Source: a virus (Duplodnaviria > Caudoviricetes). From it: a DNA stretch of 61,952 nt. The notes beneath the pieces were generated by a model that saw only the letters and a list, made by a program, of their open reading frames with translations, was not told where the DNA came from and did no database searches. The DNA is taken from IMG/VR virus record IMGVR_UViG_3300021960_000001, positions 1-61,952 of that record. One strand, given 5' to 3'. Within the stretch, counting starts at the first letter, position 1. Each line of letters opens with the position of its first letter. The translations under genes were made by a program, and so were the position numbers. Shown here one piece after another: positions 1 to 61,952 of the stretch.

Positions 1-127
1 ACATTCCCTCAATAGATACGAGTCAGTTCTTAACTGCTGGAGATATTCCTTCAATAGATACGAGTCAGTTCTTAACTGCTGGAGATATTCCTTCAATAGA
101 TACGAGTCAGTTCTTAACTGCTGGAGA
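1..127. repeat. 127-bp terminal overlap, left copy (circular assembly signature)
   Basis: Bases 1-127 are identical to 61826-61952; 127 is a common assembler k-mer size; the reading frame continues across the junction. Confidence 0.95.
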
Positions 128-168
128 TATTCCTTCAATAGATACGAGTCAGTTCTTAACTGCTGGAG
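1..168 (+). repeat. Four tandem 42-bp coding repeats (DIPSIDTSQFLTAG)
   Basis: Unit ATATTCCTTCAATAGATACGAGTCAGTTCTTAACTGCTGGAG at 43, 85 and 127; variant copy at 1; no spacers. Confidence 0.95.
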
Positions 169-1175
169 ACTTACCTTCATTTAATATAGATGATTACAGA
201 GATGATTTTCTTTCTATAGCCAGAGAGGGTGTAGATATTCCTGAGTTTGAGCAACCAGATTTATCAGGATTTGCCAGAATAGAAGACATACCTAGTTTTG
301 ATTTCGACCAAGATTTATTCAGAGACCAACTATTTGATGATATAACAGGAAGTATTAATATTCCAAAACCTCCTCCTGTGTTTGATGAAGACGCATTTAG
401 AGATAATTTATTTGAAGATATTATGGGTAATATTCCTCAACCTCCACAACCACCTCAACCACCTGCGTTCAACGAAGATGAGTTAAGAGAAAGTATCTAT
501 AATGATATTATCGGTGATTTGCCTGGATTGTTTGAAGATTTTGATTTTCCTATTCCTGGGGTTCCTGGAGACTTACCTCCTATGACTCCTCCAACAGATA
601 TTCCTGGAGGAGGTAATCCATATGAAGGTATTTTTGGTCCAGGACAAGGAATGTTTCCTCCTATAAATTTCCCTCCTGGATTTTTTGATGGTATTGGTTT
701 TCCACCAGACGATGGAGGAGGATTGCCGCCGTTTCTTCCACCAATCACCCCTCCGAACGACCCAATTACTCCACCACCTCCCGTGGACAACAAACCAACA
801 GGTCCTATAAATCCGTACACAGGTCAACCAATCAGTAATCCTTATACACCGTACTCAACAGAGAGCGGAGCAACACCATTAAGGAAAGCAATAAGTCCTA
901 GGGATTTTGGTCAAGCTCCTGGATTTGAACGTCCTATAGGAGGTCCTCCTGTTAAACCAATAGACCCACCAAGAAAAGTACCTCCTAAACCACCTTCGAT
1001 TGGAGGAATAGGTGGTGGTGGAAGAGTCTATCTAGACGATGAACTAAGATTACCGCCCCCAGAAGATATTCGCAGATTAAAAGGTGGTGGAGGTATTTCT
1101 ATGTTGCCGATGAACGGACAAGGTGATACACTAACAACACAGGTATTCCAAAGCGGATTCCGACCAAGGAGATAA
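1..1175 (+). CDS. 3' part of a ~509-aa acidic, Pro-rich protein that starts at 61471 and spans the circular junction (putative internal virion protein)
   Basis: Frame 3 is open from base 3 to the TAA at 1175, includes the 378..1175 ORF and is in frame with ATG 61471. Confidence 0.85.
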   Translation, partial: IPSIDTSQFLTAGDIPSIDTSQFLTAGDIPSIDTSQFLTAGDIPSIDTSQFLTAGDLPSFNIDDYRDDFLSIAREGVDIPEFEQPDLSGFARIEDIPSFDFDQDLFRDQLFDDITGSINIPKPPPVFDEDAFRDNLFEDIMGNIPQPPQPPQPPAFNEDELRESIYNDIIGDLPGLFEDFDFPIPGVPGDLPPMTPPTDIPGGGNPYEGIFGPGQGMFPPINFPPGFFDGIGFPPDDGGGLPPFLPPITPPNDPITPPPPVDNKPTGPINPYTGQPISNPYTPYSTESGATPLRKAISPRDFGQAPGFERPIGGPPVKPIDPPRKVPPKPPSIGGIGGGGRVYLDDELRLPPPEDIRRLKGGGGISMLPMNGQGDTLTTQVFQSGFRPRR

Positions 1176-1177
1176 TT

Positions 1178-1855
1178 ATGGACCCAAATGAAAAATTAAC
1201 AGGAATAACACAAATGGCACCTCCGTCTATGATGGCGGGTGGAATGGGTGGTGGACAGCCTCCTATGCCTCCTATGCCTCCTAGGGGCGGCGGACAACCT
1301 CCTATGCCTGAACCAGGGGTGGGAGAAATGGCTATGCAAGGTCAAGAACCCCCTATGGAAGAACCTGCGATGAATGTAGAACAAGATTCAGCCGCATTAG
1401 CACAAGCCGTTGTAGGTAGAACACAAGGAGATATAGGTGCAGCAGTTGCTGTATTAGATAATGCAAAAGCTTTATTAATCGCTAGTACCGAACAACAAGA
1501 GCCTCAGATGATGATGCATGGTGGTGAAGTTCATTATAAGAAAATGGGTGGACCATTATACCGTGAAGGCGGTGGTGCATTAAAACCAGTTCCTGAAGAT
1601 AATAAAGGTTTATCTAAGCTTCCACAAGAAGTTAGAAATAACATGGGCTTTATGAACATGGGTGGACCTTTGTATCGTAAAGGCGGTGGTGGTATGTCTG
1701 ATAGTGATGTACTAAGACAAATGATTATGGAAAATTTACAAAAACCTGCTGTTCAAGAACAAGCTATGGCAAAAGCTATGAATCAAATGAGTCAGCCTCA
1801 ACAAGTTTCTAAGGCAGACGCTATGTCCGACCTTATGAACTATAGAATGTCTTAA
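1178..1855 (+). CDS. Met/Pro/Gly-rich protein with repeated xxGG motifs, putative internal virion protein
   Basis: AGGAG RBS; MGGPLYRxGGG occurs twice; last gene of the late + strand block. Confidence 0.7.
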   Translation: MDPNEKLTGITQMAPPSMMAGGMGGGQPPMPPMPPRGGGQPPMPEPGVGEMAMQGQEPPMEEPAMNVEQDSAALAQAVVGRTQGDIGAAVAVLDNAKALLIASTEQQEPQMMMHGGEVHYKKMGGPLYREGGGALKPVPEDNKGLSKLPQEVRNNMGFMNMGGPLYRKGGGGMSDSDVLRQMIMENLQKPAVQEQAMAKAMNQMSQPQQVSKADAMSDLMNYRMS

Positions 1856-3294
1856 CCTATCCAGTCTTTCCACTTTTCATCACCTAGCACTTCTTGTGCT
1901 AGGTCGAGTTTATTTCGTAAAGCTTTTACAATTTTTTCATCAACCGTGCCTTTAGCAACTAAATCGATATAAGTTACTTTGTTGGTTTGCCCTATACGGT
2001 GTGCACGGTCTTCGGATTGTAAACGTTTTTCAAGGTCATAGTTATTACTATAATAAATAACAGTATTCGCTTCTGTTAGGGTAATACCATAACCACCTGT
2101 TTGAGTATTACTGATTAAATACTGTAAATCTGAAGTAGGGTCTTGAAACCTTTTAATTATTTCTTGTCGTTCTTCGTCAGGTGTTTCTCCGTAGTATGTA
2201 GCTACGCTATCTACTCCTGCTATATCATGAAGTTTCTTTAATATTCTTTTTATATCGTATTGATAGTTAGCCCATATAATAGTTTTGCCTTGTACTTCTT
2301 GTAAAACATCTACAAGTTCGTCTAACCGATTACTTTTTACTTCTACTTCTTCTCCGTTATCATGTCTAACAAAACCACATACTACTTGGTGTAGTCTCAA
2401 TATTTGAGTAAGAACAGAAGTTACACTAACTATTTCATGTGAGTCCAGTTCTGCTATAGCATAATCAGTAAGTTGTTTATAGACTTTCTTTTGTTCAGGG
2501 GTTAGTTCTACTTCCCTACGCTGATACACTTTATCGGGGAGGTCTAAACATTCTTTCTTTAGCACCCTGTATGAGAACTCATTTACATTAGATGTAAGTT
2601 CTTCTAAATTTTGATAGCCGACTACTTGTCTAAAAGACCTAGTTCCCATTTTACGATTAATTAATTTAGCGTATCTGTTTTGAAACGAATAAAAAGATGT
2701 ATAACCTAATAGTTGTGGGGATAGGAAAGTGCTTTGACTATATAAATCTAGGGGTGATTGGGTGACAGGGAAACCTGTAAGTATTCTTCTGTATTTAGTA
2801 TTGATGGCTAGTTTTAATAAATTCTTAGTTCTTTGTGCTTTAGGGTTTTTTATAGTTGTTGATTCATCAACCGCGATTAGTGCATTATGAGCTAAGATAA
2901 ATTTTTCTACAAACGCTACACCTTTTTTGGTACTAAACGCTTCTACGTTTATTACTAATATTTTTAAATCATGCGTAACTTCAAATAATTTAGTTAGTTC
3001 TCTTTTTTGTTTTATTGTTGGTGCTGGATTCCATACACCTATATGCTTTTCTATATGGTCTGGCATATGAGCAGGTATTTCTTTTTCTGACCAGTTCCTA
3101 TACACGCCCTTGGGGGCTATGATTATAGCACCGTTGATACCTCCTTTATCATAAAGGATAGATATATTATCTATAAGAACTTTAGATTTACCAGTACCCA
3201 TTTCCATAAAATAAGCATACTCACGCTTGTTCCATGATTTATTTAACGCCAGAAGTTGATGTTCATACGGCTTCGTTTTAAACTTATATTTCAT
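1852..3294 (-). CDS. SNF2-family (SF2) helicase
   Basis: MEMGTGKS Walker A, DES motif II, LTGFP, QSEDRAHRIGQ motif VI. Confidence 0.92.
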   Translation of the reverse strand: MKYKFKTKPYEHQLLALNKSWNKREYAYFMEMGTGKSKVLIDNISILYDKGGINGAIIIAPKGVYRNWSEKEIPAHMPDHIEKHIGVWNPAPTIKQKRELTKLFEVTHDLKILVINVEAFSTKKGVAFVEKFILAHNALIAVDESTTIKNPKAQRTKNLLKLAINTKYRRILTGFPVTQSPLDLYSQSTFLSPQLLGYTSFYSFQNRYAKLINRKMGTRSFRQVVGYQNLEELTSNVNEFSYRVLKKECLDLPDKVYQRREVELTPEQKKVYKQLTDYAIAELDSHEIVSVTSVLTQILRLHQVVCGFVRHDNGEEVEVKSNRLDELVDVLQEVQGKTIIWANYQYDIKRILKKLHDIAGVDSVATYYGETPDEERQEIIKRFQDPTSDLQYLISNTQTGGYGITLTEANTVIYYSNNYDLEKRLQSEDRAHRIGQTNKVTYIDLVAKGTVDEKIVKALRNKLDLAQEVLGDEKWKDWIG

Positions 3295-3320
3295 ATTAAC
3301 CTTTCTAATTTCTAATTGAG

Positions 3321-3356
3321 ATTATATATTACAAACTAGTAGAATTAAAAGTACAA
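3321..3356 (-). promoter_or_regulatory. Putative sigma70-like promoter for the SNF2 helicase
   Basis: Minus strand has TATAAT upstream of an AGAAAGG RBS; the -35 element is uncertain. Confidence 0.45.
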
Positions 3357-3364
3357 CGTAATAC

Positions 3365-3528
3365 TTTCTCATGCCCTCTAATAGATTCATTGAGTTTTTA
3401 ATACTGACATCTTTAAATCTAATATTGGTTTACCCTCTAAAACATTGTGTTTTACTATAGTCAGTATTAGTATATTAGTTATATTAGTAGTTCTTAAAAT
3501 ATTTTTTCACAAAAAATTTTTAATTTTA
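3365..3528. repeat. AT-rich intergenic element, copy A (inverted homolog at 22996-23167); candidate origin or protein-binding array
   Basis: Shares a 16/16 block (TTTCTCATGCCCTCTA) and a 22/23 block (TATTAGTATATTAGTTATATTAG) with the reverse complement of copy B. Confidence 0.75.
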
Positions 3529-3549
3529 AAAAGACATATCGGTAATAAC

Positions 3550-3610
3550 TTTACTTTGCCTTTATTCGTATATATTATTTAAAACGTAACTAGAAATAAG
3601 AAAGGAGAAA
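3550..3610 (+). promoter_or_regulatory. Early promoter TTTACT-N17-TATTAT with AGAAAGGAGAAA RBS
   Basis: Motif recurs before several early genes. Confidence 0.65.
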
Positions 3611-3613
3611 AAA

Positions 3614-3940
3614 GTGACAGTATATGTTGTACAAGAAGTTCAAGGACGAAATATCGCCTCTGCTAGGCAGTATGGTGATTTTGAAGTTCTATTACCTTCT
3701 AACACACAAATTATGTTAAGTGCGTCTCCTTCAGTCCGTAGGATGAAAAGTCTCTTACAAGATTACAAAGAAGGAGATTACTTATTACTAATAGGCGACC
3801 CTGCCGCCATAGGAGTAGCGTGTTCTATCGCTGCATTTTATAATCGAGGTAGGTATAGTATATTAAAGTGGGATAGGCAGGAAGGTATGTACTATCCCGT
3901 TGATATTGACCTACACCAGAAAGGAGAAATAGATGAATGA
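3614..3940 (+). CDS. Hypothetical phage protein
   Basis: GTG start with strong RBS; first gene of the replication operon. Confidence 0.75.
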   Translation: MTVYVVQEVQGRNIASARQYGDFEVLLPSNTQIMLSASPSVRRMKSLLQDYKEGDYLLLIGDPAAIGVACSIAAFYNRGRYSILKWDRQEGMYYPVDIDLHQKGEIDE

Positions 3941-4508
3941 AAAACCAACCTTTGAGGACTTAGTCGGTACGGATGATGTTCAGGAATGGACAAATAATGT
4001 AACCGATGGAGAACTCACTATAGTTTCTGATTTAGCCAATAAACAGTTAAAACTAGCTACTGAAGTATCAGAGTTAGAGGCTGATTTAAAAGCTAAAAAA
4101 GAAGAACTTCGTTTGACTTCGGAGCAAGAACTACCTGATGCTATGCAACAGGCAGGGCTTACACAAATAACACTTAGTAGTGGCGAAAAGATTGCTATTA
4201 ATGAGTTTTATAATGCTCACATATCGAAGGCAAACCAAGAAAAAGCGTATGAATGGCTAGTAACCAATGGACACGAAGGACTTATAAAGAACGAAGTTCT
4301 ATTAAAGTTCGGTCGTGAAGAAACTGAAGTAGTTGACCAAACTGTTTCAGCTCTACAGTCCAGAGGTTTATCACCAGAGGTACGTCAGAGTGTTCACCCT
4401 AGTACATTAAAAGCTTTTGTAAAAGAGCAGATTACAACGGGGAACGATATACCAACCGAGCCATTTGGTATCTATATAGGTACTAAAGCTACTATTAAAA
4501 AGGATTAA
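3933..4508 (+). CDS. Conserved phage replication-module protein (coiled-coil N-terminus)
   Basis: Strong RBS; ELPDAM, AYEWL..GHEGLIKNEV and VHPSTLKAFVKE pattern typical of phage replication clusters. Confidence 0.7.
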   Translation: MNEKPTFEDLVGTDDVQEWTNNVTDGELTIVSDLANKQLKLATEVSELEADLKAKKEELRLTSEQELPDAMQQAGLTQITLSSGEKIAINEFYNAHISKANQEKAYEWLVTNGHEGLIKNEVLLKFGREETEVVDQTVSALQSRGLSPEVRQSVHPSTLKAFVKEQITTGNDIPTEPFGIYIGTKATIKKD

Positions 4509-4512
4509 TATT

Positions 4513-5289
4513 ATGGCAGATAATAAAAATGAAATAGCTGAAGCTAAGACTACAGCAGTTAGTACGTTTGATGATTCGTTACTATCAGGCGGTACTGGGT
4601 TAGAGGAAACTACAACGGATGATTTTGCGATTCCGTTTATTAGAGTTCTACAACCTATGTCACCACAACTACAAAAACAACACGGAAGCTACGTAGCGGG
4701 TGCTAGTGCAGGAGACTTGTACAACACTGTTACAGGTGAAGCTTACGATGGAGAAGCAGGAGTATCTATTGTTCCATGTGCTTATAACAAAAAGTATATA
4801 GAATGGATTCCTAGAGAAAAAGGCGGTGGTTTAGTAAACGCTAACCACGATATTTCTATACTTTCTAAGTGTACAAGAGACCCTGAGTCTAGAAGATACT
4901 ACACACCTGAAGGTAATGAAATTGTAGAAACAGCTCAGTTTTTTGTTCTAGTAGTTCCTGAGGGAAAAGCTCCTCAACAAGCAGTTCTTGCATTTACGTC
5001 TACTCAACTAGGAGTATCTAGGAAGTGGCTAACCATGTTAAGAATGGCTAGAGTACAGAACTCAAAAGGTGAATCAGTAGAAGCTCCTATGTTTGCTTAT
5101 ACCTATAGACTAACCACAACTACGCAGTCAAATGATAAAGGTAGTTGGAACGCTTATAGTATCAACCAGGAAGGTGCGACCGATATGTCTGTGGCTATGA
5201 TGGCTAAAGACTTTATGGGTGCTGCTAAATCTGGAGATGTTGCAGTAAAACAAGAACAGCAGAACGATATTGTTAACGACACTATCTAA
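4513..5289 (+). CDS. Putative ssDNA-binding or recombination protein
   Basis: Lies just before the primase; beta-rich sequence with acidic ends; function is inferred from context. Confidence 0.5.
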   Translation: MADNKNEIAEAKTTAVSTFDDSLLSGGTGLEETTTDDFAIPFIRVLQPMSPQLQKQHGSYVAGASAGDLYNTVTGEAYDGEAGVSIVPCAYNKKYIEWIPREKGGGLVNANHDISILSKCTRDPESRRYYTPEGNEIVETAQFFVLVVPEGKAPQQAVLAFTSTQLGVSRKWLTMLRMARVQNSKGESVEAPMFAYTYRLTTTTQSNDKGSWNAYSINQEGATDMSVAMMAKDFMGAAKSGDVAVKQEQQNDIVNDTI

Positions 5290-5300
5290 GGAGATATTGT

Positions 5301-6824
5301 ATGTCGTTAGCAAAAGAGTTTGCTGTACGCTATGCAGGACTACGTCAAGCGTATGGAACTTTTACAGCTAACAATGAAACTAGGGAAGATGGAAAGGCAA
5401 GTGGTAAAAACATTACTATTTCTAAAGAACTATCAGATAGTGATTTATTAAAGTTATGGGAAGACCACTTGTCTGGTCATCAAAGCGTAGGTATTGTAGC
5501 GATAGATGAACACAATAAGTGTGTCTGGGGAGCCATAGACGTTGACGAGTATCAGCTAGATTTAAAAGATTTAGCAATTAAAATAGCGAAGCAAGAATTA
5601 CCATTAGTCCTTTGCCGTAGTAAAAGTGGTGGAGCACATATTTATATCTTTTTGACCGAGCCAGTATCGGCTTCCATGCTTCAAAGAAAACTTAGACAGA
5701 TTGCAGCAGCTATCGGTTATGGTCAAGTAGAGATTTTTCCTAAACAAACAAAACTATTATTAGATAGAGGAGATAGAGGCAGTACATTAAATATGCCTTA
5801 CTTTGGTGGAGAAAACTCCACTAGATACGCTTATGATAAAAAAGGAGCAGCAATGACTCCTGAAGAATTTTTAAACTATGCTAAAGAAATAGAACTAACA
5901 CCCAATGAATTAGAAAAACTAGAAGCTAGTCCTTTAAATGAAACAATGGACTGGTTAGACCAAGCACCTCCGTGTATACAACACTTAGTAGTACAAGGCT
6001 TTCCTAAAGGCTCACGTAACTCAGGACTGTTTAATGTAGGAGTTTTCCTAAGGAAGAAGTTTCCTGATGATTGGGAACGCAGATTAGAAGATGTTAATAT
6101 AAAGTTCATGCAACCTCCATTAGGTGCACAAGAAGTATTAACCGTTGCTAAACAGCTACAAAGAAAAGACTACTTTTATAAATGTAATGACCAACCTATA
6201 GCGAGCCATTGTAATAGTCCTTTATGTAGAACTCGTAAGTTTGGTATAGGTGCCAACGGTGGCACACCTTTATTCAGTAACCTTACAAAACAGGATAGCG
6301 ACCCACCTATATGGTTTTTAGATGTTGAAGGCGGTAGACTAGAGTTAGAAACAGACGACTTGTTAAATCAAAACAGATTTCAACGTAAGTGTATGGACGC
6401 TCTTAACAAGATACCACCTAAGGTAAAAGAAAACGTCTGGAATCAGATTATACAGCAGTTATTAGACGCTATAACAATAGTAGAGGTTCCTAAAGAAAGT
6501 TCTACAGAAGGTTATTTTATGGAACTTTTAGAAGCTTTCTGTACAGAAAGACCCGCTAGAGAACGTGATGAACTGTTGTTGCATAAGCCATGGACTAATA
6601 ACGGTAAAACATATTTTAGGCTTATGGATTTAATGGATTATTTACATAGGAATAATTTCAAAGAATATCAAAGAAACAAGCTAACTTCTAAGTTAAAACA
6701 GCTTCATGGAGAGCCATACTTTTTTAACATTAAAGGCAAAGGTGTAAACGTTTGGTTTATAGAGGAGTTTAAAGCACAGGACGAGCCTCATGACTTGCCT
6801 GAATTTAACGATAATTTATTATGA
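5301..6824 (+). CDS. AEP-superfamily primase with PriCT-like domain
   Basis: WGAIDVD (DxD), RSKSGGAH (SxH), then PPCIQ..GSRNSGLF and a Cys cluster. Confidence 0.8.
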   Translation: MSLAKEFAVRYAGLRQAYGTFTANNETREDGKASGKNITISKELSDSDLLKLWEDHLSGHQSVGIVAIDEHNKCVWGAIDVDEYQLDLKDLAIKIAKQELPLVLCRSKSGGAHIYIFLTEPVSASMLQRKLRQIAAAIGYGQVEIFPKQTKLLLDRGDRGSTLNMPYFGGENSTRYAYDKKGAAMTPEEFLNYAKEIELTPNELEKLEASPLNETMDWLDQAPPCIQHLVVQGFPKGSRNSGLFNVGVFLRKKFPDDWERRLEDVNIKFMQPPLGAQEVLTVAKQLQRKDYFYKCNDQPIASHCNSPLCRTRKFGIGANGGTPLFSNLTKQDSDPPIWFLDVEGGRLELETDDLLNQNRFQRKCMDALNKIPPKVKENVWNQIIQQLLDAITIVEVPKESSTEGYFMELLEAFCTERPARERDELLLHKPWTNNGKTYFRLMDLMDYLHRNNFKEYQRNKLTSKLKQLHGEPYFFNIKGKGVNVWFIEEFKAQDEPHDLPEFNDNLL

Positions 6825-7411
6825 TAGTTTATATTAAAAAACATTTTAAAAACGCTAATCCTGGAATCGAGTACAACCAATGGGACGAGCCTAGAGAAAG
6901 AGAGTTCAATGGCTCTATGGTAAAAGGAAGAAAAACAAAAGGCTTCGGCAGTTCTTCTTTCAACTACGCAGGAAAACTTTATGAACCAACGCCATGGACT
7001 AAAGCTATGTACGATATAAAACAACAGGCGGAAAGATTGGTATGGGAAGAACTAGAAGTAGATAAACAGTTTACGTTTTGTCTATGTGGTTATTACGGTA
7101 TCGATGGCAAAGGTATACCACACCACTCGGACACAGTACCGACACTAGACGACATAGTTGTCTCTATATCTTTAGGTGCACCAAGAGTATTTGTACAAAG
7201 AACATACCAGAATGAAGTAAAGAAACACACCAATACTAGTGAAATAGAAACAAAAATAGAAAACTTTGTGATAGATGAAAAACATTACATATTAGAACAC
7301 GGAGACGTACTGATATTTGATGGTCGTAACCAAATGACTTCTACTCATGCTGTACCTAGTTTAGAGTCAGCAGGAGAAAGAATCAATTTAACTTTCAGGA
7401 GTGGTCTATGA
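6821..7411 (+). CDS. AlkB-like 2OG-Fe(II) dioxygenase
   Basis: HSD, SISLGAPRVF, LEHGDVLIF, HAVP, RINLTFR. Confidence 0.88.
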   Translation: MIVYIKKHFKNANPGIEYNQWDEPREREFNGSMVKGRKTKGFGSSSFNYAGKLYEPTPWTKAMYDIKQQAERLVWEELEVDKQFTFCLCGYYGIDGKGIPHHSDTVPTLDDIVVSISLGAPRVFVQRTYQNEVKKHTNTSEIETKIENFVIDEKHYILEHGDVLIFDGRNQMTSTHAVPSLESAGERINLTFRSGL

Positions 7412-8904
7412 CCCTACCAAGCCACACACAAGTTATTCTTGGACCACCAGGAACAGGAAAAACGAGTACGTTGCTTGGTCTTATAGAAGACGAACTACAA
7501 AACGGAACACAGCCTGAAAGCATAGGGTTTTTTACATTTACTAAAAAAGCAGTAACCGAAGGTAAACAAAGGGCTATGGCTAAGTTTAGTATAAGTGATA
7601 GAGATTTACCTTTCTTTAGAACATTACATTCTCTAGCTTTTAGACAACTAGGATTAACTAGGGAAAGTGTTGTAAGTAATACAGATATAAAAGATTTAAA
7701 TGAAAAATTAAACTTACGACTTACTGGTAGAACGACCACGGACGACGGTCATTTGTTCGGTATGACTCATGATGACCGTTTAGCCTTTATAGAAAATCTT
7801 GCTCGTATGCGTAATATACCATTAGAGCAGCAGTGGCATGAAGTAGAAGACGCAGTAGGGTGGTTTGAATTAGAAAGGTTTGCTAGAGGGCTTCAATTAT
7901 TTAAAGAGGACAGGCTGTTAGTTGATTATACAGACATGCTACATAAGTTTTTACACGAAGGAGATGTGCCATCGTTAGATGTTATGTTTGTAGATGAAGC
8001 TCAAGACTTGTCTCCTTTACAGTGGGCTGTGGTTCGCAAGGTTGCAGAAAAAGCTAAAAAGATATATGTAGCAGGAGATGATGACCAAGCTATTTATAAA
8101 TGGGCAGGTGCGGATGTTGATTATCTTATAAACAACTCTAAAAACGCAATGGTATTAAAACAATCGTACCGCGTACCATCGTCTGTTCATGAAGTAGCTA
8201 GTCGTTGTATAGGTCAAGTTCGTTCTAGAATACACAAAGAATGGACTCCTAGGAAAGATGAGGGTATTGTTCGTTGGGAGCCTACAATAGAATTAGTCAA
8301 TATGGAAAAAGGGGATTGGTTAGTATTGGCTAGAACAAATTATCTTTTAAACGAGGTCGATGAATACTGTAGAAACGAAGGATGGTTTTTTGAAGTTAAA
8401 GGCAGACCTAGTATATCAGAAGCTAAAGTACGAGCCGTGATATATTGGGAAAGGTTACGAAAAGGAGAAGCTGTTAGCTTAAATGAGTGTGCAAATATAT
8501 TAAAGTTCGTTAAGGTAGATAAACATAAAAAACTAGATATGTTAGACTCTGATTTAGTAATGCAATACGAAGACCTCAAAAGTCATTTCCCTGATTTACC
8601 TGAAGGCAACTGGTACGATGTTTTTACTCTACTGAGTCCTAGCGAAGTAAGTTATATAAGAGCCATGTTGCGTAGAGGAGAAAAAATAACCAAACAACCT
8701 AGAATACGTTTATCGACTATACATGCCGCCAAGGGAGGAGAAGCTACAAACGTTGTACTGTTAACAGATATAACAACAAGAGTATATAAAAACTATCAAC
8801 AAAACCCTGACGATGAAAATAGAGTATTCTATGTTGGAGTAACGAGAACAAAAGAAAACTTGTATCTGATAGAACCAAAATCGCCCCGCTGCTATCAGAT
8901 ATAA
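7408..8904 (+). CDS. UvrD/Rep-like SF1 helicase
   Basis: GPPGTGKT, VDEAQD, GDDDQAIY, STIHAAKGGE, FYVGVTR. Confidence 0.93.
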   Translation: MTLPSHTQVILGPPGTGKTSTLLGLIEDELQNGTQPESIGFFTFTKKAVTEGKQRAMAKFSISDRDLPFFRTLHSLAFRQLGLTRESVVSNTDIKDLNEKLNLRLTGRTTTDDGHLFGMTHDDRLAFIENLARMRNIPLEQQWHEVEDAVGWFELERFARGLQLFKEDRLLVDYTDMLHKFLHEGDVPSLDVMFVDEAQDLSPLQWAVVRKVAEKAKKIYVAGDDDQAIYKWAGADVDYLINNSKNAMVLKQSYRVPSSVHEVASRCIGQVRSRIHKEWTPRKDEGIVRWEPTIELVNMEKGDWLVLARTNYLLNEVDEYCRNEGWFFEVKGRPSISEAKVRAVIYWERLRKGEAVSLNECANILKFVKVDKHKKLDMLDSDLVMQYEDLKSHFPDLPEGNWYDVFTLLSPSEVSYIRAMLRRGEKITKQPRIRLSTIHAAKGGEATNVVLLTDITTRVYKNYQQNPDDENRVFYVGVTRTKENLYLIEPKSPRCYQI

Positions 8905-8909
8905 AAGTT

Positions 8910-8981
8910 CTTTACTTTGCATATAAAAGTAAAGTATAAAAGGTATAATTTTTAATTATTTATGTTTAAAGAAAGGAGAAA
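8910..8981 (+). promoter_or_regulatory. Promoter with palindrome CTTTACTTT-N7-AAAGTAAAG and AGAAAGGAGAAA RBS
   Basis: 9-bp inverted repeat at 8910-8918 / 8926-8934 followed by TATAAA and TATAAT. Confidence 0.6.
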
Positions 8982-8984
8982 ATT

Positions 8985-9467
8985 ATGAACATATTTTATT
9001 TTAGTGAAGACCCTGTGACTTCTGCTAAAGCACAACCTGACAAGATGTTAGTTAAGATGCCTTTAGAGACTGCACAGATGTTATGCACCGCTCACCGCAT
9101 ATTAGATGGAGACGACTATGCAGATGAAGTTGGCTTATATAAAAAAGCTTACATGAACCATCCTTGTACAATATGGGCTAGGGAGTGTAGTGGTAATTAT
9201 TGGTGGCTCTACAAACATTTTTTAGCGTTAGGTAATGAATATACTTACCGCTACAAGCGTACTCATGCTAGTCTTACAAAACTAGCTGATGCTTTATACG
9301 TAATGCCTAAAAACATTACTAGAGGTCTTATGACCGATGTAGCACAGGCTATGCCTGATGAATACAAAAACGAGGACTCTACTTTGGCTTATCGTAATTA
9401 CGTGATAAACGAAAAACATTACGCTAAGTGGGAGAAGGGTAGAAATAAACCAAGTTGGTGGAGGTAA
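8985..9467 (+). CDS. Pyrimidine-dimer DNA glycosylase / endonuclease V family protein
   Basis: MNIF....P..SA....DK..VKMPLETAQMLCTAH and NHPCTIW signatures. Confidence 0.78.
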   Translation: MNIFYFSEDPVTSAKAQPDKMLVKMPLETAQMLCTAHRILDGDDYADEVGLYKKAYMNHPCTIWARECSGNYWWLYKHFLALGNEYTYRYKRTHASLTKLADALYVMPKNITRGLMTDVAQAMPDEYKNEDSTLAYRNYVINEKHYAKWEKGRNKPSWWR

Positions 9468-9473
9468 AATAAA

Positions 9474-10316
9474 ATGTCATCAATAAGAAAGAAACTACTC
9501 GTCAATGAAAACGATAGTAAAAACACAAGAATGGATATTGCTAGTGCGGGTGTACTGGCTAACTGGCGACCTGATGAGATAGCTCATATGAGCCGTTTCG
9601 ATAATATAGCTTCTATGTGTATAGAAGAAGCTAAACGATTAGGCAGACCCTTAGATACGTTTGAAGTAGGTTGTGGAGAGTGTTGGACTCTTAGAAACTT
9701 ATATAAAGCTTATGTTATTAAAAAGTCTGATGTAATTAAATCATATTATGGCTACGATATAGACCCTATGTGCGAGTTAGAAAATCCTTTTTGGTCTAAC
9801 GCGGGTAATCCGTTAAAAGACTCTACATGGTTTCAAAACTTTAACGGAGAGATAAGAATACAAGACTTAACAGTAGACCCTGTATTTAAGCTAGAGGATG
9901 AAAGTATTGATTTTTTCTGGACTACCGAAGTTATTGAACATATGGGTAGAGAGTTTATCCCTGCATGGCTAGACGATGCGGCTAGGGTTATGCGACCAAA
10001 TGCATTAGCTTTTGTCTCTACGCCTAACCACGACGGTTCTAACGACAAGCTTCCTGAAGACCACGTATACGAGTGGGGTTTCCAAGAACTAAAAGAAGAA
10101 TTAGAAAGGAACTTCGAAATACTAGACGTAACAGGAACGTTTATACAACTACCTAACTTAAAGAAAGCTATGAAAGAAGATTCTAAAACAGGTTGGACTC
10201 CTGAACAATATAAGCAACTACAAAGCAGATATGGTAGACAGTTCTTAAGAGTTGTTGCAGCAACATTCTATCCTGAAGTTGCGAATAACTGTTCTTGGGT
10301 GTTAAGGAAGAAGTAA
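9474..10316 (+). CDS. Class I SAM-dependent methyltransferase
   Basis: FEVGCG motif I, GYDID, IDFFWTTEVIEH, STPN. Confidence 0.85.
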   Translation: MSSIRKKLLVNENDSKNTRMDIASAGVLANWRPDEIAHMSRFDNIASMCIEEAKRLGRPLDTFEVGCGECWTLRNLYKAYVIKKSDVIKSYYGYDIDPMCELENPFWSNAGNPLKDSTWFQNFNGEIRIQDLTVDPVFKLEDESIDFFWTTEVIEHMGREFIPAWLDDAARVMRPNALAFVSTPNHDGSNDKLPEDHVYEWGFQELKEELERNFEILDVTGTFIQLPNLKKAMKEDSKTGWTPEQYKQLQSRYGRQFLRVVAATFYPEVANNCSWVLRKK

Positions 10317-11251
10317 TGACTGAGTTTCTTGCAGAAGAACTAGACCGTTTTTGCTATTGGCAAACTGAACGTGAAAGTATTAGGGTCAAAAAAGAGGAGT
10401 ATAAACTCCCTTCCCCCTGGACTGATGACCCTATTCTGCAAGAGTTTAAATTCTGCCAAGTTTTTCGAGAAGATGATAGAACAACTAGATGGTTTAGAGC
10501 ACACATAAGAGAGCCTTTAGCCAATAGTTCTGATGTTATTATGGCTACGATTATTTTTCGTTGGTTTAATTTTATACCGACAGGTAGAACGTTAGTAGAG
10601 AATGATTTACATAGAAACTGGGAGGGTGATAAAGCTATACAGCTTATACGAAAACAACCTAAGTGGGTGACAGGCTCTTATATTATTAAAACGCCAAACG
10701 GTATGGATAAAGTAACAGGGGTAGTCGATTGTATTAATAATATCTGGAAAGATAAGGATTGGATAACTAAACGTTTAGAGTACGATAAAAAAGAAGGAAC
10801 AAGTTCTTTAAAGTCTGCATGGACATTACTTAGGCAATATCCTTATATGGGTCCATTTATGGCGTACGAGGTTGTTACTGATTTAAGGCACACTTATATA
10901 TTAGATGAAGCCGAAGATATTATGACATGGGCTAATGCAGGTCCAGGAGCCATGAGAGGACTAAATAGATTAACAGGCAGACCGCTTGATTTTTCACATC
11001 GTAGCCACGACTGGAATACAGAAATGCAAGAATTATATCAAATAGTTATACGCAGATTACCTGCACATATTGCAATGCGTAATGATAGAGTATATGAACT
11101 ACGTGATATCGAAGGAGGACTTTGTGAGTTCGATAAATATTCAAGGATATTTAAAAACGAAGGAAGAACAAGGTCTATATATAAAAGTAATAATCTTCCT
11201 GAAGTAGAAGATTTAATAGAAGGAGAAAGTAAGTATGGGAAAAGTGAATGA
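10316..11251 (+). CDS. 5-hmdU DNA kinase family protein (aGPT-Pplase clade 1)
   Basis: ERESIR..K..PWTDDPILQEFKFCQVFREDDRTT, GPFMAYEVVTDL, AGPGAMRGL, DIEGGLCEFDKY; ATG overlaps the upstream TAA. Confidence 0.85.
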   Translation: MTEFLAEELDRFCYWQTERESIRVKKEEYKLPSPWTDDPILQEFKFCQVFREDDRTTRWFRAHIREPLANSSDVIMATIIFRWFNFIPTGRTLVENDLHRNWEGDKAIQLIRKQPKWVTGSYIIKTPNGMDKVTGVVDCINNIWKDKDWITKRLEYDKKEGTSSLKSAWTLLRQYPYMGPFMAYEVVTDLRHTYILDEAEDIMTWANAGPGAMRGLNRLTGRPLDFSHRSHDWNTEMQELYQIVIRRLPAHIAMRNDRVYELRDIEGGLCEFDKYSRIFKNEGRTRSIYKSNNLPEVEDLIEGESKYGKSE

Positions 11252-11456
11252 ATATTCTCTAGACCTTTTAGAGAACTACGGAGAAGATGTTGACTGTTAT
11301 TACACACAGTTTTTAGAAGTAGCTTTCTTTTTAAAAGTTGCCGCTAGTAATGAAATGGCGATAGCGTTTATAAAAAGAAAATTACCTGTCTTAAACGAAA
11401 GCGAAATAAGTTTTCTTATAGGTGAACTAGTAGAAGCACACCAGGAAACATTATGA
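11235..11456 (+). CDS. Small hypothetical protein in the modification cluster
   Basis: RBS present; overlaps both neighbours. Confidence 0.6.
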   Translation: MGKVNEYSLDLLENYGEDVDCYYTQFLEVAFFLKVAASNEMAIAFIKRKLPVLNESEISFLIGELVEAHQETL

Positions 11457-12493
11457 AAGTAATTAGAGCAAGAAATGTAAACGACGCTCTACTTTTAGGT
11501 ATTGATTTGTTTAATGACGATACCTCTTATAGGGTGCAAGAAAGCCGCAATGGTACGACCTACGAAGCGTTAGAACCAGTAACAACTGTTTATAGTAATC
11601 CCTGTGAAAGAGTATGTTTACTAAAAGCAAGAGACGCTAATCCATTCTTTCATTATATAGAAAGTTTATGGATGTTAGCAGGACGTAAAGATTTAAAACC
11701 TTTGACCTATTTTGTTAAATCTATGGAAGATTTTTCAGATGACGGAGAAACTTTATGGGGTGCCTATGGTTGGAGATGGAAAAGTTATTTTCATAAAGAC
11801 CAAATAGATATTGTCTATAGAATGTTAAAAGAAAATCCTGAAGATAGAAGGGCAGTATTACAGATGTGGGATGCGAACAAAGACCTTAATAGAAACGGTA
11901 AAGACGTACCTTGTAATACGAACATCTATTTTAAGATTAGAGAAGATAAGTTAAATATGACTGTTTGTAATAGGTCTAATGATATGTTGTGGGGTGCTTA
12001 TGGTGCTAACGTAGTTCATATGTCAGTATTACAAGAATATCTTGCTGCTCTACTCGGTGTCGAGGTCGGAACATATAGGCAAGTTAGTGATAGCTTTCAT
12101 GTGTATCTAAATCCTGTTTGGGATAAAGTAAAAGATATCGAAATAGATGTCTACACTTATAAAGACATAATGAATCCTTACGATACATTTTCATCGGCAT
12201 ATGAACACGCTCCTTTGTTTACTAGTCCTGACACTTTAGATTGGGAATTAGATAGGTTTTTCAACATACACTACACTGACCTAGATATGAACGGTTGGGT
12301 AAATCCAGCACTCAAAGATATTGCTGTTCCTATGACGTTAGCGTTTAATTCATATAAAGACGGAGATTTTAAATTAGCGTATGAACATATAGAAAATATA
12401 AAAGCCATTGATTGGAAAACGGCTTGTCTCGGTTGGGTCCGCAAAAGAGACAAGACTATTATTAATAACGCGGACGAAGGAGAAAACTTATGA
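11453..12493 (+). CDS. Thymidylate synthase-fold enzyme, probable dUMP hydroxymethylase
   Basis: DANPFFH, GAYGWRW, DVPCN (catalytic Cys), RSNDMLWGAYGAN (Asn at the dUMP-specificity position), SFHVY; adjacent to the 5-hmdU kinase. Confidence 0.82.
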   Translation: MKVIRARNVNDALLLGIDLFNDDTSYRVQESRNGTTYEALEPVTTVYSNPCERVCLLKARDANPFFHYIESLWMLAGRKDLKPLTYFVKSMEDFSDDGETLWGAYGWRWKSYFHKDQIDIVYRMLKENPEDRRAVLQMWDANKDLNRNGKDVPCNTNIYFKIREDKLNMTVCNRSNDMLWGAYGANVVHMSVLQEYLAALLGVEVGTYRQVSDSFHVYLNPVWDKVKDIEIDVYTYKDIMNPYDTFSSAYEHAPLFTSPDTLDWELDRFFNIHYTDLDMNGWVNPALKDIAVPMTLAFNSYKDGDFKLAYEHIENIKAIDWKTACLGWVRKRDKTIINNADEGENL

Positions 12494-12846
12494 GTAAGTG
12501 GGAAAATATGAAAGAGGTAGCCCAAAACGATTTAGAAGCTCTAAAACGGGCAGAGACTTCGTACGGTGACTCTTGGAGACGTCGCGGAGGTGTAGGTGCC
12601 TTTATGATGTTGGCACGTAAGTTCGATAGGATAGAACATCAGTCGCAAAAGCACGGATGGGATGTCTTCGAAGCAGGTGAGGTCTATAAAGGCGAAGCAG
12701 GTCTACTAGACGACATCAGAGACTTGCGTAGGTATCTTCTATTAGTAGAGGAATATATATTAACAAATACAGATACAGGTTCTGATGTAGAAGAAGCTGA
12801 AGATGTAAATTACTCTGTCGAAGAAGATAGAGAAGGAGACTATTAA
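12490..12846 (+). CDS. Nucleotide-modification-associated all-alpha NTP pyrophosphatase-like protein (Nmad1/DUF1599-like)
   Basis: SYGDSW...RKFDRI...DDIRDLRRYLLL; directly follows the TS-fold gene. Confidence 0.6.
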   Translation: MSKWENMKEVAQNDLEALKRAETSYGDSWRRRGGVGAFMMLARKFDRIEHQSQKHGWDVFEAGEVYKGEAGLLDDIRDLRRYLLLVEEYILTNTDTGSDVEEAEDVNYSVEEDREGDY

Positions 12847-12847
12847 T

Positions 12848-13174
12848 ATGGGATTTTGGTCAAAATTTGTAACATTTTTTACTCCGCCACCTGTTGTAAA
12901 AGTGGATGAAGTAAAGAAAGCTAAAGTTATTAAAGAAGCTGTAAAAGAAGCTACGGTAGAATTAGATAAGTTTGAAAAGCCTATTAAATCAGCACCTAAA
13001 CGTGCTAGAACTAAAAAAGGTACATACATAGCTGATGATAAATCTACTCCAGACGTAAACGAAGCTTGGGTTGGTGGTAAAGCACCTAAAAAGAAAACAT
13101 CTGTAGCTAAGAAAAAGATAGCTAAAGCAAAAGCAGGTAAAGTTAAAATCACTACCAATAATATAGGCGAGTAA
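12848..13174 (+). CDS. Lys-rich hypothetical protein
   Basis: RARTKKGTYIADDKSTPDVNEAW motif; AAGGAG RBS. Confidence 0.7.
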   Translation: MGFWSKFVTFFTPPPVVKVDEVKKAKVIKEAVKEATVELDKFEKPIKSAPKRARTKKGTYIADDKSTPDVNEAWVGGKAPKKKTSVAKKKIAKAKAGKVKITTNNIGE

Positions 13175-15042
13175 TGATTTTACAGCATACCTTGTTTGAA
13201 CCTAAAAGTTCTTGGACTACCCCAGACGTGTTTCCTCAGTTTTCTGAGACAGAAACTATTGCGGTAGACTTAGAAACTTATGACCCTCATTTAACGACTT
13301 GCGGTCCAGGATGGGCTACAGGTCGTGGTCATGTCGTAGGCATAGGGATAGCAACAAACAACTGGCAAGGTTATTTTCCTATCCGTCACGAGGGTGGTGG
13401 TAATCTTGACGAAGGTATGGTATTGCGTTGGTTAACGAACACACTCAGCTCTACAAAAAGAGATGTTATATTTCATAACGCACTCTACGATGTGGGTTGG
13501 TTAAGAAGAGAAGGAATTATTGTAAAAGGTAGAATACTCGATACAATAGTTGCTGCTCCTCTTATCAATGAAAACAGATATTCTTATTCACTCGATAATC
13601 TTGGCAGTTTTTACTGCGATGAAAAGAAAGACGAGTCTTTATTACAAGACGCAGCTTTGGCTTACGGGGTCAATCCTAAGTCAGAGATGTATAAACTTCA
13701 CGCTAAATATGTTGGACCTTATGGCGAACAAGACGCTGCTTTAACATTGAAGCTTTGGAATAAACTTAAAATAGAGATAGACGAGCAAGGGTTGCAAAAA
13801 ATATTAGACATGGAGTCTAAACTAATCCCTCTACTATTAGAAATGCGATGGAGAGGAGTTAGGGTAGATGAAGAAAAGGCTGAACAGGTAAGTAAGAAAC
13901 TTTCTACCGAAGAACAAAAGATACAGGTAGAAATAAAAAGGAAGTACGGCAGTGATGTAAATCTATGGGCTAATGCTTCTCTACAAAACATATTCGAAAA
14001 GAACAAGATATGGTTTCCGAGAACAGCAAAAGGCATGGCTAGTTTTCAAAAAGACTGGTTAGAAGGACATGAACATGAACTTCCTCAATTAATTGTTAGG
14101 GCTAGAAAGTTAAATAAAGCGAGAACTACCTTTATCGATAAGATGATTATGGAACACGCTTTTAACGGTAGAATACATGCAGAAGCTCATCCTATGCGTA
14201 ACGACCGTGGTGGGACTGTCAGCGGCAGGTTTAGTTATAGTAATCCTAACCTACAACAAGTTCCTGCACGTGACCCTGAAATAGGTAATCTGATACGTTC
14301 GTTGTTTATTCCAGAAGAGGGTTGTCAGTGGGGTGTATTCGATTATTCTCAACAAGAACCAAGACTTACTGTTCACTATGCTAATCAGATGAACTTAAAC
14401 GGTGCTGAAAAAGCAGTCTCTCAATATAGAGACGATAACGCAGACTTCCACCAAATAGTTGCAGACATGGCTAATATACCACGTAAACAAGCTAAGACGA
14501 TTAATCTAGGATTAAGTTACGGAATGGGTAAAGAAAAACTGATTAACGAATTAGGTATCGATGATACAGAAGCAGAGAAACTGTTTCAACAGTATCATGC
14601 TAACGTTCCTTTTATTCGTGCTCTACAAGACCAATGTGCAAGAGTAGCGATGGAACGCGGATATATAAAAACATTTGCAGGTAGGCATTGTCGTTTCAAT
14701 CTGTGGGAAAGCAGATACGAAAGGACTCTACCTTTGCCTCTAGACGAGGCTAAAGAAAAATACGGCGACGACCTCAAAAGGTCATACACTTATAAAGCCC
14801 TTAACAGACTAATACAAGGCTCAGCTGCTGACATGACTAAGTTAGCAATGATAGGTCTTTGGGAGGAAGGAATAGTTCCTCACCTACAGGTTCACGATGA
14901 AGTTGATATTTCAGTAGAGAACACAGAACAAGCGAACACGATAACAAGAATAATGGAGAATTGTGTTGAACTTGCTGTTCCCCTACTAGTAGACCAGGAA
15001 TTAGGTATGTCATGGGGCGAAACAAAGGAAATAAAAAGATGA
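13174..15042 (+). CDS. polA: Family A DNA polymerase with 3'-5' exonuclease
   Basis: DLET, HNALYD, DYSQQEPR (motif A), KTINLGLSYG (motif B), QVHDE (motif C). Confidence 0.96.
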   Translation: MILQHTLFEPKSSWTTPDVFPQFSETETIAVDLETYDPHLTTCGPGWATGRGHVVGIGIATNNWQGYFPIRHEGGGNLDEGMVLRWLTNTLSSTKRDVIFHNALYDVGWLRREGIIVKGRILDTIVAAPLINENRYSYSLDNLGSFYCDEKKDESLLQDAALAYGVNPKSEMYKLHAKYVGPYGEQDAALTLKLWNKLKIEIDEQGLQKILDMESKLIPLLLEMRWRGVRVDEEKAEQVSKKLSTEEQKIQVEIKRKYGSDVNLWANASLQNIFEKNKIWFPRTAKGMASFQKDWLEGHEHELPQLIVRARKLNKARTTFIDKMIMEHAFNGRIHAEAHPMRNDRGGTVSGRFSYSNPNLQQVPARDPEIGNLIRSLFIPEEGCQWGVFDYSQQEPRLTVHYANQMNLNGAEKAVSQYRDDNADFHQIVADMANIPRKQAKTINLGLSYGMGKEKLINELGIDDTEAEKLFQQYHANVPFIRALQDQCARVAMERGYIKTFAGRHCRFNLWESRYERTLPLPLDEAKEKYGDDLKRSYTYKALNRLIQGSAADMTKLAMIGLWEEGIVPHLQVHDEVDISVENTEQANTITRIMENCVELAVPLLVDQELGMSWGETKEIKR

Positions 15043-15377
15043 AAGGTATCTCTCAACAAAAAGCAAAAGAAAACTCCATTAGATACAGAGATATGTATGA
15101 TGAATGGAATAACTCAAATATTACACTAGAACAATTAGGCAAAGCTAATAATCTTACAAAACAAAGAATGTGGCAAATTATTACACGTTGTAAGTTAGGT
15201 GATGGTGATTACTATTACGGTATTCATGTTGCACGTAACAAATGGTCAGAATTTAAACAACTCTACTCGGATGTCAATCAGACAAAAAGAGCTTTTGATG
15301 AGTGGCTAAAAGCACGCGAGATTAAATTAATTGAAAATAATCAAAAAGTTGCCCCTCATACGGGTTGGGATTGGTAA
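15039..15377 (+). CDS. HTH DNA-binding protein (sigma70 region 4-like)
   Basis: TLEQLGKANNLTKQRMWQI; ATGA overlap with the polymerase stop. Confidence 0.6.
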   Translation: MKGISQQKAKENSIRYRDMYDEWNNSNITLEQLGKANNLTKQRMWQIITRCKLGDGDYYYGIHVARNKWSEFKQLYSDVNQTKRAFDEWLKAREIKLIENNQKVAPHTGWDW

Positions 15378-15561
15378 TCGGTAAATTTTTAGGTTTTTCT
15401 AAAAAATCGGCTTTACCAGACTCCACAGGTTAAACGAACGGCTAGTAGTTAAGGGTTTTACTTCAGAACTATATAAAAGCCCTTAGAACGTCCCAGCTTA
15501 GCTTAGCTGGTGTTTAGGCTCTAAACGAGGTTTCTGAGGAGCTTTTTATTCTATTTACTAG

Positions 15562-15590
15562 TTTACTTTCGCTTTTTTCTCCTTTACCCT
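15562..15590 (+). promoter_or_regulatory. Promoter TTTACT-N17-TACCCT, probably giving a leaderless mRNA
   Basis: ATG 15597 follows the -10 box after 6 nt; no RBS. Confidence 0.5.
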
Positions 15591-15596
15591 ATTTAT

Positions 15597-16031
15597 ATGG
15601 CTAAAAAAGACAAAGTTACATACCTACGATGCAGTCTTCCAGGATGCGATAATCCTCTTGTAGGACAACAAAGAAAATTTTGTAGTAGAAAATGTACCGT
15701 GAAAAATAATTGTTTAGATAGAAAAGGCATTTATAAAGAACTTGACTCACTCGGTGGACCTAGAAGTTTATCAAAAGTTGAAAGCTCTATCAAAAAAGAC
15801 GAAACTTTTGTAATGGGTGATGGTCGTTTTACTTTAGACGATATACCTATTGATAATGATATATGGGAAGCTGTAGAATTACGCGACGAACAACATAGGC
15901 TCGATTGTATTGAACATGAAAATAAAAGGGTCATAGCAGGATTCGAAGAATTTATAAAATCTTATAACGAACACCATGATGTTGCTTATGCAACGATGAA
16001 AGCTAGACAACTAAAAGAACAAAATGGCTAA
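15597..16031 (+). CDS. Zn-finger protein
   Basis: CSLPGC...FCSRKC. Confidence 0.65.
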   Translation: MAKKDKVTYLRCSLPGCDNPLVGQQRKFCSRKCTVKNNCLDRKGIYKELDSLGGPRSLSKVESSIKKDETFVMGDGRFTLDDIPIDNDIWEAVELRDEQHRLDCIEHENKRVIAGFEEFIKSYNEHHDVAYATMKARQLKEQNG

Positions 16032-16413
16032 AGAAAAGAATCTTTGGCTTCTACTTAGAACAAATCTACCACATATCCATCTACAGAGGATTGAAACAGG
16101 AATGACAGGAGCAGGTGTTCCTGATGTCAACGGTTGTGCAAAAGGTAAAGAGTTCTGGATAGAACTAAAAGAAATACATTCAGGTAATCAACTTACTCTA
16201 CGACCCATGCAAATTTCCTGGTTGGCTAAACGTGCATCAAACGGTGGACAAGTTTTTGTAATGGCTAGAAAAAATGACGAAATCAAGCTCTACCATATTG
16301 ACAGTCTTACAGGAATAAAAGACCTAGTAAAAGGTGGCTATAACTCTGACGCTCTACTAACGCTGACAATACCCTACGATTGGGACGCTCTTACTACTGC
16401 TTTACTTTCTTAA
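16024..16413 (+). CDS. PD-(D/E)xK nuclease, VRR-NUC / Holliday junction resolvase-like
   Basis: GVPDVNGC..G.EFWIELK...LRPMQISW. Confidence 0.8.
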   Translation: MAKEKNLWLLLRTNLPHIHLQRIETGMTGAGVPDVNGCAKGKEFWIELKEIHSGNQLTLRPMQISWLAKRASNGGQVFVMARKNDEIKLYHIDSLTGIKDLVKGGYNSDALLTLTIPYDWDALTTALLS

Positions 16414-16476
16414 CCTTGGTACGTATAATGACCCTAGTAGTAATTAAGCTACTGTCATTAACTTAGAAAGGAGAAA
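16401..16476 (+). promoter_or_regulatory. Early promoter TTTACT-N17-TATAAT, leader hairpin and AGAAAGGAGAAA RBS
   Basis: Near-consensus sigma70 promoter; GTAG-TAATTAAG-CTAC hairpin. Confidence 0.75.
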
Positions 16477-16479
16477 TAT

Positions 16480-17508
16480 ATGGCACATCAAGTAGAAACA
16501 ATGGCTTGGGCAGGTGACAAACCTTGGCACGGATTAGGTGTTGAAGTTGACGCTAACCTCACCCCATTGGAAATGCAAAAAGCTGCACAGTTAGACTGGA
16601 CAGTTAGTAAGCGTCCTAGTTATACACTAGACGCCCCTGAATGGAGCGACGACGTTGGTCTTATCCAAGCGGAGAATACCTTCCACATCGTTCGTGATTC
16701 TGATAATAGAATATTATCTCATTGCGGTAGAGACTACGTCCCTATTCAAAACGAGGACGTGTTCAAGTTCTTTAAACGCTTTACGGAAGCAGGTCATATG
16801 ACCATGGAAACCGCAGGTAGTTTAAAAGATGGCGGAGAAATATGGGGTTTAGCTAAAATCTCAGAAGACTTCGAACTGGCGGGAGACGACCTTATAAAAG
16901 GTTATCTTCTTATTAATCAACCGCATATAGTTGGTAGGTCGATGACCATAAAGCTAACGCCTATAAGAGTTGTATGTAATAACACTCTTACGATGGCATT
17001 ACAGCATGGTGGAACGGCTTCATTCCGTATGCCACACGTAAAAGAGTTCGGCGACGACGTTATACAAGCTGCAGAAGAAGCATTAGGTTTATCTGCATCG
17101 GCTATGACTGAGTTTAGAAACAACTCTACTATCTTGTCTAAAGCGAAAGCTAAGCATTCAGATGTTCTTGATTATGTTAGTGAAATATACCAGCCAACGA
17201 TGCTTGCTGAGTATAGGCTAGAAGAACAACTACGAGCCCAAGGCAAAGCCGTAGGTATACAAGAACCCTTGAAGGATAGGCTGAACAAGTTTCCTTCATT
17301 AGTAATGGAAGCTTTAGAAGAGAGTCCAGGTGCAAACCTGAAGTCTGCTAGAGGTACGTGGTGGGGTGCATTGAATGCTGTCACCTACGTAGAAGACCAT
17401 TTACGTGAGTCGCAAACTGAAGGCAATGCTCTACATAGTGCATGGTTCGGTGCCGCAGCCAATCGTAAGAGCAAAGCTTTAGAACTTGCTATACAGAGGG
17501 CTGCTTAA
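16480..17508 (+). CDS. DUF932/DUF945 family phage/plasmid protein
   Basis: MAHQVETMA..PWHGLG, METAGSL, TPIRVVCNNTL, GTWWGALNAVTY. Confidence 0.85.
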   Translation: MAHQVETMAWAGDKPWHGLGVEVDANLTPLEMQKAAQLDWTVSKRPSYTLDAPEWSDDVGLIQAENTFHIVRDSDNRILSHCGRDYVPIQNEDVFKFFKRFTEAGHMTMETAGSLKDGGEIWGLAKISEDFELAGDDLIKGYLLINQPHIVGRSMTIKLTPIRVVCNNTLTMALQHGGTASFRMPHVKEFGDDVIQAAEEALGLSASAMTEFRNNSTILSKAKAKHSDVLDYVSEIYQPTMLAEYRLEEQLRAQGKAVGIQEPLKDRLNKFPSLVMEALEESPGANLKSARGTWWGALNAVTYVEDHLRESQTEGNALHSAWFGAAANRKSKALELAIQRAA

Positions 17509-17738
17509 TGGAAAACCCTAAACAATACAAAATAGACGCTGATGTCTTAGGTATGGTTTGGGAAAGGTTATTCGAGTCAGGCAACGATGAACTGGCTCGA
17601 TTAATCTCCGATACCATGATAGCCCAAGGTTGTCAGGAGTTGGTGGGTGTAGATGACCCATCATTAATATTAATGTTTTGGAAAAATTATCTAGAGGAAA
17701 ATGACCTAGTTAGTTTTTCTGATGGTAAGCTACATTGA
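17508..17738 (+). CDS. Hypothetical protein
   Basis: TAATG coupling with the upstream gene. Confidence 0.65.
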   Translation: MENPKQYKIDADVLGMVWERLFESGNDELARLISDTMIAQGCQELVGVDDPSLILMFWKNYLEENDLVSFSDGKLH

Positions 17739-17755
17739 CGCTTATCCTATACTGG

Positions 17756-17836
17756 TTTACTTTCGCGTTATTCGAAGGCATACTAGAAACTGGTTCTACC
17801 GCAAGGTAGAGTTTATTAACTAAAAGAAAGGAGAAA
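17756..17836 (+). promoter_or_regulatory. Early promoter TTTACT-N17-CATACT, GCAA-tetraloop leader hairpin and AGAAAGGAGAAA RBS
   Basis: CTACC-GCAA-GGTAG hairpin between the -10 box and the RBS. Confidence 0.65.
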
Positions 17837-17839
17837 GAT

Positions 17840-18217
17840 ATGCAAACTGCAACATCTACGCCCTCTAAAAAGAGAGCACCAATAGCAACTACTGTGAAAG
17901 CAGCAGCTGCAAAGCCACTTAGCAAAGCTAAAGTGAATGCTGTTCCTAAACCTATGAAAAGTGGTAAAGGCTCAGCGAGAACGTTATACAAGTACACTGG
18001 TAAAGCACCAGAAGGCAAGACTCCGCAAATGAATGCGTTGATTGCTACTTGTGTTGAGTGTAAGAAAACTGAGCTTGATATAGCTAGTTTCACTGCACAA
18101 GACTTAGTCGCGTTAGCTGTGAAAAAAGGTACTTTGACTACAGGTCAAGACCCGCTTAGAATCTTCAGGTTTTATGCAAAAAGACTTGTTGACGAAGGCT
18201 ACTTCGCGAAAGCGTAA
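17840..18217 (+). CDS. Basic early protein, paralog of 24038..24373, possibly DNA-binding
   Basis: Shared motif Q..I..T..DL...T.Q.P..I..FY..RL. Confidence 0.75.
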   Translation: MQTATSTPSKKRAPIATTVKAAAAKPLSKAKVNAVPKPMKSGKGSARTLYKYTGKAPEGKTPQMNALIATCVECKKTELDIASFTAQDLVALAVKKGTLTTGQDPLRIFRFYAKRLVDEGYFAKA

Positions 18218-18223
18218 TCTACT

Positions 18224-18256
18224 AGGTGCATAGGGAAACTTGTGCACCTTATTTTT
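18224..18256 (+). terminator. Rho-independent terminator
   Basis: AGGTGCA/TGCACCT stem followed by TATTTTT. Confidence 0.7.
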
Positions 18257-18267
18257 AGGAGAAAACT

Positions 18268-18447
18268 ATGCAAATAGAAATACAGAAAAAAGACGGCACG
18301 ACTTTTACAACAAACGTGACTACCCTAGCTAAAGCGATATATCCGCACGTGACAGCCGATACATCGTTTCACTATTCATTAGAAACAGACTTTATAAACG
18401 GCGTTTATGATGCTATCGAGCAGATGATGGGGGACAACGATGAGTAA
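18268..18447 (+). CDS. Small hypothetical protein (59 aa, not in the ORF track)
   Basis: AGGAG RBS; MQIEIQKKDG... Confidence 0.6.
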   Translation: MQIEIQKKDGTTFTTNVTTLAKAIYPHVTADTSFHYSLETDFINGVYDAIEQMMGDNDE

Positions 18448-18616
18448 AAATAAAGTATGGGAAATAACAGTAAGCACAACTGTTCAGATAGATTCTGAAG
18501 ATGATTATTGTGAAAACCAAGAACATGCTGAAGTTATTATGTGGGATAGATGGAATGTTTATAAACACAATTTAGAAATAACTAAGGTAAAAACATGGGA
18601 GTATGAAAGTGAATGA
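18440..18616 (+). CDS. Small hypothetical protein (58 aa, not in the ORF track)
   Basis: Overlaps the previous stop; MSKNKVWEIT... Confidence 0.55.
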   Translation: MSKNKVWEITVSTTVQIDSEDDYCENQEHAEVIMWDRWNVYKHNLEITKVKTWEYESE

Positions 18617-18660
18617 CCGAGATAAAATAATTCTCGCTTTTGCGTGGTTTCTTTTAGTAG

Positions 18661-18718
18661 TTTACTTTGCCCTTTATGGTATATAAACTATAGGTATAAC
18701 TATTAAAGAAAGGAGAAA
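18661..18718 (+). promoter_or_regulatory. Early promoter TTTACT-N17-TAAACT with AGAAAGGAGAAA RBS
   Basis: Recurrent motif. Confidence 0.65.
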
Positions 18719-18722
18719 TGTT

Positions 18723-18986
18723 ATGAATTATACAAAAATTGAAGACGGCATGTATCGAGGCTCTGATGGTAATCTATACCACGACGAGCGAGTCTTGAGG
18801 TATAGAGTTTTATACCAAAATGTTGATACACCACATAGCGAGAACTGGATGTTACACACATCTCATAGCAAGTTTGAGTCTGCACAAGCCGAAGTCGAAA
18901 AACAAAACGAAAAGTGGAAAGGCTGGAACGTATATAAATTACGTGATGCAGGCGAAGCTACTAATATTAAGAGGTTGATGTACTGA
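18723..18986 (+). CDS. Hypothetical early protein
   Basis: Own promoter and RBS. Confidence 0.7.
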   Translation: MNYTKIEDGMYRGSDGNLYHDERVLRYRVLYQNVDTPHSENWMLHTSHSKFESAQAEVEKQNEKWKGWNVYKLRDAGEATNIKRLMY

Positions 18987-19309
18987 TGAAAATTAAAGAA
19001 CTAATGGCGGAAACATCAAGACTAGTTGATTTTTTCAATACTTTAACAGATAAAGATATCGAAATGATTACCTTTATTGATGCTGCGGTAGACGAGGGTA
19101 AACGCCCCAATTTAGCGGAGTTCGAAGAAGAGTTTTCTCACGATAACAGACCTCGTAACGAACTATTGTCCGATATATCTAGAAAATATTTAGATTATTG
19201 GCATAAATACAAACCTGAGACAGCAGGATTAATTAAACCTACATTATCTTGGTACGACCCTCATCACGAGGGTTATCACGAAATTGGCTCTAACAAGGGG
19301 CTCCATTAA
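18986..19309 (+). CDS. Hypothetical early protein
   Basis: TGATG coupling. Confidence 0.65.
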   Translation: MKIKELMAETSRLVDFFNTLTDKDIEMITFIDAAVDEGKRPNLAEFEEEFSHDNRPRNELLSDISRKYLDYWHKYKPETAGLIKPTLSWYDPHHEGYHEIGSNKGLH

Positions 19310-19362
19310 TCGTGTATTATAAGACTGGTTTATAATCGTATGCTGTATTATATAATTTACTT

Positions 19363-19670
19363 ATGTTAAAACTATACAAGAACGATTTTACGAGTCCCGA
19401 TAAAGGTTTTTATAGTTTATCTTTATCAGGCACAAGTGTGGTGCTGACAAAATTCACGAGGTCAGTTAAATGAGACTTGTTAAATACTACAACCACACTG
19501 AGTCAGCCATCGGGTGCGAGAGAGTTATCCCGAGAAGTGACGTTAAACTACTAGACTCTCACGTGTGGCTACAAATGAGCTCTGTAAATCCTGACTGCGT
19601 TCGCGTAGAGGTCGGTCTGAGATAAAATGCGAATAAGTGCTAGAAACCATCACGCAATAGCCACACACCT
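19363..19670 (+). ncRNA. Candidate multi-domain structured RNA
   Basis: TATAAT at 19351; stems AGTGTGGT/ACCACACT, GTGTGGCTA/TAGCCACAC, GATAAAG/CTTTATC; internally repeated motif. Confidence 0.5.
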
Positions 19671-19693
19671 ATTTCATAAGAAAGGAGAAATAT

Positions 19694-19936
19694 ATGAAAA
19701 ACCTAGAAGAAAACTTAGTTAAGATAGTTGATTCTATTGAAACTATTATCCAAACACAGCGTAGTGTTCAGGAGTTTATGCACGGTCAGATGGAAGCTAA
19801 TGAGTTTCTAGCTAAACGTATAAAAGAACTAGAAGGCAGAGTCGCTATTGCTGAAAACGAGAAAAACGTGATGAATGCTGTTTCTGGCATTATACCAACT
19901 CAGGAGGTGTTCAATGCTGAGCCTAAACGAGATTAA
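19694..19936 (+). CDS. Hypothetical coiled-coil protein
   Basis: AGAAAGGAGAAA RBS. Confidence 0.7.
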   Translation: MKNLEENLVKIVDSIETIIQTQRSVQEFMHGQMEANEFLAKRIKELEGRVAIAENEKNVMNAVSGIIPTQEVFNAEPKRD

Positions 19937-20186
19937 GAAACAAACTCTACCGCATATCAGCAGTTTAACGCGTTGGCTACAGCTGACTGATGAAGACATA
20001 CTTGCGGCATACGACTGGGTTGTCGAAGTTATGTATGACTATCACCGAGTTTACGAGCCCTATCAATCTATCAAACGTAGCGACGTAGAATACTTTTTTG
20101 AACTATGGTGCGACGATTATTTCGAAGACCCTGCACCTGCAGAGCCTCACGATGAGTGGGGTGCACCCTTACAGGAGGTAAACTAA
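19914..20186 (+). CDS. Hypothetical protein
   Basis: AGGAGGT RBS favours ATG 19914 over the 19875 start in the ORF track. Confidence 0.6.
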   Translation: MLSLNEIKKQTLPHISSLTRWLQLTDEDILAAYDWVVEVMYDYHRVYEPYQSIKRSDVEYFFELWCDDYFEDPAPAEPHDEWGAPLQEVN

Positions 20187-20302
20187 TGATTGAAGAACTA
20201 CTAGACAAATACCACGTAGATGATTTTGATAAATTATTAATTGAGATAATTAATCACATGATAGAAGTTAAAAAAGATAGGGAGATGGAAGATGGCGAAT
20301 AA
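20186..20302 (+). CDS. Small hypothetical protein (38 aa)
   Basis: AGGAGG RBS; TAATG coupling. Confidence 0.5.
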   Translation: MIEELLDKYHVDDFDKLLIEIINHMIEVKKDREMEDGE

Positions 20303-20555
20303 ATATTACTACGGCAACGGTTTCAACAGCGAAAACTCTATTGCGATTATATGGTCAATAGAAGATGTCAAAGACCAACTAGATGAATGGTTTCCGCAAC
20401 TAAAATATACAGAAGATGATTGTATGGAAGTTTTATATAGTATGCAAGATAACCATGATGCTAATTATGGGATAAGTTGGGAAACTATACACGCTCAGAT
20501 AGAGAACCATTGGTACGATGAACTTAAAAAATTAAAGGAGGAAAATGATGGGTGA
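20292..20555 (+). CDS. Hypothetical acidic protein
   Basis: GGAG RBS; part of an overlapping gene chain. Confidence 0.65.
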   Translation: MANKYYYGNGFNSENSIAIIWSIEDVKDQLDEWFPQLKYTEDDCMEVLYSMQDNHDANYGISWETIHAQIENHWYDELKKLKEENDG

Positions 20556-20646
20556 TATAGATAGAAATAAAATACCACCGCATTTACGTCATTTATCAGA
20601 ATGGCGATTACAAGCATTACTTTATTTATTTAGGGGAACTTTATGA
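20545..20646 (+). CDS. Small hypothetical protein (33 aa)
   Basis: AAGGAGG RBS; followed by further overlapping mini-ORFs up to about 20890. Confidence 0.45.
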   Translation: MMGDIDRNKIPPHLRHLSEWRLQALLYLFRGTL

Positions 20647-20847
20647 AAAAAGAATTTAAAGAGATAGGTTTGATGTTAGAGGGTTTAGACGCCGATTTAC
20701 GCAAACTAGGAGGTTGGATATGTCGTCTATTTACAAAGTGACCATAGTATTAGAATTTGATACGTTTCCAACAGGAGATGAAATAAAACAAAAAGTTGAA
20801 AAACATAACTATATGGCTGAAATAAAAGAAGTCAAAGGAGAAAAAAC

Positions 20848-21261
20848 ATGGCAACAGAAAAAACTATCTGGTATCAACAAAACCATATAAGTCACGGACG
20901 AGCAACGTCTAAACTACCATTTAGACGAGGTGCTGGAGGACGTTGGGGTTCTATCAGCAGGGTTGAGGAATGGGCAGAACAACGCGGACTTATAGATGAG
21001 AACGGTCCTCTACCATTACCTGATAAACAAATGATAAAATTTTTAGAAGAAGTAGGCGAAACTGCTAGAGCTCTACTTTACGACGATATGGATGAACTCC
21101 GCGATGGTATTGGGGACTGCGTAGTATGTTTGATAGTATTAGCAGCACAATGTAATATGACTCTAGAAGAGTGTATGGACGCCGCATGGGACGAAATAAA
21201 AGACCGTAGTGGTAAACTCGAAAATGGCTTGTTCAAAAAGGATGGCGACTTCGATAGCTAG
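20848..21261 (+). CDS. MazG-like NTP pyrophosphohydrolase
   Basis: KFLEEVGE...DGIGDCVVCL...AWDEIKDRSGK. Confidence 0.82.
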   Translation: MATEKTIWYQQNHISHGRATSKLPFRRGAGGRWGSISRVEEWAEQRGLIDENGPLPLPDKQMIKFLEEVGETARALLYDDMDELRDGIGDCVVCLIVLAAQCNMTLEECMDAAWDEIKDRSGKLENGLFKKDGDFDS

Positions 21262-21330
21262 GGTACATTGGCGTTGCTCTTTTATATAATATAAAGGTAC
21301 GTTAATCAAACTATTAGAAAGGAGAAATAT

Positions 21331-21666
21331 ATGAGTAAACCTACACTTCAAAAAGTATACGAAAAAATGCAAATGATTAAGAAATACCCTGACGGGTTGG
21401 TCTTAGCGACTGCTTACGATAACGGCAGTCCCGCATTAATTTTAGGTCTGACAACAGGTGATGCTGTCGAGGGTGATACCTTTACACCACTAGCTATTAT
21501 GCTCGACCAAAATAGAATCGATACGTTAAAGCCCGACTGGAGCACTTTTGACAATATTCAGCATATTATAAAAAATGCTGAAAAACTCGATAACAGAGAA
21601 GAACCTGACGAGTTCGACTATCAACATCTCACTATAGATAAGTATTTTGAAAATGCTAACTTCTAA
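21331..21666 (+). CDS. Hypothetical early protein
   Basis: TATAAT and AGAAAGGAGAAA upstream. Confidence 0.7.
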   Translation: MSKPTLQKVYEKMQMIKKYPDGLVLATAYDNGSPALILGLTTGDAVEGDTFTPLAIMLDQNRIDTLKPDWSTFDNIQHIIKNAEKLDNREEPDEFDYQHLTIDKYFENANF

Positions 21667-21853
21667 GTGTAATTTATGTTACGAACCAATACCTGAGGGC
21701 AGATTGTCCTTAGGTTATGTGACTTGTTTGGTATGTGGAGAAGCCGCAGCCAACAAGTTAGCGGAGATTCGCAAAAAGCAAAGTGCACCTGCTTACAATA
21801 AAGGTGCGTATCAATATATAACTATTAATGATACTAAGACTATTGGGCGGTAA
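21647..21853 (+). CDS. Small Zn-finger protein (DksA/TraR-like C4 spacing)
   Basis: CNLC..PIPEGRL...TCLVC. Confidence 0.55.
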   Translation: MKMLTSKCNLCYEPIPEGRLSLGYVTCLVCGEAAANKLAEIRKKQSAPAYNKGAYQYITINDTKTIGR

Positions 21854-21923
21854 GTATGCTGGTATATAGTCAGCTTGTTCTTAGCTATAATATACTTAGT
21901 AATAAATAAGAAAGGAGAAATTT

Positions 21924-22118
21924 ATGAATAATGTGACGAAATTAGATGACCGCAAGTGTTGTATTTGCGACGGTCATATCGAGCCGCTGAGAAATGACAG
22001 CGGTGAGGTTGTGTGGGAAGGTGGCAACAATGCTTTACCAGTGCAAGATGGTAGGTGTTGTGATAATTGTAATATGATGGTTGTGATACCCGCACGTATC
22101 GCAACGATGGAGGGGTAA
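21924..22118 (+). CDS. Small Cys-rich protein
   Basis: CCIC...GNNALPV..GRCCDNCN; own promoter and RBS. Confidence 0.65.
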   Translation: MNNVTKLDDRKCCICDGHIEPLRNDSGEVVWEGGNNALPVQDGRCCDNCNMMVVIPARIATMEG

Positions 22119-22119
22119 T

Positions 22120-22311
22120 ATGGCTAGAGAACAACTAACTAATGACCGCGAATATTATTTCGAAATACTGGACACTATGCAAGAACTAGGTAGTGTGAAT
22201 ATGTATGGAGCACCCGCAGAACTTACAAAACATTTTGATGTTCCGAGACGCGAGGCTATGTCTATTGTGACCGACTGGATGAAGTCGAAGGTGGTGAATG
22301 ATGGGTCTTGA
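22120..22311 (+). CDS. Hypothetical protein
   Basis: GGAGG RBS; G.VNMYGA..L motif. Confidence 0.65.
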   Translation: MAREQLTNDREYYFEILDTMQELGSVNMYGAPAELTKHFDVPRREAMSIVTDWMKSKVVNDGS

Positions 22312-22747
22312 TTGTTATATAGTACACGCGAACGACCGTGATAAATCATTTACTCACGAAGATGACGAACGTTTGAAAGATATCAACTTGTGTGGAGGTA
22401 TGTTGAGCGGTGGTGGTAGCGACGGCTCTTTTAGGGGCAAGGTCTACGAACCTTTGATAGATGAACTTATGCAACACGACGGAGGTATTTGGCATAAACA
22501 AGAAGAAGATGACTACGTTGTGCTGACCGATGAACTAAAAGAACAGGCTCATGCTCTAGGTGATTTGATGACTGATTTGTTATTAGATGCCGAGGGTGAT
22601 GGGACAGTGCTTAACGATGATGATGTAGTTTATAAAACGACTACGTCATATTACGAAAACGAGTATACATGGAAGGAGATATGTGACCTCGAAAGGCTGC
22701 TCCGTGTTGCTTCAGAGCGTCGTGCCGTTATGCAAACATGGTGGTGA
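22298..22747 (+). CDS. Hypothetical acidic protein
   Basis: MGLD N-terminus, SFRGKVY. Confidence 0.65.
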   Translation: MMGLDCYIVHANDRDKSFTHEDDERLKDINLCGGMLSGGGSDGSFRGKVYEPLIDELMQHDGGIWHKQEEDDYVVLTDELKEQAHALGDLMTDLLLDAEGDGTVLNDDDVVYKTTTSYYENEYTWKEICDLERLLRVASERRAVMQTWW

Positions 22748-22750
22748 TTT

Positions 22751-22909
22751 ATGAGTGAAGAACTGCTACGATTAAATAAACTATACGACTCGGTCTACGA
22801 GAAGTTTGAAACTAAAATAGATAAGCTCAAAGCTAAACGAGATTATGAACTTAGTTATATTTATGACGCAATCAATAAAGAAAAACAAATAAAGAATTCT
22901 TCTCCATAA
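22751..22909 (+). CDS. Small hypothetical protein (52 aa)
   Basis: GGTG RBS; last gene before a terminator. Confidence 0.5.
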   Translation: MSEELLRLNKLYDSVYEKFETKIDKLKAKRDYELSYIYDAINKEKQIKNSSP

Positions 22910-22936
22910 ATGCTCCTTATAAATGAAGGGTTCTTT

Positions 22937-22962
22937 GACCTCGCTTCGTGCGGGGTTTTTTA
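22937..22962 (+). terminator. Rho-independent terminator ending the early block
   Basis: GACCTCGC-TTCGT-GCGGGGTT followed by a T run. Confidence 0.8.
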
Positions 22963-22995
22963 TTGCCCTATTATTCTATGTGTATTGTTATTCTG

Positions 22996-23167
22996 TAAAA
23001 TAAAAAAGTTTTTGAAAAAAGTTCTCTACATTGGCTAATATCACTAATATACTAATAGAATCAAGCTACAAGGCTCTTGGTTAGAGGATTGTTAGTAATA
23101 GCAAAAGTAATAGATTTCTATTAGTCTATTACAAATGAGTGGTAAGATACCTAGAGGGCATGAGAAA
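22996..23167. repeat. AT-rich intergenic element, copy B (inverted homolog of 3365-3528)
   Basis: TAGAGGGCATGAGAAA at 23152-23167 and CTAATATCACTAATATACTAATA at 23035-23057. Confidence 0.75.
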
Positions 23168-23231
23168 AAGTTTATAATATGATAAATATATAATATTATT
23201 GTAATATCATTTGCTAAGTCTAGGAGACACA

Positions 23232-23765
23232 ATGAAACAACTAACATATACATCATTAGTTCCGACAGAAGATGGTAAAGCCTATGTTGATGACAAGGGT
23301 AAGATATGGCAACCGCTCAACTCAAAACAAAAACTATTTTGTAAAGAGTATTTGAAAGGTCAAACAGCTACAGAAGCAGCGATTAAAGCAGGGTATACAA
23401 AGGACAGGAAGGGTGCTAAGACACAGGGAAGTGTTCTACTAAATCATAACCCAGTTGTACGAAACTACCTCATCGACTTGGAAATCGCAGCCTCAGAGAG
23501 GGACGCAGTTTCTCTAGAGAATCATTTGTCAACTCTACACGACCTACGAGAAGAGGCAAAAGACCAAGGTCAGATATCCGCAGCCATCACAGCCGAGGTT
23601 CATCGAGGGAAGGCAGGCGGACTCTACATTGATAGACGCGAGATACTAACCGCGAAAATCGATATGATGTCCAAGGACGACATACTCACTCGACTTGAAC
23701 AGCTAATCAACAAGCGAGCAAGCGAGTCTAACGTGATTGAGGGAGAGTTTTCCGCTAAAGATTGA
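23232..23765 (+). CDS. terS: Terminase small subunit
   Basis: LNSKQKLFCKEYL...TATEAAIKAGY HTH signature; AGGAG RBS before ATG 23232. Confidence 0.85.
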   Translation: MKQLTYTSLVPTEDGKAYVDDKGKIWQPLNSKQKLFCKEYLKGQTATEAAIKAGYTKDRKGAKTQGSVLLNHNPVVRNYLIDLEIAASERDAVSLENHLSTLHDLREEAKDQGQISAAITAEVHRGKAGGLYIDRREILTAKIDMMSKDDILTRLEQLINKRASESNVIEGEFSAKD

Positions 23766-23776
23766 TTGAGCCCAAT

Positions 23777-23885
23777 CACTCTACTCTACTCTATCACTCA
23801 CTCTACTCTACTCTACACCTTCACTACATTCCCCTACCCATGTACTGTTCTCTTCTTCAGTTCGTCTCTTCGTCTCTTCGTCCAA
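23777..23885 (+). repeat. Pyrimidine-rich short repeats (CTCTA)n and (TTCGTCTC)n
   Basis: Directly visible; the CTCTA tract is nearly G-free on the + strand. Confidence 0.8.
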
Positions 23886-24037
23886 TGTTCGTTGTCCGTT
23901 GTTATCTGTCCATTATTAGTGCATAAAATAAAAGTAAATTAGTTTCTCTAAATGGTTGTATTCTTAAAGTAAAGTAGTATAATGATATGTAAGTTCAGCA
24001 ATTAAGCTGGGCGGTTTTTCAAGAAAGGAGAAATACT

Positions 24038-24373
24038 ATGAAAAACAAAACTATAGAAAAGAAAGCAACTAATAACTTCACTTCATTTAAAGTGCAAGGT
24101 AATGGCAGAAGATTTGACAAGACTTCTACTATCACTTTGAACAAAGTTGATGGTGCTAATACATTACCTCATCAAGCACAGTGCATCATATCCGCACTTG
24201 CTACTGCTGATAATAACAGCTTAACTGTTGAGGACTTAATAGGGACTGACGCATCTGGTCTTAACTCTGCATTAGACAAGGTTGCTGAGTTTAACACAGT
24301 CCAGACTCCAGCAAAGATATGGCAGTTCTACAAGAACAGGCTAATCAAGTCTGAGTTCATCACAGTCGAGTAA
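24038..24373 (+). CDS. Stand-alone early protein, paralog of 17840..18217
   Basis: Own TATAAT (23978), leader hairpin, AGAAAGGAGAAA RBS and terminator. Confidence 0.78.
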   Translation: MKNKTIEKKATNNFTSFKVQGNGRRFDKTSTITLNKVDGANTLPHQAQCIISALATADNNSLTVEDLIGTDASGLNSALDKVAEFNTVQTPAKIWQFYKNRLIKSEFITVE

Positions 24374-24389
24374 TCTCGACTGACCTCTG

Positions 24390-24418
24390 AGCCCGCTGAT
24401 TCCAGTGGGCTTTTCTTT
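24390..24418 (+). terminator. Rho-independent terminator
   Basis: AGCCCGCTG/CAGTGGGCT stem followed by TTTCTTT. Confidence 0.75.
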
Positions 24419-24484
24419 GCTTGTAAGTCTCTCTTGCTCCGCTGTTCGCGGACTCTACTCCACTCCCTTATTCTCGAAATCAGA

Positions 24485-24610
24485 CCCCCATTCCCCCCTT
24501 TTTCGCGTGCTCGCGGGTCCCACCCGCCCGCCCCTGGACTTGCATCCGCTTTTGCATGTAGTTTTCAAATAAGTCCCTAGTCAAAAAAATTTTGCGAAAA
24601 AAATTTTTAC
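24485..24610. other. C-rich tract followed by A/T tracts; candidate packaging/terminus signal
   Basis: CCCCCATTCCCCCC...GCGGGTCCCACCCGCCCGCCCC in an AT-rich genome, then AAAAAAATTTT twice; lies between terS and terL. Confidence 0.45.
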
Positions 24611-24622
24611 GATTATACTTTT

Positions 24623-25012
24623 GTGATGGGATATAAAATAAGCATGGTTCTCGGAGTCCTATTGGTAGCTTCTTTGGCAGGTTCGAAATACCTGTTCGAC
24701 CAATTATCTCAGTCTAAAGCCAATCAAATGCTTTTAGAAGGTAAAATAACCGAGCAAAATGATTCAATTAAACAATACCTAGCTAAACAAGAACAACTAT
24801 CCGCGGACCTCGGTAAGTTGGAAACTCAAAAACAAGACGCTCTCCGTGAGGTCAATAAATTAAGACAAACATTTGCTAAGCACGATTTAGATAACCTTGC
24901 GTTAAACAAACCAGGATTAATAGAAAAGATTGTTAATAAAGGCAGTAAACAAGTCATGGATGACTTAGTAGACCTAACTTCGGTCCAGAAGGAAACCCCC
25001 TCAAATGAATAA
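24623..25012 (+). CDS. Putative i-spanin (Rz-like)
   Basis: N-terminal TM helix plus coiled coil; overlaps a lipoprotein gene. Confidence 0.7.
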   Translation: MMGYKISMVLGVLLVASLAGSKYLFDQLSQSKANQMLLEGKITEQNDSIKQYLAKQEQLSADLGKLETQKQDALREVNKLRQTFAKHDLDNLALNKPGLIEKIVNKGSKQVMDDLVDLTSVQKETPSNE

Positions 25013-25361
25013 GTCCTACCATTTAGTTCTACTAAGTTCATTCTTCTTTATAACTAGTTGTTCCCTATTGCCGACCAAACCTGTTGAAGTGAATACTATT
25101 GCCTTACCTGCTCCTATGTACCACCCACCGCTGCCCATGGAAATACAAGCCGTTGGTGTTGAATGGAAAGTTCTTACCCCAGAAATCATGGAAGAATATT
25201 TAAAGTTAGTACAAGAAGGTAAAGCTCCTGCGGTTGCGTATTATGCGTTAACTACGCCTCAATATGAAAACTTATCGATGAACATGGCTGAAATAACAAG
25301 ATATACTAAAGATATCCTGTCTATAGTTGAATACTATAGGGAATATGATGAGAAAGAATAG
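25005..25361 (+). CDS. Putative o-spanin lipoprotein (Rz1-like)
   Basis: Lipobox FITSC followed by a Pro-rich segment. Confidence 0.7.
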   Translation: MNKSYHLVLLSSFFFITSCSLLPTKPVEVNTIALPAPMYHPPLPMEIQAVGVEWKVLTPEIMEEYLKLVQEGKAPAVAYYALTTPQYENLSMNMAEITRYTKDILSIVEYYREYDEKE

Positions 25362-25494
25362 ACAATGGCACGGCGGCAAGGGAAGTAGACAAAGACCCAC
25401 GGACCGCGAAAAGTTCAATGCTAACTTCGATAAAATATTCAAAGACCGCAAGGCTAAAGAAAAACAATCCGCGAACCAAGAACTCCACTCATAG
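25345..25494 (+). CDS. Small basic phage protein (49 aa)
   Basis: GKGSRQRPTD..KFNANFDKIF motif common in small phage proteins. Confidence 0.6.
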   Translation: MMRKNRQWHGGKGSRQRPTDREKFNANFDKIFKDRKAKEKQSANQELHS

Positions 25495-25563
25495 TCTTTT
25501 CTCCTTTACTTTATTTTCAGCGTTTGCTTTGTAAATAGATAGTAGTTCGCATATACTTAGCTT

Positions 25564-26991
25564 ATGGCTGAACCTACAGGCACAATAGAACCTATAAATC
25601 CATTTAACCAATCATTCATGGATAGGATTTATAACTATATAAATCAGCCCTTAAACACCGAAGACCCTCTTCAAAACCTTGTATCTGGAGCAGCCGAGTT
25701 TATTCCAGGAATATCTACTGAACTAGCTAAACGTAGAGGAGATAAATTTGGAGAAGCCTTATCTTATTTAGACTATCTGGGAGCAGGGGGTGCAAAACTA
25801 GCTTTAAGTCCTTTTTTAATAGCTAGACGAAAAGAAATACAACAAACTCTTAAGACTTTTGACGAAGACCCAATATTAAAAGGTAATGAAACTGTTAGAG
25901 ATTCTCTTAAGAAAGAACTAGACCAAATCAATAAAACAGAAGCAGAAGAATTAAGAATAAAACAACAGTATGATGAGTTTGTAAAAGACCCTACAAAGTT
26001 TGGTAAAAAACAACCTACAAAAGAAATAGCAGATTCCACAAAGAAAACAGGCAGAAACGAACCTGTTCCTAAAGATATGCTGCGAGATATGCAAGCCGAT
26101 TACATAAAATCAAGAAAAGGTCCAACAGAAATACCCCCTGTTTTATACGACCGAAGAAGTCTCGATGACGAAGCTTTAGATTTTGATAAAGCTATTTTAC
26201 GCGGAGACTATAAAAGAACACCAAACAACCCAGACTTGTTAGAATTAACAAATAAAAACATGGTAACTAATTCTCGAAATGTTACAGGGTATGGTAAATA
26301 CCTTGATAACCCCAATAAACTAAAAGAGTTAAAACTAGCAACAGGTCCTGATTTACGGTATAGCACACAACAAGACCCAACATTAATACAAGATGCATTC
26401 TCAGGACAATATCCCGAGTTAAACCGTTTATTTCACGGTAGTAGTGAACGAGGAATTAAAAGTTTAGAAATACCTAAACGATTATTCGATGACGCAGGAA
26501 AAGAAATAATCACAAAAAATTCTACAGGAGGTATTTACTCAGTAGTAGACCCTGCAGACCCCCGATTTAAACAGTTTGCTAAAGGCTACGTTAGTAAAGG
26601 AGGAACAGGGTCTGGTTACGTATTAGAGCCTAATTTTAAAAAACCATTAGACATGGGGGATATCCCAGATGATATGCTTAGTATTTTAAAAGATATGCAA
26701 ATGTATAGAGCACGTCCTAGTAGAGGCGGACCTAAAAAATTAGATTTCGATATAGACTCTGTACTACAGGGAAATCGAATGTTGGGCGGCAGAGCCCCCT
26801 CAATAATAGATAAAGAATTCGCGGATATTTTTACTAAAGAAGGTTACGATGCTTTACGTTTTCCACCTAGAAGAAAAGGACCTGAAAGAAGTACACTAGT
26901 ATCATTAGACCCACGTAATTTAAAAATAGTTGACGAGGTACCTTACGAAGAACTGGGCGACTATATAAGAGCATTATTAAATGACATCTAA
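25564..26991 (+). CDS. Protein with a C-terminal ADP-ribosyltransferase-like domain
   Basis: LFHGS...GGIYS...GYDAL...LVSLDPRNLK pattern resembling ART domains of phage polyvalent proteins. Confidence 0.5.
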   Translation: MAEPTGTIEPINPFNQSFMDRIYNYINQPLNTEDPLQNLVSGAAEFIPGISTELAKRRGDKFGEALSYLDYLGAGGAKLALSPFLIARRKEIQQTLKTFDEDPILKGNETVRDSLKKELDQINKTEAEELRIKQQYDEFVKDPTKFGKKQPTKEIADSTKKTGRNEPVPKDMLRDMQADYIKSRKGPTEIPPVLYDRRSLDDEALDFDKAILRGDYKRTPNNPDLLELTNKNMVTNSRNVTGYGKYLDNPNKLKELKLATGPDLRYSTQQDPTLIQDAFSGQYPELNRLFHGSSERGIKSLEIPKRLFDDAGKEIITKNSTGGIYSVVDPADPRFKQFAKGYVSKGGTGSGYVLEPNFKKPLDMGDIPDDMLSILKDMQMYRARPSRGGPKKLDFDIDSVLQGNRMLGGRAPSIIDKEFADIFTKEGYDALRFPPRRKGPERSTLVSLDPRNLKIVDEVPYEELGDYIRALLNDI

Positions 26992-28507
26992 CGCAGATAA
27001 GCTAAAAGCTTTAAAAAACATAGACCTTGCATATTTGAATAAATCTGAAGCTAAAGAGTTTACAGTTTTATTAGAAGAATTAGAAAAACGTGAGTTCCAA
27101 GAAAAAGCTACAAGTACTTTTATGGATTTTGTAAAATCTATTTGGTCTGAATTTATTAACGGCGACCATCACGTAAAAATGGCGAAAGCTTTTGACGATA
27201 TTGCTAGTGGTAAATTAAAACGTTTAATTATCAATATGCCGCCTAGACATACTAAATCTGAGTTTGCATCACATTTGTTTCCTGCTTACTTATTAGGTAA
27301 AAACCCTAAGTTAAAAATTATAGAAGCAACCCACACCGCTGACCTTGCAGTTAACTTTGGTAGAAAAGTTAGGGATTTAATTGACGGTGAGGAATACAAA
27401 GAACTATTTCCAGATACAGAGCTAAAAGCAGATAGCCGTTCTGCGGGTAAATGGCTTACAAATAAAGGCGGCGAATATTACGCGGCAGGTATTGGTGGTG
27501 CATTAGCAGGTAGAGGAGCGGATTTGTTTATTATTGACGACCCTCATTCTGAACAAGACGCTATGTCTGATAAAGCATTAGAGGAAGCTTACGAATGGTT
27601 TATGGCAGGTCCTCGTCAAAGATTACAGCCTGGAGGTGCAATCGTTATAGTTATGACCCGTTGGAATAAAAAAGATTTAACAGGTAGATTAACTAGGAAA
27701 ATGGCACAAGATGAAGGTTCAGACCAATGGGAGATAATAGAGTTTCCTGCTATATTACCCAGTGGTAAACCTCTTTGGAAAGAATTTTGGGAACTAAAAG
27801 AACTTGAAAGTATAAAAGCTTCTGTTAGTCCGTCTAAGTGGGCGGCACAGTATATGCAAAGACCTACAGGTGAAGGTATTTCGATTATTCCTAAAGACTG
27901 GTTTAATGTTTGGGACGAAAATCAGCCGCCTAAATGCGATTATATTATACAAAGTTATGACACAGCTTTTTTAAAATCAGAAAGAGCCGACTTTACCGCT
28001 ATAACTACATGGGGAGTTTGGTACCCTGAAGGAAAAATAGGTGAAGAACATTATCCTGGAAACGAAGCACATTTAATTTTAATAGACTGTATTAAAGAAA
28101 GATTTGATTTTCCTGAATTAAAAGCAGAAGCGTTACGTTTGTATGATTATTGGGACCCCGACACAGTAATTATTGAAGCAAAAGCTAGTGGTATTCCATT
28201 AGTACAAGAACTGCGTAGGGTAGGTATTCCTGTAAACACTTTTAGTCCTGGAAAAGGACAAGATAAAATTGCAAGGTTAAATTCAGTGTCTCCTATTTTC
28301 CAAGACGGGCGTGTTTGGGTGCCTGATAATAGATTCGGCGAAGAACTTATGGAAGAAGTTTCTGACTTTCCTGGTGGAGAAAATGATGACCTTGTTGATG
28401 CTACAACATTAGCACTAGCAAGGTTTAGAGAAGGCGGATTTTTACAATTAAGTAGTGATTATTTTGAGGAAGAAAGTTATTATGAAGGCGAAAGGGTTTA
28501 TTATTAA
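26981..28507 (+). CDS. terL: Terminase large subunit
   Basis: NMPPRHTKS, IIDDPH, SYDTA, IEAKASG, DDLVDA. Confidence 0.95.
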   Translation: MTSNADKLKALKNIDLAYLNKSEAKEFTVLLEELEKREFQEKATSTFMDFVKSIWSEFINGDHHVKMAKAFDDIASGKLKRLIINMPPRHTKSEFASHLFPAYLLGKNPKLKIIEATHTADLAVNFGRKVRDLIDGEEYKELFPDTELKADSRSAGKWLTNKGGEYYAAGIGGALAGRGADLFIIDDPHSEQDAMSDKALEEAYEWFMAGPRQRLQPGGAIVIVMTRWNKKDLTGRLTRKMAQDEGSDQWEIIEFPAILPSGKPLWKEFWELKELESIKASVSPSKWAAQYMQRPTGEGISIIPKDWFNVWDENQPPKCDYIIQSYDTAFLKSERADFTAITTWGVWYPEGKIGEEHYPGNEAHLILIDCIKERFDFPELKAEALRLYDYWDPDTVIIEAKASGIPLVQELRRVGIPVNTFSPGKGQDKIARLNSVSPIFQDGRVWVPDNRFGEELMEEVSDFPGGENDDLVDATTLALARFREGGFLQLSSDYFEEESYYEGERVYY

Positions 28508-28533
28508 TCAAAATCATACTATGATTTATCAAC

Positions 28534-30951
28534 ATGGCTATTGAAAAACAAGCAATCTCCGCAGTACCTGATAATTCTGAAGCAATAGAGCTTGAGATTA
28601 TGGCACAGCCCGAAGAAGAAACTGAACTTTTTGTACAACCAGACGGTTCAATAATTCGAGGCAGCGACATGCCTGAAGAAACTGTTTCAAAGTTCGGAGA
28701 AAACTTAGCGGATAGCTTAGATGAACGAGAACTAAACACGATAGCAACTGAATTAGTTAGTTCTTACGAAGATGATTTAGATTCTAGAAATGATTGGTTT
28801 CAAACATACACAGAAGGACTAGATTTATTAGGAATAAATTCTACTTCCAGGTCACAACCTTTTGTCGGGGCTTCGGGAGTTCATCACCCAATACTTGCAG
28901 AAGCTGTAACTCAGTTTCAAGCACAAGCATATAAAGAAATGTTGCCTGCGGGCGGACCTGTTGATACAGAAATTTTAGGAATGACCGATAACGCTAAGAT
29001 GGAAAAAGCAAATCGTGTTAAAAATTTCATGAATTACCAAATAACCTACAAAATGGAAGAATACGACCCAGAAATGGACCAACTTTTATTTTATTTACCT
29101 TTATCTGGTTCAGCATTTAAAAAAGTTTACTATGACCCTGCTGTTGGACGGGCTGTCGCACGGTTTGTTAAGTCAGAAGATTTAGTTGTTCCGTATTATG
29201 CAGTGGATTTACTAACTTCTCCTAGAATTACACACGTAATTCATATGAATGAAAACGAATTACGTAAATTACAGCTATCTGGTTTCTACAAAGACATGGA
29301 TATGGCGTCTCCAGGAAGTTCAGCCGAAACAACAGAGGTTGATGACAAAATAGAGGAGCTTCAAGGACTAAGTAGAACAGTTAGTGACGAAGAATACACA
29401 CTTTTAGAGATGCATGTTGACTTAGATTTAGACGGATATCAGGATTTAGACGAAGATGGAGAAGAAACAGGCTTAGCACTGCCCTATATCGTTACTATTT
29501 GCAAAGATAACAACAAAATTCTTTCAATTAGACCAAATTACAACGAAAAAGACCCAATGCGTAAGAAAATTGAACATTTTACGCATTATAAGTTCCTTCC
29601 AGGACTAGGTTTTTACGGTTTTGGCTTAATTCACATGATGGGCGGTCTAACTAAGTCAGTTACAGCGATTTTACGACAATTAATAGACGCAGGTACGCTT
29701 TCTAACCTTCCAGCAGGATTTAAATCACGTGGATTAAATATTCAACGTCATGATGACCCATTACAACCAGGAGAATGGAGAGATGTCGATGCTCCAGGAG
29801 GAAGATTACAAGATGCCTTTCTTCCTTTACCCTATAAAGAGCCAAGCGGTACTTTAGCTACGTTATTGGGAGCATTAGTAGATTCTGGTAAAAGATTTGC
29901 CGCTACAGTAGAAAATCCAACAGGTGATGGTAACTCTGAAGCACCTGTAGGAACAACAGTAGCGTTAATGGAAAAAGGACAAAGAGTTATGTCTGCAATC
30001 CATAAAAGATTACATTATGCACAAAGATGTGAATTTAAAATTCTAAAAAGAGTATTTGGTGAGTTTTTACCCCCCGAATACCCGTATCAAGTACAAGGTG
30101 CGTCTGAAAACGTTTTCAAACAAGATTTCGACAGCTCAGTAGATGTTATACCTGTTAGCGACCCTAATATTTTTAGTATGACGCAAAGAATAACATTAGC
30201 CCAAGCACAACTTCAAATGGCACAAGCGGCACCTGAATTACACGATTTAAGAGAATCTTATAGAAAAATGTACATAGCGTTAAATATTAAAGATATTGAT
30301 GCGTTATTACCGCCAGAGGAAGAAGTACCGCCGAGAGACCCGATAAGCGACCAACAAGCAGCTATGACAGGGAATCCTATAAAAGCGTACCCTTTCCAAA
30401 ACCACGAGGCGTATATTGGAGCCCATAGTGCATTTATGCAAAATCCTATGGTTCAGCAAAACCCTATCGCTACGCAAGCAATAGGTGCAAATATACAAGA
30501 ACACCAGTCTATGTTATATAGACAACAAATAGAACAAGCAATGGGTCAACCACTACCTCCGTTAGACCAACCTATGCCGCCTGAAATGATGAACGAAATA
30601 GCTATGATGGCAGCACAAGCAACACAACAAGTTACAGGTCAAGCACAAGCGATGGCACAAGCACAAGCGGCAGCACAACAAAATCCTCAAATGGAAATGT
30701 TCCAGCAGCAGTTGCAATTAGAAAAAGAACAGTTAATGCAGAAATCAGAAGATGATGCAAGAGATGCACAACTTGCGGCTATGAAAGCAGAACTAGACGC
30801 ACAGATTAAACGTGAAAAAATAGAAGCTGATTTAAAAGTACAAGATACTAAATCTGCTATAGAATTGCAAGAATTAGAGCTAAAAGCAAAAGCTGATGCT
30901 GATAAGAACTATAACGAACTGGTAAAAACAGTTAGAGATAGTAGACAATAA
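28534..30951 (+). CDS. Portal protein
   Basis: Follows terL; HPILAEAVTQFQA, GSAFKKVY, GFYGFG; long Gln-rich C-terminal helix. Confidence 0.9.
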   Translation: MAIEKQAISAVPDNSEAIELEIMAQPEEETELFVQPDGSIIRGSDMPEETVSKFGENLADSLDERELNTIATELVSSYEDDLDSRNDWFQTYTEGLDLLGINSTSRSQPFVGASGVHHPILAEAVTQFQAQAYKEMLPAGGPVDTEILGMTDNAKMEKANRVKNFMNYQITYKMEEYDPEMDQLLFYLPLSGSAFKKVYYDPAVGRAVARFVKSEDLVVPYYAVDLLTSPRITHVIHMNENELRKLQLSGFYKDMDMASPGSSAETTEVDDKIEELQGLSRTVSDEEYTLLEMHVDLDLDGYQDLDEDGEETGLALPYIVTICKDNNKILSIRPNYNEKDPMRKKIEHFTHYKFLPGLGFYGFGLIHMMGGLTKSVTAILRQLIDAGTLSNLPAGFKSRGLNIQRHDDPLQPGEWRDVDAPGGRLQDAFLPLPYKEPSGTLATLLGALVDSGKRFAATVENPTGDGNSEAPVGTTVALMEKGQRVMSAIHKRLHYAQRCEFKILKRVFGEFLPPEYPYQVQGASENVFKQDFDSSVDVIPVSDPNIFSMTQRITLAQAQLQMAQAAPELHDLRESYRKMYIALNIKDIDALLPPEEEVPPRDPISDQQAAMTGNPIKAYPFQNHEAYIGAHSAFMQNPMVQQNPIATQAIGANIQEHQSMLYRQQIEQAMGQPLPPLDQPMPPEMMNEIAMMAAQATQQVTGQAQAMAQAQAAAQQNPQMEMFQQQLQLEKEQLMQKSEDDARDAQLAAMKAELDAQIKREKIEADLKVQDTKSAIELQELELKAKADADKNYNELVKTVRDSRQ

Positions 30952-30965
30952 AAACGGAGAATAAT

Positions 30966-31178
30966 ATGCATAAAAATAGAGATTACCCGTCGCCTTCTAA
31001 AAAGGTGAACAGGTCTGCTCCTAGTGAGCCTAAAATGGTAGACAACACTAAAACACAAACAGTTGCTGCTGGTGAAGTAAATACAGACGCAAAAGGCAAC
31101 GTTGTTGGTAAAGAGTCTAAAGTAAAGGCTGCTTACGGACAAACTAAAGGACTTCTTTGGTATAACTACATTAAATAA
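30966..31178 (+). CDS. Small hypothetical protein
   Basis: GGAG RBS. Confidence 0.6.
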   Translation: MHKNRDYPSPSKKVNRSAPSEPKMVDNTKTQTVAAGEVNTDAKGNVVGKESKVKAAYGQTKGLLWYNYIK

Positions 31179-31376
31179 ATGGATTATATCTTAGCTACGG
31201 AGCATTTGCTCCGTAAATATCGTGAGAGAAAAGAAGCTCTTACGCAGACATTAGCTTCTGGAAGTATTGAAGACTTTAATCAATACCAAAGGATAGTTGG
31301 TGAAATAGCAGGTTTGAATTTCGCCGAACAGGAGATTCAAACTTTACATTCTAATATGGAGGATGCAAATGACTAA
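31179..31376 (+). CDS. Small conserved head-module protein
   Basis: DFNQYQRIVGEIAGL; located between portal and GroES. Confidence 0.65.
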   Translation: MDYILATEHLLRKYRERKEALTQTLASGSIEDFNQYQRIVGEIAGLNFAEQEIQTLHSNMEDAND

Positions 31377-31821
31377 TAAAGTCGAAACAAAAACTGTTCC
31401 AAATAGAGTATTAAGAGAATTCGGAAGTGATAAGGCTCCTGTTGCAGAAGCACCAGATGAAGTTATTACTCCTGAAAACTTAGAAGCTCATGCGGAATCG
31501 CTACCACGTCCAACGGGGTATCGTATTTTAATATTACCTTTTACACAATCAACAGTGACTAAAGGCGGCATACATTTAGCTAAATCAACGGTAGACAAGG
31601 AAAGACTTGCGACTGTTGTAGGTTATGTTGTTGCCATGGGAGCTGATGCTTATAGTGACTTACATAAGTTTCCTGAAGGACCTTGGTGTAAAGAAGGTGA
31701 TTGGGTAATCTTCGGTAGATACGCAGGTGCTCGTTTTCAAATAGAAGGTGGCGACATGCGTCTTTTAAATGATGACGAAATCTTAGCTACTATAGATGAC
31801 CCAGAAGCAATTTTATCATAA
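31369..31821 (+). CDS. groES: Co-chaperonin GroES-like protein
   Basis: PTGYRILI...TKGGIHL...GYVVAMG...GDWVIFGRYAG...RLLNDDEILA. Confidence 0.88.
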   Translation: MTNKVETKTVPNRVLREFGSDKAPVAEAPDEVITPENLEAHAESLPRPTGYRILILPFTQSTVTKGGIHLAKSTVDKERLATVVGYVVAMGADAYSDLHKFPEGPWCKEGDWVIFGRYAGARFQIEGGDMRLLNDDEILATIDDPEAILS

Positions 31822-31839
31822 CAATCTTGAGGAGGACTC

Positions 31840-32727
31840 ATGCAAAACGAAGCAGAAAAAATAGAATTAGAACTTCCCGAAGGGGAAATTGACGTAAGAG
31901 CGGCAGATGTTGACGATTCGATTAAAGACGAAGTAGTCGAAGAAACCGCAGTAGAAGAAGCTCAACCAAAAGACGAGCTAGACCAAATTAGCGACTCAGT
32001 ACAAAAACGTATTGATAAGTTAACGTATAAAATGCGGGAAGCGGAAAGACAGCGAGATGAAGCTGTTAATTATGCTCAAAGCGTTAATCAAACAGCTACT
32101 ACCCTAAAAGAAAAGTTAAAGAACTCTGATTCTTCGCTTTTCAAAGAGTATGATAATAGGGTACAATCAGAAATTGAAAGAGCCAAAACCGCTTTAAGGG
32201 AGGCTCAGGATGCAGGAGATGGAGAAGCAGTTGCTAATGCAACTGAAAAACTTTCTAGAGTAAGTGCCGAAGCAGAAAATCTTAGAAGATTATCCGCACA
32301 GCAACAAATCAGAGAGAAAAACCAAGCTCAAGAAGTTCCTGTTGAAGAATATCAGCCTACACTACAACCTCAGGCTGCTGGACCAGACCCGAAAGCAGAG
32401 GAGTGGGCTAAACAGAACACATGGTTCGGAGATGACCAAGCAATGACGTTTGCAGCTTTTGGAATACATAAAGAATTAGTTGAGGGGGGAATAGACCCTA
32501 CTTCTGATACGTATTACAGCGAAGTAGACAAACGTATGGCTGAAACTTTTCCACACAAATTTTCTAACGAGCAATCTGCCCCCGTGCAACAGGTTGCTGC
32601 TTCTAGCAGAGGTGCTAGCGGTAAAAAATCATCACGCAAAATAAAGCTGACACCAAGTCAAGTAGCAATAGCTAAAAGACTAAACGTGCCACTAGAAGAA
32701 TATGCTAAGCATATCGAAGGAGTATAA
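31840..32727 (+). CDS. Putative capsid scaffolding protein
   Basis: Acidic coiled coil, VQKRIDKLT, C-terminal LTPSQVAIAKRL...EEYAK; upstream of the capsid gene. Confidence 0.7.
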   Translation: MQNEAEKIELELPEGEIDVRAADVDDSIKDEVVEETAVEEAQPKDELDQISDSVQKRIDKLTYKMREAERQRDEAVNYAQSVNQTATTLKEKLKNSDSSLFKEYDNRVQSEIERAKTALREAQDAGDGEAVANATEKLSRVSAEAENLRRLSAQQQIREKNQAQEVPVEEYQPTLQPQAAGPDPKAEEWAKQNTWFGDDQAMTFAAFGIHKELVEGGIDPTSDTYYSEVDKRMAETFPHKFSNEQSAPVQQVAASSRGASGKKSSRKIKLTPSQVAIAKRLNVPLEEYAKHIEGV

Positions 32728-32728
32728 A

Positions 32729-33229
32729 ATGACCGAAGATAATAAAACAACAGAAGTCAGAACTGACCGTAACTCACGGTCTGCAGAGACACGAGCCTCT
32801 CAAACTCGCAGAACGCCTTGGAAACCCCCGTCAATGTTAGACGCACCTGAAGCCCCTCCTGGATATCAATTCAGGTGGATTCGTGAAGCTACTAGAGGAC
32901 AAGATGATAAATCTAATATGTCTAAACGTATTAGAGAAGGATATGAACCTGTGAGAGCAGAAGATTATCCTGATTTCGAAGCCCCTACAATAGATAGCGG
33001 AAGCAATACAGGAGTAATTGGGGTCGGAGGTTTAATCCTCGCTAAAGTTCCAGTCGAAACCGCACATGAACGTACAGAGTATTTTCAAAACCAAGCAAAA
33101 TCTGCTATGGACGGTGTAGACCATTCCTTTATGCGAGAAAGTGACGCTAGAATGCCTATAAAAGATAGTGATATCCAAAGGTCTTCTAAAGTCGCGTTTG
33201 GTAGCAAACCTACCAACAAAGGAGATTAA
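32729..33229 (+). CDS. Conserved head-module protein
   Basis: WKPPSMLDAP, FRWIR, REGYEPV, VGGLILAK; AGGAG RBS before ATG 32729. Confidence 0.7.
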   Translation: MTEDNKTTEVRTDRNSRSAETRASQTRRTPWKPPSMLDAPEAPPGYQFRWIREATRGQDDKSNMSKRIREGYEPVRAEDYPDFEAPTIDSGSNTGVIGVGGLILAKVPVETAHERTEYFQNQAKSAMDGVDHSFMRESDARMPIKDSDIQRSSKVAFGSKPTNKGD

Positions 33230-33262
33230 TAATAACAATGTATATAAGCAAAGGAGATTATC

Positions 33263-33802
33263 ATGGCTAATACAAATAAACCAGATGGTTTTACTCCAGC
33301 ATATCATATGTACGGTGGTGTTATTCGTCCTGCTAAAATGAGAATCGCAAGTGCAACTAACGCATCAATCTTTTCAGGTGATGTTGTTAATTTATCTAGT
33401 GGTTATGTCATTCAAGGCACGGCGACAGGCACTCCTGTAGGCGTATTTTATGGAGTATTTTACACAGCTACTGACGGTACCCCAACTTTTTCAAAAGTTT
33501 GGACTGCCGACACGGCTACTCTAGGCGGAGACGATGCAGAAGCTCTCGTTTACAATGACCCAGGAATTGTTTACGAAGCTCAATTTACAGCAGGCACACC
33601 TGCAGTAAGTTTTATCGGCTCTAAATACACTCTTTCAACTACAGCTGGTTCAACAACCAACGGTAGGTCTAAAGAGGGTGTGACTGCAACAACATCAAGT
33701 GGTGTAGCGTTATGTGTTGGATTCGCTTCGCAACCAAGCAATGAAATAGGTGCTTATGCGAGAGGATTATTCACATTCCCTACTAACACATTTGCTGTAT
33801 AA
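33263..33802 (+). CDS. Putative capsid decoration/cement protein
   Basis: MAN...PDGFTP N-terminus; beta-rich; immediately before the major capsid gene. Confidence 0.6.
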   Translation: MANTNKPDGFTPAYHMYGGVIRPAKMRIASATNASIFSGDVVNLSSGYVIQGTATGTPVGVFYGVFYTATDGTPTFSKVWTADTATLGGDDAEALVYNDPGIVYEAQFTAGTPAVSFIGSKYTLSTTAGSTTNGRSKEGVTATTSSGVALCVGFASQPSNEIGAYARGLFTFPTNTFAV

Positions 33803-33819
33803 TCTAAGGAGAATAAATA

Positions 33820-34728
33820 ATGGCAATTAATAGAGCCCAACTAGTCAAAGAACTAGTACCAGGACTCCATGCTCTCTTTGGATTAGAGTATGAGAGATAT
33901 AATAACGAACACGAAGACATCTTCGACACCGAAAGTTCTGAAAGAGCGTTCGAGGAAGAAGTAATGTTAAGTGGGTTTGGTGAAGCACCGACTAAGGGAG
34001 AAGGAGCAGCAGTCGTTTACGATACAGCTCAAGAATCTTGGACATCACGTTTCACACACGAAACTGTAGCATTAGCATTTGCGTTGACAGAAGAAGCTAT
34101 CGAAGATAACCTCTACGATACTCTTTCTTCAAGATACACAAGAGCTTTAGCTAGGTCAATGCAAACAACTAAACAAGTGAAAGCAGCTAACGTATTAAAC
34201 AATGCGTTTAGTTCTTCATATGTTGGTGGAGACGGGAAAGAGCTTTGTGCTACAGACCATCCTACTGTTGCTAATGTTGACTTAAGAAACGAACTAGCTA
34301 CTGCGGCTGACTTAAATGAGACTTCTCTTGAACAAGCGTTGATTGACATCGCTGATTTCAAAGATGAAAGAAATCTTAAAGTTAATGCACAGGCGAAAAA
34401 ATTAATTATTCCGCCTGCTTTACAATTCGTAGCAGATAGACTGATGGAAACTCCTGGAAGAGTTGGTACTTCAGATAACGATATTAATGCAATTAGAAAT
34501 ATGGGAATGGTCTCAGAAGGCTATGTTGTAAATCATTATCTAACAGATACTGATGCTTTCTTTATCAAAACTGACGTACCTAACGGGTTAAAACACTTTG
34601 TTAGAACTCCTGTATCAACTAGTATGGAAGGCGACTTCGAAACTGGTAATGTAAGATACAAAGCTAGAGAACGTTACAGCTTTGGTTGGAGTGACTGGAG
34701 AGGTATCTTCGGTTCACCTGGAGCATAG
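33820..34728 (+). CDS. Major capsid protein (Mu gpT-like, HK97 fold)
   Basis: MAINRAQLVKEL.PGL, SERAFEEEV, KARERYSFGWSDWRG; followed by a terminator. Confidence 0.9.
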   Translation: MAINRAQLVKELVPGLHALFGLEYERYNNEHEDIFDTESSERAFEEEVMLSGFGEAPTKGEGAAVVYDTAQESWTSRFTHETVALAFALTEEAIEDNLYDTLSSRYTRALARSMQTTKQVKAANVLNNAFSSSYVGGDGKELCATDHPTVANVDLRNELATAADLNETSLEQALIDIADFKDERNLKVNAQAKKLIIPPALQFVADRLMETPGRVGTSDNDINAIRNMGMVSEGYVVNHYLTDTDAFFIKTDVPNGLKHFVRTPVSTSMEGDFETGNVRYKARERYSFGWSDWRGIFGSPGA

Positions 34729-34748
34729 TTCACTTTCGTGAAAAAATT

Positions 34749-34776
34749 AAGGGAGCTTCGGCTCCCTTTCTTTTTT
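34749..34776 (+). terminator. Rho-independent terminator
   Basis: AAGGGAGC-TTCG-GCTCCCTT followed by a T run. Confidence 0.9.
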
Positions 34777-34802
34777 GATTTTAATGATGTATCATGACAA
34801 GA

Positions 34803-34862
34803 GTTCTAGGATTAATATAATAATCTATCGACTGACCTAGCAGACAAGCCAAGACGATAGAG
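34803..34862 (+). ncRNA. Pseudoknotted RNA element downstream of the capsid gene (possibly Mu-gpT-DE-like)
   Basis: CTAGG/CCTAG and TCTATCG/CGATAGA pairings interleave; inner GATTA/TAATC hairpin. Confidence 0.55.
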
Positions 34863-34881
34863 TTTATTAAGGAGACTTAAT

Positions 34882-35388
34882 ATGGCAAAATCAACATTTT
34901 CAGGTCCTGTAAAATCATTAGCAGGATTCATCGCAGCAGGTAATGCTAACGTCGTTAGTTTAACTGCAGACACAAGTATCACAGTAGCAGACCATGCAGG
35001 TAAAGTTCTTGTATGTAATGACGCAGACGGTAAGTTTACTTTACCTTCAATCGTAGCAACTGCCCCAGGAAGTAACGACGACCCAAATCAAACAAATAAC
35101 TTAGGTGCTACATTTACTTTTATAGTAGTTACAGCAGCAACAGATATGGACATCTTAACTGATGGAACTGATAAATTTGTGGGTGGGTTATATACTGGTG
35201 TTACTGATGCAACAGGTAAAACATTTATTTCAGGTGCATCTAACGATGTTATCACAATGAACGGGTCAACTAAAGGTGGATTAGCAGGTAGTATTGTTAA
35301 ATGTACAGCAATGGCTACTGCTAAATATGCTGTAGAAGGTATTATTTTAGGTTCAGGAACTTTAGTTACTCCATTCGCTGACGCTTAA
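34882..35388 (+). CDS. Putative virion structural protein
   Basis: MAKSTFSGPV N-terminus; TAAGGAG RBS. Confidence 0.65.
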   Translation: MAKSTFSGPVKSLAGFIAAGNANVVSLTADTSITVADHAGKVLVCNDADGKFTLPSIVATAPGSNDDPNQTNNLGATFTFIVVTAATDMDILTDGTDKFVGGLYTGVTDATGKTFISGASNDVITMNGSTKGGLAGSIVKCTAMATAKYAVEGIILGSGTLVTPFADA

Positions 35389-35400
35389 TAGGAGCTTAAT

Positions 35401-35727
35401 ATGAGTTCATCCGATGTAAAAGCAACTAAGGCTTTAACAGCCACAGGGCAACTACAAGGGTTCATAGGCACTGGTGCAGGTACTGCAACCAACTTAGGTC
35501 CAATAAGAATTCAATCTGTACAGGCACAAGCAAGTGCAGCAGACGGTTCTATAAAAATCTACGATGGAACTAGTGCTAGCGGAACTAAGCTTTTAATAGA
35601 GTTTAAATTCGGTTCAGCGGCAAATGAATCTTTTGACCACTATCTACCTAATGATGGAGTTAAGTTCAATACAGGAGCCTATGTCGTATTAGCTAATTGC
35701 GACTTTTTTGTAGCATACTACAACTAA
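35401..35727 (+). CDS. Putative virion structural protein
   Basis: Beta-rich; structural operon. Confidence 0.6.
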   Translation: MSSSDVKATKALTATGQLQGFIGTGAGTATNLGPIRIQSVQAQASAADGSIKIYDGTSASGTKLLIEFKFGSAANESFDHYLPNDGVKFNTGAYVVLANCDFFVAYYN

Positions 35728-35728
35728 T

Positions 35729-36400
35729 ATGGCAACCTCAGGAACTCGTGCATTTAGTTTAGATGTAGCGACCGCAATCGAAGAAGCGTACGAACTTGCA
35801 GGATTAGAAGCTCGTACGTCCTATGACGCAGTAACTGCAAGACGTTCTTTAAACATTATGTTTGCGGATTGGTCAAACAGAGGTATTCAAATGTGGGAAG
35901 TTTCTAAAGCAGAACTTACCCTAACGCAAGGAACTAATGAGTACACCCTTAATAGCTTTGATATAGATATTTTAGACGCTTATATAGAAAGAACAGAAAA
36001 TAATACTGTTACTGATTACACCCTATCCAGGGTAGACAGGAATGAATATATAAGTGTTCCTAATAAATCGACACAAGCAAGAGCAACAGAATATTGGTTA
36101 GAAAGGTTAAAAACTCCAGTTATTCATTTATACCCAACGCCCGAGAATTCAACCGACAAACTCGTTTACTATGTTTGGCGTAGAATCGAAGATAATACGG
36201 CACAGGTTAACGATGTAGATATACCCAGTAGGTTTATGCCGTGTGTAGTTTCAGGCTTAGCTTATTATATTTGTTTAAAAAAGAATGTTCAAAAACTTGC
36301 TATAATGAAAGAACAATACGAACAGGACTTAGCAAACGCTTTAAGGTATGACGAAGACCGTTCACCTTTAAGACTTGTCCCTAAACATGAGTATATCTAA
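35729..36400 (+). CDS. Head-tail adaptor-like protein
   Basis: IEEAYE...ARRSLN..FADWSNRG...LYPTP. Confidence 0.65.
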   Translation: MATSGTRAFSLDVATAIEEAYELAGLEARTSYDAVTARRSLNIMFADWSNRGIQMWEVSKAELTLTQGTNEYTLNSFDIDILDAYIERTENNTVTDYTLSRVDRNEYISVPNKSTQARATEYWLERLKTPVIHLYPTPENSTDKLVYYVWRRIEDNTAQVNDVDIPSRFMPCVVSGLAYYICLKKNVQKLAIMKEQYEQDLANALRYDEDRSPLRLVPKHEYI

Positions 36401-36738
36401 TGTCATACGCCTCAGGTAAATACGCTTATTTTATATGTGATACTTGCGGCTTTAGATATCCTTACAAATCTGCAAAAGGTAATTGGGAGAATTTCAGAAC
36501 CTGTCATGAATGTTACGAGCCAAAACATCCTCAACTGGACCCGCCTAGTATTTCAGCAGACGCAGAAGTTCTTTGGAAACCTCGCCCTGACGTTTCTTTA
36601 CCTAAAAGTCAATTAGGGGTTATAATCACTACAAACGCAGGGAGCGGTATGACTTTTAAAGCTGACCCTGTAGGAACAGCTTTTGATGGACTAGGAGCAA
36701 CTAGTGGTTTAGGAAGCGTAACAGTGGGTATAGCATAA
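36400..36738 (+). CDS. Conserved CxxC/CxxC protein
   Basis: CDTCGFRY...CHECYEPKHPQL. Confidence 0.65.
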   Translation: MSYASGKYAYFICDTCGFRYPYKSAKGNWENFRTCHECYEPKHPQLDPPSISADAEVLWKPRPDVSLPKSQLGVIITTNAGSGMTFKADPVGTAFDGLGATSGLGSVTVGIA

Positions 36739-37406
36739 TGGCAGGATTTACATATAGTGGATTAAAAACAGCGGTCCAGAATTATTTAGATAATACTGAA
36801 ACTACCTTTGTAAACACCTTAGATACTTTTATACAGACAACAGAAGAACGTATTTTAAAATCTGTACAGCTTCCTGTTTTCCGTAAAAATGTCACAGGAA
36901 CATTGACTCAAGACAATACTTATTTATCTACGCCGACGGATTTTTTATCACCATTTAGTTTAGCTTTGATAGACGGAAGTAATAACTATAGTTATTTATT
37001 ATTAAAACACGTTTCTTTTATTAGAGATTACACACCGCAACAAGCCACAACTGGCGAACCTCTTTACTATGCTCAGTTTGATGAAGACACTTTTATAGTA
37101 GCCCCTACACCAAATACAAATTATTCTGTTGAACTTCACTATAACTACAGACCTAATTCATTAACTACTGTGGGAGACGACAATCAAACTTGGTTATCTG
37201 ATAATGCTCCTAATGCTATGTTATACGGTTCTTTAGTAGAAGGTGCTGTTTTTATGAAAGCTGACCCAAATACAATATCATTGTACGAACAAAAATATCA
37301 AGAAGCTTTAGCTATGTTAAAATTATTAGGTGAGTATAAAGATGTTAGAGACGAAGCAAGAAACGACCAAATTAAAATAATGCCGCAAGGAACAACGAAT
37401 GTTTAG
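36738..37406 (+). CDS. Head-tail connector / tail tubular protein A-like
   Basis: TYSGLKTAVQNY, GEPLYYA, VAPTP, LYGSLVE. Confidence 0.65.
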   Translation: MAGFTYSGLKTAVQNYLDNTETTFVNTLDTFIQTTEERILKSVQLPVFRKNVTGTLTQDNTYLSTPTDFLSPFSLALIDGSNNYSYLLLKHVSFIRDYTPQQATTGEPLYYAQFDEDTFIVAPTPNTNYSVELHYNYRPNSLTTVGDDNQTWLSDNAPNAMLYGSLVEGAVFMKADPNTISLYEQKYQEALAMLKLLGEYKDVRDEARNDQIKIMPQGTTNV

Positions 37407-37689
37407 TGTAGATGTAAAACCAACATTAGGAACTGTTAATGTTCAAACAACAGATAATAAAGGTTTAAGTCCTGAATATTGGACTGAAAGATTAGTAGAA
37501 AAACTTATTGGTATAAGTGATAACGCTGACCCTATGGTAAAAGCCCAAGCAGAAGCGTTTAAAGACACGATACAACAAGTTATTTTATTATATATAAAGC
37601 AAGCTATTGCAAGTGATAGAGCGACAGTAGCGGGTTTATTAGAAAAACAAGGTCATAAACAAATGGCTGATATCATAAGGAGAATATAA
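37399..37689 (+). CDS. Hypothetical structural-module protein
   Basis: Overlapping operon gene. Confidence 0.65.
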   Translation: MFSVDVKPTLGTVNVQTTDNKGLSPEYWTERLVEKLIGISDNADPMVKAQAEAFKDTIQQVILLYIKQAIASDRATVAGLLEKQGHKQMADIIRRI

Positions 37690-38117
37690 TGGCAATAACG
37701 CAAGCAATGTGTACATCATTTAAAAAAGAATTAATGACTGCTACACATAATTTTACCGCAGCAAGTGACCAATTTAAGTTAGCACTTTATACAAGTAGTG
37801 CTTCTTTAGACGCGGCTACTACTGCATATACTTCGAGTAACGAAGTGAGTGGAACTGGATATACTGCTAAAGGTGCATTTTTAACAAGTGTTACCCCCAC
37901 AACCTCGGGTACAACAGCTTTAACTGATTTTAATGATTTAACATTCAGTACTGCTACAATCACTGCAAGAGGTGCATTAATCTATAACGAAGCTGCAAGT
38001 GGAGACCCCTCAGTATGTGTATTAGATTTTGGTGGCGATAAAACGTCAACAGCGGGTGATTTTACAATTCAATTCCCAACAGCAGATGCTTCAAACGCTA
38101 TTATAAGAATAGCTTAA
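37689..38117 (+). CDS. Putative tail structural protein
   Basis: MAITQAMCTSFK, FKLALYT, ITARGALIYN, VLDFGGDK. Confidence 0.65.
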   Translation: MAITQAMCTSFKKELMTATHNFTAASDQFKLALYTSSASLDAATTAYTSSNEVSGTGYTAKGAFLTSVTPTTSGTTALTDFNDLTFSTATITARGALIYNEAASGDPSVCVLDFGGDKTSTAGDFTIQFPTADASNAIIRIA

Positions 38118-38124
38118 ATCACTT

Positions 38125-39018
38125 ATGTCGAGTGTGACAGGTTGGGGTCGAGGTACTTGGAGCAGTGCTGCTTGGGGTACATCTTTACCTGTTGAACTAA
38201 CAGGAGTTTCCGCTACAGGTTCTGTTACTAGTGTAACTACTGTAGCAGAAGCTAATATAACACTTACAGGTGTTGCAGGAACCGCAACTTTAGGTAATGA
38301 AACAGTAGCCGCTAATGCAGATGTAAGCGTTACTGGTTTCAGTCTTACTTCTTCATTAGGAAATGAAACGGTAATAGGCACAGCTGTTATTTTACCTACA
38401 GGTGTTTCATCAACAGGAACGTTAGGTGACGAAAGCGTAGTAGCAGAAGCTAATATTTCACCTACAGGTGTTTCATTAACAGGAACGTTAGGTGACGAAA
38501 CAGTAACAGGTACCGCTAATATCTCACCTACAGGTATTGCTGGAACAGGTACTTTAGGTGATGAAAGTGTTGCAGCAGATGCTAATACCACAACAACAGG
38601 TAATGTAGGTACTTCTGCATTAGGTAATGCTATTACGGCAGGAGCAGCAGTAACGGGTGTTACCGCTGTAGCTTCAGTTACAAGTTTAGGTGAAGAAACC
38701 GTTACAGCAGGAGCAAATGTAGCTGTTACAGGTCCAGGACTTACTTCAACGTTAGGTACGGTTACACAAAGAACTTCTAATACAATAAGCGTAACAGGTT
38801 TAGCAGGAACTTCAGGAGTAGGTTCTGTAACCCTTATAGCTAAAGCGGTTGTGGCTCTTACAGGAGTAGAAGGACAGGGTAAAGTTAAAACTGTAAACAT
38901 TTGGGGATTAGTAAACGATACTCAAACACCAAGTTATTCAGATGTTTCAACAACTCAAACACCCAACTATTCAACTATTTCAGATACTCAAACACCAAAT
39001 TGGAAAGAAGTTGCTTAA
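38125..39018 (+). CDS. Thr/Gly/Val-rich repeat protein (22-aa repeats), putative fibre component
   Basis: TGVS.TGTLGDE.V repeats; 66-bp DNA periodicity at 38395 and 38461. Confidence 0.7.
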   Translation: MSSVTGWGRGTWSSAAWGTSLPVELTGVSATGSVTSVTTVAEANITLTGVAGTATLGNETVAANADVSVTGFSLTSSLGNETVIGTAVILPTGVSSTGTLGDESVVAEANISPTGVSLTGTLGDETVTGTANISPTGIAGTGTLGDESVAADANTTTTGNVGTSALGNAITAGAAVTGVTAVASVTSLGEETVTAGANVAVTGPGLTSTLGTVTQRTSNTISVTGLAGTSGVGSVTLIAKAVVALTGVEGQGKVKTVNIWGLVNDTQTPSYSDVSTTQTPNYSTISDTQTPNWKEVA

Positions 39019-39062
39019 CAATTACATAAAAAATAAGGTATAATCAAAAACGGAGAACAAAA

Positions 39063-42000
39063 ATGGCAAGTACATACGTAAATGACTTAAGACTTAACGA
39101 GATGGCTACTGGGGATGCTAGTGGTACATGGGGCGAAGTTACAAACACAAACTTAGAATTAATTGCTGAAGCTTTTAGTTATGGCACAGAAGCTATAACA
39201 ACTAATGCTGACACACATACAACAACTATAGCAGACGGAGCAACCGACCCTGGAAGGTCAATGTACCTTAAATATACAGGTACTTTAGATTCAGCCTGTA
39301 CTATTACCATCGGTCCTAACACCGTTAGTAAAATGTGGTTTATTGAAAACGCTACTAGCGGTTCTCAAAATATAGTAATTTCTCAAGGTAGTGGAGCTAA
39401 TATCACTATTCCTGCAGGAGACGTAAAAGTAGTTTACTCAGACGGAGCAGGAAGTGGAGCAGCAGTCGTTGACGCTTTTGCTAGTCTTAATGTTGTAGAT
39501 TTAAAAGTACAAGATGATTTAACCGTAACTGACGATATGACTGTTGGCGGTACTTTAGGTGTTACAGGAGTTTTAACAGCTACCTCACTAGACATCTCAG
39601 GCGATATAGACGTAGACGGAACTACTAACTTAGACGTAGTAGATATAGATGGAGCTGTAGATATGGCTTCTACTCTACAAGTAGATGGAGCTATTACAGG
39701 TTCAAGCACAATCAATGGCGTAGGTATTTCTTCTAATATTACAAACTTTTCTGAAAGTATATTAATTAGTAATGATGCTGGTACAGGTACTTTATCTAGT
39801 GCTAGTAGTAACACAGGTTTAGGTTTTGAAGTTTTTAATGTCTTAACAACAGGTGATAACAATACTGGTATTGGAAGAAAAGCATTAACCGACACAACAA
39901 CTGGGAGTAGCAATACTGCTTTAGGACAAAATGCTTTAGCAGAAAATACTACAGCTAGTAACAACACAGCTGCAGGTAAAAGTGCATTACAAAATAACAC
40001 TACTGGTGCTTCAAATTCTAGTGTTGGTGCTTCTTCTTTAACAACAAACTCCACAGGTTCTAATAACACCGCTGTAGGTTTTGAAAGTTTAAAAGCAAAC
40101 ACAACAGCAGACAACAACACAGGAATTGGTTATCACGCTTTACTAGCAAACACTACAGCAACACAAAATACAGCAGTCGGTGCAAGTGCTTTAGCAGCTA
40201 ACACCACTGGTGCTAATAATACAGGAATTGGTACAAATACTTTATTTGATAACACTACTGGTGCAGAAAATACTGCTTTAGGTGTAGGTGCTTTAGCAAA
40301 TAATACTACAGCGAGTAATAATACTGCTGTTGGTAGGGCAGCTTTAGTAGGAAACACTACAGGTAGTAACAATTCTGTAATAGGCTCTACAGCAGCAGAT
40401 GCTTTAACAACAGGTAGTTATAATGTTGCTTTAGGCTTTGCAGCTTTGGGTTCAGATACGCAAGGAAGTTTATCAGTTGCTATTGGACCATCTGCATTGT
40501 TAAATCAAAACTTTACATCAGCTACTGATGCTTACAATGTAGCGGTTGGAACTAATGCAGGTCTATCAGTAACCACAGGTGTTCAAAATACCCTCATTGG
40601 TGGTCTAGCAGGTGATGCTATTACTACAGCAAGTAATAATTCAGTATTAGGTTGGTCAGCTTTAACAGCAAACACAACTGGTGCTCAAAATGTAGCAGTA
40701 GGTACAACAAGTTTATTCTCAAACACCACAGGTTCAACAAATACAGCTTTAGGCGATGCTGCTTTAAAAGAAAATACAACAGCCAGTAACAATACTGCTG
40801 TTGGTAAAGATGCTTTAAGGGCAAATACCACAGGTGCAGGTAATACATCAGTCGGTATGGATTCATTAAAAGCAAACACCACAGGTGCTGGGAATCAGGC
40901 TTTTGGTAAAGATGCTTTATTTGCAAACACTACAGGTAGTCTTAACTCAGCATATGGTGCTGGTGCATTACAGGCTAACACTACTGCTAGTAATAACACA
41001 GGTGTTGGTTACTTATCTTTAGGAGCAAACACTACAGGTGCTGAAAACGTAGCAGTAGGTGCAAATGCTTTAGATGCAAATACTACAGGAGGTGGAAATG
41101 TTGGTATTGGTGTTAATTCTTTAGGAGCTTTAACAACTGGTGCAGGTAACACAGCTATTGGTGATGATTCAGTAGCTAGTGGTGTTGTAACAGGTAACTA
41201 TAATACTGCTTTAGGTAATTCAGCATTAGATGCACTTACTTCAGGTACATTGAATGTTGCTATAGGTAGATTATCATTAGCAGCGAATACTTCAGGTGTT
41301 AATAACGTGGCAGCTGGTGCTTCTTCTTTAGATGCTAATACAACAGGTAATGCAAATGTTGCTATTGGGCATTTCAGCTTAACATCAAACACAACTGCTA
41401 GTAACAATGTGGCTGTCGGTGGTGATTCAATGCAACAAAATACCACAGGTGCTAATAACGTAGCGGTTGGTACAGATGCACTTAAAGCAAACACTACAGG
41501 TGATTCTAATACAGCAGTTGGTGGTGCATCACTAGATGCTAACACTACAGGTGCTAATAATGTAGCAGTAGGTTATGCTTCTTTAGGGTCAAACACTACT
41601 GCTTCTAATAACACAGCAGTTGGAGTCGGTGCTATGGACTCTAACACCACAGGAACTAGTAATGTTGCTTTAGGTGCAAATGCCCTAGACGCTAACACCA
41701 CAGCATCAAACAGTACAGCAGTTGGTTTTGATGCTTTAACAACAAACACTACAGGTGCTGCAAATACAGCTATAGGTAATGTAGCATTACAAGCAAACAC
41801 AACAGGAAATTATAATTCTGCTCTTGGTTCAGGTGCTTTGCTTTCTAATACAACAGGAAGTAACAATGTAGCGGTTGGTCTGAACTCTTCAGTATTAAGC
41901 ACTACAGGTAATTTTAATACTTCTGTGGGTGCTTTTTCTTTAGATTCAAACACAACTGGTTCATCTAATACTGCTGTAGGTGAAGGTAGTCTTGGTAATG

Positions 42001-43031
42001 CTACTACAGCTTCTAACAACACAGCAGTTGGTGCTAATGCTTTGGTAGCAAACACTACAGGTAGTTCAAGTGTAGCTGTTGGTAGTAATGCATTAGCAAG
42101 TCAAACAACTGCTTCTGGTAATACAGCTATTGGTGCAAATTCTGCTGACGCTATAACAACAGGAATACACAACACAGCTGTAGGTTCAGGTGCCGCAGGT
42201 AGTTGCACGACAGGAACTAATAACACAGCAGTTGGTTATATAGCTCATTTAACAAACACTACAGGTGCTAGTAATACAATTATTGGTCATAGTGCTGGAG
42301 CAGCCTTTACTACAGCTAACAACAACACAGCAATTGGTAAAGATTCTATGCAAGTAGGTACAACTGCTGGTGAAAATACTGCTGTTGGTTATAGGTCTAT
42401 GAATGATATAACAACTGGTGGAGAAAATTCTGCTCTTGGTGATGAAGCAGGTGGAAGTATAACTACAGGTATTCAAAATGTTTTTGTAGGACAAAGAGCA
42501 GGTAATTATCTAACAGCAACTACTACTGGTAATTACAACACTTATCTTGGTATGGCAATTCAGGCTAGTCATCCAGCATCAGAAAATGAAATAGTAATTG
42601 GACGTATACAGGCAGGTAAAGGTAATCAAACTGCTATGATTGGTGGTACTAGTGGAGCTTATAACGGAGCCAACTCATCTACATGGTCAACAACTTCTGA
42701 TAGAAGAATTAAAAAGAATATAGAAGATAACAATACTGGTCTTGATGCTATAAAAGATATTAAAGTTAGAAACTTTGAATATAGAACTGAAGATGAAATT
42801 ACAGATTTTGAAAATCCAGCTTCAGCAGTTGTTCATAAAGAAGGCATACAACTAGGAGTTATAGCTCAAGAAATAGAAACAATTTTACCTGATATGGTTA
42901 TTACACAATCAACAGGTGTAAAAGCTGTAAACCCTGATAACCTTACATGGTACTTGGTAAACGCAGTAAAAGAACTGTCTACAACAGTAGATGAATTAAA
43001 ACAAGAGTTAAAAACTCTAAAAGGAGAATAA
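39063..43031 (+). CDS. Tail fibre with long 14-aa repeat array and C-terminal S74 intramolecular chaperone
   Basis: Dozens of NTAVG..AL..NTTG repeats; SDRRIKKNI...GVIAQE...LVNAVKEL. Confidence 0.9.
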   Translation: MASTYVNDLRLNEMATGDASGTWGEVTNTNLELIAEAFSYGTEAITTNADTHTTTIADGATDPGRSMYLKYTGTLDSACTITIGPNTVSKMWFIENATSGSQNIVISQGSGANITIPAGDVKVVYSDGAGSGAAVVDAFASLNVVDLKVQDDLTVTDDMTVGGTLGVTGVLTATSLDISGDIDVDGTTNLDVVDIDGAVDMASTLQVDGAITGSSTINGVGISSNITNFSESILISNDAGTGTLSSASSNTGLGFEVFNVLTTGDNNTGIGRKALTDTTTGSSNTALGQNALAENTTASNNTAAGKSALQNNTTGASNSSVGASSLTTNSTGSNNTAVGFESLKANTTADNNTGIGYHALLANTTATQNTAVGASALAANTTGANNTGIGTNTLFDNTTGAENTALGVGALANNTTASNNTAVGRAALVGNTTGSNNSVIGSTAADALTTGSYNVALGFAALGSDTQGSLSVAIGPSALLNQNFTSATDAYNVAVGTNAGLSVTTGVQNTLIGGLAGDAITTASNNSVLGWSALTANTTGAQNVAVGTTSLFSNTTGSTNTALGDAALKENTTASNNTAVGKDALRANTTGAGNTSVGMDSLKANTTGAGNQAFGKDALFANTTGSLNSAYGAGALQANTTASNNTGVGYLSLGANTTGAENVAVGANALDANTTGGGNVGIGVNSLGALTTGAGNTAIGDDSVASGVVTGNYNTALGNSALDALTSGTLNVAIGRLSLAANTSGVNNVAAGASSLDANTTGNANVAIGHFSLTSNTTASNNVAVGGDSMQQNTTGANNVAVGTDALKANTTGDSNTAVGGASLDANTTGANNVAVGYASLGSNTTASNNTAVGVGAMDSNTTGTSNVALGANALDANTTASNSTAVGFDALTTNTTGAANTAIGNVALQANTTGNYNSALGSGALLSNTTGSNNVAVGLNSSVLSTTGNFNTSVGAFSLDSNTTGSSNTAVGEGSLGNATTASNNTAVGANALVANTTGSSSVAVGSNALASQTTASGNTAIGANSADAITTGIHNTAVGSGAAGSCTTGTNNTAVGYIAHLTNTTGASNTIIGHSAGAAFTTANNNTAIGKDSMQVGTTAGENTAVGYRSMNDITTGGENSALGDEAGGSITTGIQNVFVGQRAGNYLTATTTGNYNTYLGMAIQASHPASENEIVIGRIQAGKGNQTAMIGGTSGAYNGANSSTWSTTSDRRIKKNIEDNNTGLDAIKDIKVRNFEYRTEDEITDFENPASAVVHKEGIQLGVIAQEIETILPDMVITQSTGVKAVNPDNLTWYLVNAVKELSTTVDELKQELKTLKGE

Positions 43032-43032
43032 T

Positions 43033-43311
43033 ATGGCACAAACAGTAACAGAAGTCTTAACAGCAGGAACTGATAGCGTAACATTAATTGACGGTGTAAA
43101 AGCTGGAAGTTGGGACGTTACAGGATTGGAGCAATCTGAAATAAATAAAATGGTACAAAGAAACGTGGACCACTTAGAACTTATTTTAGAATATGCACCT
43201 GTTGATAGTGATGATGAAACTCCAGATGTAAAAGGAGCAGCAAGTAATTTAAAAACTACTCACGTTGCAGCTATTGCTACTGGTAAAAAGTACATAACTG
43301 ATAATAGTTAA
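43033..43311 (+). CDS. Hypothetical protein (fibre-associated)
   Basis: AAGGAG RBS; RNVDHLELIL. Confidence 0.65.
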   Translation: MAQTVTEVLTAGTDSVTLIDGVKAGSWDVTGLEQSEINKMVQRNVDHLELILEYAPVDSDDETPDVKGAASNLKTTHVAAIATGKKYITDNS

Positions 43312-43344
43312 TTTTAATAAACCATCACCTAAGGAGGTGCACAA

Positions 43345-43578
43345 ATGCAAAAAGAAGAAAATAAAGCCGTCATTGGCGATAACGAAATTCTAGAAACAGA
43401 AATGACTGAGGAGCAAAAATATTTAGCTAATCAAATAACTGATTTAAGAAATAAAAAAGCTAAAATTCAGTTTGATTTAGACCAAATACAAGCAGCTCTA
43501 ACTGTTTTTGAAAATACTTTTATAGCTTCAACAAAAGAAAAAGCTGATGAGGTTCTAGAAGAAAAAGAGGAGAAATAG
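43345..43578 (+). CDS. Small coiled-coil protein
   Basis: TAAGGAGGTG RBS. Confidence 0.65.
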   Translation: MQKEENKAVIGDNEILETEMTEEQKYLANQITDLRNKKAKIQFDLDQIQAALTVFENTFIASTKEKADEVLEEKEEK

Positions 43579-43734
43579 ATGGTAGATTTAATTATGTGGA
43601 TTACTACAATAGTAACAGTTGCTTCAATAGTAGCTGCTTCAACGCCCACTCCCAAAGACGATGCTTGGATTGGTAAACTTTATAAGTTTATTGATTTACT
43701 AGCTTTAAATATTGGAAAAGCCAAAGATAAATAA
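43579..43734 (+). CDS. Small membrane protein, holin-like (51 aa, not in the ORF track)
   Basis: GAGGAG RBS; TM helix then TPTPKDD...LALNIGKAK. Confidence 0.6.
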   Translation: MVDLIMWITTIVTVASIVAASTPTPKDDAWIGKLYKFIDLLALNIGKAKDK

Positions 43735-43916
43735 TGGCTACTGCTAAAGATGCTTTAAATGCTATAGAATCTCATGAAAGAGAATGTAAAGCATTATATA
43801 AAAGTATTGATAAAAGACTGGAAGACGGCTCAAAACGTTTTGATAAACTAGATAATATGATTTGGGCGGTCTATCCTTTTATTGTCGGTGTTGTATTTTT
43901 AGCTAAATTTGTATAG
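43734..43916 (+). CDS. Small protein with C-terminal TM helix (XhlA/holin-like)
   Basis: HERECKALY..I..RL..G.KRF followed by a TM segment. Confidence 0.55.
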   Translation: MATAKDALNAIESHERECKALYKSIDKRLEDGSKRFDKLDNMIWAVYPFIVGVVFLAKFV

Positions 43917-43925
43917 GAGGATTTA

Positions 43926-45815
43926 ATGCCTCTTCAAAAACTTTTATTTAAACCAGGAATAAACAAAGAAGCTACTGATTACGCTAGTGAAGGTGGCTGG
44001 GTAAATTCTAATTTAGTTCGTTTTCGTAAAGGCTTACCCGAAAAAATAGGCGGGTGGGTTAAGGCTAGCACTGACACTTTTAAAGCTACAGGACGAGCAC
44101 TTCATGCTTGGGTAGACCTACAAGGAACTAAATATTTAGGGTTAGGAACTACTTGGAAATACTATGTCGTAGACGGTTCATCTTTTAATGATGTAACGCC
44201 AATACGTTCTACAACGGCTGCAGGAGACGTAACATTTGCAGCAACTAACGGTTCTTCAACCATTACCGTAACCGATACAGGACACGGAGCCGTTGCGAAT
44301 GATTTTGTTACTTTTAGTGGAGCAGCTACTTTAGGCGGTAATATAACAGCCGAAGTTTTAAATCAAGAATATCAAGTTGTTGCTGTAACAACAAATACAT
44401 ATACTATTGTAGCTAAAGATACTAGCGGAACAGAAGTTACCGCAAACGGTTCAGATACTGGAAACGGTGGTAGTAACACAGTAGGTACATATCAAATAAA
44501 CGTGGGGCTTGATGTTTACGTTCCTTCTACAGGTTGGGGTTCTGATTATTGGGGAGCAGGAACTTGGGGAAGCGTTTCACCACTAGACGCCGCTAATCAG
44601 CTAAGACTTTGGTCACATGATAATTTTGGTGAAGACTTAGTTATAAATGCACGTGGAGCAGGTGTTTTTTATTGGGATGAAACTAATGGAGTAGAAACAA
44701 AAGCTGTTGCCTTATCTGCTTTACCAGGAGCTAATTTAACACCTACGTTAGCTTTACAAGTTATGGTATCAGACGTGGACAGGCACGTTATTTGTTTTGG
44801 GGCAGACCCTATAAACGACTCAGGTACAGCCAGAACAGGGGCTATAGACCCTATGTTTATAGCTTGGAGCGACCAAGAAAATATAGAACAATGGGAACCT
44901 TTATCTACTAATACAGCAGGTTCGTTTAGGCTTTCGGCAGGTTCTGCAATCGTTGGGGCGGTTAGAGCAAGACAAGAAACATTAATATGGACAGATACGT
45001 CTTTATATTCCATGACTTTTGTTGGTCAGCCTTTTACTTTTTCAATTAATCTAGTTAATGAAGGCGTAGGTCTTGTTGGACCTAATGCTATGGTAAATAC
45101 TCCTAAAGGGGTGTTTTGGATGGATAAAAAAGGTTTTTATTCTTATGCAGGAGCCATACAAGAGCTTCCTTGTACTGTAGACGATTATGTATTTTCTGAT
45201 TTAAATCAAACACAAAGTTATCAAATATTCGGTTTTGTTAATAAAGCATTTAACGAAGTTGGTTGGTTTTATTGTTCGGAGGATAGCAATGTTATCGATA
45301 AATATGTTACTTATAACTATGAAGAAAATCTTTGGATGATAGGAGAACTTTCTAGAACTTGTTGGATAGACGAAGGTATTTTTAGTGACCCTAAAGCAAC
45401 TTATACAACTAATTACACAGGTTATTTGTTTAATCACGAAACGGGTAATGATAACGACGGCTCAGCAATGACTAATGTTTTTATAGAATCTGCTGATTTC
45501 GATTTAGGTGAAGGAGATATGTATCAGTCTATAAGCCGAATAATTCCTGATGTTAAATTTACAGGTTCTGCGAATACAGGAGCGGAAGGACAAACTTTAG
45601 ATATTGTTTTAAAAAGAAGAAACTTTCCTGGTGAAGAACTCACTACAGCAGTTACCAGTGCATGTACTTCGGTAACTACTAAAATAGATACTCGTGTACG
45701 AGGAAGACAAGCCGTATTGAGAGTTCAATCTAATGATACAAATACTAACGACGTAGGGATGGGTTTTAGATTAGGAGCAACACGTATAGATATAAAACCT
45801 GACGGAATGAGGTAA
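43926..45815 (+). CDS. Tail nozzle / tail tubular protein B-like
   Basis: KPGINKE...VRFRKGLPEKIGGW; beta-propeller-like repeats; size and position. Confidence 0.65.
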   Translation: MPLQKLLFKPGINKEATDYASEGGWVNSNLVRFRKGLPEKIGGWVKASTDTFKATGRALHAWVDLQGTKYLGLGTTWKYYVVDGSSFNDVTPIRSTTAAGDVTFAATNGSSTITVTDTGHGAVANDFVTFSGAATLGGNITAEVLNQEYQVVAVTTNTYTIVAKDTSGTEVTANGSDTGNGGSNTVGTYQINVGLDVYVPSTGWGSDYWGAGTWGSVSPLDAANQLRLWSHDNFGEDLVINARGAGVFYWDETNGVETKAVALSALPGANLTPTLALQVMVSDVDRHVICFGADPINDSGTARTGAIDPMFIAWSDQENIEQWEPLSTNTAGSFRLSAGSAIVGAVRARQETLIWTDTSLYSMTFVGQPFTFSINLVNEGVGLVGPNAMVNTPKGVFWMDKKGFYSYAGAIQELPCTVDDYVFSDLNQTQSYQIFGFVNKAFNEVGWFYCSEDSNVIDKYVTYNYEENLWMIGELSRTCWIDEGIFSDPKATYTTNYTGYLFNHETGNDNDGSAMTNVFIESADFDLGEGDMYQSISRIIPDVKFTGSANTGAEGQTLDIVLKRRNFPGEELTTAVTSACTSVTTKIDTRVRGRQAVLRVQSNDTNTNDVGMGFRLGATRIDIKPDGMR

Positions 45816-46141
45816 TGTCTAAGCTATTAGAAACGAAACTTCCTGTAGCTACAGGACCTCTCGACCCTGCAATATTTAATCGTTTAGTTAGAATATTAGA
45901 ATTAAGTTTAAATAAAGTAAACGTAGGCTCTACTGTAAATATTAATGAGTCTCAAAGAAATATAAACCAGTTTAATACAGGAGATATTGTTTGGAATTTA
46001 TCTACTAAACAACTTCAATTATGGACAGGAGAACAATGGTCAGATATTTATTCAGGAACAGAAAAAGGAGTTCAGGGAGTAGCCTCTCTGGGAAAAGTAA
46101 GTGTGTCAACGGGTGGAGACACAACAGTAAAAATATTGTAA
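45815..46141 (+). CDS. Hypothetical tail-module protein
   Basis: TAATG coupling. Confidence 0.6.
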   Translation: MSKLLETKLPVATGPLDPAIFNRLVRILELSLNKVNVGSTVNINESQRNINQFNTGDIVWNLSTKQLQLWTGEQWSDIYSGTEKGVQGVASLGKVSVSTGGDTTVKIL

Positions 46142-46152
46142 AAGGTGAGACT

Positions 46153-46593
46153 ATGAATTTAAAAAAGCTACAAGAAGAATTAACTTTCGATGAAGGGTGT
46201 ATCGATAAAATATACTTAGACCATCTAGGGTACCCTACTTTTGGAATAGGTCATTTAATACTAGAAACAGACCCCGAACACGGACAAGACGTGGACACGC
46301 CTGTTTCTAAAGAAAGAATCGATGAATGTTTTGAAAAAGATATACAAAACGTTATAAACGATTTAAACAGAAACTTGGTTTGGTGGAAAGACTTACCTGA
46401 AGATTTACAAAGAGTCATGGCTAATATGTGTTTTAATTTAGGCATAACAAGATTATTGAAATTTAAAAATTTTTTAGCAGCTATGGAAAAAGAAGATTGG
46501 GATAAAGCAGCGGTTGAAATGTTAGACAGTCGTTGGGCTATACAAGTGGGTCCTAGAGCGATAAGATTGAAAGATAGAGTTTTAGGAGCCTAG
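46153..46593 (+). CDS. T4-like lysozyme (GH24) endolysin
   Basis: DEG...YLDHLGYPTFGIGH, MCFNLG, EMLDSRWA.QV..RA; AAGGTG RBS before ATG 46153. Confidence 0.9.
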   Translation: MNLKKLQEELTFDEGCIDKIYLDHLGYPTFGIGHLILETDPEHGQDVDTPVSKERIDECFEKDIQNVINDLNRNLVWWKDLPEDLQRVMANMCFNLGITRLLKFKNFLAAMEKEDWDKAAVEMLDSRWAIQVGPRAIRLKDRVLGA

Positions 46594-46594
46594 T

Positions 46595-46741
46595 ATGAAA
46601 GTTAAAGCACCAAAAGGATATCATTGGATGAAAAACGGCAAATCGTTTAAATTAATGAAACACACAGGTAAATTTGTAAAACATAAAGGTGCAAGTTTAT
46701 CAGCAGATTTCGCAGTACAAAAAGTACATAAGAAAAAATAG
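46595..46741 (+). CDS. Small basic protein (48 aa, not in the ORF track)
   Basis: AGGAG RBS; MKVKAPKGYHWMK... Confidence 0.6.
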   Translation: MKVKAPKGYHWMKNGKSFKLMKHTGKFVKHKGASLSADFAVQKVHKKK

Positions 46742-46750
46742 GAGAATAAA

Positions 46751-46948
46751 ATGCCCGCAAAAAAGAAAACACATAAAACTAAAGACGGCAGAACTGCTAA
46801 AAAAGGTCTTTATTACAATATAAATAAAAAACGTAAAGAAGGAAAAAAGATGCGTAAAAAAGGAGCCAAAGGTGCTCCTACAGCAGCTGCTTTTAAACGT
46901 TCTGCTAAAACAGCTAAGAAGCCTAAGAAGAAAAGTAAAAAGAAATAA
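46751..46948 (+). CDS. Small, highly basic protein
   Basis: GLYYNINKKRK...GAPTAAAFKRSAKTAKK. Confidence 0.7.
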   Translation: MPAKKKTHKTKDGRTAKKGLYYNINKKRKEGKKMRKKGAKGAPTAAAFKRSAKTAKKPKKKSKKK

Positions 46949-47241
46949 TGCCTAGGAAAAAGGAAAAATCTATAAGACGTACTACTGGTAAAGGCGGTAA
47001 TTACCGTAAAACTAAATCAGGTGCAGGCATGACTAAAAAAGGTATTGCAGCATATAAAAGAAAAAACCCAGGGTCTAAACTTAAAGGGGCTGTCACAGGT
47101 AAAGTTAAAAAAGGAAGTAAAGCAGCAAAAAGGAGAAAGTCTTACTGTGCTAGAAGTGCAGGACAAATGAAAAAGTTTCCTAAAGCGGCTAAAAATCCTA
47201 ATTCAAGATTACGTCAAGCACGTAAAAGGTGGAAATGTTAA
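46948..47241 (+). CDS. Small, highly basic protein
   Basis: GAGMTKKG...RRKSYCARS...NSRLRQARKRWKC. Confidence 0.7.
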   Translation: MPRKKEKSIRRTTGKGGNYRKTKSGAGMTKKGIAAYKRKNPGSKLKGAVTGKVKKGSKAAKRRKSYCARSAGQMKKFPKAAKNPNSRLRQARKRWKC

Positions 47242-47625
47242 ATGGCTAAAAAAGCACCAGATGCATTTGTATATAATGCTACACTAGAAAGAATAGTGGA
47301 CGGAGACACTTTCGATTGCTGTCTTGATTTAGGTTTTGATGTAAAACTACATAAACAAAGAGTACGTTTAAGTGGTATCGATACTCCTGAGTCTAGGACT
47401 AGAGATTTAGCAGAAAAGAAACTAGGACTTGCTGCTAAAGAAAGATTAAAAGAACTTTGTGCGGGTAAGTTAAAAGTAAAATCTCTAGGTAAAGGCAAGT
47501 ATGGGAGAATATTAGGCATACCATACACAGAAGACGGTAAAGATATTTGTGAGATTTTAATTAAAGAAGGACATGCAGTTGAGTATCACGGAGGTACTAA
47601 AGTTAAAATCTGGGGAGATTATTAA
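47242..47625 (+). CDS. SNase-like (thermonuclease) nuclease
   Basis: VDGDT, RVRLSGIDTPE, GKYGRILG. Confidence 0.88.
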   Translation: MAKKAPDAFVYNATLERIVDGDTFDCCLDLGFDVKLHKQRVRLSGIDTPESRTRDLAEKKLGLAAKERLKELCAGKLKVKSLGKGKYGRILGIPYTEDGKDICEILIKEGHAVEYHGGTKVKIWGDY

Positions 47626-47975
47626 TGGAGTCTGCTGTTACCTTAATACAAGAAGTTGGTTTTCCAATAGCAGCAGCAGGTGCACTTGGTTGGTTTATTT
47701 ATAAACTTATAATGCGTATTGTAGACGGTATGGAAAGTAAGTTAGATGTAGTCGATGAAAAAGTTGCTGGTCAAATAACTCAGTTAGAGGAAAGATTGGG
47801 CGGTAAACTTGATTCACAACATGGTATTTTGGTAGCCTTGATAGATAGAATCAGAAGCCTCGATAATGAAATCATAAGACAAGATACTATGATTAAAACG
47901 ATATTAGGAGTTCCTCACCTAATAAATCAAGATAAAATAGCTAAAGCGGACAGAGAAGACCAAAGAAAAGATTAA
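47625..47975 (+). CDS. Membrane-anchored coiled-coil protein
   Basis: N-terminal VGFPIAAAGALGWFI TM helix. Confidence 0.65.
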   Translation: MESAVTLIQEVGFPIAAAGALGWFIYKLIMRIVDGMESKLDVVDEKVAGQITQLEERLGGKLDSQHGILVALIDRIRSLDNEIIRQDTMIKTILGVPHLINQDKIAKADREDQRKD

Positions 47976-48160
47976 TGAAAAAAGTATATATAACAGAATT
48001 TAAAGTAGGTGATAAAATATATGAAGGTCCTTTTATATACGCTAACAGTTTTGAAGAAGCTGACCTAGAAGCCGAAGCCTATGGGGTAGTTATCGTTGGA
48101 GAAGCTAAAATAGTTATAGGAATAGATGAAACTGAAGAACGAGAAAGAGTTTTACATTAG
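47975..48160 (+). CDS. Small hypothetical protein
   Basis: TAATG coupling. Confidence 0.6.
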   Translation: MKKVYITEFKVGDKIYEGPFIYANSFEEADLEAEAYGVVIVGEAKIVIGIDETEERERVLH

Positions 48161-48169
48161 GAGACGTAA

Positions 48170-48652
48170 ATGACACCTGAAGAAGAAAAAGACAAAATAA
48201 TCTGGGCTATTATGTTCATAGGGGCGGTTTTAATTATAGGTATTTTTGTACAAAACATTAAAGCAGACCAAATAGTTCATAAGTTTAAATCACCTAGTTT
48301 TAACGGCGTTGGTACATCATCTCATTACCTAACTATAGAAAACCAAGAGTTCAGCCGTAAGCTGACTATTAAAGAAGAAATTAAAGCCTTGCAAGATGAA
48401 ATAGAAAGAGAAAAAGAAAATTCCACTCTTGCTAGATTCATGAGAAATCTTGAATCACGTGTCTATGCTGAACTATCTAGACAATTAGTTAACAACCTCT
48501 TTGGAGAAACACCTTCTGATTCAGGTACAATAGAACTAGAAGGAAACATTATTGAGTACACAAGCGATGGTGTTACATTAACGTTAAAAATTACGGAAGC
48601 AGATGGAACAGTTACTGAAATTACAATTCCTATTGGTACTTTTACTTTCTAG
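48170..48652 (+). CDS. csgF: Curli assembly protein CsgF-like
   Basis: Signal/TM segment then HKFKSPSFNG (CsgF F.NP.FGG-like); C-terminal T.I.IP; directly before csgG. Confidence 0.72.
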   Translation: MTPEEEKDKIIWAIMFIGAVLIIGIFVQNIKADQIVHKFKSPSFNGVGTSSHYLTIENQEFSRKLTIKEEIKALQDEIEREKENSTLARFMRNLESRVYAELSRQLVNNLFGETPSDSGTIELEGNIIEYTSDGVTLTLKITEADGTVTEITIPIGTFTF

Positions 48653-49439
48653 CTGTTCTACGTTAGACCAAGTTGAAGATACGTACGAACATAGGTTTCA
48701 AAGACACAATGTAGTAAATATACAAGATTTACAATCCATTGATTTACGTGATGTTTCTGTTCCTAAAGTAAGTCCTGTTGTAGCTGTATATCCTTCAGCT
48801 TTTACTGACCAAACAGGACAAAGAAAAAGCAATAGTGAGTTTGCTTTATTTAGTACAGCCATCACCCAACAGCCTAATGCATTGCTTATAAGAGCACTTA
48901 AACACGCAGGAAACGGTAATTTCTTTAGGGTTGTAGAACGTGTGGGGCTAGATAATTTAACAAAAGAAAGACAACTTATACGGTCAGCTAGAGAACAATT
49001 TGCTAGTGATGAAGAAAAGAAAAAACAATTAGCACCGTTATTGTTTGCAGGTGTTTTGCTAGAAGGTGCTGTTATTAGTTATGAAGCTAATTTAGAATCA
49101 GGAGGTATCGGTGCTCGTTATCTTGGTATTGGCAATAGCGTGCAATACAGAGAGGATAATATAACAGTTAGCCTTAGGATGGTTTCTGTAGCAACAGGCG
49201 AGGTGTTATTAGAAGTATTGAGTCAGAAAACTATATTCAGCTATGGTAAATCTAATGATGTATTTAGGTTTATAGAAATGAATACTGAACTTGTAGAAAT
49301 AGAAGCAGGTAACGCAAGAAACGAGTCTTCTACTATTGCTTTAATGAAAGCTATTGAAGGCGGGGTATTAGAGATAATTAAGTTAGGTTACAAAAAAGGT
49401 TACTGGGTTTTACAAATAGAAGAAAAAACGGTAGAATGA
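48603..49439 (+). CDS. csgG: Curli secretion channel CsgG-like lipoprotein
   Basis: Lipobox LLSSC; VAVY...DQTGQRK, STAITQ, FRVVERVGLDNLTKERQLIR, GARYLGIG. Confidence 0.9.
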   Translation: MEQLLKLQFLLVLLLSSCSTLDQVEDTYEHRFQRHNVVNIQDLQSIDLRDVSVPKVSPVVAVYPSAFTDQTGQRKSNSEFALFSTAITQQPNALLIRALKHAGNGNFFRVVERVGLDNLTKERQLIRSAREQFASDEEKKKQLAPLLFAGVLLEGAVISYEANLESGGIGARYLGIGNSVQYREDNITVSLRMVSVATGEVLLEVLSQKTIFSYGKSNDVFRFIEMNTELVEIEAGNARNESSTIALMKAIEGGVLEIIKLGYKKGYWVLQIEEKTVE

Positions 49440-49443
49440 AATT

Positions 49444-50175
49444 ATGATGATGAACAGATACATACAATTATTGCTGTGTTTTGTTTTATTACCGTTATAC
49501 GCTGCGGACAATGAAATTTATGTAGACCAGTCAGGTACTGGGGCTAACATAGATTTAGAACAGCTTGGTATATCTAATATTATTGGTGGGTTAGGTTCTT
49601 CTGCAGGTGATTTAACTGCTTTTGATTTAGACGGAAATACCATGACGCTAGACATTAATATGATTGGTGCTACTAATAAATTTCTTGGTGATATATACGC
49701 TGACAACTTTACAGGTGTATATAACTTTACGGGCGGTACAAATTCTTTTACGATTCAGGTAGACCCTACAAACGCTAATAGTTCAGACGGCTCTAATCAA
49801 AACGTAGCTGTTACTGGCAGTGGTAATACCTTTACATTAAATCAAGGAACATCAGCTATAGCTGCATCACTAGATTTAGATTGGATTATTCAAGGCTCTA
49901 ATAACACAGTAACATCTAATATTAATATTGATGGTGCTACTAACTATATGGATATAGATGGTTCTGATAATACAGTTACTTATACAGGTACGGGTGTGAA
50001 CGCATCAGCAGGTGGATATTTTTATTTAGACCACACAGGCGGTTCAAGAACTTTTAATATTCAACAACTGAGTACCCAAGATAATGACTGGCTCAAAATT
50101 ATGTCAATCTCTGGCACTTCTGCTTCTACTGTTTGTGTCGTTCAAAACGACCAAGGTACAAGCACAAGCTGTTGA
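49444..50175 (+). CDS. Secreted curlin-like beta-solenoid repeat protein
   Basis: Signal peptide; NEIYVDQSG, LEQLGISN, QGSNNTV, DGSDNTV repeats. Confidence 0.62.
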   Translation: MMMNRYIQLLLCFVLLPLYAADNEIYVDQSGTGANIDLEQLGISNIIGGLGSSAGDLTAFDLDGNTMTLDINMIGATNKFLGDIYADNFTGVYNFTGGTNSFTIQVDPTNANSSDGSNQNVAVTGSGNTFTLNQGTSAIAASLDLDWIIQGSNNTVTSNINIDGATNYMDIDGSDNTVTYTGTGVNASAGGYFYLDHTGGSRTFNIQQLSTQDNDWLKIMSISGTSASTVCVVQNDQGTSTSC

Positions 50176-51205
50176 CATTGGAGACATTTCTGAGCTAAAT
50201 GGTTCAGCACAAATAGTAAGAGACAAGCCATACGACGTTAACGTAAAATTTGCTATACAAAGTAATGACGAAGCTATTACTAAAGATGGTAGAATGGCTA
50301 TTACTTTTTTAGATGAGTCTGTAGTAAAATTAACTGAACACTCGCAACTACTTATCGATGAATATATTTATGACCCTGACCCAAGCAAATCTAAAATGGC
50401 TCTTACCTTTGGTCTTGGGACAGCACGGTTTATTACTGGTAATTTAAACCGCATAGATAAACAAAATATTACTCTTAAAACTCCTACAGCCAATATAGCA
50501 ATAAGAGGTACAGACTTTACAGCTACAGTAGATGAACTAGGTCGTAGTCTTATAATATTATTGCCAGATGCTTCAGGTTTATCTAGTGGTGAAATAGAAG
50601 TGGTTACGGCTATGGGTACGGTACTTTTAAATAAACCATATCAAGCTACAACTGTTAGCGTTTTTGAGTCACCTCCAAGCAAACCAGTTATTTTAGATTT
50701 AACGTTAGATATTATTGATAATATGTTAATAGTTACTCCACCTAAAGAAGAAGAACGTGTAGAAGAAGAAACCACAACTGTTCAAACAGACAGTGTTTTA
50801 GATTTTAACGATTTAGATATTGATTACTTAGCAGAAGATTACTTATCAGAGGACGAACTAGATTTTACAGAACTCGATATTAATTTTCTAGATGTAAATT
50901 ATCTTGAAGACCTTCTTAATGTATTAGACGCATTAGCCATAGCAGAAGATGAAGACGCTTTAGCCCAAGCCACAAGCACACAAATATCTGGAACTCTTTT
51001 AGGTAAAGACCCAGACACCCAAATAACTGCCTTAATAACAGGCAACGTTATTAGTTTACGAAGACAAGTAAACGAAAGCGTAAGAGTAGATTTGAACGGT
51101 AGTGATGCGTATACTGTAATTTTGATACAAGACGGAGTATCTAATATAATCAAGGTGAATGGAGGAAGCGATAGTGTTATAACTATTACGCAAAATGATG
51201 GATGA
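50084..51205 (+). CDS. FecR-domain periplasmic protein
   Basis: Signal peptide; ITFLDES.VKL.EHS.L.I, G.ARF, TPTANIAIRGTDF. Confidence 0.8.
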   Translation: MTGSKLCQSLALLLLLFVSFKTTKVQAQAVDIGDISELNGSAQIVRDKPYDVNVKFAIQSNDEAITKDGRMAITFLDESVVKLTEHSQLLIDEYIYDPDPSKSKMALTFGLGTARFITGNLNRIDKQNITLKTPTANIAIRGTDFTATVDELGRSLIILLPDASGLSSGEIEVVTAMGTVLLNKPYQATTVSVFESPPSKPVILDLTLDIIDNMLIVTPPKEEERVEEETTTVQTDSVLDFNDLDIDYLAEDYLSEDELDFTELDINFLDVNYLEDLLNVLDALAIAEDEDALAQATSTQISGTLLGKDPDTQITALITGNVISLRRQVNESVRVDLNGSDAYTVILIQDGVSNIIKVNGGSDSVITITQNDG

Positions 51206-52938
51206 AAAAACTTTTTATACTACCCCTACTATTAATTCTTGCACTGCCGTTAGTGTTTCAATCAACACCCACAGAAATATTAAAACTTAAAGTATTTGAT
51301 ACGTTTATAAAACACCAAGAACCTTCTGGTAATTTTGTTATTCTTAATATTACAGAAGAAGACGTTGAACGTGAAGGTGGCTATCCTTTACCTAGAAAAA
51401 GATTAGCGGATATACAACTAGAGTTATTAGGTAAAGGTGCTCTTGGTGTTGGTTGGGTCATAAGTTTTCCACAGCCTGATAGACTTATGGGCGATGAAGA
51501 TTTTGCTAGGTCTTTAGGATATGCTCCTAGTGTTCTAGCAATGTTTGAAACAAATAGTGGTCAATATCCTAAAACCACAGGAACTGTTATAAAAGGCAAT
51601 GATACTGGTGGTATACTTACAACGGGAGTCAAGGAAAATTTCTACACCTATCAAAATATATTACAAGGAATCGCCAGTGCTCCCACCGAAGTAGACCAAC
51701 TAGTTAGACGAGTTCCTTTACTATTACGAACACCTGACGGTTGGGTAGCTTCTTTTGGCACACAAATATATAAAGCCTTGTTTGGTGTAAAAAGCTACAT
51801 CATAACTACAAACGAAAACGGTATACAAGAAATAGCTATACGAGGTATACCGCCTGTCAAAACAGATAGTCTTGGTCGTAAGTGGATTAGTTGGGTAGAT
51901 ACACCAGAAACTAATTTAAAAGAAATGGATGTAAACGGTAAGTTTGTGTTTGTAGGTGTAACCGCTAACGGCGTTATGCCGCAGGTTGCTACACCAGTTG
52001 GTTTACTAGAACCGCATAAAATACAAGCAGCACTAGCAGAGTCTCTTTTAATTCAAAATAGTCCTTTTATACCAGATTACGCCCTAGCTTTAGAACTACT
52101 TATTTTCATAGCGTCTGTAGGGCTCGTATGGGCTTTTATAAGCTATTTAGGTATAACGTGGGGCGTAAGCTTAGCTTTACTTACGATGGCTTTAACGGGC
52201 TTCTACGGTTATTACAGCATAACTACAGGTGTTTTAATAGATATTACGTGGTCTTTAGTTTCTCAGTTTATCACAGGAGCCATAGCTTTTTATTTAAGAT
52301 TTAGAGAACAATATAAATTAAGGCAACAAATTAAAAAGCAGTTTGAACATTACTTAGACCCACGACAAGTTAAACGTTTACAAAAAGACCCTAGCTTATT
52401 AAAACTAGGAGGAGAAAAAAGAAGATGTACTTTCTTGTTCACAGACGTTAGAGGATTTACAGCTTTATCAGAAACGTTACCTCCTGAAGAAGTAACAACA
52501 ATAATGAATAAAGCATTAACTATACAATCAGAAGCAGTGCAAAAATATGGTGGCATGGTAGATAAGTATATTGGAGATGCAATGATGGCTATCTTTAATG
52601 CACCTATGGATTTACTACACCACGAAAGCATAGCAGTAGAATGTGCTAAAGAAATACAAGAAAATATAATAAAAGCCGATATTGGTGTTGAGATTGGAGT
52701 AGGTGTAAATACAGGCGAAGCTGTTATAGGCAACATGGGTAGTGATACTAGATTTGATTATTCAGCTATAGGAGACGCTGTAAACACCGCTGCTAGACTA
52801 GAATCAGCGACTAAAGAAGCGGGTGTAAACATACTTATAGGCAAAGAAACAGAAAAATATTCAGGCATAACTTTGAAACCGCTAAAACCAATAAAAGTAA
52901 AAGGTAAAGAAAAACCTTTAAAAATATACACTTTTTGA
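51202..52938 (+). CDS. CHASE2-domain class III adenylate cyclase
   Basis: CHASE2 (ILNITEED...GGYPLPR), three TM helices, FTDVRGFT, DKYIGDAMMA, FDYSAIGDAVNTAARLES. Confidence 0.92.
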   Translation: MKKLFILPLLLILALPLVFQSTPTEILKLKVFDTFIKHQEPSGNFVILNITEEDVEREGGYPLPRKRLADIQLELLGKGALGVGWVISFPQPDRLMGDEDFARSLGYAPSVLAMFETNSGQYPKTTGTVIKGNDTGGILTTGVKENFYTYQNILQGIASAPTEVDQLVRRVPLLLRTPDGWVASFGTQIYKALFGVKSYIITTNENGIQEIAIRGIPPVKTDSLGRKWISWVDTPETNLKEMDVNGKFVFVGVTANGVMPQVATPVGLLEPHKIQAALAESLLIQNSPFIPDYALALELLIFIASVGLVWAFISYLGITWGVSLALLTMALTGFYGYYSITTGVLIDITWSLVSQFITGAIAFYLRFREQYKLRQQIKKQFEHYLDPRQVKRLQKDPSLLKLGGEKRRCTFLFTDVRGFTALSETLPPEEVTTIMNKALTIQSEAVQKYGGMVDKYIGDAMMAIFNAPMDLLHHESIAVECAKEIQENIIKADIGVEIGVGVNTGEAVIGNMGSDTRFDYSAIGDAVNTAARLESATKEAGVNILIGKETEKYSGITLKPLKPIKVKGKEKPLKIYTF

Positions 52939-52954
52939 TATATAATCAATATAT

Positions 52955-53018
52955 CAGCCGTTGTGCTGCAGCTTACGGGGTGAGCTTTAACTCGCAAATA
53001 CGTGTAAACACGCTGGAG
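52955..53018 (+). ncRNA. Candidate structured 5' leader
   Basis: TATAAT at 52941; bulged CAGC-GT-GT/ACACGCTG outer stem ends at the GGAG RBS; inner GTGAG/CTCGC hairpin. Confidence 0.4.
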
Positions 53019-53023
53019 AAACA

Positions 53024-53131
53024 ATGACTGGAGTAGATAAGAAGACATACCTAAAGAAAAAAGGGAGCCGTTCGGACTTCTATATATACACGTCTAAAGG
53101 AAAAAAGATAAAATCTAGGAGCCGTTTCTAA
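53024..53131 (+). CDS. Small basic protein (35 aa)
   Basis: GGAG RBS; TAATG coupling to the next gene. Confidence 0.5.
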   Translation: MTGVDKKTYLKKKGSRSDFYIYTSKGKKIKSRSRF

Positions 53132-53676
53132 TGGCTTTATCTCTTATCAAGAATCCAGAACTAAGTTATCAAGAAGCTTGTGAGTTTTTTGATTATAAAG
53201 AAAATAAAATAAAGTTTCAAAATAAAATAAAAGAGTTTGAAGCAGCGATTACTAAACACTGCGAAGAAAACAATAATCAAGATTTAAACAGCCAAATAAC
53301 AGGTCAGACTGAAGGGGCTGTTACGCATAACTTTGCAGATGGTCAATATATAAGACAAATTGTCATGCCTAAAGGGTTATTAGTTACAACTAAAATACAT
53401 GCTAAAAATCATCCTTTCTTTATTATGAAAGGAGAAGCTTCTATCTACAGTAATGATGGAGTAGAACGTATAAAAGCACCTTTTCATGGAATAACTGAAG
53501 CAGGAACAAAAAGAGTTTTATATATTCATGAAGAATGTACTTTTATAACAGTACATAGAACAGATTGTTTAAGTATAGATGACGTTGTAAATGAAATAAC
53601 AGTTGATGATTTTTCTAAACTAAACTTAAAAGGTTTTGATATAAAACAAATAGATAAAATAATGGAGAAAATTTAA
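53131..53676 (+). CDS. Cupin-fold protein
   Basis: HNFADGQYIRQI.MPKG....KIH...H.FFIMKG...GTKR...HEE. Confidence 0.7.
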   Translation: MALSLIKNPELSYQEACEFFDYKENKIKFQNKIKEFEAAITKHCEENNNQDLNSQITGQTEGAVTHNFADGQYIRQIVMPKGLLVTTKIHAKNHPFFIMKGEASIYSNDGVERIKAPFHGITEAGTKRVLYIHEECTFITVHRTDCLSIDDVVNEITVDDFSKLNLKGFDIKQIDKIMEKI

Positions 53677-54665
53677 TGGCGTTAGCAAGTATAGCGACAG
53701 CCATAGCGGTTGGGGTGGGAACAAATTTAATCACTAAAAAAATTGTTGGCGACCCCGATATGCCTGCACAAATCGGTAGTGGAACTTCTCCTTCGTTAAC
53801 CCCAGGAGCAGATATAGACATCAATCCTATAATGGGTAGTGAGGTTCAAGAATTTGGTGATTTTAAATTTGAAAATTTAACTTCTCCAGAAGATGGGCAA
53901 AAAGAAATGATATTAGCCCAACTAGAAGAAGCAGGGGTAGATGTAGCTGATTTAGACCAATACGGTATTGCAGGTATGGCTGTTGGTGGTTATTTAAACA
54001 GGGCTAACGGCGGTAATTTAGGATTAATGGCTTTATTAAAAGAACAAGGTCTTATTCCTGAAGATAAACCAAAAAGTTTATCGGGTGTTGTTGATGTAGA
54101 TTTTTCTGAAATAGCGGAACCAAAACCAGAAGATTTATTAGAAGAACAAATGATGGCAGATATAAACTTTGAAATGCCTGATGTTCCTATGCCTGAAAAT
54201 CCTTTAACAAACTTACAAAAAGTAGAATCGTTTATAGATAACCAAAATCCTATGGTGTCTGATGCAATATATAGTGGTTTGGGAAGTATAGGCTCAGCTT
54301 TGTTTGGTGAATTATTTGGTTTAAACGATAAAAAACGTAAAGGCAGTTTAGTGAAAACTGAAACACTTCCTGGAAACTCTAACAGAAGAAGAAACCAGTT
54401 AGATAAAATTTCACCTATTGGGGGTTCTAGTGTAACTTTTGCTAACGAAGGCAAAGTATTACAAAGACCAATGTTTATGCCTAATGGGGGTCCTATGCGA
54501 GGTCCAGGTGGTCCAAAAGATGATTTAATACCAGTAATGGCAAGTAACGGAGAATATATGTTATCCAAAGCGGCAGTAGATGCAGCAGGTGGCGGCAGTC
54601 ATGCTAAAGGAATTGCTGTTTTAGATAAATTTAACAAAATGGGAAATAAGAGATATGGCGTCTAG
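53676..54665 (+). CDS. Putative internal virion protein with a tape-measure-like C-terminal motif
   Basis: GGPMRGPGGPKDDLIPVMASNGEYMLSKAAV. Confidence 0.6.
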   Translation: MALASIATAIAVGVGTNLITKKIVGDPDMPAQIGSGTSPSLTPGADIDINPIMGSEVQEFGDFKFENLTSPEDGQKEMILAQLEEAGVDVADLDQYGIAGMAVGGYLNRANGGNLGLMALLKEQGLIPEDKPKSLSGVVDVDFSEIAEPKPEDLLEEQMMADINFEMPDVPMPENPLTNLQKVESFIDNQNPMVSDAIYSGLGSIGSALFGELFGLNDKKRKGSLVKTETLPGNSNRRRNQLDKISPIGGSSVTFANEGKVLQRPMFMPNGGPMRGPGGPKDDLIPVMASNGEYMLSKAAVDAAGGGSHAKGIAVLDKFNKMGNKRYGV

Positions 54666-56451
54666 AGAAGAACAAGAATATTCCAGTCAAGCCCCCGCCC
54701 CGTATATAGGGCAGTTTTTACAACAGGATATATTTCCTTTTGCACAACAGTTTTTAAGGCAACAGTTTCAAAACTTAGGTCAAGCTGATTCAAGTCCATT
54801 TACTTACACAGGACAAAGAGTTGCTGATTTTGACCCTAGAGAACTTTATGGTATGGAACTTGCTGATTCAGCGATTGGTAGTTACAGACCGTACTTAGGT
54901 GCACAGGCAGATTTACTAGACGAAGCAGCAGGAATATCTAGAGGAGCATTAGCTAGAGGACAAGACGAAATTACAGCAGGTCTTGGTGCAGGTAGAGGAT
55001 TATCTAGTTTAGGTGCTGACCTTACTAGAGGTGCTCAATTCGACACTACAGGTAGAGACTTATTAGCAGGAGCACAACAAAGACAATCAGGTAGAGGTCT
55101 TATAGAAGGAGCACGATTTGGTCAGTCTGGTAGAGATTACCTTATGGGCGGAGTTCCAGGATTTAGTGAAGCTCAACAGTTAACTAGGGCGGGTGCACCT
55201 AATTTAGATTTAGCTAGAACTGAAACAGCGTCAGCTAGACCAGAGTTCGGTGGTGCTAGAGCAGGATTAAGTAGAGCAGAACAAACAGGTTATGGTTCTA
55301 CAGGAAGTTTTGACCCTAGAGGAATAGCAAGTTTTTATAATCCATTTGAAGAAGACGTAGTACAACAAACACTAAAAGACGTTAGAGAAGGGTTAGCTAA
55401 AAGTGATATGGGTCTTAGAGACGAAGCTGTTAGTGGAGGAGCTTTTGGCGGTTCTAGGTCACGAATGAGACGTGATGAACTTGCAGAAAATGTTGCAAGA
55501 GGAGCAGCAGAACAAGTAGGAGCTATCCGTAGTGGTGGTTATTCTGATGCAGCAAATAGAGCACAACAAGCTTTTGAAGCACAGCAGCAAAGACAAGCAG
55601 GTCTTGCAGGATTACAGTCAGGATTAGCAGGACAGTTAGGTGGTTTCGCAGGTCAAGAAGCACAAAGTGCTTTAGCAAGAGGTAGGCAGTTTGGCGACCT
55701 TTCTTCAACTGAAGCTCAAAATCAATTAGCTAGAGCTTCACAGTTGGGAAGTTTAGAAGCACAACAAGCACAGGCTAAATTAAATACAGGTCAAGCATTA
55801 AACGCTTCTGAACAAGCAGCAATAGATAATGCAATGTCTAGAGGACAACAGTTAAATACTTTAGACCAACAAAGATTTGCTAATCAAATGCAACAAGGAC
55901 AGCAGTTATCTAACATTGACCAACAAAGATTTGCTAATCAACTACAACAAGGCTCACAACTAGGTGCTTTAGGACAACAACAGTTCGGTATGGGGCTACA
56001 GGGTGGTCAAGGATTAGCAGGACTAGGTCAACAAACAGCAGGTGCATTAAGTGGTTTCGGTGGTCAATACGGCGGTATGGCTAGTTTATTACCACAACTA
56101 CAACAACAAGATATTTCATCGATGATGGGTATGGGTGGACTAGGTAGAGGAAGACAACAGTCCTTAATGGATTTGAACTACCAAAACTTTACAGGTCAAT
56201 ACAACTTACCTATGCAAACGTTACAAAACGTTGGAGCACTTACAGCTTCTCTTGGACCTATGGCAGGTGGCTACGGCTATGCAGGTGGTGCACAAGCTCC
56301 TTACGGTAATTACTCACCCACAGGAACTATGGGAACAGGGTTGATGAATCAAGGTATAGCAGGTCTTAATCCTGCTCCTGGTCAACAAACACAGGGACCA
56401 GTTAAAAGATTCCCTAACTTCTCAATTCAAAACATGGGGATACAGTTTTAA
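54655..56451 (+). CDS. Gln/Gly/Ala-rich DNA ejection/pilot-like protein
   Basis: FYNPFEEDVVQ...GGAFGGSR...GYSDA; 18-aa repeats. Confidence 0.65.
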   Translation: MASREEQEYSSQAPAPYIGQFLQQDIFPFAQQFLRQQFQNLGQADSSPFTYTGQRVADFDPRELYGMELADSAIGSYRPYLGAQADLLDEAAGISRGALARGQDEITAGLGAGRGLSSLGADLTRGAQFDTTGRDLLAGAQQRQSGRGLIEGARFGQSGRDYLMGGVPGFSEAQQLTRAGAPNLDLARTETASARPEFGGARAGLSRAEQTGYGSTGSFDPRGIASFYNPFEEDVVQQTLKDVREGLAKSDMGLRDEAVSGGAFGGSRSRMRRDELAENVARGAAEQVGAIRSGGYSDAANRAQQAFEAQQQRQAGLAGLQSGLAGQLGGFAGQEAQSALARGRQFGDLSSTEAQNQLARASQLGSLEAQQAQAKLNTGQALNASEQAAIDNAMSRGQQLNTLDQQRFANQMQQGQQLSNIDQQRFANQLQQGSQLGALGQQQFGMGLQGGQGLAGLGQQTAGALSGFGGQYGGMASLLPQLQQQDISSMMGMGGLGRGRQQSLMDLNYQNFTGQYNLPMQTLQNVGALTASLGPMAGGYGYAGGAQAPYGNYSPTGTMGTGLMNQGIAGLNPAPGQQTQGPVKRFPNFSIQNMGIQF

Positions 56452-58115
56452 TGGCAAACGGTAATAGAGGTATAGGAGGCTTTATGCCTTTTCCAACTTT
56501 CGGTGGACCTAAAGACGCAGGGGGAATTACACCTGTTAAATTAGCCCCGACTCAAATGAGGTTTCCAACGGCTCGTGGACCTGTCAGACGTACACCTGAA
56601 CCAGATACTATAGAGAAAATAGCCCCCTTTCTTCCTTTAGTTACTGAAGGAGTTATGAGTTTATTTAAAGACACACCTAAACCTCAATCAAGAGACGATT
56701 ATCTTAAAAGTATCGCTGTTGATGCAACAGACCCCACTAAGTTAGAAGAAGCAAGAGCCGACGCTTACACATTGTTCGGGGAACCTGAGCAAAGAGACGG
56801 TTTTGGTCTTGATGAACTTGTTAATTTAGCTGTTGGTAGCCAAACAGGGAGAGGAGCGAAAGATTTTGCTAATACGTATTTTCAAATTAGAAAAGGTAAA
56901 GAAGCCGCTAGAGTATCTAAAGAAGGACAAAGAGCAAGTTTCATACAAAAACAAATAGACCCTGACGCTTTTCAATTTTTAAATTTACAAGATACTACTA
57001 AGGCTAAAACAGGAGTAGTTGATATACGTCCAGGATATTTCGATAAAGAAACAGGGCAAACCTATATAAAAGACCCTAAAAATAAAGAAGCTAATGAGTA
57101 TGGATTTATTGTTGCTGGTGAAAACTGGATAGACCCTGCTAAATTAGCTACTAGTGGTTCAACAGGAGTCGATATTTATAAAGACCCTCAGTATACCGAA
57201 CTTATGAAAACTAATGCAGAACTAACTGCAAGAGACCAAGCAGTTATGGGTACGTTAAACGTTGCTAATAAAACAATAGAGATGTTAGACGAAGGTATTA
57301 AAGACCCTAGTAAAGCACCAACGACTGTTGTTTCTTCTTTGATGAATATGGGTAATAGTGCTATAGCTAACTTTGACCAAATAGCTTCATTAAATGGTAA
57401 TCGTGACCCTTTATCATATTTTAGTGCTGATGAAACAGGCGGTACTTTAAGAGGTTCTGGTAATAACGCTAGAGAATTATACATAGCTCTTAAATCAGGT
57501 GACGAAGAACAAATAGAATTAGCAACAGCTAACTTTGAAAACGCAACAGGGTCCAATTTAAGACAACTTATGGGTGAAGCTGCTTATAGTAATGTAGCAA
57601 CTAGAGCAAACTTTTTACAATTAGCTTATATGGCAGCAGCCGCAAACGGTCAAACAGGTAGAACACTTTCTGATAAAGATTTAGCTTACCATTTACAAAT
57701 AGTGGGTTTTGGCTCAACGCAAGACCCTAAAATATTAAAAGATAATTTAATACGTTTTGTTGACCAACTAGTTGGTGGTGTTGATTCTGAAGTTCAAGTA
57801 GCCATTCCTACAGGCGGTCTACAACGTTACAATATGAATGACGAAACATTCCAGTCTATTGTTACTATGTATTATAATCCACTAATAGGTAAAGACCCTG
57901 AAGGAAAAGACACGCCTCAATGGTTAAACTACGGTGCTTATACTTACAAGCCTTTTTACGAAAGATATAAAGGCGTAGGAGCAGTAGACCAGTGGCAAAA
58001 ACATGATGCAACGTTTTACGATAGAAAAACAAAAAGTTCAGCTAACTCAACGTCGCCTGTAAACCCGTCTATAGATTTAGATAAAACATTAAAAGAAATA
58101 GAAAACCTATATTAA
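56451..58115 (+). CDS. Putative internal virion (ejection) protein
   Basis: Large helical protein in a translationally coupled late cluster. Confidence 0.6.
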   Translation: MANGNRGIGGFMPFPTFGGPKDAGGITPVKLAPTQMRFPTARGPVRRTPEPDTIEKIAPFLPLVTEGVMSLFKDTPKPQSRDDYLKSIAVDATDPTKLEEARADAYTLFGEPEQRDGFGLDELVNLAVGSQTGRGAKDFANTYFQIRKGKEAARVSKEGQRASFIQKQIDPDAFQFLNLQDTTKAKTGVVDIRPGYFDKETGQTYIKDPKNKEANEYGFIVAGENWIDPAKLATSGSTGVDIYKDPQYTELMKTNAELTARDQAVMGTLNVANKTIEMLDEGIKDPSKAPTTVVSSLMNMGNSAIANFDQIASLNGNRDPLSYFSADETGGTLRGSGNNARELYIALKSGDEEQIELATANFENATGSNLRQLMGEAAYSNVATRANFLQLAYMAAAANGQTGRTLSDKDLAYHLQIVGFGSTQDPKILKDNLIRFVDQLVGGVDSEVQVAIPTGGLQRYNMNDETFQSIVTMYYNPLIGKDPEGKDTPQWLNYGAYTYKPFYERYKGVGAVDQWQKHDATFYDRKTKSSANSTSPVNPSIDLDKTLKEIENLY

Positions 58116-61100
58116 TGGCTATTACGCAACAACAATTTGATGAATTTAAAAAGATGCAAGAAACATATGCTCTTGATTTATCAAAACAGCCTTTGAAAGA
58201 TAATCCCAACATTACCTACGGTCAGTTGTTATCCCCTAAAGAACTAGAACTAGCAGCAATTATGTATAGTCCTGAACTTAAATCGAAAGCTACGGGTATT
58301 TATTCATCAGAAGACATGAGCAAGATAGAAAACTCTATCGACTGGCAAAATAGAGTTGCTCCGTATAATAGAGCACCTATCGAATATGATATGTACGAAC
58401 GTCATCCTGAGTATATGAAACAACTAGATGAGTTTAACAGTCCCGAAGGTCAAGAAAGAAGAAACATGATAAAAGTTCGTGGTAATTTTCCTGATACTTA
58501 TGAACCGTTAGAGCCTATTGCTCCACTAGGAATAGAAAAAGCAAAAAAGATAGCGGCTCTTGGTTTTGACCCTGCGAATGAATTACAGTTTCAAACATTT
58601 AAAGACGGTGTTGGTTTTAGAAGCAAGTTAGCTTTTGCACCTAGAAAAACAACAGTAGAGGATTTTAAAAAACTAGGCGACCAATATGGTTTAGTCGGCG
58701 ATTATAGATATATAAACCCTAGCGACCCTTCATTAGGTTTAGCTTTTAAACCCGAAGGTTCCGATGATTTTCAATTATTAAATACACCATACGTCACTGC
58801 AGAAGATACCTATAACTTTTTAGTACAAGAGTTTCCTGCAATAGCGGGAGATATAGCCTTAACAGTATATGGTTCTAAAAAGTTTACTAGTCCTTTTGGT
58901 TTAAGTGACAAAGTAGGCGGTAAAGTTGGTAAAGTTTTAGGTTTATCTGGTTTATCAGCAGCAGGTGCAGCAGGTGGAGACTTTTTACGTTTAACTGCTG
59001 GATTAGCAATGGACGCTCACGATAGAGATTTCGATGAAATATTAAAAGAGTCTGGAATGATTGGTGCTTTTGCTTTTGGAGGTACTGCTCTTATAAGTGG
59101 AGCAGCACAAACGATACCTAAAGTTTGGAAAATGATTACAGGTAAAGACGTACCTCCTAGTTTTTATGAAAAGATAGATGACGCTATGCAAGAAGCTAGA
59201 GCACAAGAACGAGGAGACGGAGCATTAGCTTCTGGAATACTTTACGGTGACGCAACATCAGTAAAAGTAATTAACGAACAAATAAACGATTTAGCAAAAC
59301 GTTTTGATGTAGAACTTAAAAATTATAATCCTACAATCGCTTCAGCTGCTGGTACACAAGGTGCTGCTGATTTAGAAACATTATTCTTAAAATATGCTGA
59401 TGACCCTGACCTTAGAGAACTATATCAACAAGTAAAAATAGGCAACCAAGAAGTTATTGACCGTTTTATACAAACACTGAACGAAAAAATTGGACCTTCA
59501 ACAACAGGTGGGGCAACAGGGGCAACGGTAGGTGCTGGTATAAGAGAACTAGCTCAAAAAGATATAGATGCTTTCAACGACCAAGCCTACGATATGATTG
59601 ACCAAGTGAGACTACAAGTGGGTGGTGCTGATGATGCTGCTGTTGCAGGACAGTCTTTACTAAAACAAGTTGACGACCCTAATGCTTCTACAGGTCCTTT
59701 ATTCGAAAGACAACAAACTAGATTATTGGAAATTAAAAAAGACTATATAAATCCATATAATCAAGCATGGAATGCTGCTTTAGAAAATCCTCGTTATGCT
59801 AACTTAACTACAGGTGCGGGCTTTACAAGAAAACCTGCTAATGAATGGATGAATTTACGAAAAGGTGAAGCTAATAAGCTGTTTCGTTCAGCTGAATCTG
59901 ATGAGTCTGTAAAATTATTATATGAACAAATACCTGCTGGAACTAAAAACACTCTTAATAGATTAAGAGGTATTGGTCAAAAAGGTAAATTTGAATCTCC
60001 TAATTTTACGTTAAGAGAACTTAATGACGCCAGAGTATCGTTAAACGAATTCGCTAGTACGACTAACAATGTAAAAGCTTCGCAACAAGCTAGACAATTA
60101 GAACGTGGTCTAGAAGAACAAATGAATCAGTTGCTACGAGAAGGTGCTTCAGCCGAAGCAGGTATTCCTCTTACACGAAAAGTTGAATTAGAAAACTGGA
60201 TGACGCAAAATAACTACGGAGATGATTTAAGATTAGCTTGGTCACAGCAAAAAGAAGCGATACAACTGGCTAATTCACAAGCAGTCCGTTCTATATTAGA
60301 ACAAAGACCTGAAAAAGTAGCAGATTATTTATTTAACACTGTAGCTAAAGGTAGTAAACAAAATACTGTTGTTACTGATTTAATGACTTTATTAAAAAGA
60401 GACGGCTCTGATGAAGTTAGACAAATACAGGACGGCATGGCTGAGTATATACAAAGAGAAATACTATCTAACCCAGATAGAACACCTTTTCAAATAGCTA
60501 AAGACTACAGAAAATTTGTTAAAGATAATGAAGGAACACTACAGTCTGTATTCGGAGATGACTTTAGTGCTAGGTTTATGACTAATCCTAAACAATTTAA
60601 TAAAGCGGTTATAGAGCCTTTACAAAAACTAGAACAAAACATATTACAAATAGAGGCTCGTGTTGGTTTATCTTCAGCAGACCCTGATAGAAGGGTAGCT
60701 AATATTGTTGAGTCTATTTTAGCTACGGGTAAAACACAAAGACAGTCTGGAATACTATTAGATGATATTCAATACATAAATAATATTGTAAAACAAAACC
60801 CTTTATTACAAGACCAAGTTTCACAAGTAACAAAAAGATATTTGATGCAAGAAATGATGGAGCCCAGACCAGGAGGAGGTTTTGTCATAAGCCCTCAAAA
60901 ACTGAATGATTTATTATATAAAGGTTTTGGTCCAGAAGATGTTACAGGTCCAACACTTACTTTTGATAACTTTATACAGCCATTATTAGGTAAAGAAGGC
61001 AAAGATTACGTAGCTAATTTAAAAGTTATAAATGAAATGGTACAAAGAGAAATGGGAACTGTGCCTAGTGAGGGTGTTGTAAGAGATTTAACTAGAGGTG

Positions 61101-61471
61101 AATACGGAGCAGGTGCTAACATCGAAGGTATTAGAATGTTACAAAGATTACTTATTGCTCCATTGACACAAACAGGTAGAAGAATAACAGCTCTTTCTAA
61201 TAGCCAAGCGAACAGGTCGCGTAAATTTATTGGGCGTATGTTGTTAGACCCAGAATTATTTGAAAGAACAGCAAGTTTTGCTAGAGGACAACAATCAACA
61301 CAAAATTTTATAAGGTTTTTAAGCAGTTATGGTTTTGTGTATGGTGAAGATTTAGGTAACGAAATGAAATATTATGATACAGTAGATAAAGCACAAAAAA
61401 CTCCTGAAAATATAAATTTTATAAATGAAGCACAGGAACGAGCTACAGTCATTACAGGAGGAACTAACTAA
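58115..61471 (+). CDS. Large putative internal virion (ejection) protein
   Basis: 1118 aa with a Gly/Ala-rich hydrophobic segment; position matches podovirus ejection proteins. Confidence 0.6.
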   Translation: MAITQQQFDEFKKMQETYALDLSKQPLKDNPNITYGQLLSPKELELAAIMYSPELKSKATGIYSSEDMSKIENSIDWQNRVAPYNRAPIEYDMYERHPEYMKQLDEFNSPEGQERRNMIKVRGNFPDTYEPLEPIAPLGIEKAKKIAALGFDPANELQFQTFKDGVGFRSKLAFAPRKTTVEDFKKLGDQYGLVGDYRYINPSDPSLGLAFKPEGSDDFQLLNTPYVTAEDTYNFLVQEFPAIAGDIALTVYGSKKFTSPFGLSDKVGGKVGKVLGLSGLSAAGAAGGDFLRLTAGLAMDAHDRDFDEILKESGMIGAFAFGGTALISGAAQTIPKVWKMITGKDVPPSFYEKIDDAMQEARAQERGDGALASGILYGDATSVKVINEQINDLAKRFDVELKNYNPTIASAAGTQGAADLETLFLKYADDPDLRELYQQVKIGNQEVIDRFIQTLNEKIGPSTTGGATGATVGAGIRELAQKDIDAFNDQAYDMIDQVRLQVGGADDAAVAGQSLLKQVDDPNASTGPLFERQQTRLLEIKKDYINPYNQAWNAALENPRYANLTTGAGFTRKPANEWMNLRKGEANKLFRSAESDESVKLLYEQIPAGTKNTLNRLRGIGQKGKFESPNFTLRELNDARVSLNEFASTTNNVKASQQARQLERGLEEQMNQLLREGASAEAGIPLTRKVELENWMTQNNYGDDLRLAWSQQKEAIQLANSQAVRSILEQRPEKVADYLFNTVAKGSKQNTVVTDLMTLLKRDGSDEVRQIQDGMAEYIQREILSNPDRTPFQIAKDYRKFVKDNEGTLQSVFGDDFSARFMTNPKQFNKAVIEPLQKLEQNILQIEARVGLSSADPDRRVANIVESILATGKTQRQSGILLDDIQYINNIVKQNPLLQDQVSQVTKRYLMQEMMEPRPGGGFVISPQKLNDLLYKGFGPEDVTGPTLTFDNFIQPLLGKEGKDYVANLKVINEMVQREMGTVPSEGVVRDLTRGEYGAGANIEGIRMLQRLLIAPLTQTGRRITALSNSQANRSRKFIGRMLLDPELFERTASFARGQQSTQNFIRFLSSYGFVYGEDLGNEMKYYDTVDKAQKTPENINFINEAQERATVITGGTN

Positions 61472-61952
61472 TGGCTACAAGAATGACAGGCAGAGAATCA
61501 TTGATGAGACAAGGTTTAATAAATGACCCTTTTACACAAGCACTAGAATCTATTAATTTAAGAAAAGACGCAAACGATTCTATAAACAATGCCAGTGACC
61601 AATACGAAGCTGATGTTGCAGATTTTAAAAACACCCAAGCTAATGAATTTGAACAAGGGTTAGCGGGACTGTTGGATAGAGTAGGTGCTTTAGAAAATAC
61701 ACCAACACCTAGTTTTAATATGCCAGACTTATCTGGATTCGCTACTCTCGAAGACTTAAACCAAGGTATCGGAGGTATTAATATTCCTGGTGCACCCGAC
61801 CTTAGTGGCTACGCTAGGCTAGAGGACATTCCCTCAATAGATACGAGTCAGTTCTTAACTGCTGGAGATATTCCTTCAATAGATACGAGTCAGTTCTTAA
61901 CTGCTGGAGATATTCCTTCAATAGATACGAGTCAGTTCTTAACTGCTGGAGA
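61471..61952 (+). CDS. 5' part of the junction-spanning protein (continues at 1..1175)
   Basis: AGGAGG RBS; TAATG coupling; MATRMTGRES... is open to the window end. Confidence 0.85.
   Translation, partial: MATRMTGRESLMRQGLINDPFTQALESINLRKDANDSINNASDQYEADVADFKNTQANEFEQGLAGLLDRVGALENTPTPSFNMPDLSGFATLEDLNQGIGGINIPGAPDLSGYARLEDIPSIDTSQFLTAGDIPSIDTSQFLTAGDIPSIDTSQFLTAG
61826..61952. repeat. 127-bp terminal overlap, right copy
   Basis: Identical to 1-127. Confidence 0.95.

What the first reader, a model, noticed from the sequence alone, without database searches (positions are those of the whole stretch)
9474..12846. Thymidine hypermodification cluster with a SAM methyltransferase in place of the usual amino-acid transferase
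Seen: coupled genes for a methyltransferase, a 5-hmdU DNA kinase-family protein, a 73-aa ORF, a TS-fold enzyme with the dUMP-type Asn, and an Nmad1-like pyrophosphatase, shortly before polA. Known: in M6, ViI and PhiW-14 type phages, 5-hmdU is incorporated into DNA, phosphorylated by the aGPT-Pplase1 kinase, then substituted by an aGPT-Pplase2 amino-acid/amine transferase and often tailored by PLP or radical SAM enzymes. I recognised no clade-2 transferase, PLP or radical SAM gene in this apparently complete genome. Inference: the end product may be a different base, for example a methyl ester of 5-phosphomethyl-dU or 5-methoxymethyl-dU. I also saw no dNMP kinase or dCMP deaminase, so precursor supply may rely on the host or on unannotated ORFs.
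Basis: partly seen in the sequence, partly recalled or inferred. Interest (0 to 1): 0.85.

Follow-up and report, generated by a model that had tools for sequence, protein, structure and literature searches.

The report
Kinase-less hydroxymethyluracil cassette with Hen1-like methyltransferase
An abundant marine phage carries a tightly packed gene set that probably replaces thymine with hydroxymethyluracil and then methylates it with a Hen1-like enzyme, which would give a DNA base nobody has described.

Summary
The genes are real and tightly coupled. They lie in a complete 61,952-bp genome of an HTVC023P-type pelagiphage. The 318-aa protein is not a kinase. It is a clade-1 aGPT-Pplase (Pfam HMUDK_hel) with a helix-hairpin-helix glycosylase fold and no P-loop.

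The genome lacks the P-loop 5-hmdU DNA kinase, the amino-acid:DNA transferase (ADDT, clade 2), clade 3, TAGT, and PLP or radical-SAM enzymes. Five further complete relatives also lack the kinase and ADDT.

The methyltransferase keeps the Hen1 metal ligands (E-x-x-E-H plus a later His). Its family profile hits Hen1/HENMT1 first among solved structures. It directly precedes the Pplase1 gene in 80 of 80 related contigs.

Distant members of this family lie within about 2.5 kb of a pyrimidine hydroxymethylase in 9 of 10 other contexts. Some of those hydroxymethylases are Asn-type (dUMP) and some Asp-type (dCMP). One context is the cultured Stenotrophomonas phage AXL3, whose DNA resists 35 of 37 restriction enzymes.

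Best reading: O-methylation of the 5-hydroxymethyl group, giving 5-methoxymethyl-dU here. There is no chemical evidence. I found no description in the held literature. The scan noted the same cassette on other genomes.

The parts
9474..10316 (+). Hen1-like class I SAM methyltransferase (280 aa). Predicted metal ligands are E152, E155, H156 and H197. Motif I is EVGCGE.
   Evidence: Pfam Methyltransf_23 at 2e-8. The family profile hits Hen1/HENMT1/CthHen1 first in the PDB, at 2e-9 to 3e-8, with shared EVIEH, STPN and DHxxEW blocks. The ligand identities come from PMC10781085. These residues are invariant in 18 close sequences. E152, E155 and H156 are invariant in 8 distant sequences. AlphaFold model pLDDT is 76.6, a Rossmann MTase fold. 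Present in 80 of 80 related loci.
10316..11251 (+). Clade-1 aGPT-Pplase (Pfam HMUDK_hel), a helix-hairpin-helix glycosylase-fold protein of 311 aa from ATG 10316. A TTG at 10295 would give 318 aa. It has an invariant E-G-G-L-C-E-F-D-K-Y block. It is not a kinase.
   Evidence: PF18723 at 1e-40 over residues 16-289. 43% identical to PaMx11 gp50 and PhiJL001 gp19. Model pLDDT 81. VIA-align: MjOgg Z 11.1 (rmsd 3.5, 186 aligned) and PaMx11 gp46/PUGT Z 8.6 (rmsd 4.6, 220 aligned). The top Foldseek rows are PUGT. hhalign against a clade-2 alignment gives E 2.8e-4, probability 41%, and puts its Cys on the ADDT catalytic Cys. Relatives start at MTEF..., which favours ATG 10316.
11235..11456 (+). 73-aa ORF of unknown function, overlapping both neighbours.
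   Evidence: No Pfam or PHROG hit. Found by tblastn in 47 of 80 related loci.
11453..12493 (+). Thymidylate-synthase-fold enzyme, read as a dUMP 5-hydroxymethylase. It has the catalytic Cys in KDVPCN and an Asn in RSNDMLWGAYGAN.
   Evidence: phrog_5131 at 2e-113 and Pfam TS at 8.5e-23. The best PDB hit is CMP hydroxymethylase MilA (1e-20), ahead of thymidylate synthases (1e-12). 42-45% identical to PaMx11 gp51 and PhiJL001 gp24. The Asn-type motif is present in 78 of 80 related loci; the other 2 are cut by contig ends.
12490..12846 (+). 118-aa conserved protein (SYGDSWRRRGGVGAFMMLARKFDR block) of unresolved function. It may be a distant DUF1599-like protein.
   Evidence: No Pfam hit and no PDB hit with the family profile. 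A protein-atlas neighbour cluster carries DUF1599 on 11% of members, score 0.97. Present in 77 of 80 related loci.
12848..13174 (+). 108-aa Lys-rich ORF between the cassette and polA.
   Evidence: No family hit. Present in 56 of 80 related loci.
13174..15042 (+). Family A DNA polymerase directly downstream. It is expected to incorporate the modified dNTP.
   Evidence: 40% identical to PaMx11 gp55 over its full length. Present in 77 of 80 related loci.
20848..21261 (+). MazG-like nucleotide pyrophosphohydrolase. It is a candidate for clearing the dTTP/dUTP pool (inference).
   Evidence: Pfam MazG at 6.6e-5.

Best explanation
The cassette is a kinase-less, transferase-less variant of the phage thymidine-modification pathway.

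- **Step 1 (inferred from homology).** The TS-fold enzyme hydroxymethylates dUMP. After phosphorylation by host kinases, the phage PolA puts 5-hmdU into DNA in place of T.
- **Step 2 (inferred from the Hen1-type active site and from gene context in many lineages).** The Hen1-like, metal-dependent SAM methyltransferase O-methylates the 5-hydroxymethyl group. The product would be 5-methoxymethyl-2'-deoxyuridine.
- **Level of action.** I favour action on DNA. The translationally coupled clade-1 aGPT-Pplase, a glycosylase-fold protein, would bind the DNA and present the flipped base. Methylation of the nucleotide (5-hmdUMP) before replication is not excluded.
- **Purpose (inferred).** The modified base would protect the DNA from host nucleases.

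The same MT family appears to do the equivalent job on 5-hydroxymethylcytosine in other phages, such as Stenotrophomonas phage AXL3.
For: **The genome is complete and lacks the canonical enzymes.**
- It is a complete record.
- There is no PF18748 kinase and no ADDT.
- There is no clade 3 and no TAGT.
- tblastn with PaMx11 gp46, gp47, gp48, gp49, gp52 and gp56 found nothing.
- The only Walker A motif in a plausible P-loop protein is in UvrD.
- None of the 68 ORFs scanned matches a PLP, rSAM, FAD or acetyltransferase family.
- Five of 5 further 100%-complete relatives lack both PF18748 and PF18724. The kinase search rang in two positive controls and weakly in PaMx11.

**The MT is Hen1-like.**
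- The family profile's five best PDB hits are Hen1 proteins, at 2e-9 to 3e-8.
- They align through EVIEH, STPN and DHxxEW.
- The HEN1 metal ligands are Glu796, Glu799, His800 and His860 (passages of PMC10781085). They correspond to E152, E155, H156 and H197.
- These four are invariant in 18 close sequences. The first three are invariant in 8 distant ones.

**Gene linkage.**
- The MT is followed at once by Pplase1 in 80 of 80 related loci. In 73 of 80 the gap is 30 nt or less.
- The TS-like gene is present in 78 of 80 loci.

**Context of distant MT homologues (26-41% identity).** Nine of 10 contexts have a pyrimidine hydroxymethylase within about 2.5 kb. L087 is the exception.
- L086: Pplase1-TS-ADDT-MT-phosphatase-kinase.
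- L089: ADDT-kinase-MT-P-loop-HMase.
- L088, L090 and L091: MT-TMPK-like-HMase.
- AXL3, MW202510 and MW202621: MT-NTP-PPase-(kinase)-HMase-dCMP deaminase.
- PW916, taken from the gene table of PMC9414467.

**The shared feature is the 5-CH2OH group.**
- These hydroxymethylases are Asn-type in the window clade and L086.
- They are Asp-type in L088-L091, AXL3 and MW202510.

**Partner enzymes vary around a common core.** Related phages pair Pplase1 and the TS-like enzyme with a different hydroxyl-modifying partner.
- PaMx11 and RHph_I65 have a kinase.
- PhiJL001 has a TET-associated glycosyltransferase.

**A cultured member has modified DNA.** AXL3 DNA resisted 35 of 37 restriction enzymes (passages of PMC7504290).
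Against: - No chemistry has been measured, and nothing shows that the MT touches a nucleobase.
- Known Hen1 enzymes methylate a ribose 2'-OH whose vicinal 3'-OH also binds the metal. A 5-hydroxymethyl group has no vicinal hydroxyl.
- By structure the MT model is not closer to Hen1 than to dozens of small-molecule MTases. Z values are flat at 16-17, and Hen1 is not among the 50 rows shown.
- In L086 and L089 the MT coexists with a kinase and ADDT. There it could tailor an appended group instead.
- In L088, L090, L091 and the AXL3 type, the neighbours are all nucleotide-level enzymes and no Pplase1 was found nearby. This favours a nucleotide substrate over DNA.
- Pplase1 was dispensable for M6 reconstitution in vitro (PMC8989533), so its role as a presenter is a guess.
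- The AXL3 restriction pattern could be explained by 5-hmC alone.
- One MT homologue (L087) has no hydroxymethylase within its 10.8-kb locus.
- Whether the TS-fold enzyme hydroxymethylates or methylates cannot be read from sequence.
Confidence: 0.45

Rival explanations
1. Pplase1 is itself an active group transferase, and the MT tailors what it installs. Pplase1 would attack C6 of 5-hmdU in DNA with its conserved Cys and attach an unknown nucleophile without prior phosphorylation. The MT would then methylate a hydroxyl or carboxyl of that appended group.
For: - Pplase1 keeps the E-x-x-L-C block that aligns with the catalytic Cys and metal-binding Glu of ADDT. Their catalytic roles are described in PMC8989533 and PMC13458397.
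- This block is invariant in 17 clade members.
- In L086 and L089 the MT lies beside an ADDT, as a tailoring enzyme would.
Against: - Both characterised transferases needed the kinase, and there is none here.
- The hhalign probability is only 41%.
- MT homologues in L088, L090 and L091 have no Pplase hit in the records searched. In the AXL3, MW202510 and MW202621 contexts no Pplase is annotated nearby. These records were either incomplete or not searched for this family.
- M6 gp55 added nothing in vitro.
Confidence: 0.15
2. The MT is a true Hen1-type RNA 3'-end 2'-O-methyltransferase. It might, for example, protect or repair tRNA cut by host nucleases. It would merely be parked in the nucleotide-metabolism module, and the DNA would carry plain 5-hmdU.
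For: - Its nearest solved relatives by sequence are all RNA 2'-O-methyltransferases with the same metal ligands.
- In L086 it lies next to a phosphatase and a P-loop kinase, an arrangement that recalls Pnkp-Hen1.
Against: - The stop and start codons overlap with Pplase1 in the window. The two genes are adjacent in 80 of 80 loci.
- It is adjacent to hydroxymethylases of two specificities in 9 of 10 unrelated contexts.
- The L086 kinase scores above the cut-off on the 5-hmdU DNA kinase model.
- There is no ligase or Pnkp among the 68 ORFs scanned.
- The protein has only the MT domain. The extra domains of plant and bacterial Hen1 are recalled, not tested here.
Confidence: 0.12
3. The cassette is ordinary nucleotide metabolism. 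The TS-fold enzyme makes dTMP, Pplase1 is a repair glycosylase, and the MT is unrelated to either.
For: - The Pfam and NCBIfam names are 'thymidylate synthase'.
- Pplase1 has a DNA glycosylase fold.
- The phage DNA is assembled near-identically in many Illumina runs. Fourteen runs hold at least half of the sampled words.
Against: - All NCBIfam TS equivalog scores are far below their cut-offs, for example 95 against 174 and 68 against 327.
- The best solved relative is a hydroxymethylase.
- The nearest phage homologues are the TS-like genes of PaMx11, which is known to be hypermodified, and of PhiJL001.
- PF18723 is confined to such clusters in what I examined. One protein fuses Pplase1 to the TS-like enzyme.
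Confidence: 0.05

Closest known systems
Thymidine hypermodification clusters of Pseudomonas phages M6 and PaMx11 (Lee et al. 2018, PMC5889632; 2021, PMC8989533; passages read)
   Same: - Same gene order of Pplase1, TS-like enzyme, small genes and PolA.
- 40-43% identity for these three proteins.
- Same premise that 5-hmdU is the precursor.
   Different: - No P-loop 5-hmdU DNA kinase, no ADDT, and no PLP, rSAM, FAD or acetyltransferase enzymes.
- A Hen1-like MT occupies the slot upstream of Pplase1, where PaMx11 has its kinase.
- 'Methyltransferase' occurs in those papers' main texts only in the general discussion (4 occurrences, none describing the gene clusters, in PMC8989533) or not at all (PMC5889632).
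TS plus aG/PT-PPlase1 'partner AMGs' of HTVC023P-type pelagiphages (PMC9599517; passages read)
   Same: This is the same phage group and the same two genes near PolA. The same curli/T8SS operon and 2OG-Fe(II) oxygenases are present.
   Different: - That paper's main text has 0 occurrences of 'methyltransferase'. I could not see its supplements.
- In the passages I read it likens the system to the M6 system and does not mention the missing kinase and transferase.
Hen1 / HENMT1 small-RNA 3'-terminal 2'-O-methyltransferases (PDB 3htx, 4xcx, 3jwg, 4xrp)
   Same: Class I MTase with the E-x-x-E-H plus His metal site and the STPN and DHxxEW blocks.
   Different: - Single-domain 280-aa phage protein.
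- Its genomic partners are hydroxymethylpyrimidine enzymes, not Pnkp.
- The proposed acceptor is a base hydroxymethyl group rather than a ribose 2'-OH.
Glycosylating hydroxymethylpyrimidine phages: T4-type (recalled) and PhiJL001 with TAGT
   Same: A hydroxymethylase makes the handle, and a dedicated enzyme then caps the hydroxyl. PhiJL001 shares the Pplase1 and TS-like core.
   Different: The cap would be a methyl group from SAM instead of a sugar. No TAGT is present here.
Stenotrophomonas phage AXL3 and Pseudoxanthomonas phage PW916 nucleotide module (PMC7504290, PMC9414467; passages read)
   Same: They carry a member of the same MT family: 27% identity, with the E-x-x-E-H, STP and Glu invariants kept. 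It sits in one operon with a pyrimidine hydroxymethylase.
   Different: - Their hydroxymethylase is Asp-type, predicted to be cytosine-specific.
- The operon also holds an NTP-PPase, a TMPK-like kinase and a dCMP deaminase.
- No Pplase1 is annotated nearby.

Membership tests
M6/PaMx11/ViI-type thymidine hypermodification pathway | dUMP hydroxymethylase homologue | tested here: met
   phrog_5131 at 2e-113. 42% identical to PaMx11 gp51. Cys and Asn are present.
M6/PaMx11/ViI-type thymidine hypermodification pathway | P-loop 5-hmdU DNA kinase (PF18748, M6 gp54 type) | tested here: not met
   The six-frame PF18748 search found nothing at E<=10. tblastn with PaMx11 gp49 gave a best E of 1.5. There is no spare Walker A protein. 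Caveat: PF18748 scores the proven PaMx11 kinase at only 17 bits.
M6/PaMx11/ViI-type thymidine hypermodification pathway | Clade-2 aGPT-Pplase / amino acid:DNA transferase (PF18724) | tested here: not met
   No match at E<=1. tblastn with PaMx11 gp46 found nothing.
M6/PaMx11/ViI-type thymidine hypermodification pathway | Tailoring enzyme of a described class (PLP, radical SAM, flavin, acetyltransferase) | tested here: not met
   None among the 68 ORFs scanned with Pfam.
M6/PaMx11/ViI-type thymidine hypermodification pathway | Non-canonical thymidine derivative in virion DNA | not testable with these tools
   This needs nucleoside LC-MS.
aGPT-Pplase clade 1 (PF18723 HMUDK_hel) | Full-length match to the family model above its cut-off | tested here: met
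   140 bits against a cut-off of 25, covering profile positions 4-278 of 281.
aGPT-Pplase clade 1 (PF18723 HMUDK_hel) | Helix-hairpin-helix DNA glycosylase-like fold | tested here: met
   VIA-align: MjOgg Z 11.1 (rmsd 3.5, 186 aligned) and PUGT Z 8.6 (rmsd 4.6, 220 aligned). Z values in this range can occur by chance for helical proteins, but the list is almost entirely HhH glycosylases.
Amino acid:DNA transferase mechanism (works like) | Catalytic Cys with a nearby acidic residue | tested here: inconclusive
   The E-G-G-L-C block aligns with E-V-E-T-x-L-C of clade 2, but hhalign gives only E 2.8e-4 and probability 41%.
Hen1 family O-methyltransferases | Class I SAM-MTase fold with motif I | tested here: met
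Hen1 family O-methyltransferases | Metal site of Glu-x-x-Glu-His after beta4 and a His after beta5 | tested here: met
   E152, E155, H156 and H197 align with the HENMT1 and CthHen1 ligands. The ligand list comes from PMC10781085. These residues are invariant in the clade.
Hen1 family O-methyltransferases | Closer to Hen1 than to other MTases | tested here: inconclusive
   By sequence profile, yes: the top five PDB hits are Hen1 proteins. By structure, no discrimination.
Hen1 family O-methyltransferases | Substrate is the 3'-terminal ribose of RNA, with a Pnkp partner or RNA-binding domains | not testable with these tools
   No Pnkp or ligase was seen among the 68 ORFs. The extra domains of Hen1 are recalled, not tested.
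Thymidylate synthase / pyrimidine hydroxymethylase superfamily | Hydroxymethylase rather than methylase chemistry | tested here: inconclusive
   MilA scores 1e-20 against 1e-12 for thymidylate synthases. NCBIfam TS scores are far below their cut-offs. No diagnostic residue was available to me.
DUF1599 / 'Nmad1' (name recalled) | Match of the 118-aa ORF to the family model | tested here: inconclusive
   No Pfam hit. The only lead is an atlas neighbour cluster with DUF1599 on 11% of members.

The most novel reading that the evidence does not exclude
Hen1-like methyltransferases would be a third general way, beside glycosylation and phosphorylation with aminoacyl transfer, by which phages cap 5-hydroxymethylpyrimidines.

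- They would give two undescribed natural DNA bases: 5-methoxymethyluracil in abundant SAR11-type marine phages, and 5-methoxymethylcytosine in AXL3-type phages.
- The long-unexplained clade-1 aGPT-Pplase would be the shared base-presenting module. Interchangeable kinase, sugar-transferase or methyltransferase partners would dock onto it.
Probability: 0.3. Interest if true: 0.88.

Novelty: new variant of a known kind. Interest (0 to 1): 0.78.

Why it matters
If the prediction holds, one of the most abundant phage groups in the surface ocean writes its genome with a base that is not in any catalogue. The enzyme that makes it would be a re-purposed RNA-end methyltransferase.

It would add ether formation to the known chemistry of DNA hypermodification. 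It would also give the clade-1 aGPT-Pplase a testable role.

Such a base would matter for sequencing bias in marine viromes and for restriction evasion. It would also offer a small, SAM-driven tool for labelling 5-hm pyrimidines.

The link to the cultured phage AXL3 makes the idea testable now with a simple nucleoside LC-MS run.

Tried and rejected
**Searches and comparisons that gave nothing useful**
- A DNA search of the cassette against 50,697 phage records found no match.
- phmmer of Pplase1 against PDB sequences gave 0 hits at E<=10.
- phmmer of the single MT sequence against the PDB gave only 0.1-level hits.
- I guessed that PF18725 was clade 3. It is HEPN_SAV2148, so that search was wasted.
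- The metagenome scan with the distant-MT alignment used only the generic motif-I pattern. It returned 67 ordinary methyltransferases at 23-31% identity and nothing informative.
- Structure searches of the MT model gave flat Z values of 16-17 over many small-molecule MTases. Structure therefore neither supports nor rejects Hen1 kinship.
- The o118 profile against the PDB gave only a chance hit at E 1.3.

**Searches for fusions**
- A search for longer proteins containing the MT found none. The tool itself calls this weak evidence.
- For Pplase1 the same search found two. One is a fusion to the TS-like enzyme.
- P0204, a longer MT relative, carries a LAGLIDADG endonuclease-like part, not a Hen1 N-domain.

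**Complex prediction of MT with Pplase1**
- The verdict was 'no answer', with scores of 0.00 and 0.00 and no controls run. I treat this as no evidence either way.

**Public sequencing runs**
- Four marine RNA-library runs from three studies hold short contigs over the cassette at 90-100% identity. Three of them are 100% identical pieces in the MT, Pplase1 and TS genes of run X17.
- These are assembled contigs from libraries that may contain DNA, so I do not count them as proof of transcription.
- No raw long reads were available to look for a modification signal.

**Ideas considered and rejected**
- A hidden kinase in the minus-strand ORF 497-823, which has two Walker-like strings. It is the low-complexity antisense of a Pro-rich repeat protein.
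- The G-E-S-K-Y-G-K-S string at the C-terminal tail of Pplase1 as a P-loop. It lies in the last 10 residues, in a region with pLDDT below 50.

**Papers**
- Iyer et al. 2013 (PMC3763556) is not held. What I say about its predictions comes from how PMC8989533 and PMC5889632 cite it.
The gene tables and figures of PMC9599517 and PMC8989533 may mention the methyltransferase.
- Searches that found no description: 5-methoxymethyl-uracil, -uridine and -dU terms gave 12 papers, none on DNA bases. Methoxymethyl-cytosine and -uracil terms gave 0 papers. Hen1 + bacteriophage + hydroxymethyl + DNA modification gave 3 reviews, none relevant. Pplase1, HMUDK_hel and PF18723 gave 5 papers.

Full report
**What is there**

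The window is a whole virus record of 61,952 bp with direct terminal repeats and 100% estimated completeness. The repeat is 127 bp, and one gene runs across the ends.

On the + strand lie, in order:
- a UvrD-type helicase (7408-8904)
- a DenV/Pyr_excise-like protein (8985-9467)
- a 280-aa methyltransferase (9474-10316)
- a 311/318-aa protein (10316 or 10295 to 11251)
- a 73-aa ORF (11235-11456)
- a 346-aa thymidylate-synthase-fold protein (11453-12493)
- a 118-aa ORF (12490-12846)
- a 108-aa ORF (12848-13174)
- a family A DNA polymerase (13174-15042)

Every junction from 9467 to 13174 is either an overlap of 1 to 17 nt or a gap of 1 to 6 nt. The MT stop and the next start share TAATG, behind an AGGAAGAAG stretch. 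So the observation of coupled genes holds.

**What the 318-aa protein is**

It matches only Pfam PF18723, now named 'HMUDK_hel', over its whole length (1e-40).

In the papers I read, the 5-hmdU DNA kinase is a separate P-loop protein: M6 gp54, PaMx11 gp49, or ViI gp67 and gp243. The transferase is the clade-2 aGPT-Pplase: M6 gp51, PaMx11 gp46, or ViI gp247 (PMC8989533 Table 1 and text; PMC5889632).

The window protein is 43% identical to PaMx11 gp50, the gene after the kinase. It is also related to proteins annotated 'aGPT-Pplase clade 1' in M6-like phages. M6 gp55, which by its position after the kinase gp54 is probably the M6 clade-1 gene (my inference), was not needed for in-vitro reconstitution.

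A model built from 17 clade sequences (pLDDT 81) resembles helix-hairpin-helix DNA glycosylases:
- MjOgg, Z 11.1, rmsd 3.5, 186 aligned
- the solved PaMx11 gp46 transferase, Z 8.6, rmsd 4.6, 220 aligned

The gp46 transferase also fills Foldseek's top three rows, though weakly (E 0.4-0.7).

A profile comparison with four clade-2 sequences gives E 2.8e-4 and probability 41%. It places the invariant Cys of the E-G-G-L-C-E-F-D-K-Y block on the catalytic Cys of the transferases. The protein is therefore a glycosylase-fold relative of the transferase. It may be catalytically competent, and it is certainly not a kinase.

**What is missing**

Six-frame family searches of the genome found none of the following:
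- the 5-hmdU DNA kinase (PF18748)
- the amino acid:DNA transferase (PF18724)
- clade 3 (PF18746)
- the TET-associated glycosyltransferase (PF20691)

Other checks agree:
- tblastn with PaMx11 gp46, gp47, gp48, gp49, gp52, gp53 and gp56, and with the PhiJL001 neighbours, hit only Pplase1, the TS-like gene and PolA.
- Walker A strings occur in UvrD and in four places that are not P-loop proteins.
- Pfam scans of 68 window ORFs show no PLP, radical SAM, flavin, acetyltransferase, nucleotide kinase or deaminase family.
- Five of 5 other complete genomes of the clade also lack PF18748 and PF18724.

The kinase search did ring in two positive controls. It scored the proven PaMx11 kinase only weakly (17 bits). 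That is why the tblastn and Walker A checks matter.

**The TS-fold enzyme**

- It has the catalytic Cys.
- It has an Asn at the site where the CMP hydroxymethylase MilA has Asp.
- Its best solved relative is MilA (1e-20), ahead of thymidylate synthases (1e-12).
- All NCBIfam TS equivalog scores are far below their cut-offs.
- It is 42-45% identical to the TS-like genes of PaMx11 and PhiJL001.

I read it as a dUMP hydroxymethylase. This rests on homology, not on a diagnostic residue.

**The methyltransferase**

Single-sequence searches say only 'class I methyltransferase'. Structure searches cannot tell it from many small-molecule enzymes.

A note from earlier work in this scan called it Hen1-like, and I tested that. 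A profile of 21 diverse family members hits Hen1 proteins first among all PDB sequences:
- 4xrp, 2e-9
- human HENMT1 4xcx and 5wy0, about 1e-8
- Clostridium thermocellum Hen1 3jwg and 3jwi, about 3e-8
- Arabidopsis HEN1 3htx, 6e-5

The alignments run through EVIEH, STPN and DHxxEW. In HEN1 the metal is held by Glu796, Glu799, His800 and His860. In human HENMT1 these are E132, E135, H136 and H181, lying after beta4 and beta5 (PMC10781085). They correspond to E152, E155, H156 and H197 of the window protein. All four are invariant in 18 clade sequences. E152, E155 and H156 are invariant in 8 members that share only 26-41% identity. Hen1 enzymes methylate a hydroxyl held at a metal, so an O-methyltransferase is the natural reading.

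**Context in relatives**

- The MT is found in 118 IMG/VR stretches by the first scan. The 80 kept show 63-100% identity.
- In 80 of 80, Pplase1 follows directly, and in 73 the gap is 30 nt or less.
- The Asn-type TS-like gene follows in 78 of 80; the other two are cut by contig ends.
- o118 is present in 77 of 80 and PolA in 77 of 80.

These are one phage clade, so this shows conservation, not independent association. The clade is the HTVC023P type of SAR11 phages. The same TS plus aG/PT-PPlase1 pair, the curli CsgF/CsgG-FecR-cyclase operon and the 2OG oxygenases are described in PMC9599517. Its main text never mentions a methyltransferase.

**Context in distant lineages: the decisive evidence**

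A search of 1.8 billion representatives found 119 proteins at E<=1e-10. Further scans gave loci with MT homologues of 26-41% identity. Their gene orders are:
- L086: Pplase1, TS-like, ADDT, MT, a dual-specificity-phosphatase-like protein, and a 5-hmdU DNA kinase
- L089: ADDT, kinase, MT, another P-loop protein and a hydroxymethylase, with a Pplase1 elsewhere in the complete 49-kb genome
- L088, L090 and L091: MT, a thymidylate-kinase-like P-loop protein and a hydroxymethylase
- Cultured Stenotrophomonas phage AXL3 and the uncultured MW202510 and MW202621: MT, NTP pyrophosphatase, (kinase), pyrimidine hydroxymethylase and dCMP deaminase
- PW916: the same, by its published gene table
- L087: no hydroxymethylase within 10.8 kb

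That makes 9 of 10 contexts with a hydroxymethylase nearby.

The hydroxymethylases are of two kinds. The window clade, PaMx11, PhiJL001, RHph_I65 and L086 have Asn. L088-L091, AXL3 and MW202510 have Asp, as does MilA. What these contexts share is therefore neither thymine, nor Pplase1, nor a kinase. It is a 5-hydroxymethyl group on a pyrimidine.

AXL3 DNA resisted 35 of 37 restriction enzymes. It was cut only by AATT and TTAA cutters (PMC7504290). This fits a modified cytosine.

In the nearest named relatives of the cassette, the partner of Pplase1 and the TS-like enzyme is either a kinase (PaMx11, RHph_I65) or a TET-associated glycosyltransferase (PhiJL001, which also lacks PF18748). Each of these enzymes modifies a hydroxyl.

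**Mechanism proposed**

- **Shown:** gene content, the absences, the motifs and the linkage.
- **Inferred:** dUMP is hydroxymethylated, and 5-hmdU enters the DNA. The Hen1-like enzyme then transfers a methyl group from SAM to the 5-CH2OH oxygen, giving 5-methoxymethyl-dU.
- **Level of action:** Coupling to a DNA-glycosylase-fold protein favours action on DNA in this clade. The purely nucleotide-level neighbours in the AXL3 type favour action on the nucleotide. I cannot decide between them.
- **Rivals:** Pplase1 acts as a kinase-independent transferase whose product the MT tailors. Or the MT is a true RNA-end methyltransferase. Or the cassette is ordinary dTMP synthesis.

**Novelty**

The TS plus Pplase1 pair in these pelagiphages is in print. 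I did not find any of the following in the held library:
- the methyltransferase partner
- the absence of the kinase and transferase
- the Hen1 kinship
- the association with both hmU-type and hmC-type pathways
- the predicted bases

Supplements were closed, and Iyer et al. 2013 is not held.

The scan itself has met the same cassette on at least seven other genomes. Three earlier follow-ups reached a similar 'kinase-less hmU methylation, Hen1-like' reading.
- the test of the Hen1 metal site
- the alignment of the Pplase1 Cys with the ADDT catalytic Cys
- the Asn/Asp split
- the link to the cultured, restriction-resistant phage AXL3

**Verdict**

This is a new variant of a known kind of system, with a concrete and cheap decisive experiment.

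Noticed in passing
window 48170-52938: Curli-type secretion operon in a phage: CsgF (5e-16), CsgG (5e-46), an Asn/Gly-rich 243-aa protein, a FecR-domain protein and a CHASE2-adenylate cyclase. It matches the T8SS partner genes described for HTVC023P-type pelagiphages in PMC9599517.
   Followed up: partly
window 6821-7411: AlkB-like 2OG-Fe(II) oxygenase (3.7e-20) between the primase and the helicase. It is present in 58 of 80 related loci. A demethylase-type enzime in a genome with an unusual methyltransferase may be worth a look.
   Followed up: no
window 8985-9467: DenV/Pyr_excise-like N-terminal domain (2.5e-8; phrog_624 at 4e-56) directly upstream of the MT with a 6-nt gap. It is present in 43 of 80 related loci, so it is not a fixed part of the cassette.
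   Followed up: partly
L086:6747-7181: In a distant hypermodification cluster, a dual-specificity-phosphatase-like protein lies between the Hen1-like MT and the 5-hmdU DNA kinase. It could remove unused phosphate from 5-phosphomethyl-dU.
   Followed up: no
P0274 (625 aa): Natural fusion of a clade-1 aGPT-Pplase (N-terminal) to a TS-like hydroxymethylase (C-terminal). This is a Rosetta-stone link between a glycosylase-fold protein and a nucleotide-level enzyme. It is odd if Pplase1 acts only on DNA.
   Followed up: partly
L089 (complete 49-kb record; loci L089, L213, L215): One genome combines an Asp-type (cytosine-like) hydroxymethylase with ADDT, a 5-hmdU-DNA-kinase homologue (1e-24), Pplase1 and the MT. 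Either it has a second uracil-type enzyme, or the kinase and transferase chemistry can work on 5-hmC.
   Followed up: no
W01 = NC_028770.1, 39220-39627: The experimentally proven PaMx11 kinase gp49 scores only 17 bits (E 9e-5) on Pfam PF18748, below the cut-off of 27. Absence of this Pfam family alone is therefore weak evidence for absence of the kinase.
   Followed up: yes
window 3-1175 and 61471-61950: A gene runs across the record ends. It starts with four exact DIPSIDTSQFLTAG repeats and is very Pro/Gly-rich. Its antisense strand gives a false ORF with Walker-like strings.
   Followed up: partly
P0204 (447 aa): An MT-family member with a LAGLIDADG homing-endonuclease-like part of about 130 residues ahead of the MT domain (1e-10 to I-OnuI-type enzymes). 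This suggests mobile-element invasion of the gene.
   Followed up: no
L085 (Microbacterium phage Golden) 1951-2823 and 4944-5750: Small actinophages carry a distant Pplase1 homologue (26% identity) and an Asp-type TS-like enzyme about 2 kb apart, with no annotated kinase. This may be another uncharacterised hydroxymethylpyrimidine system.
   Followed up: no
window 31363-31821, 47242-47625 and 20848-21261: A GroES-like Cpn10 (4.5e-11), a staphylococcal-nuclease-like protein (1.6e-14) and a MazG-like pyrophosphatase (6.6e-5) are also encoded.
   Followed up: no
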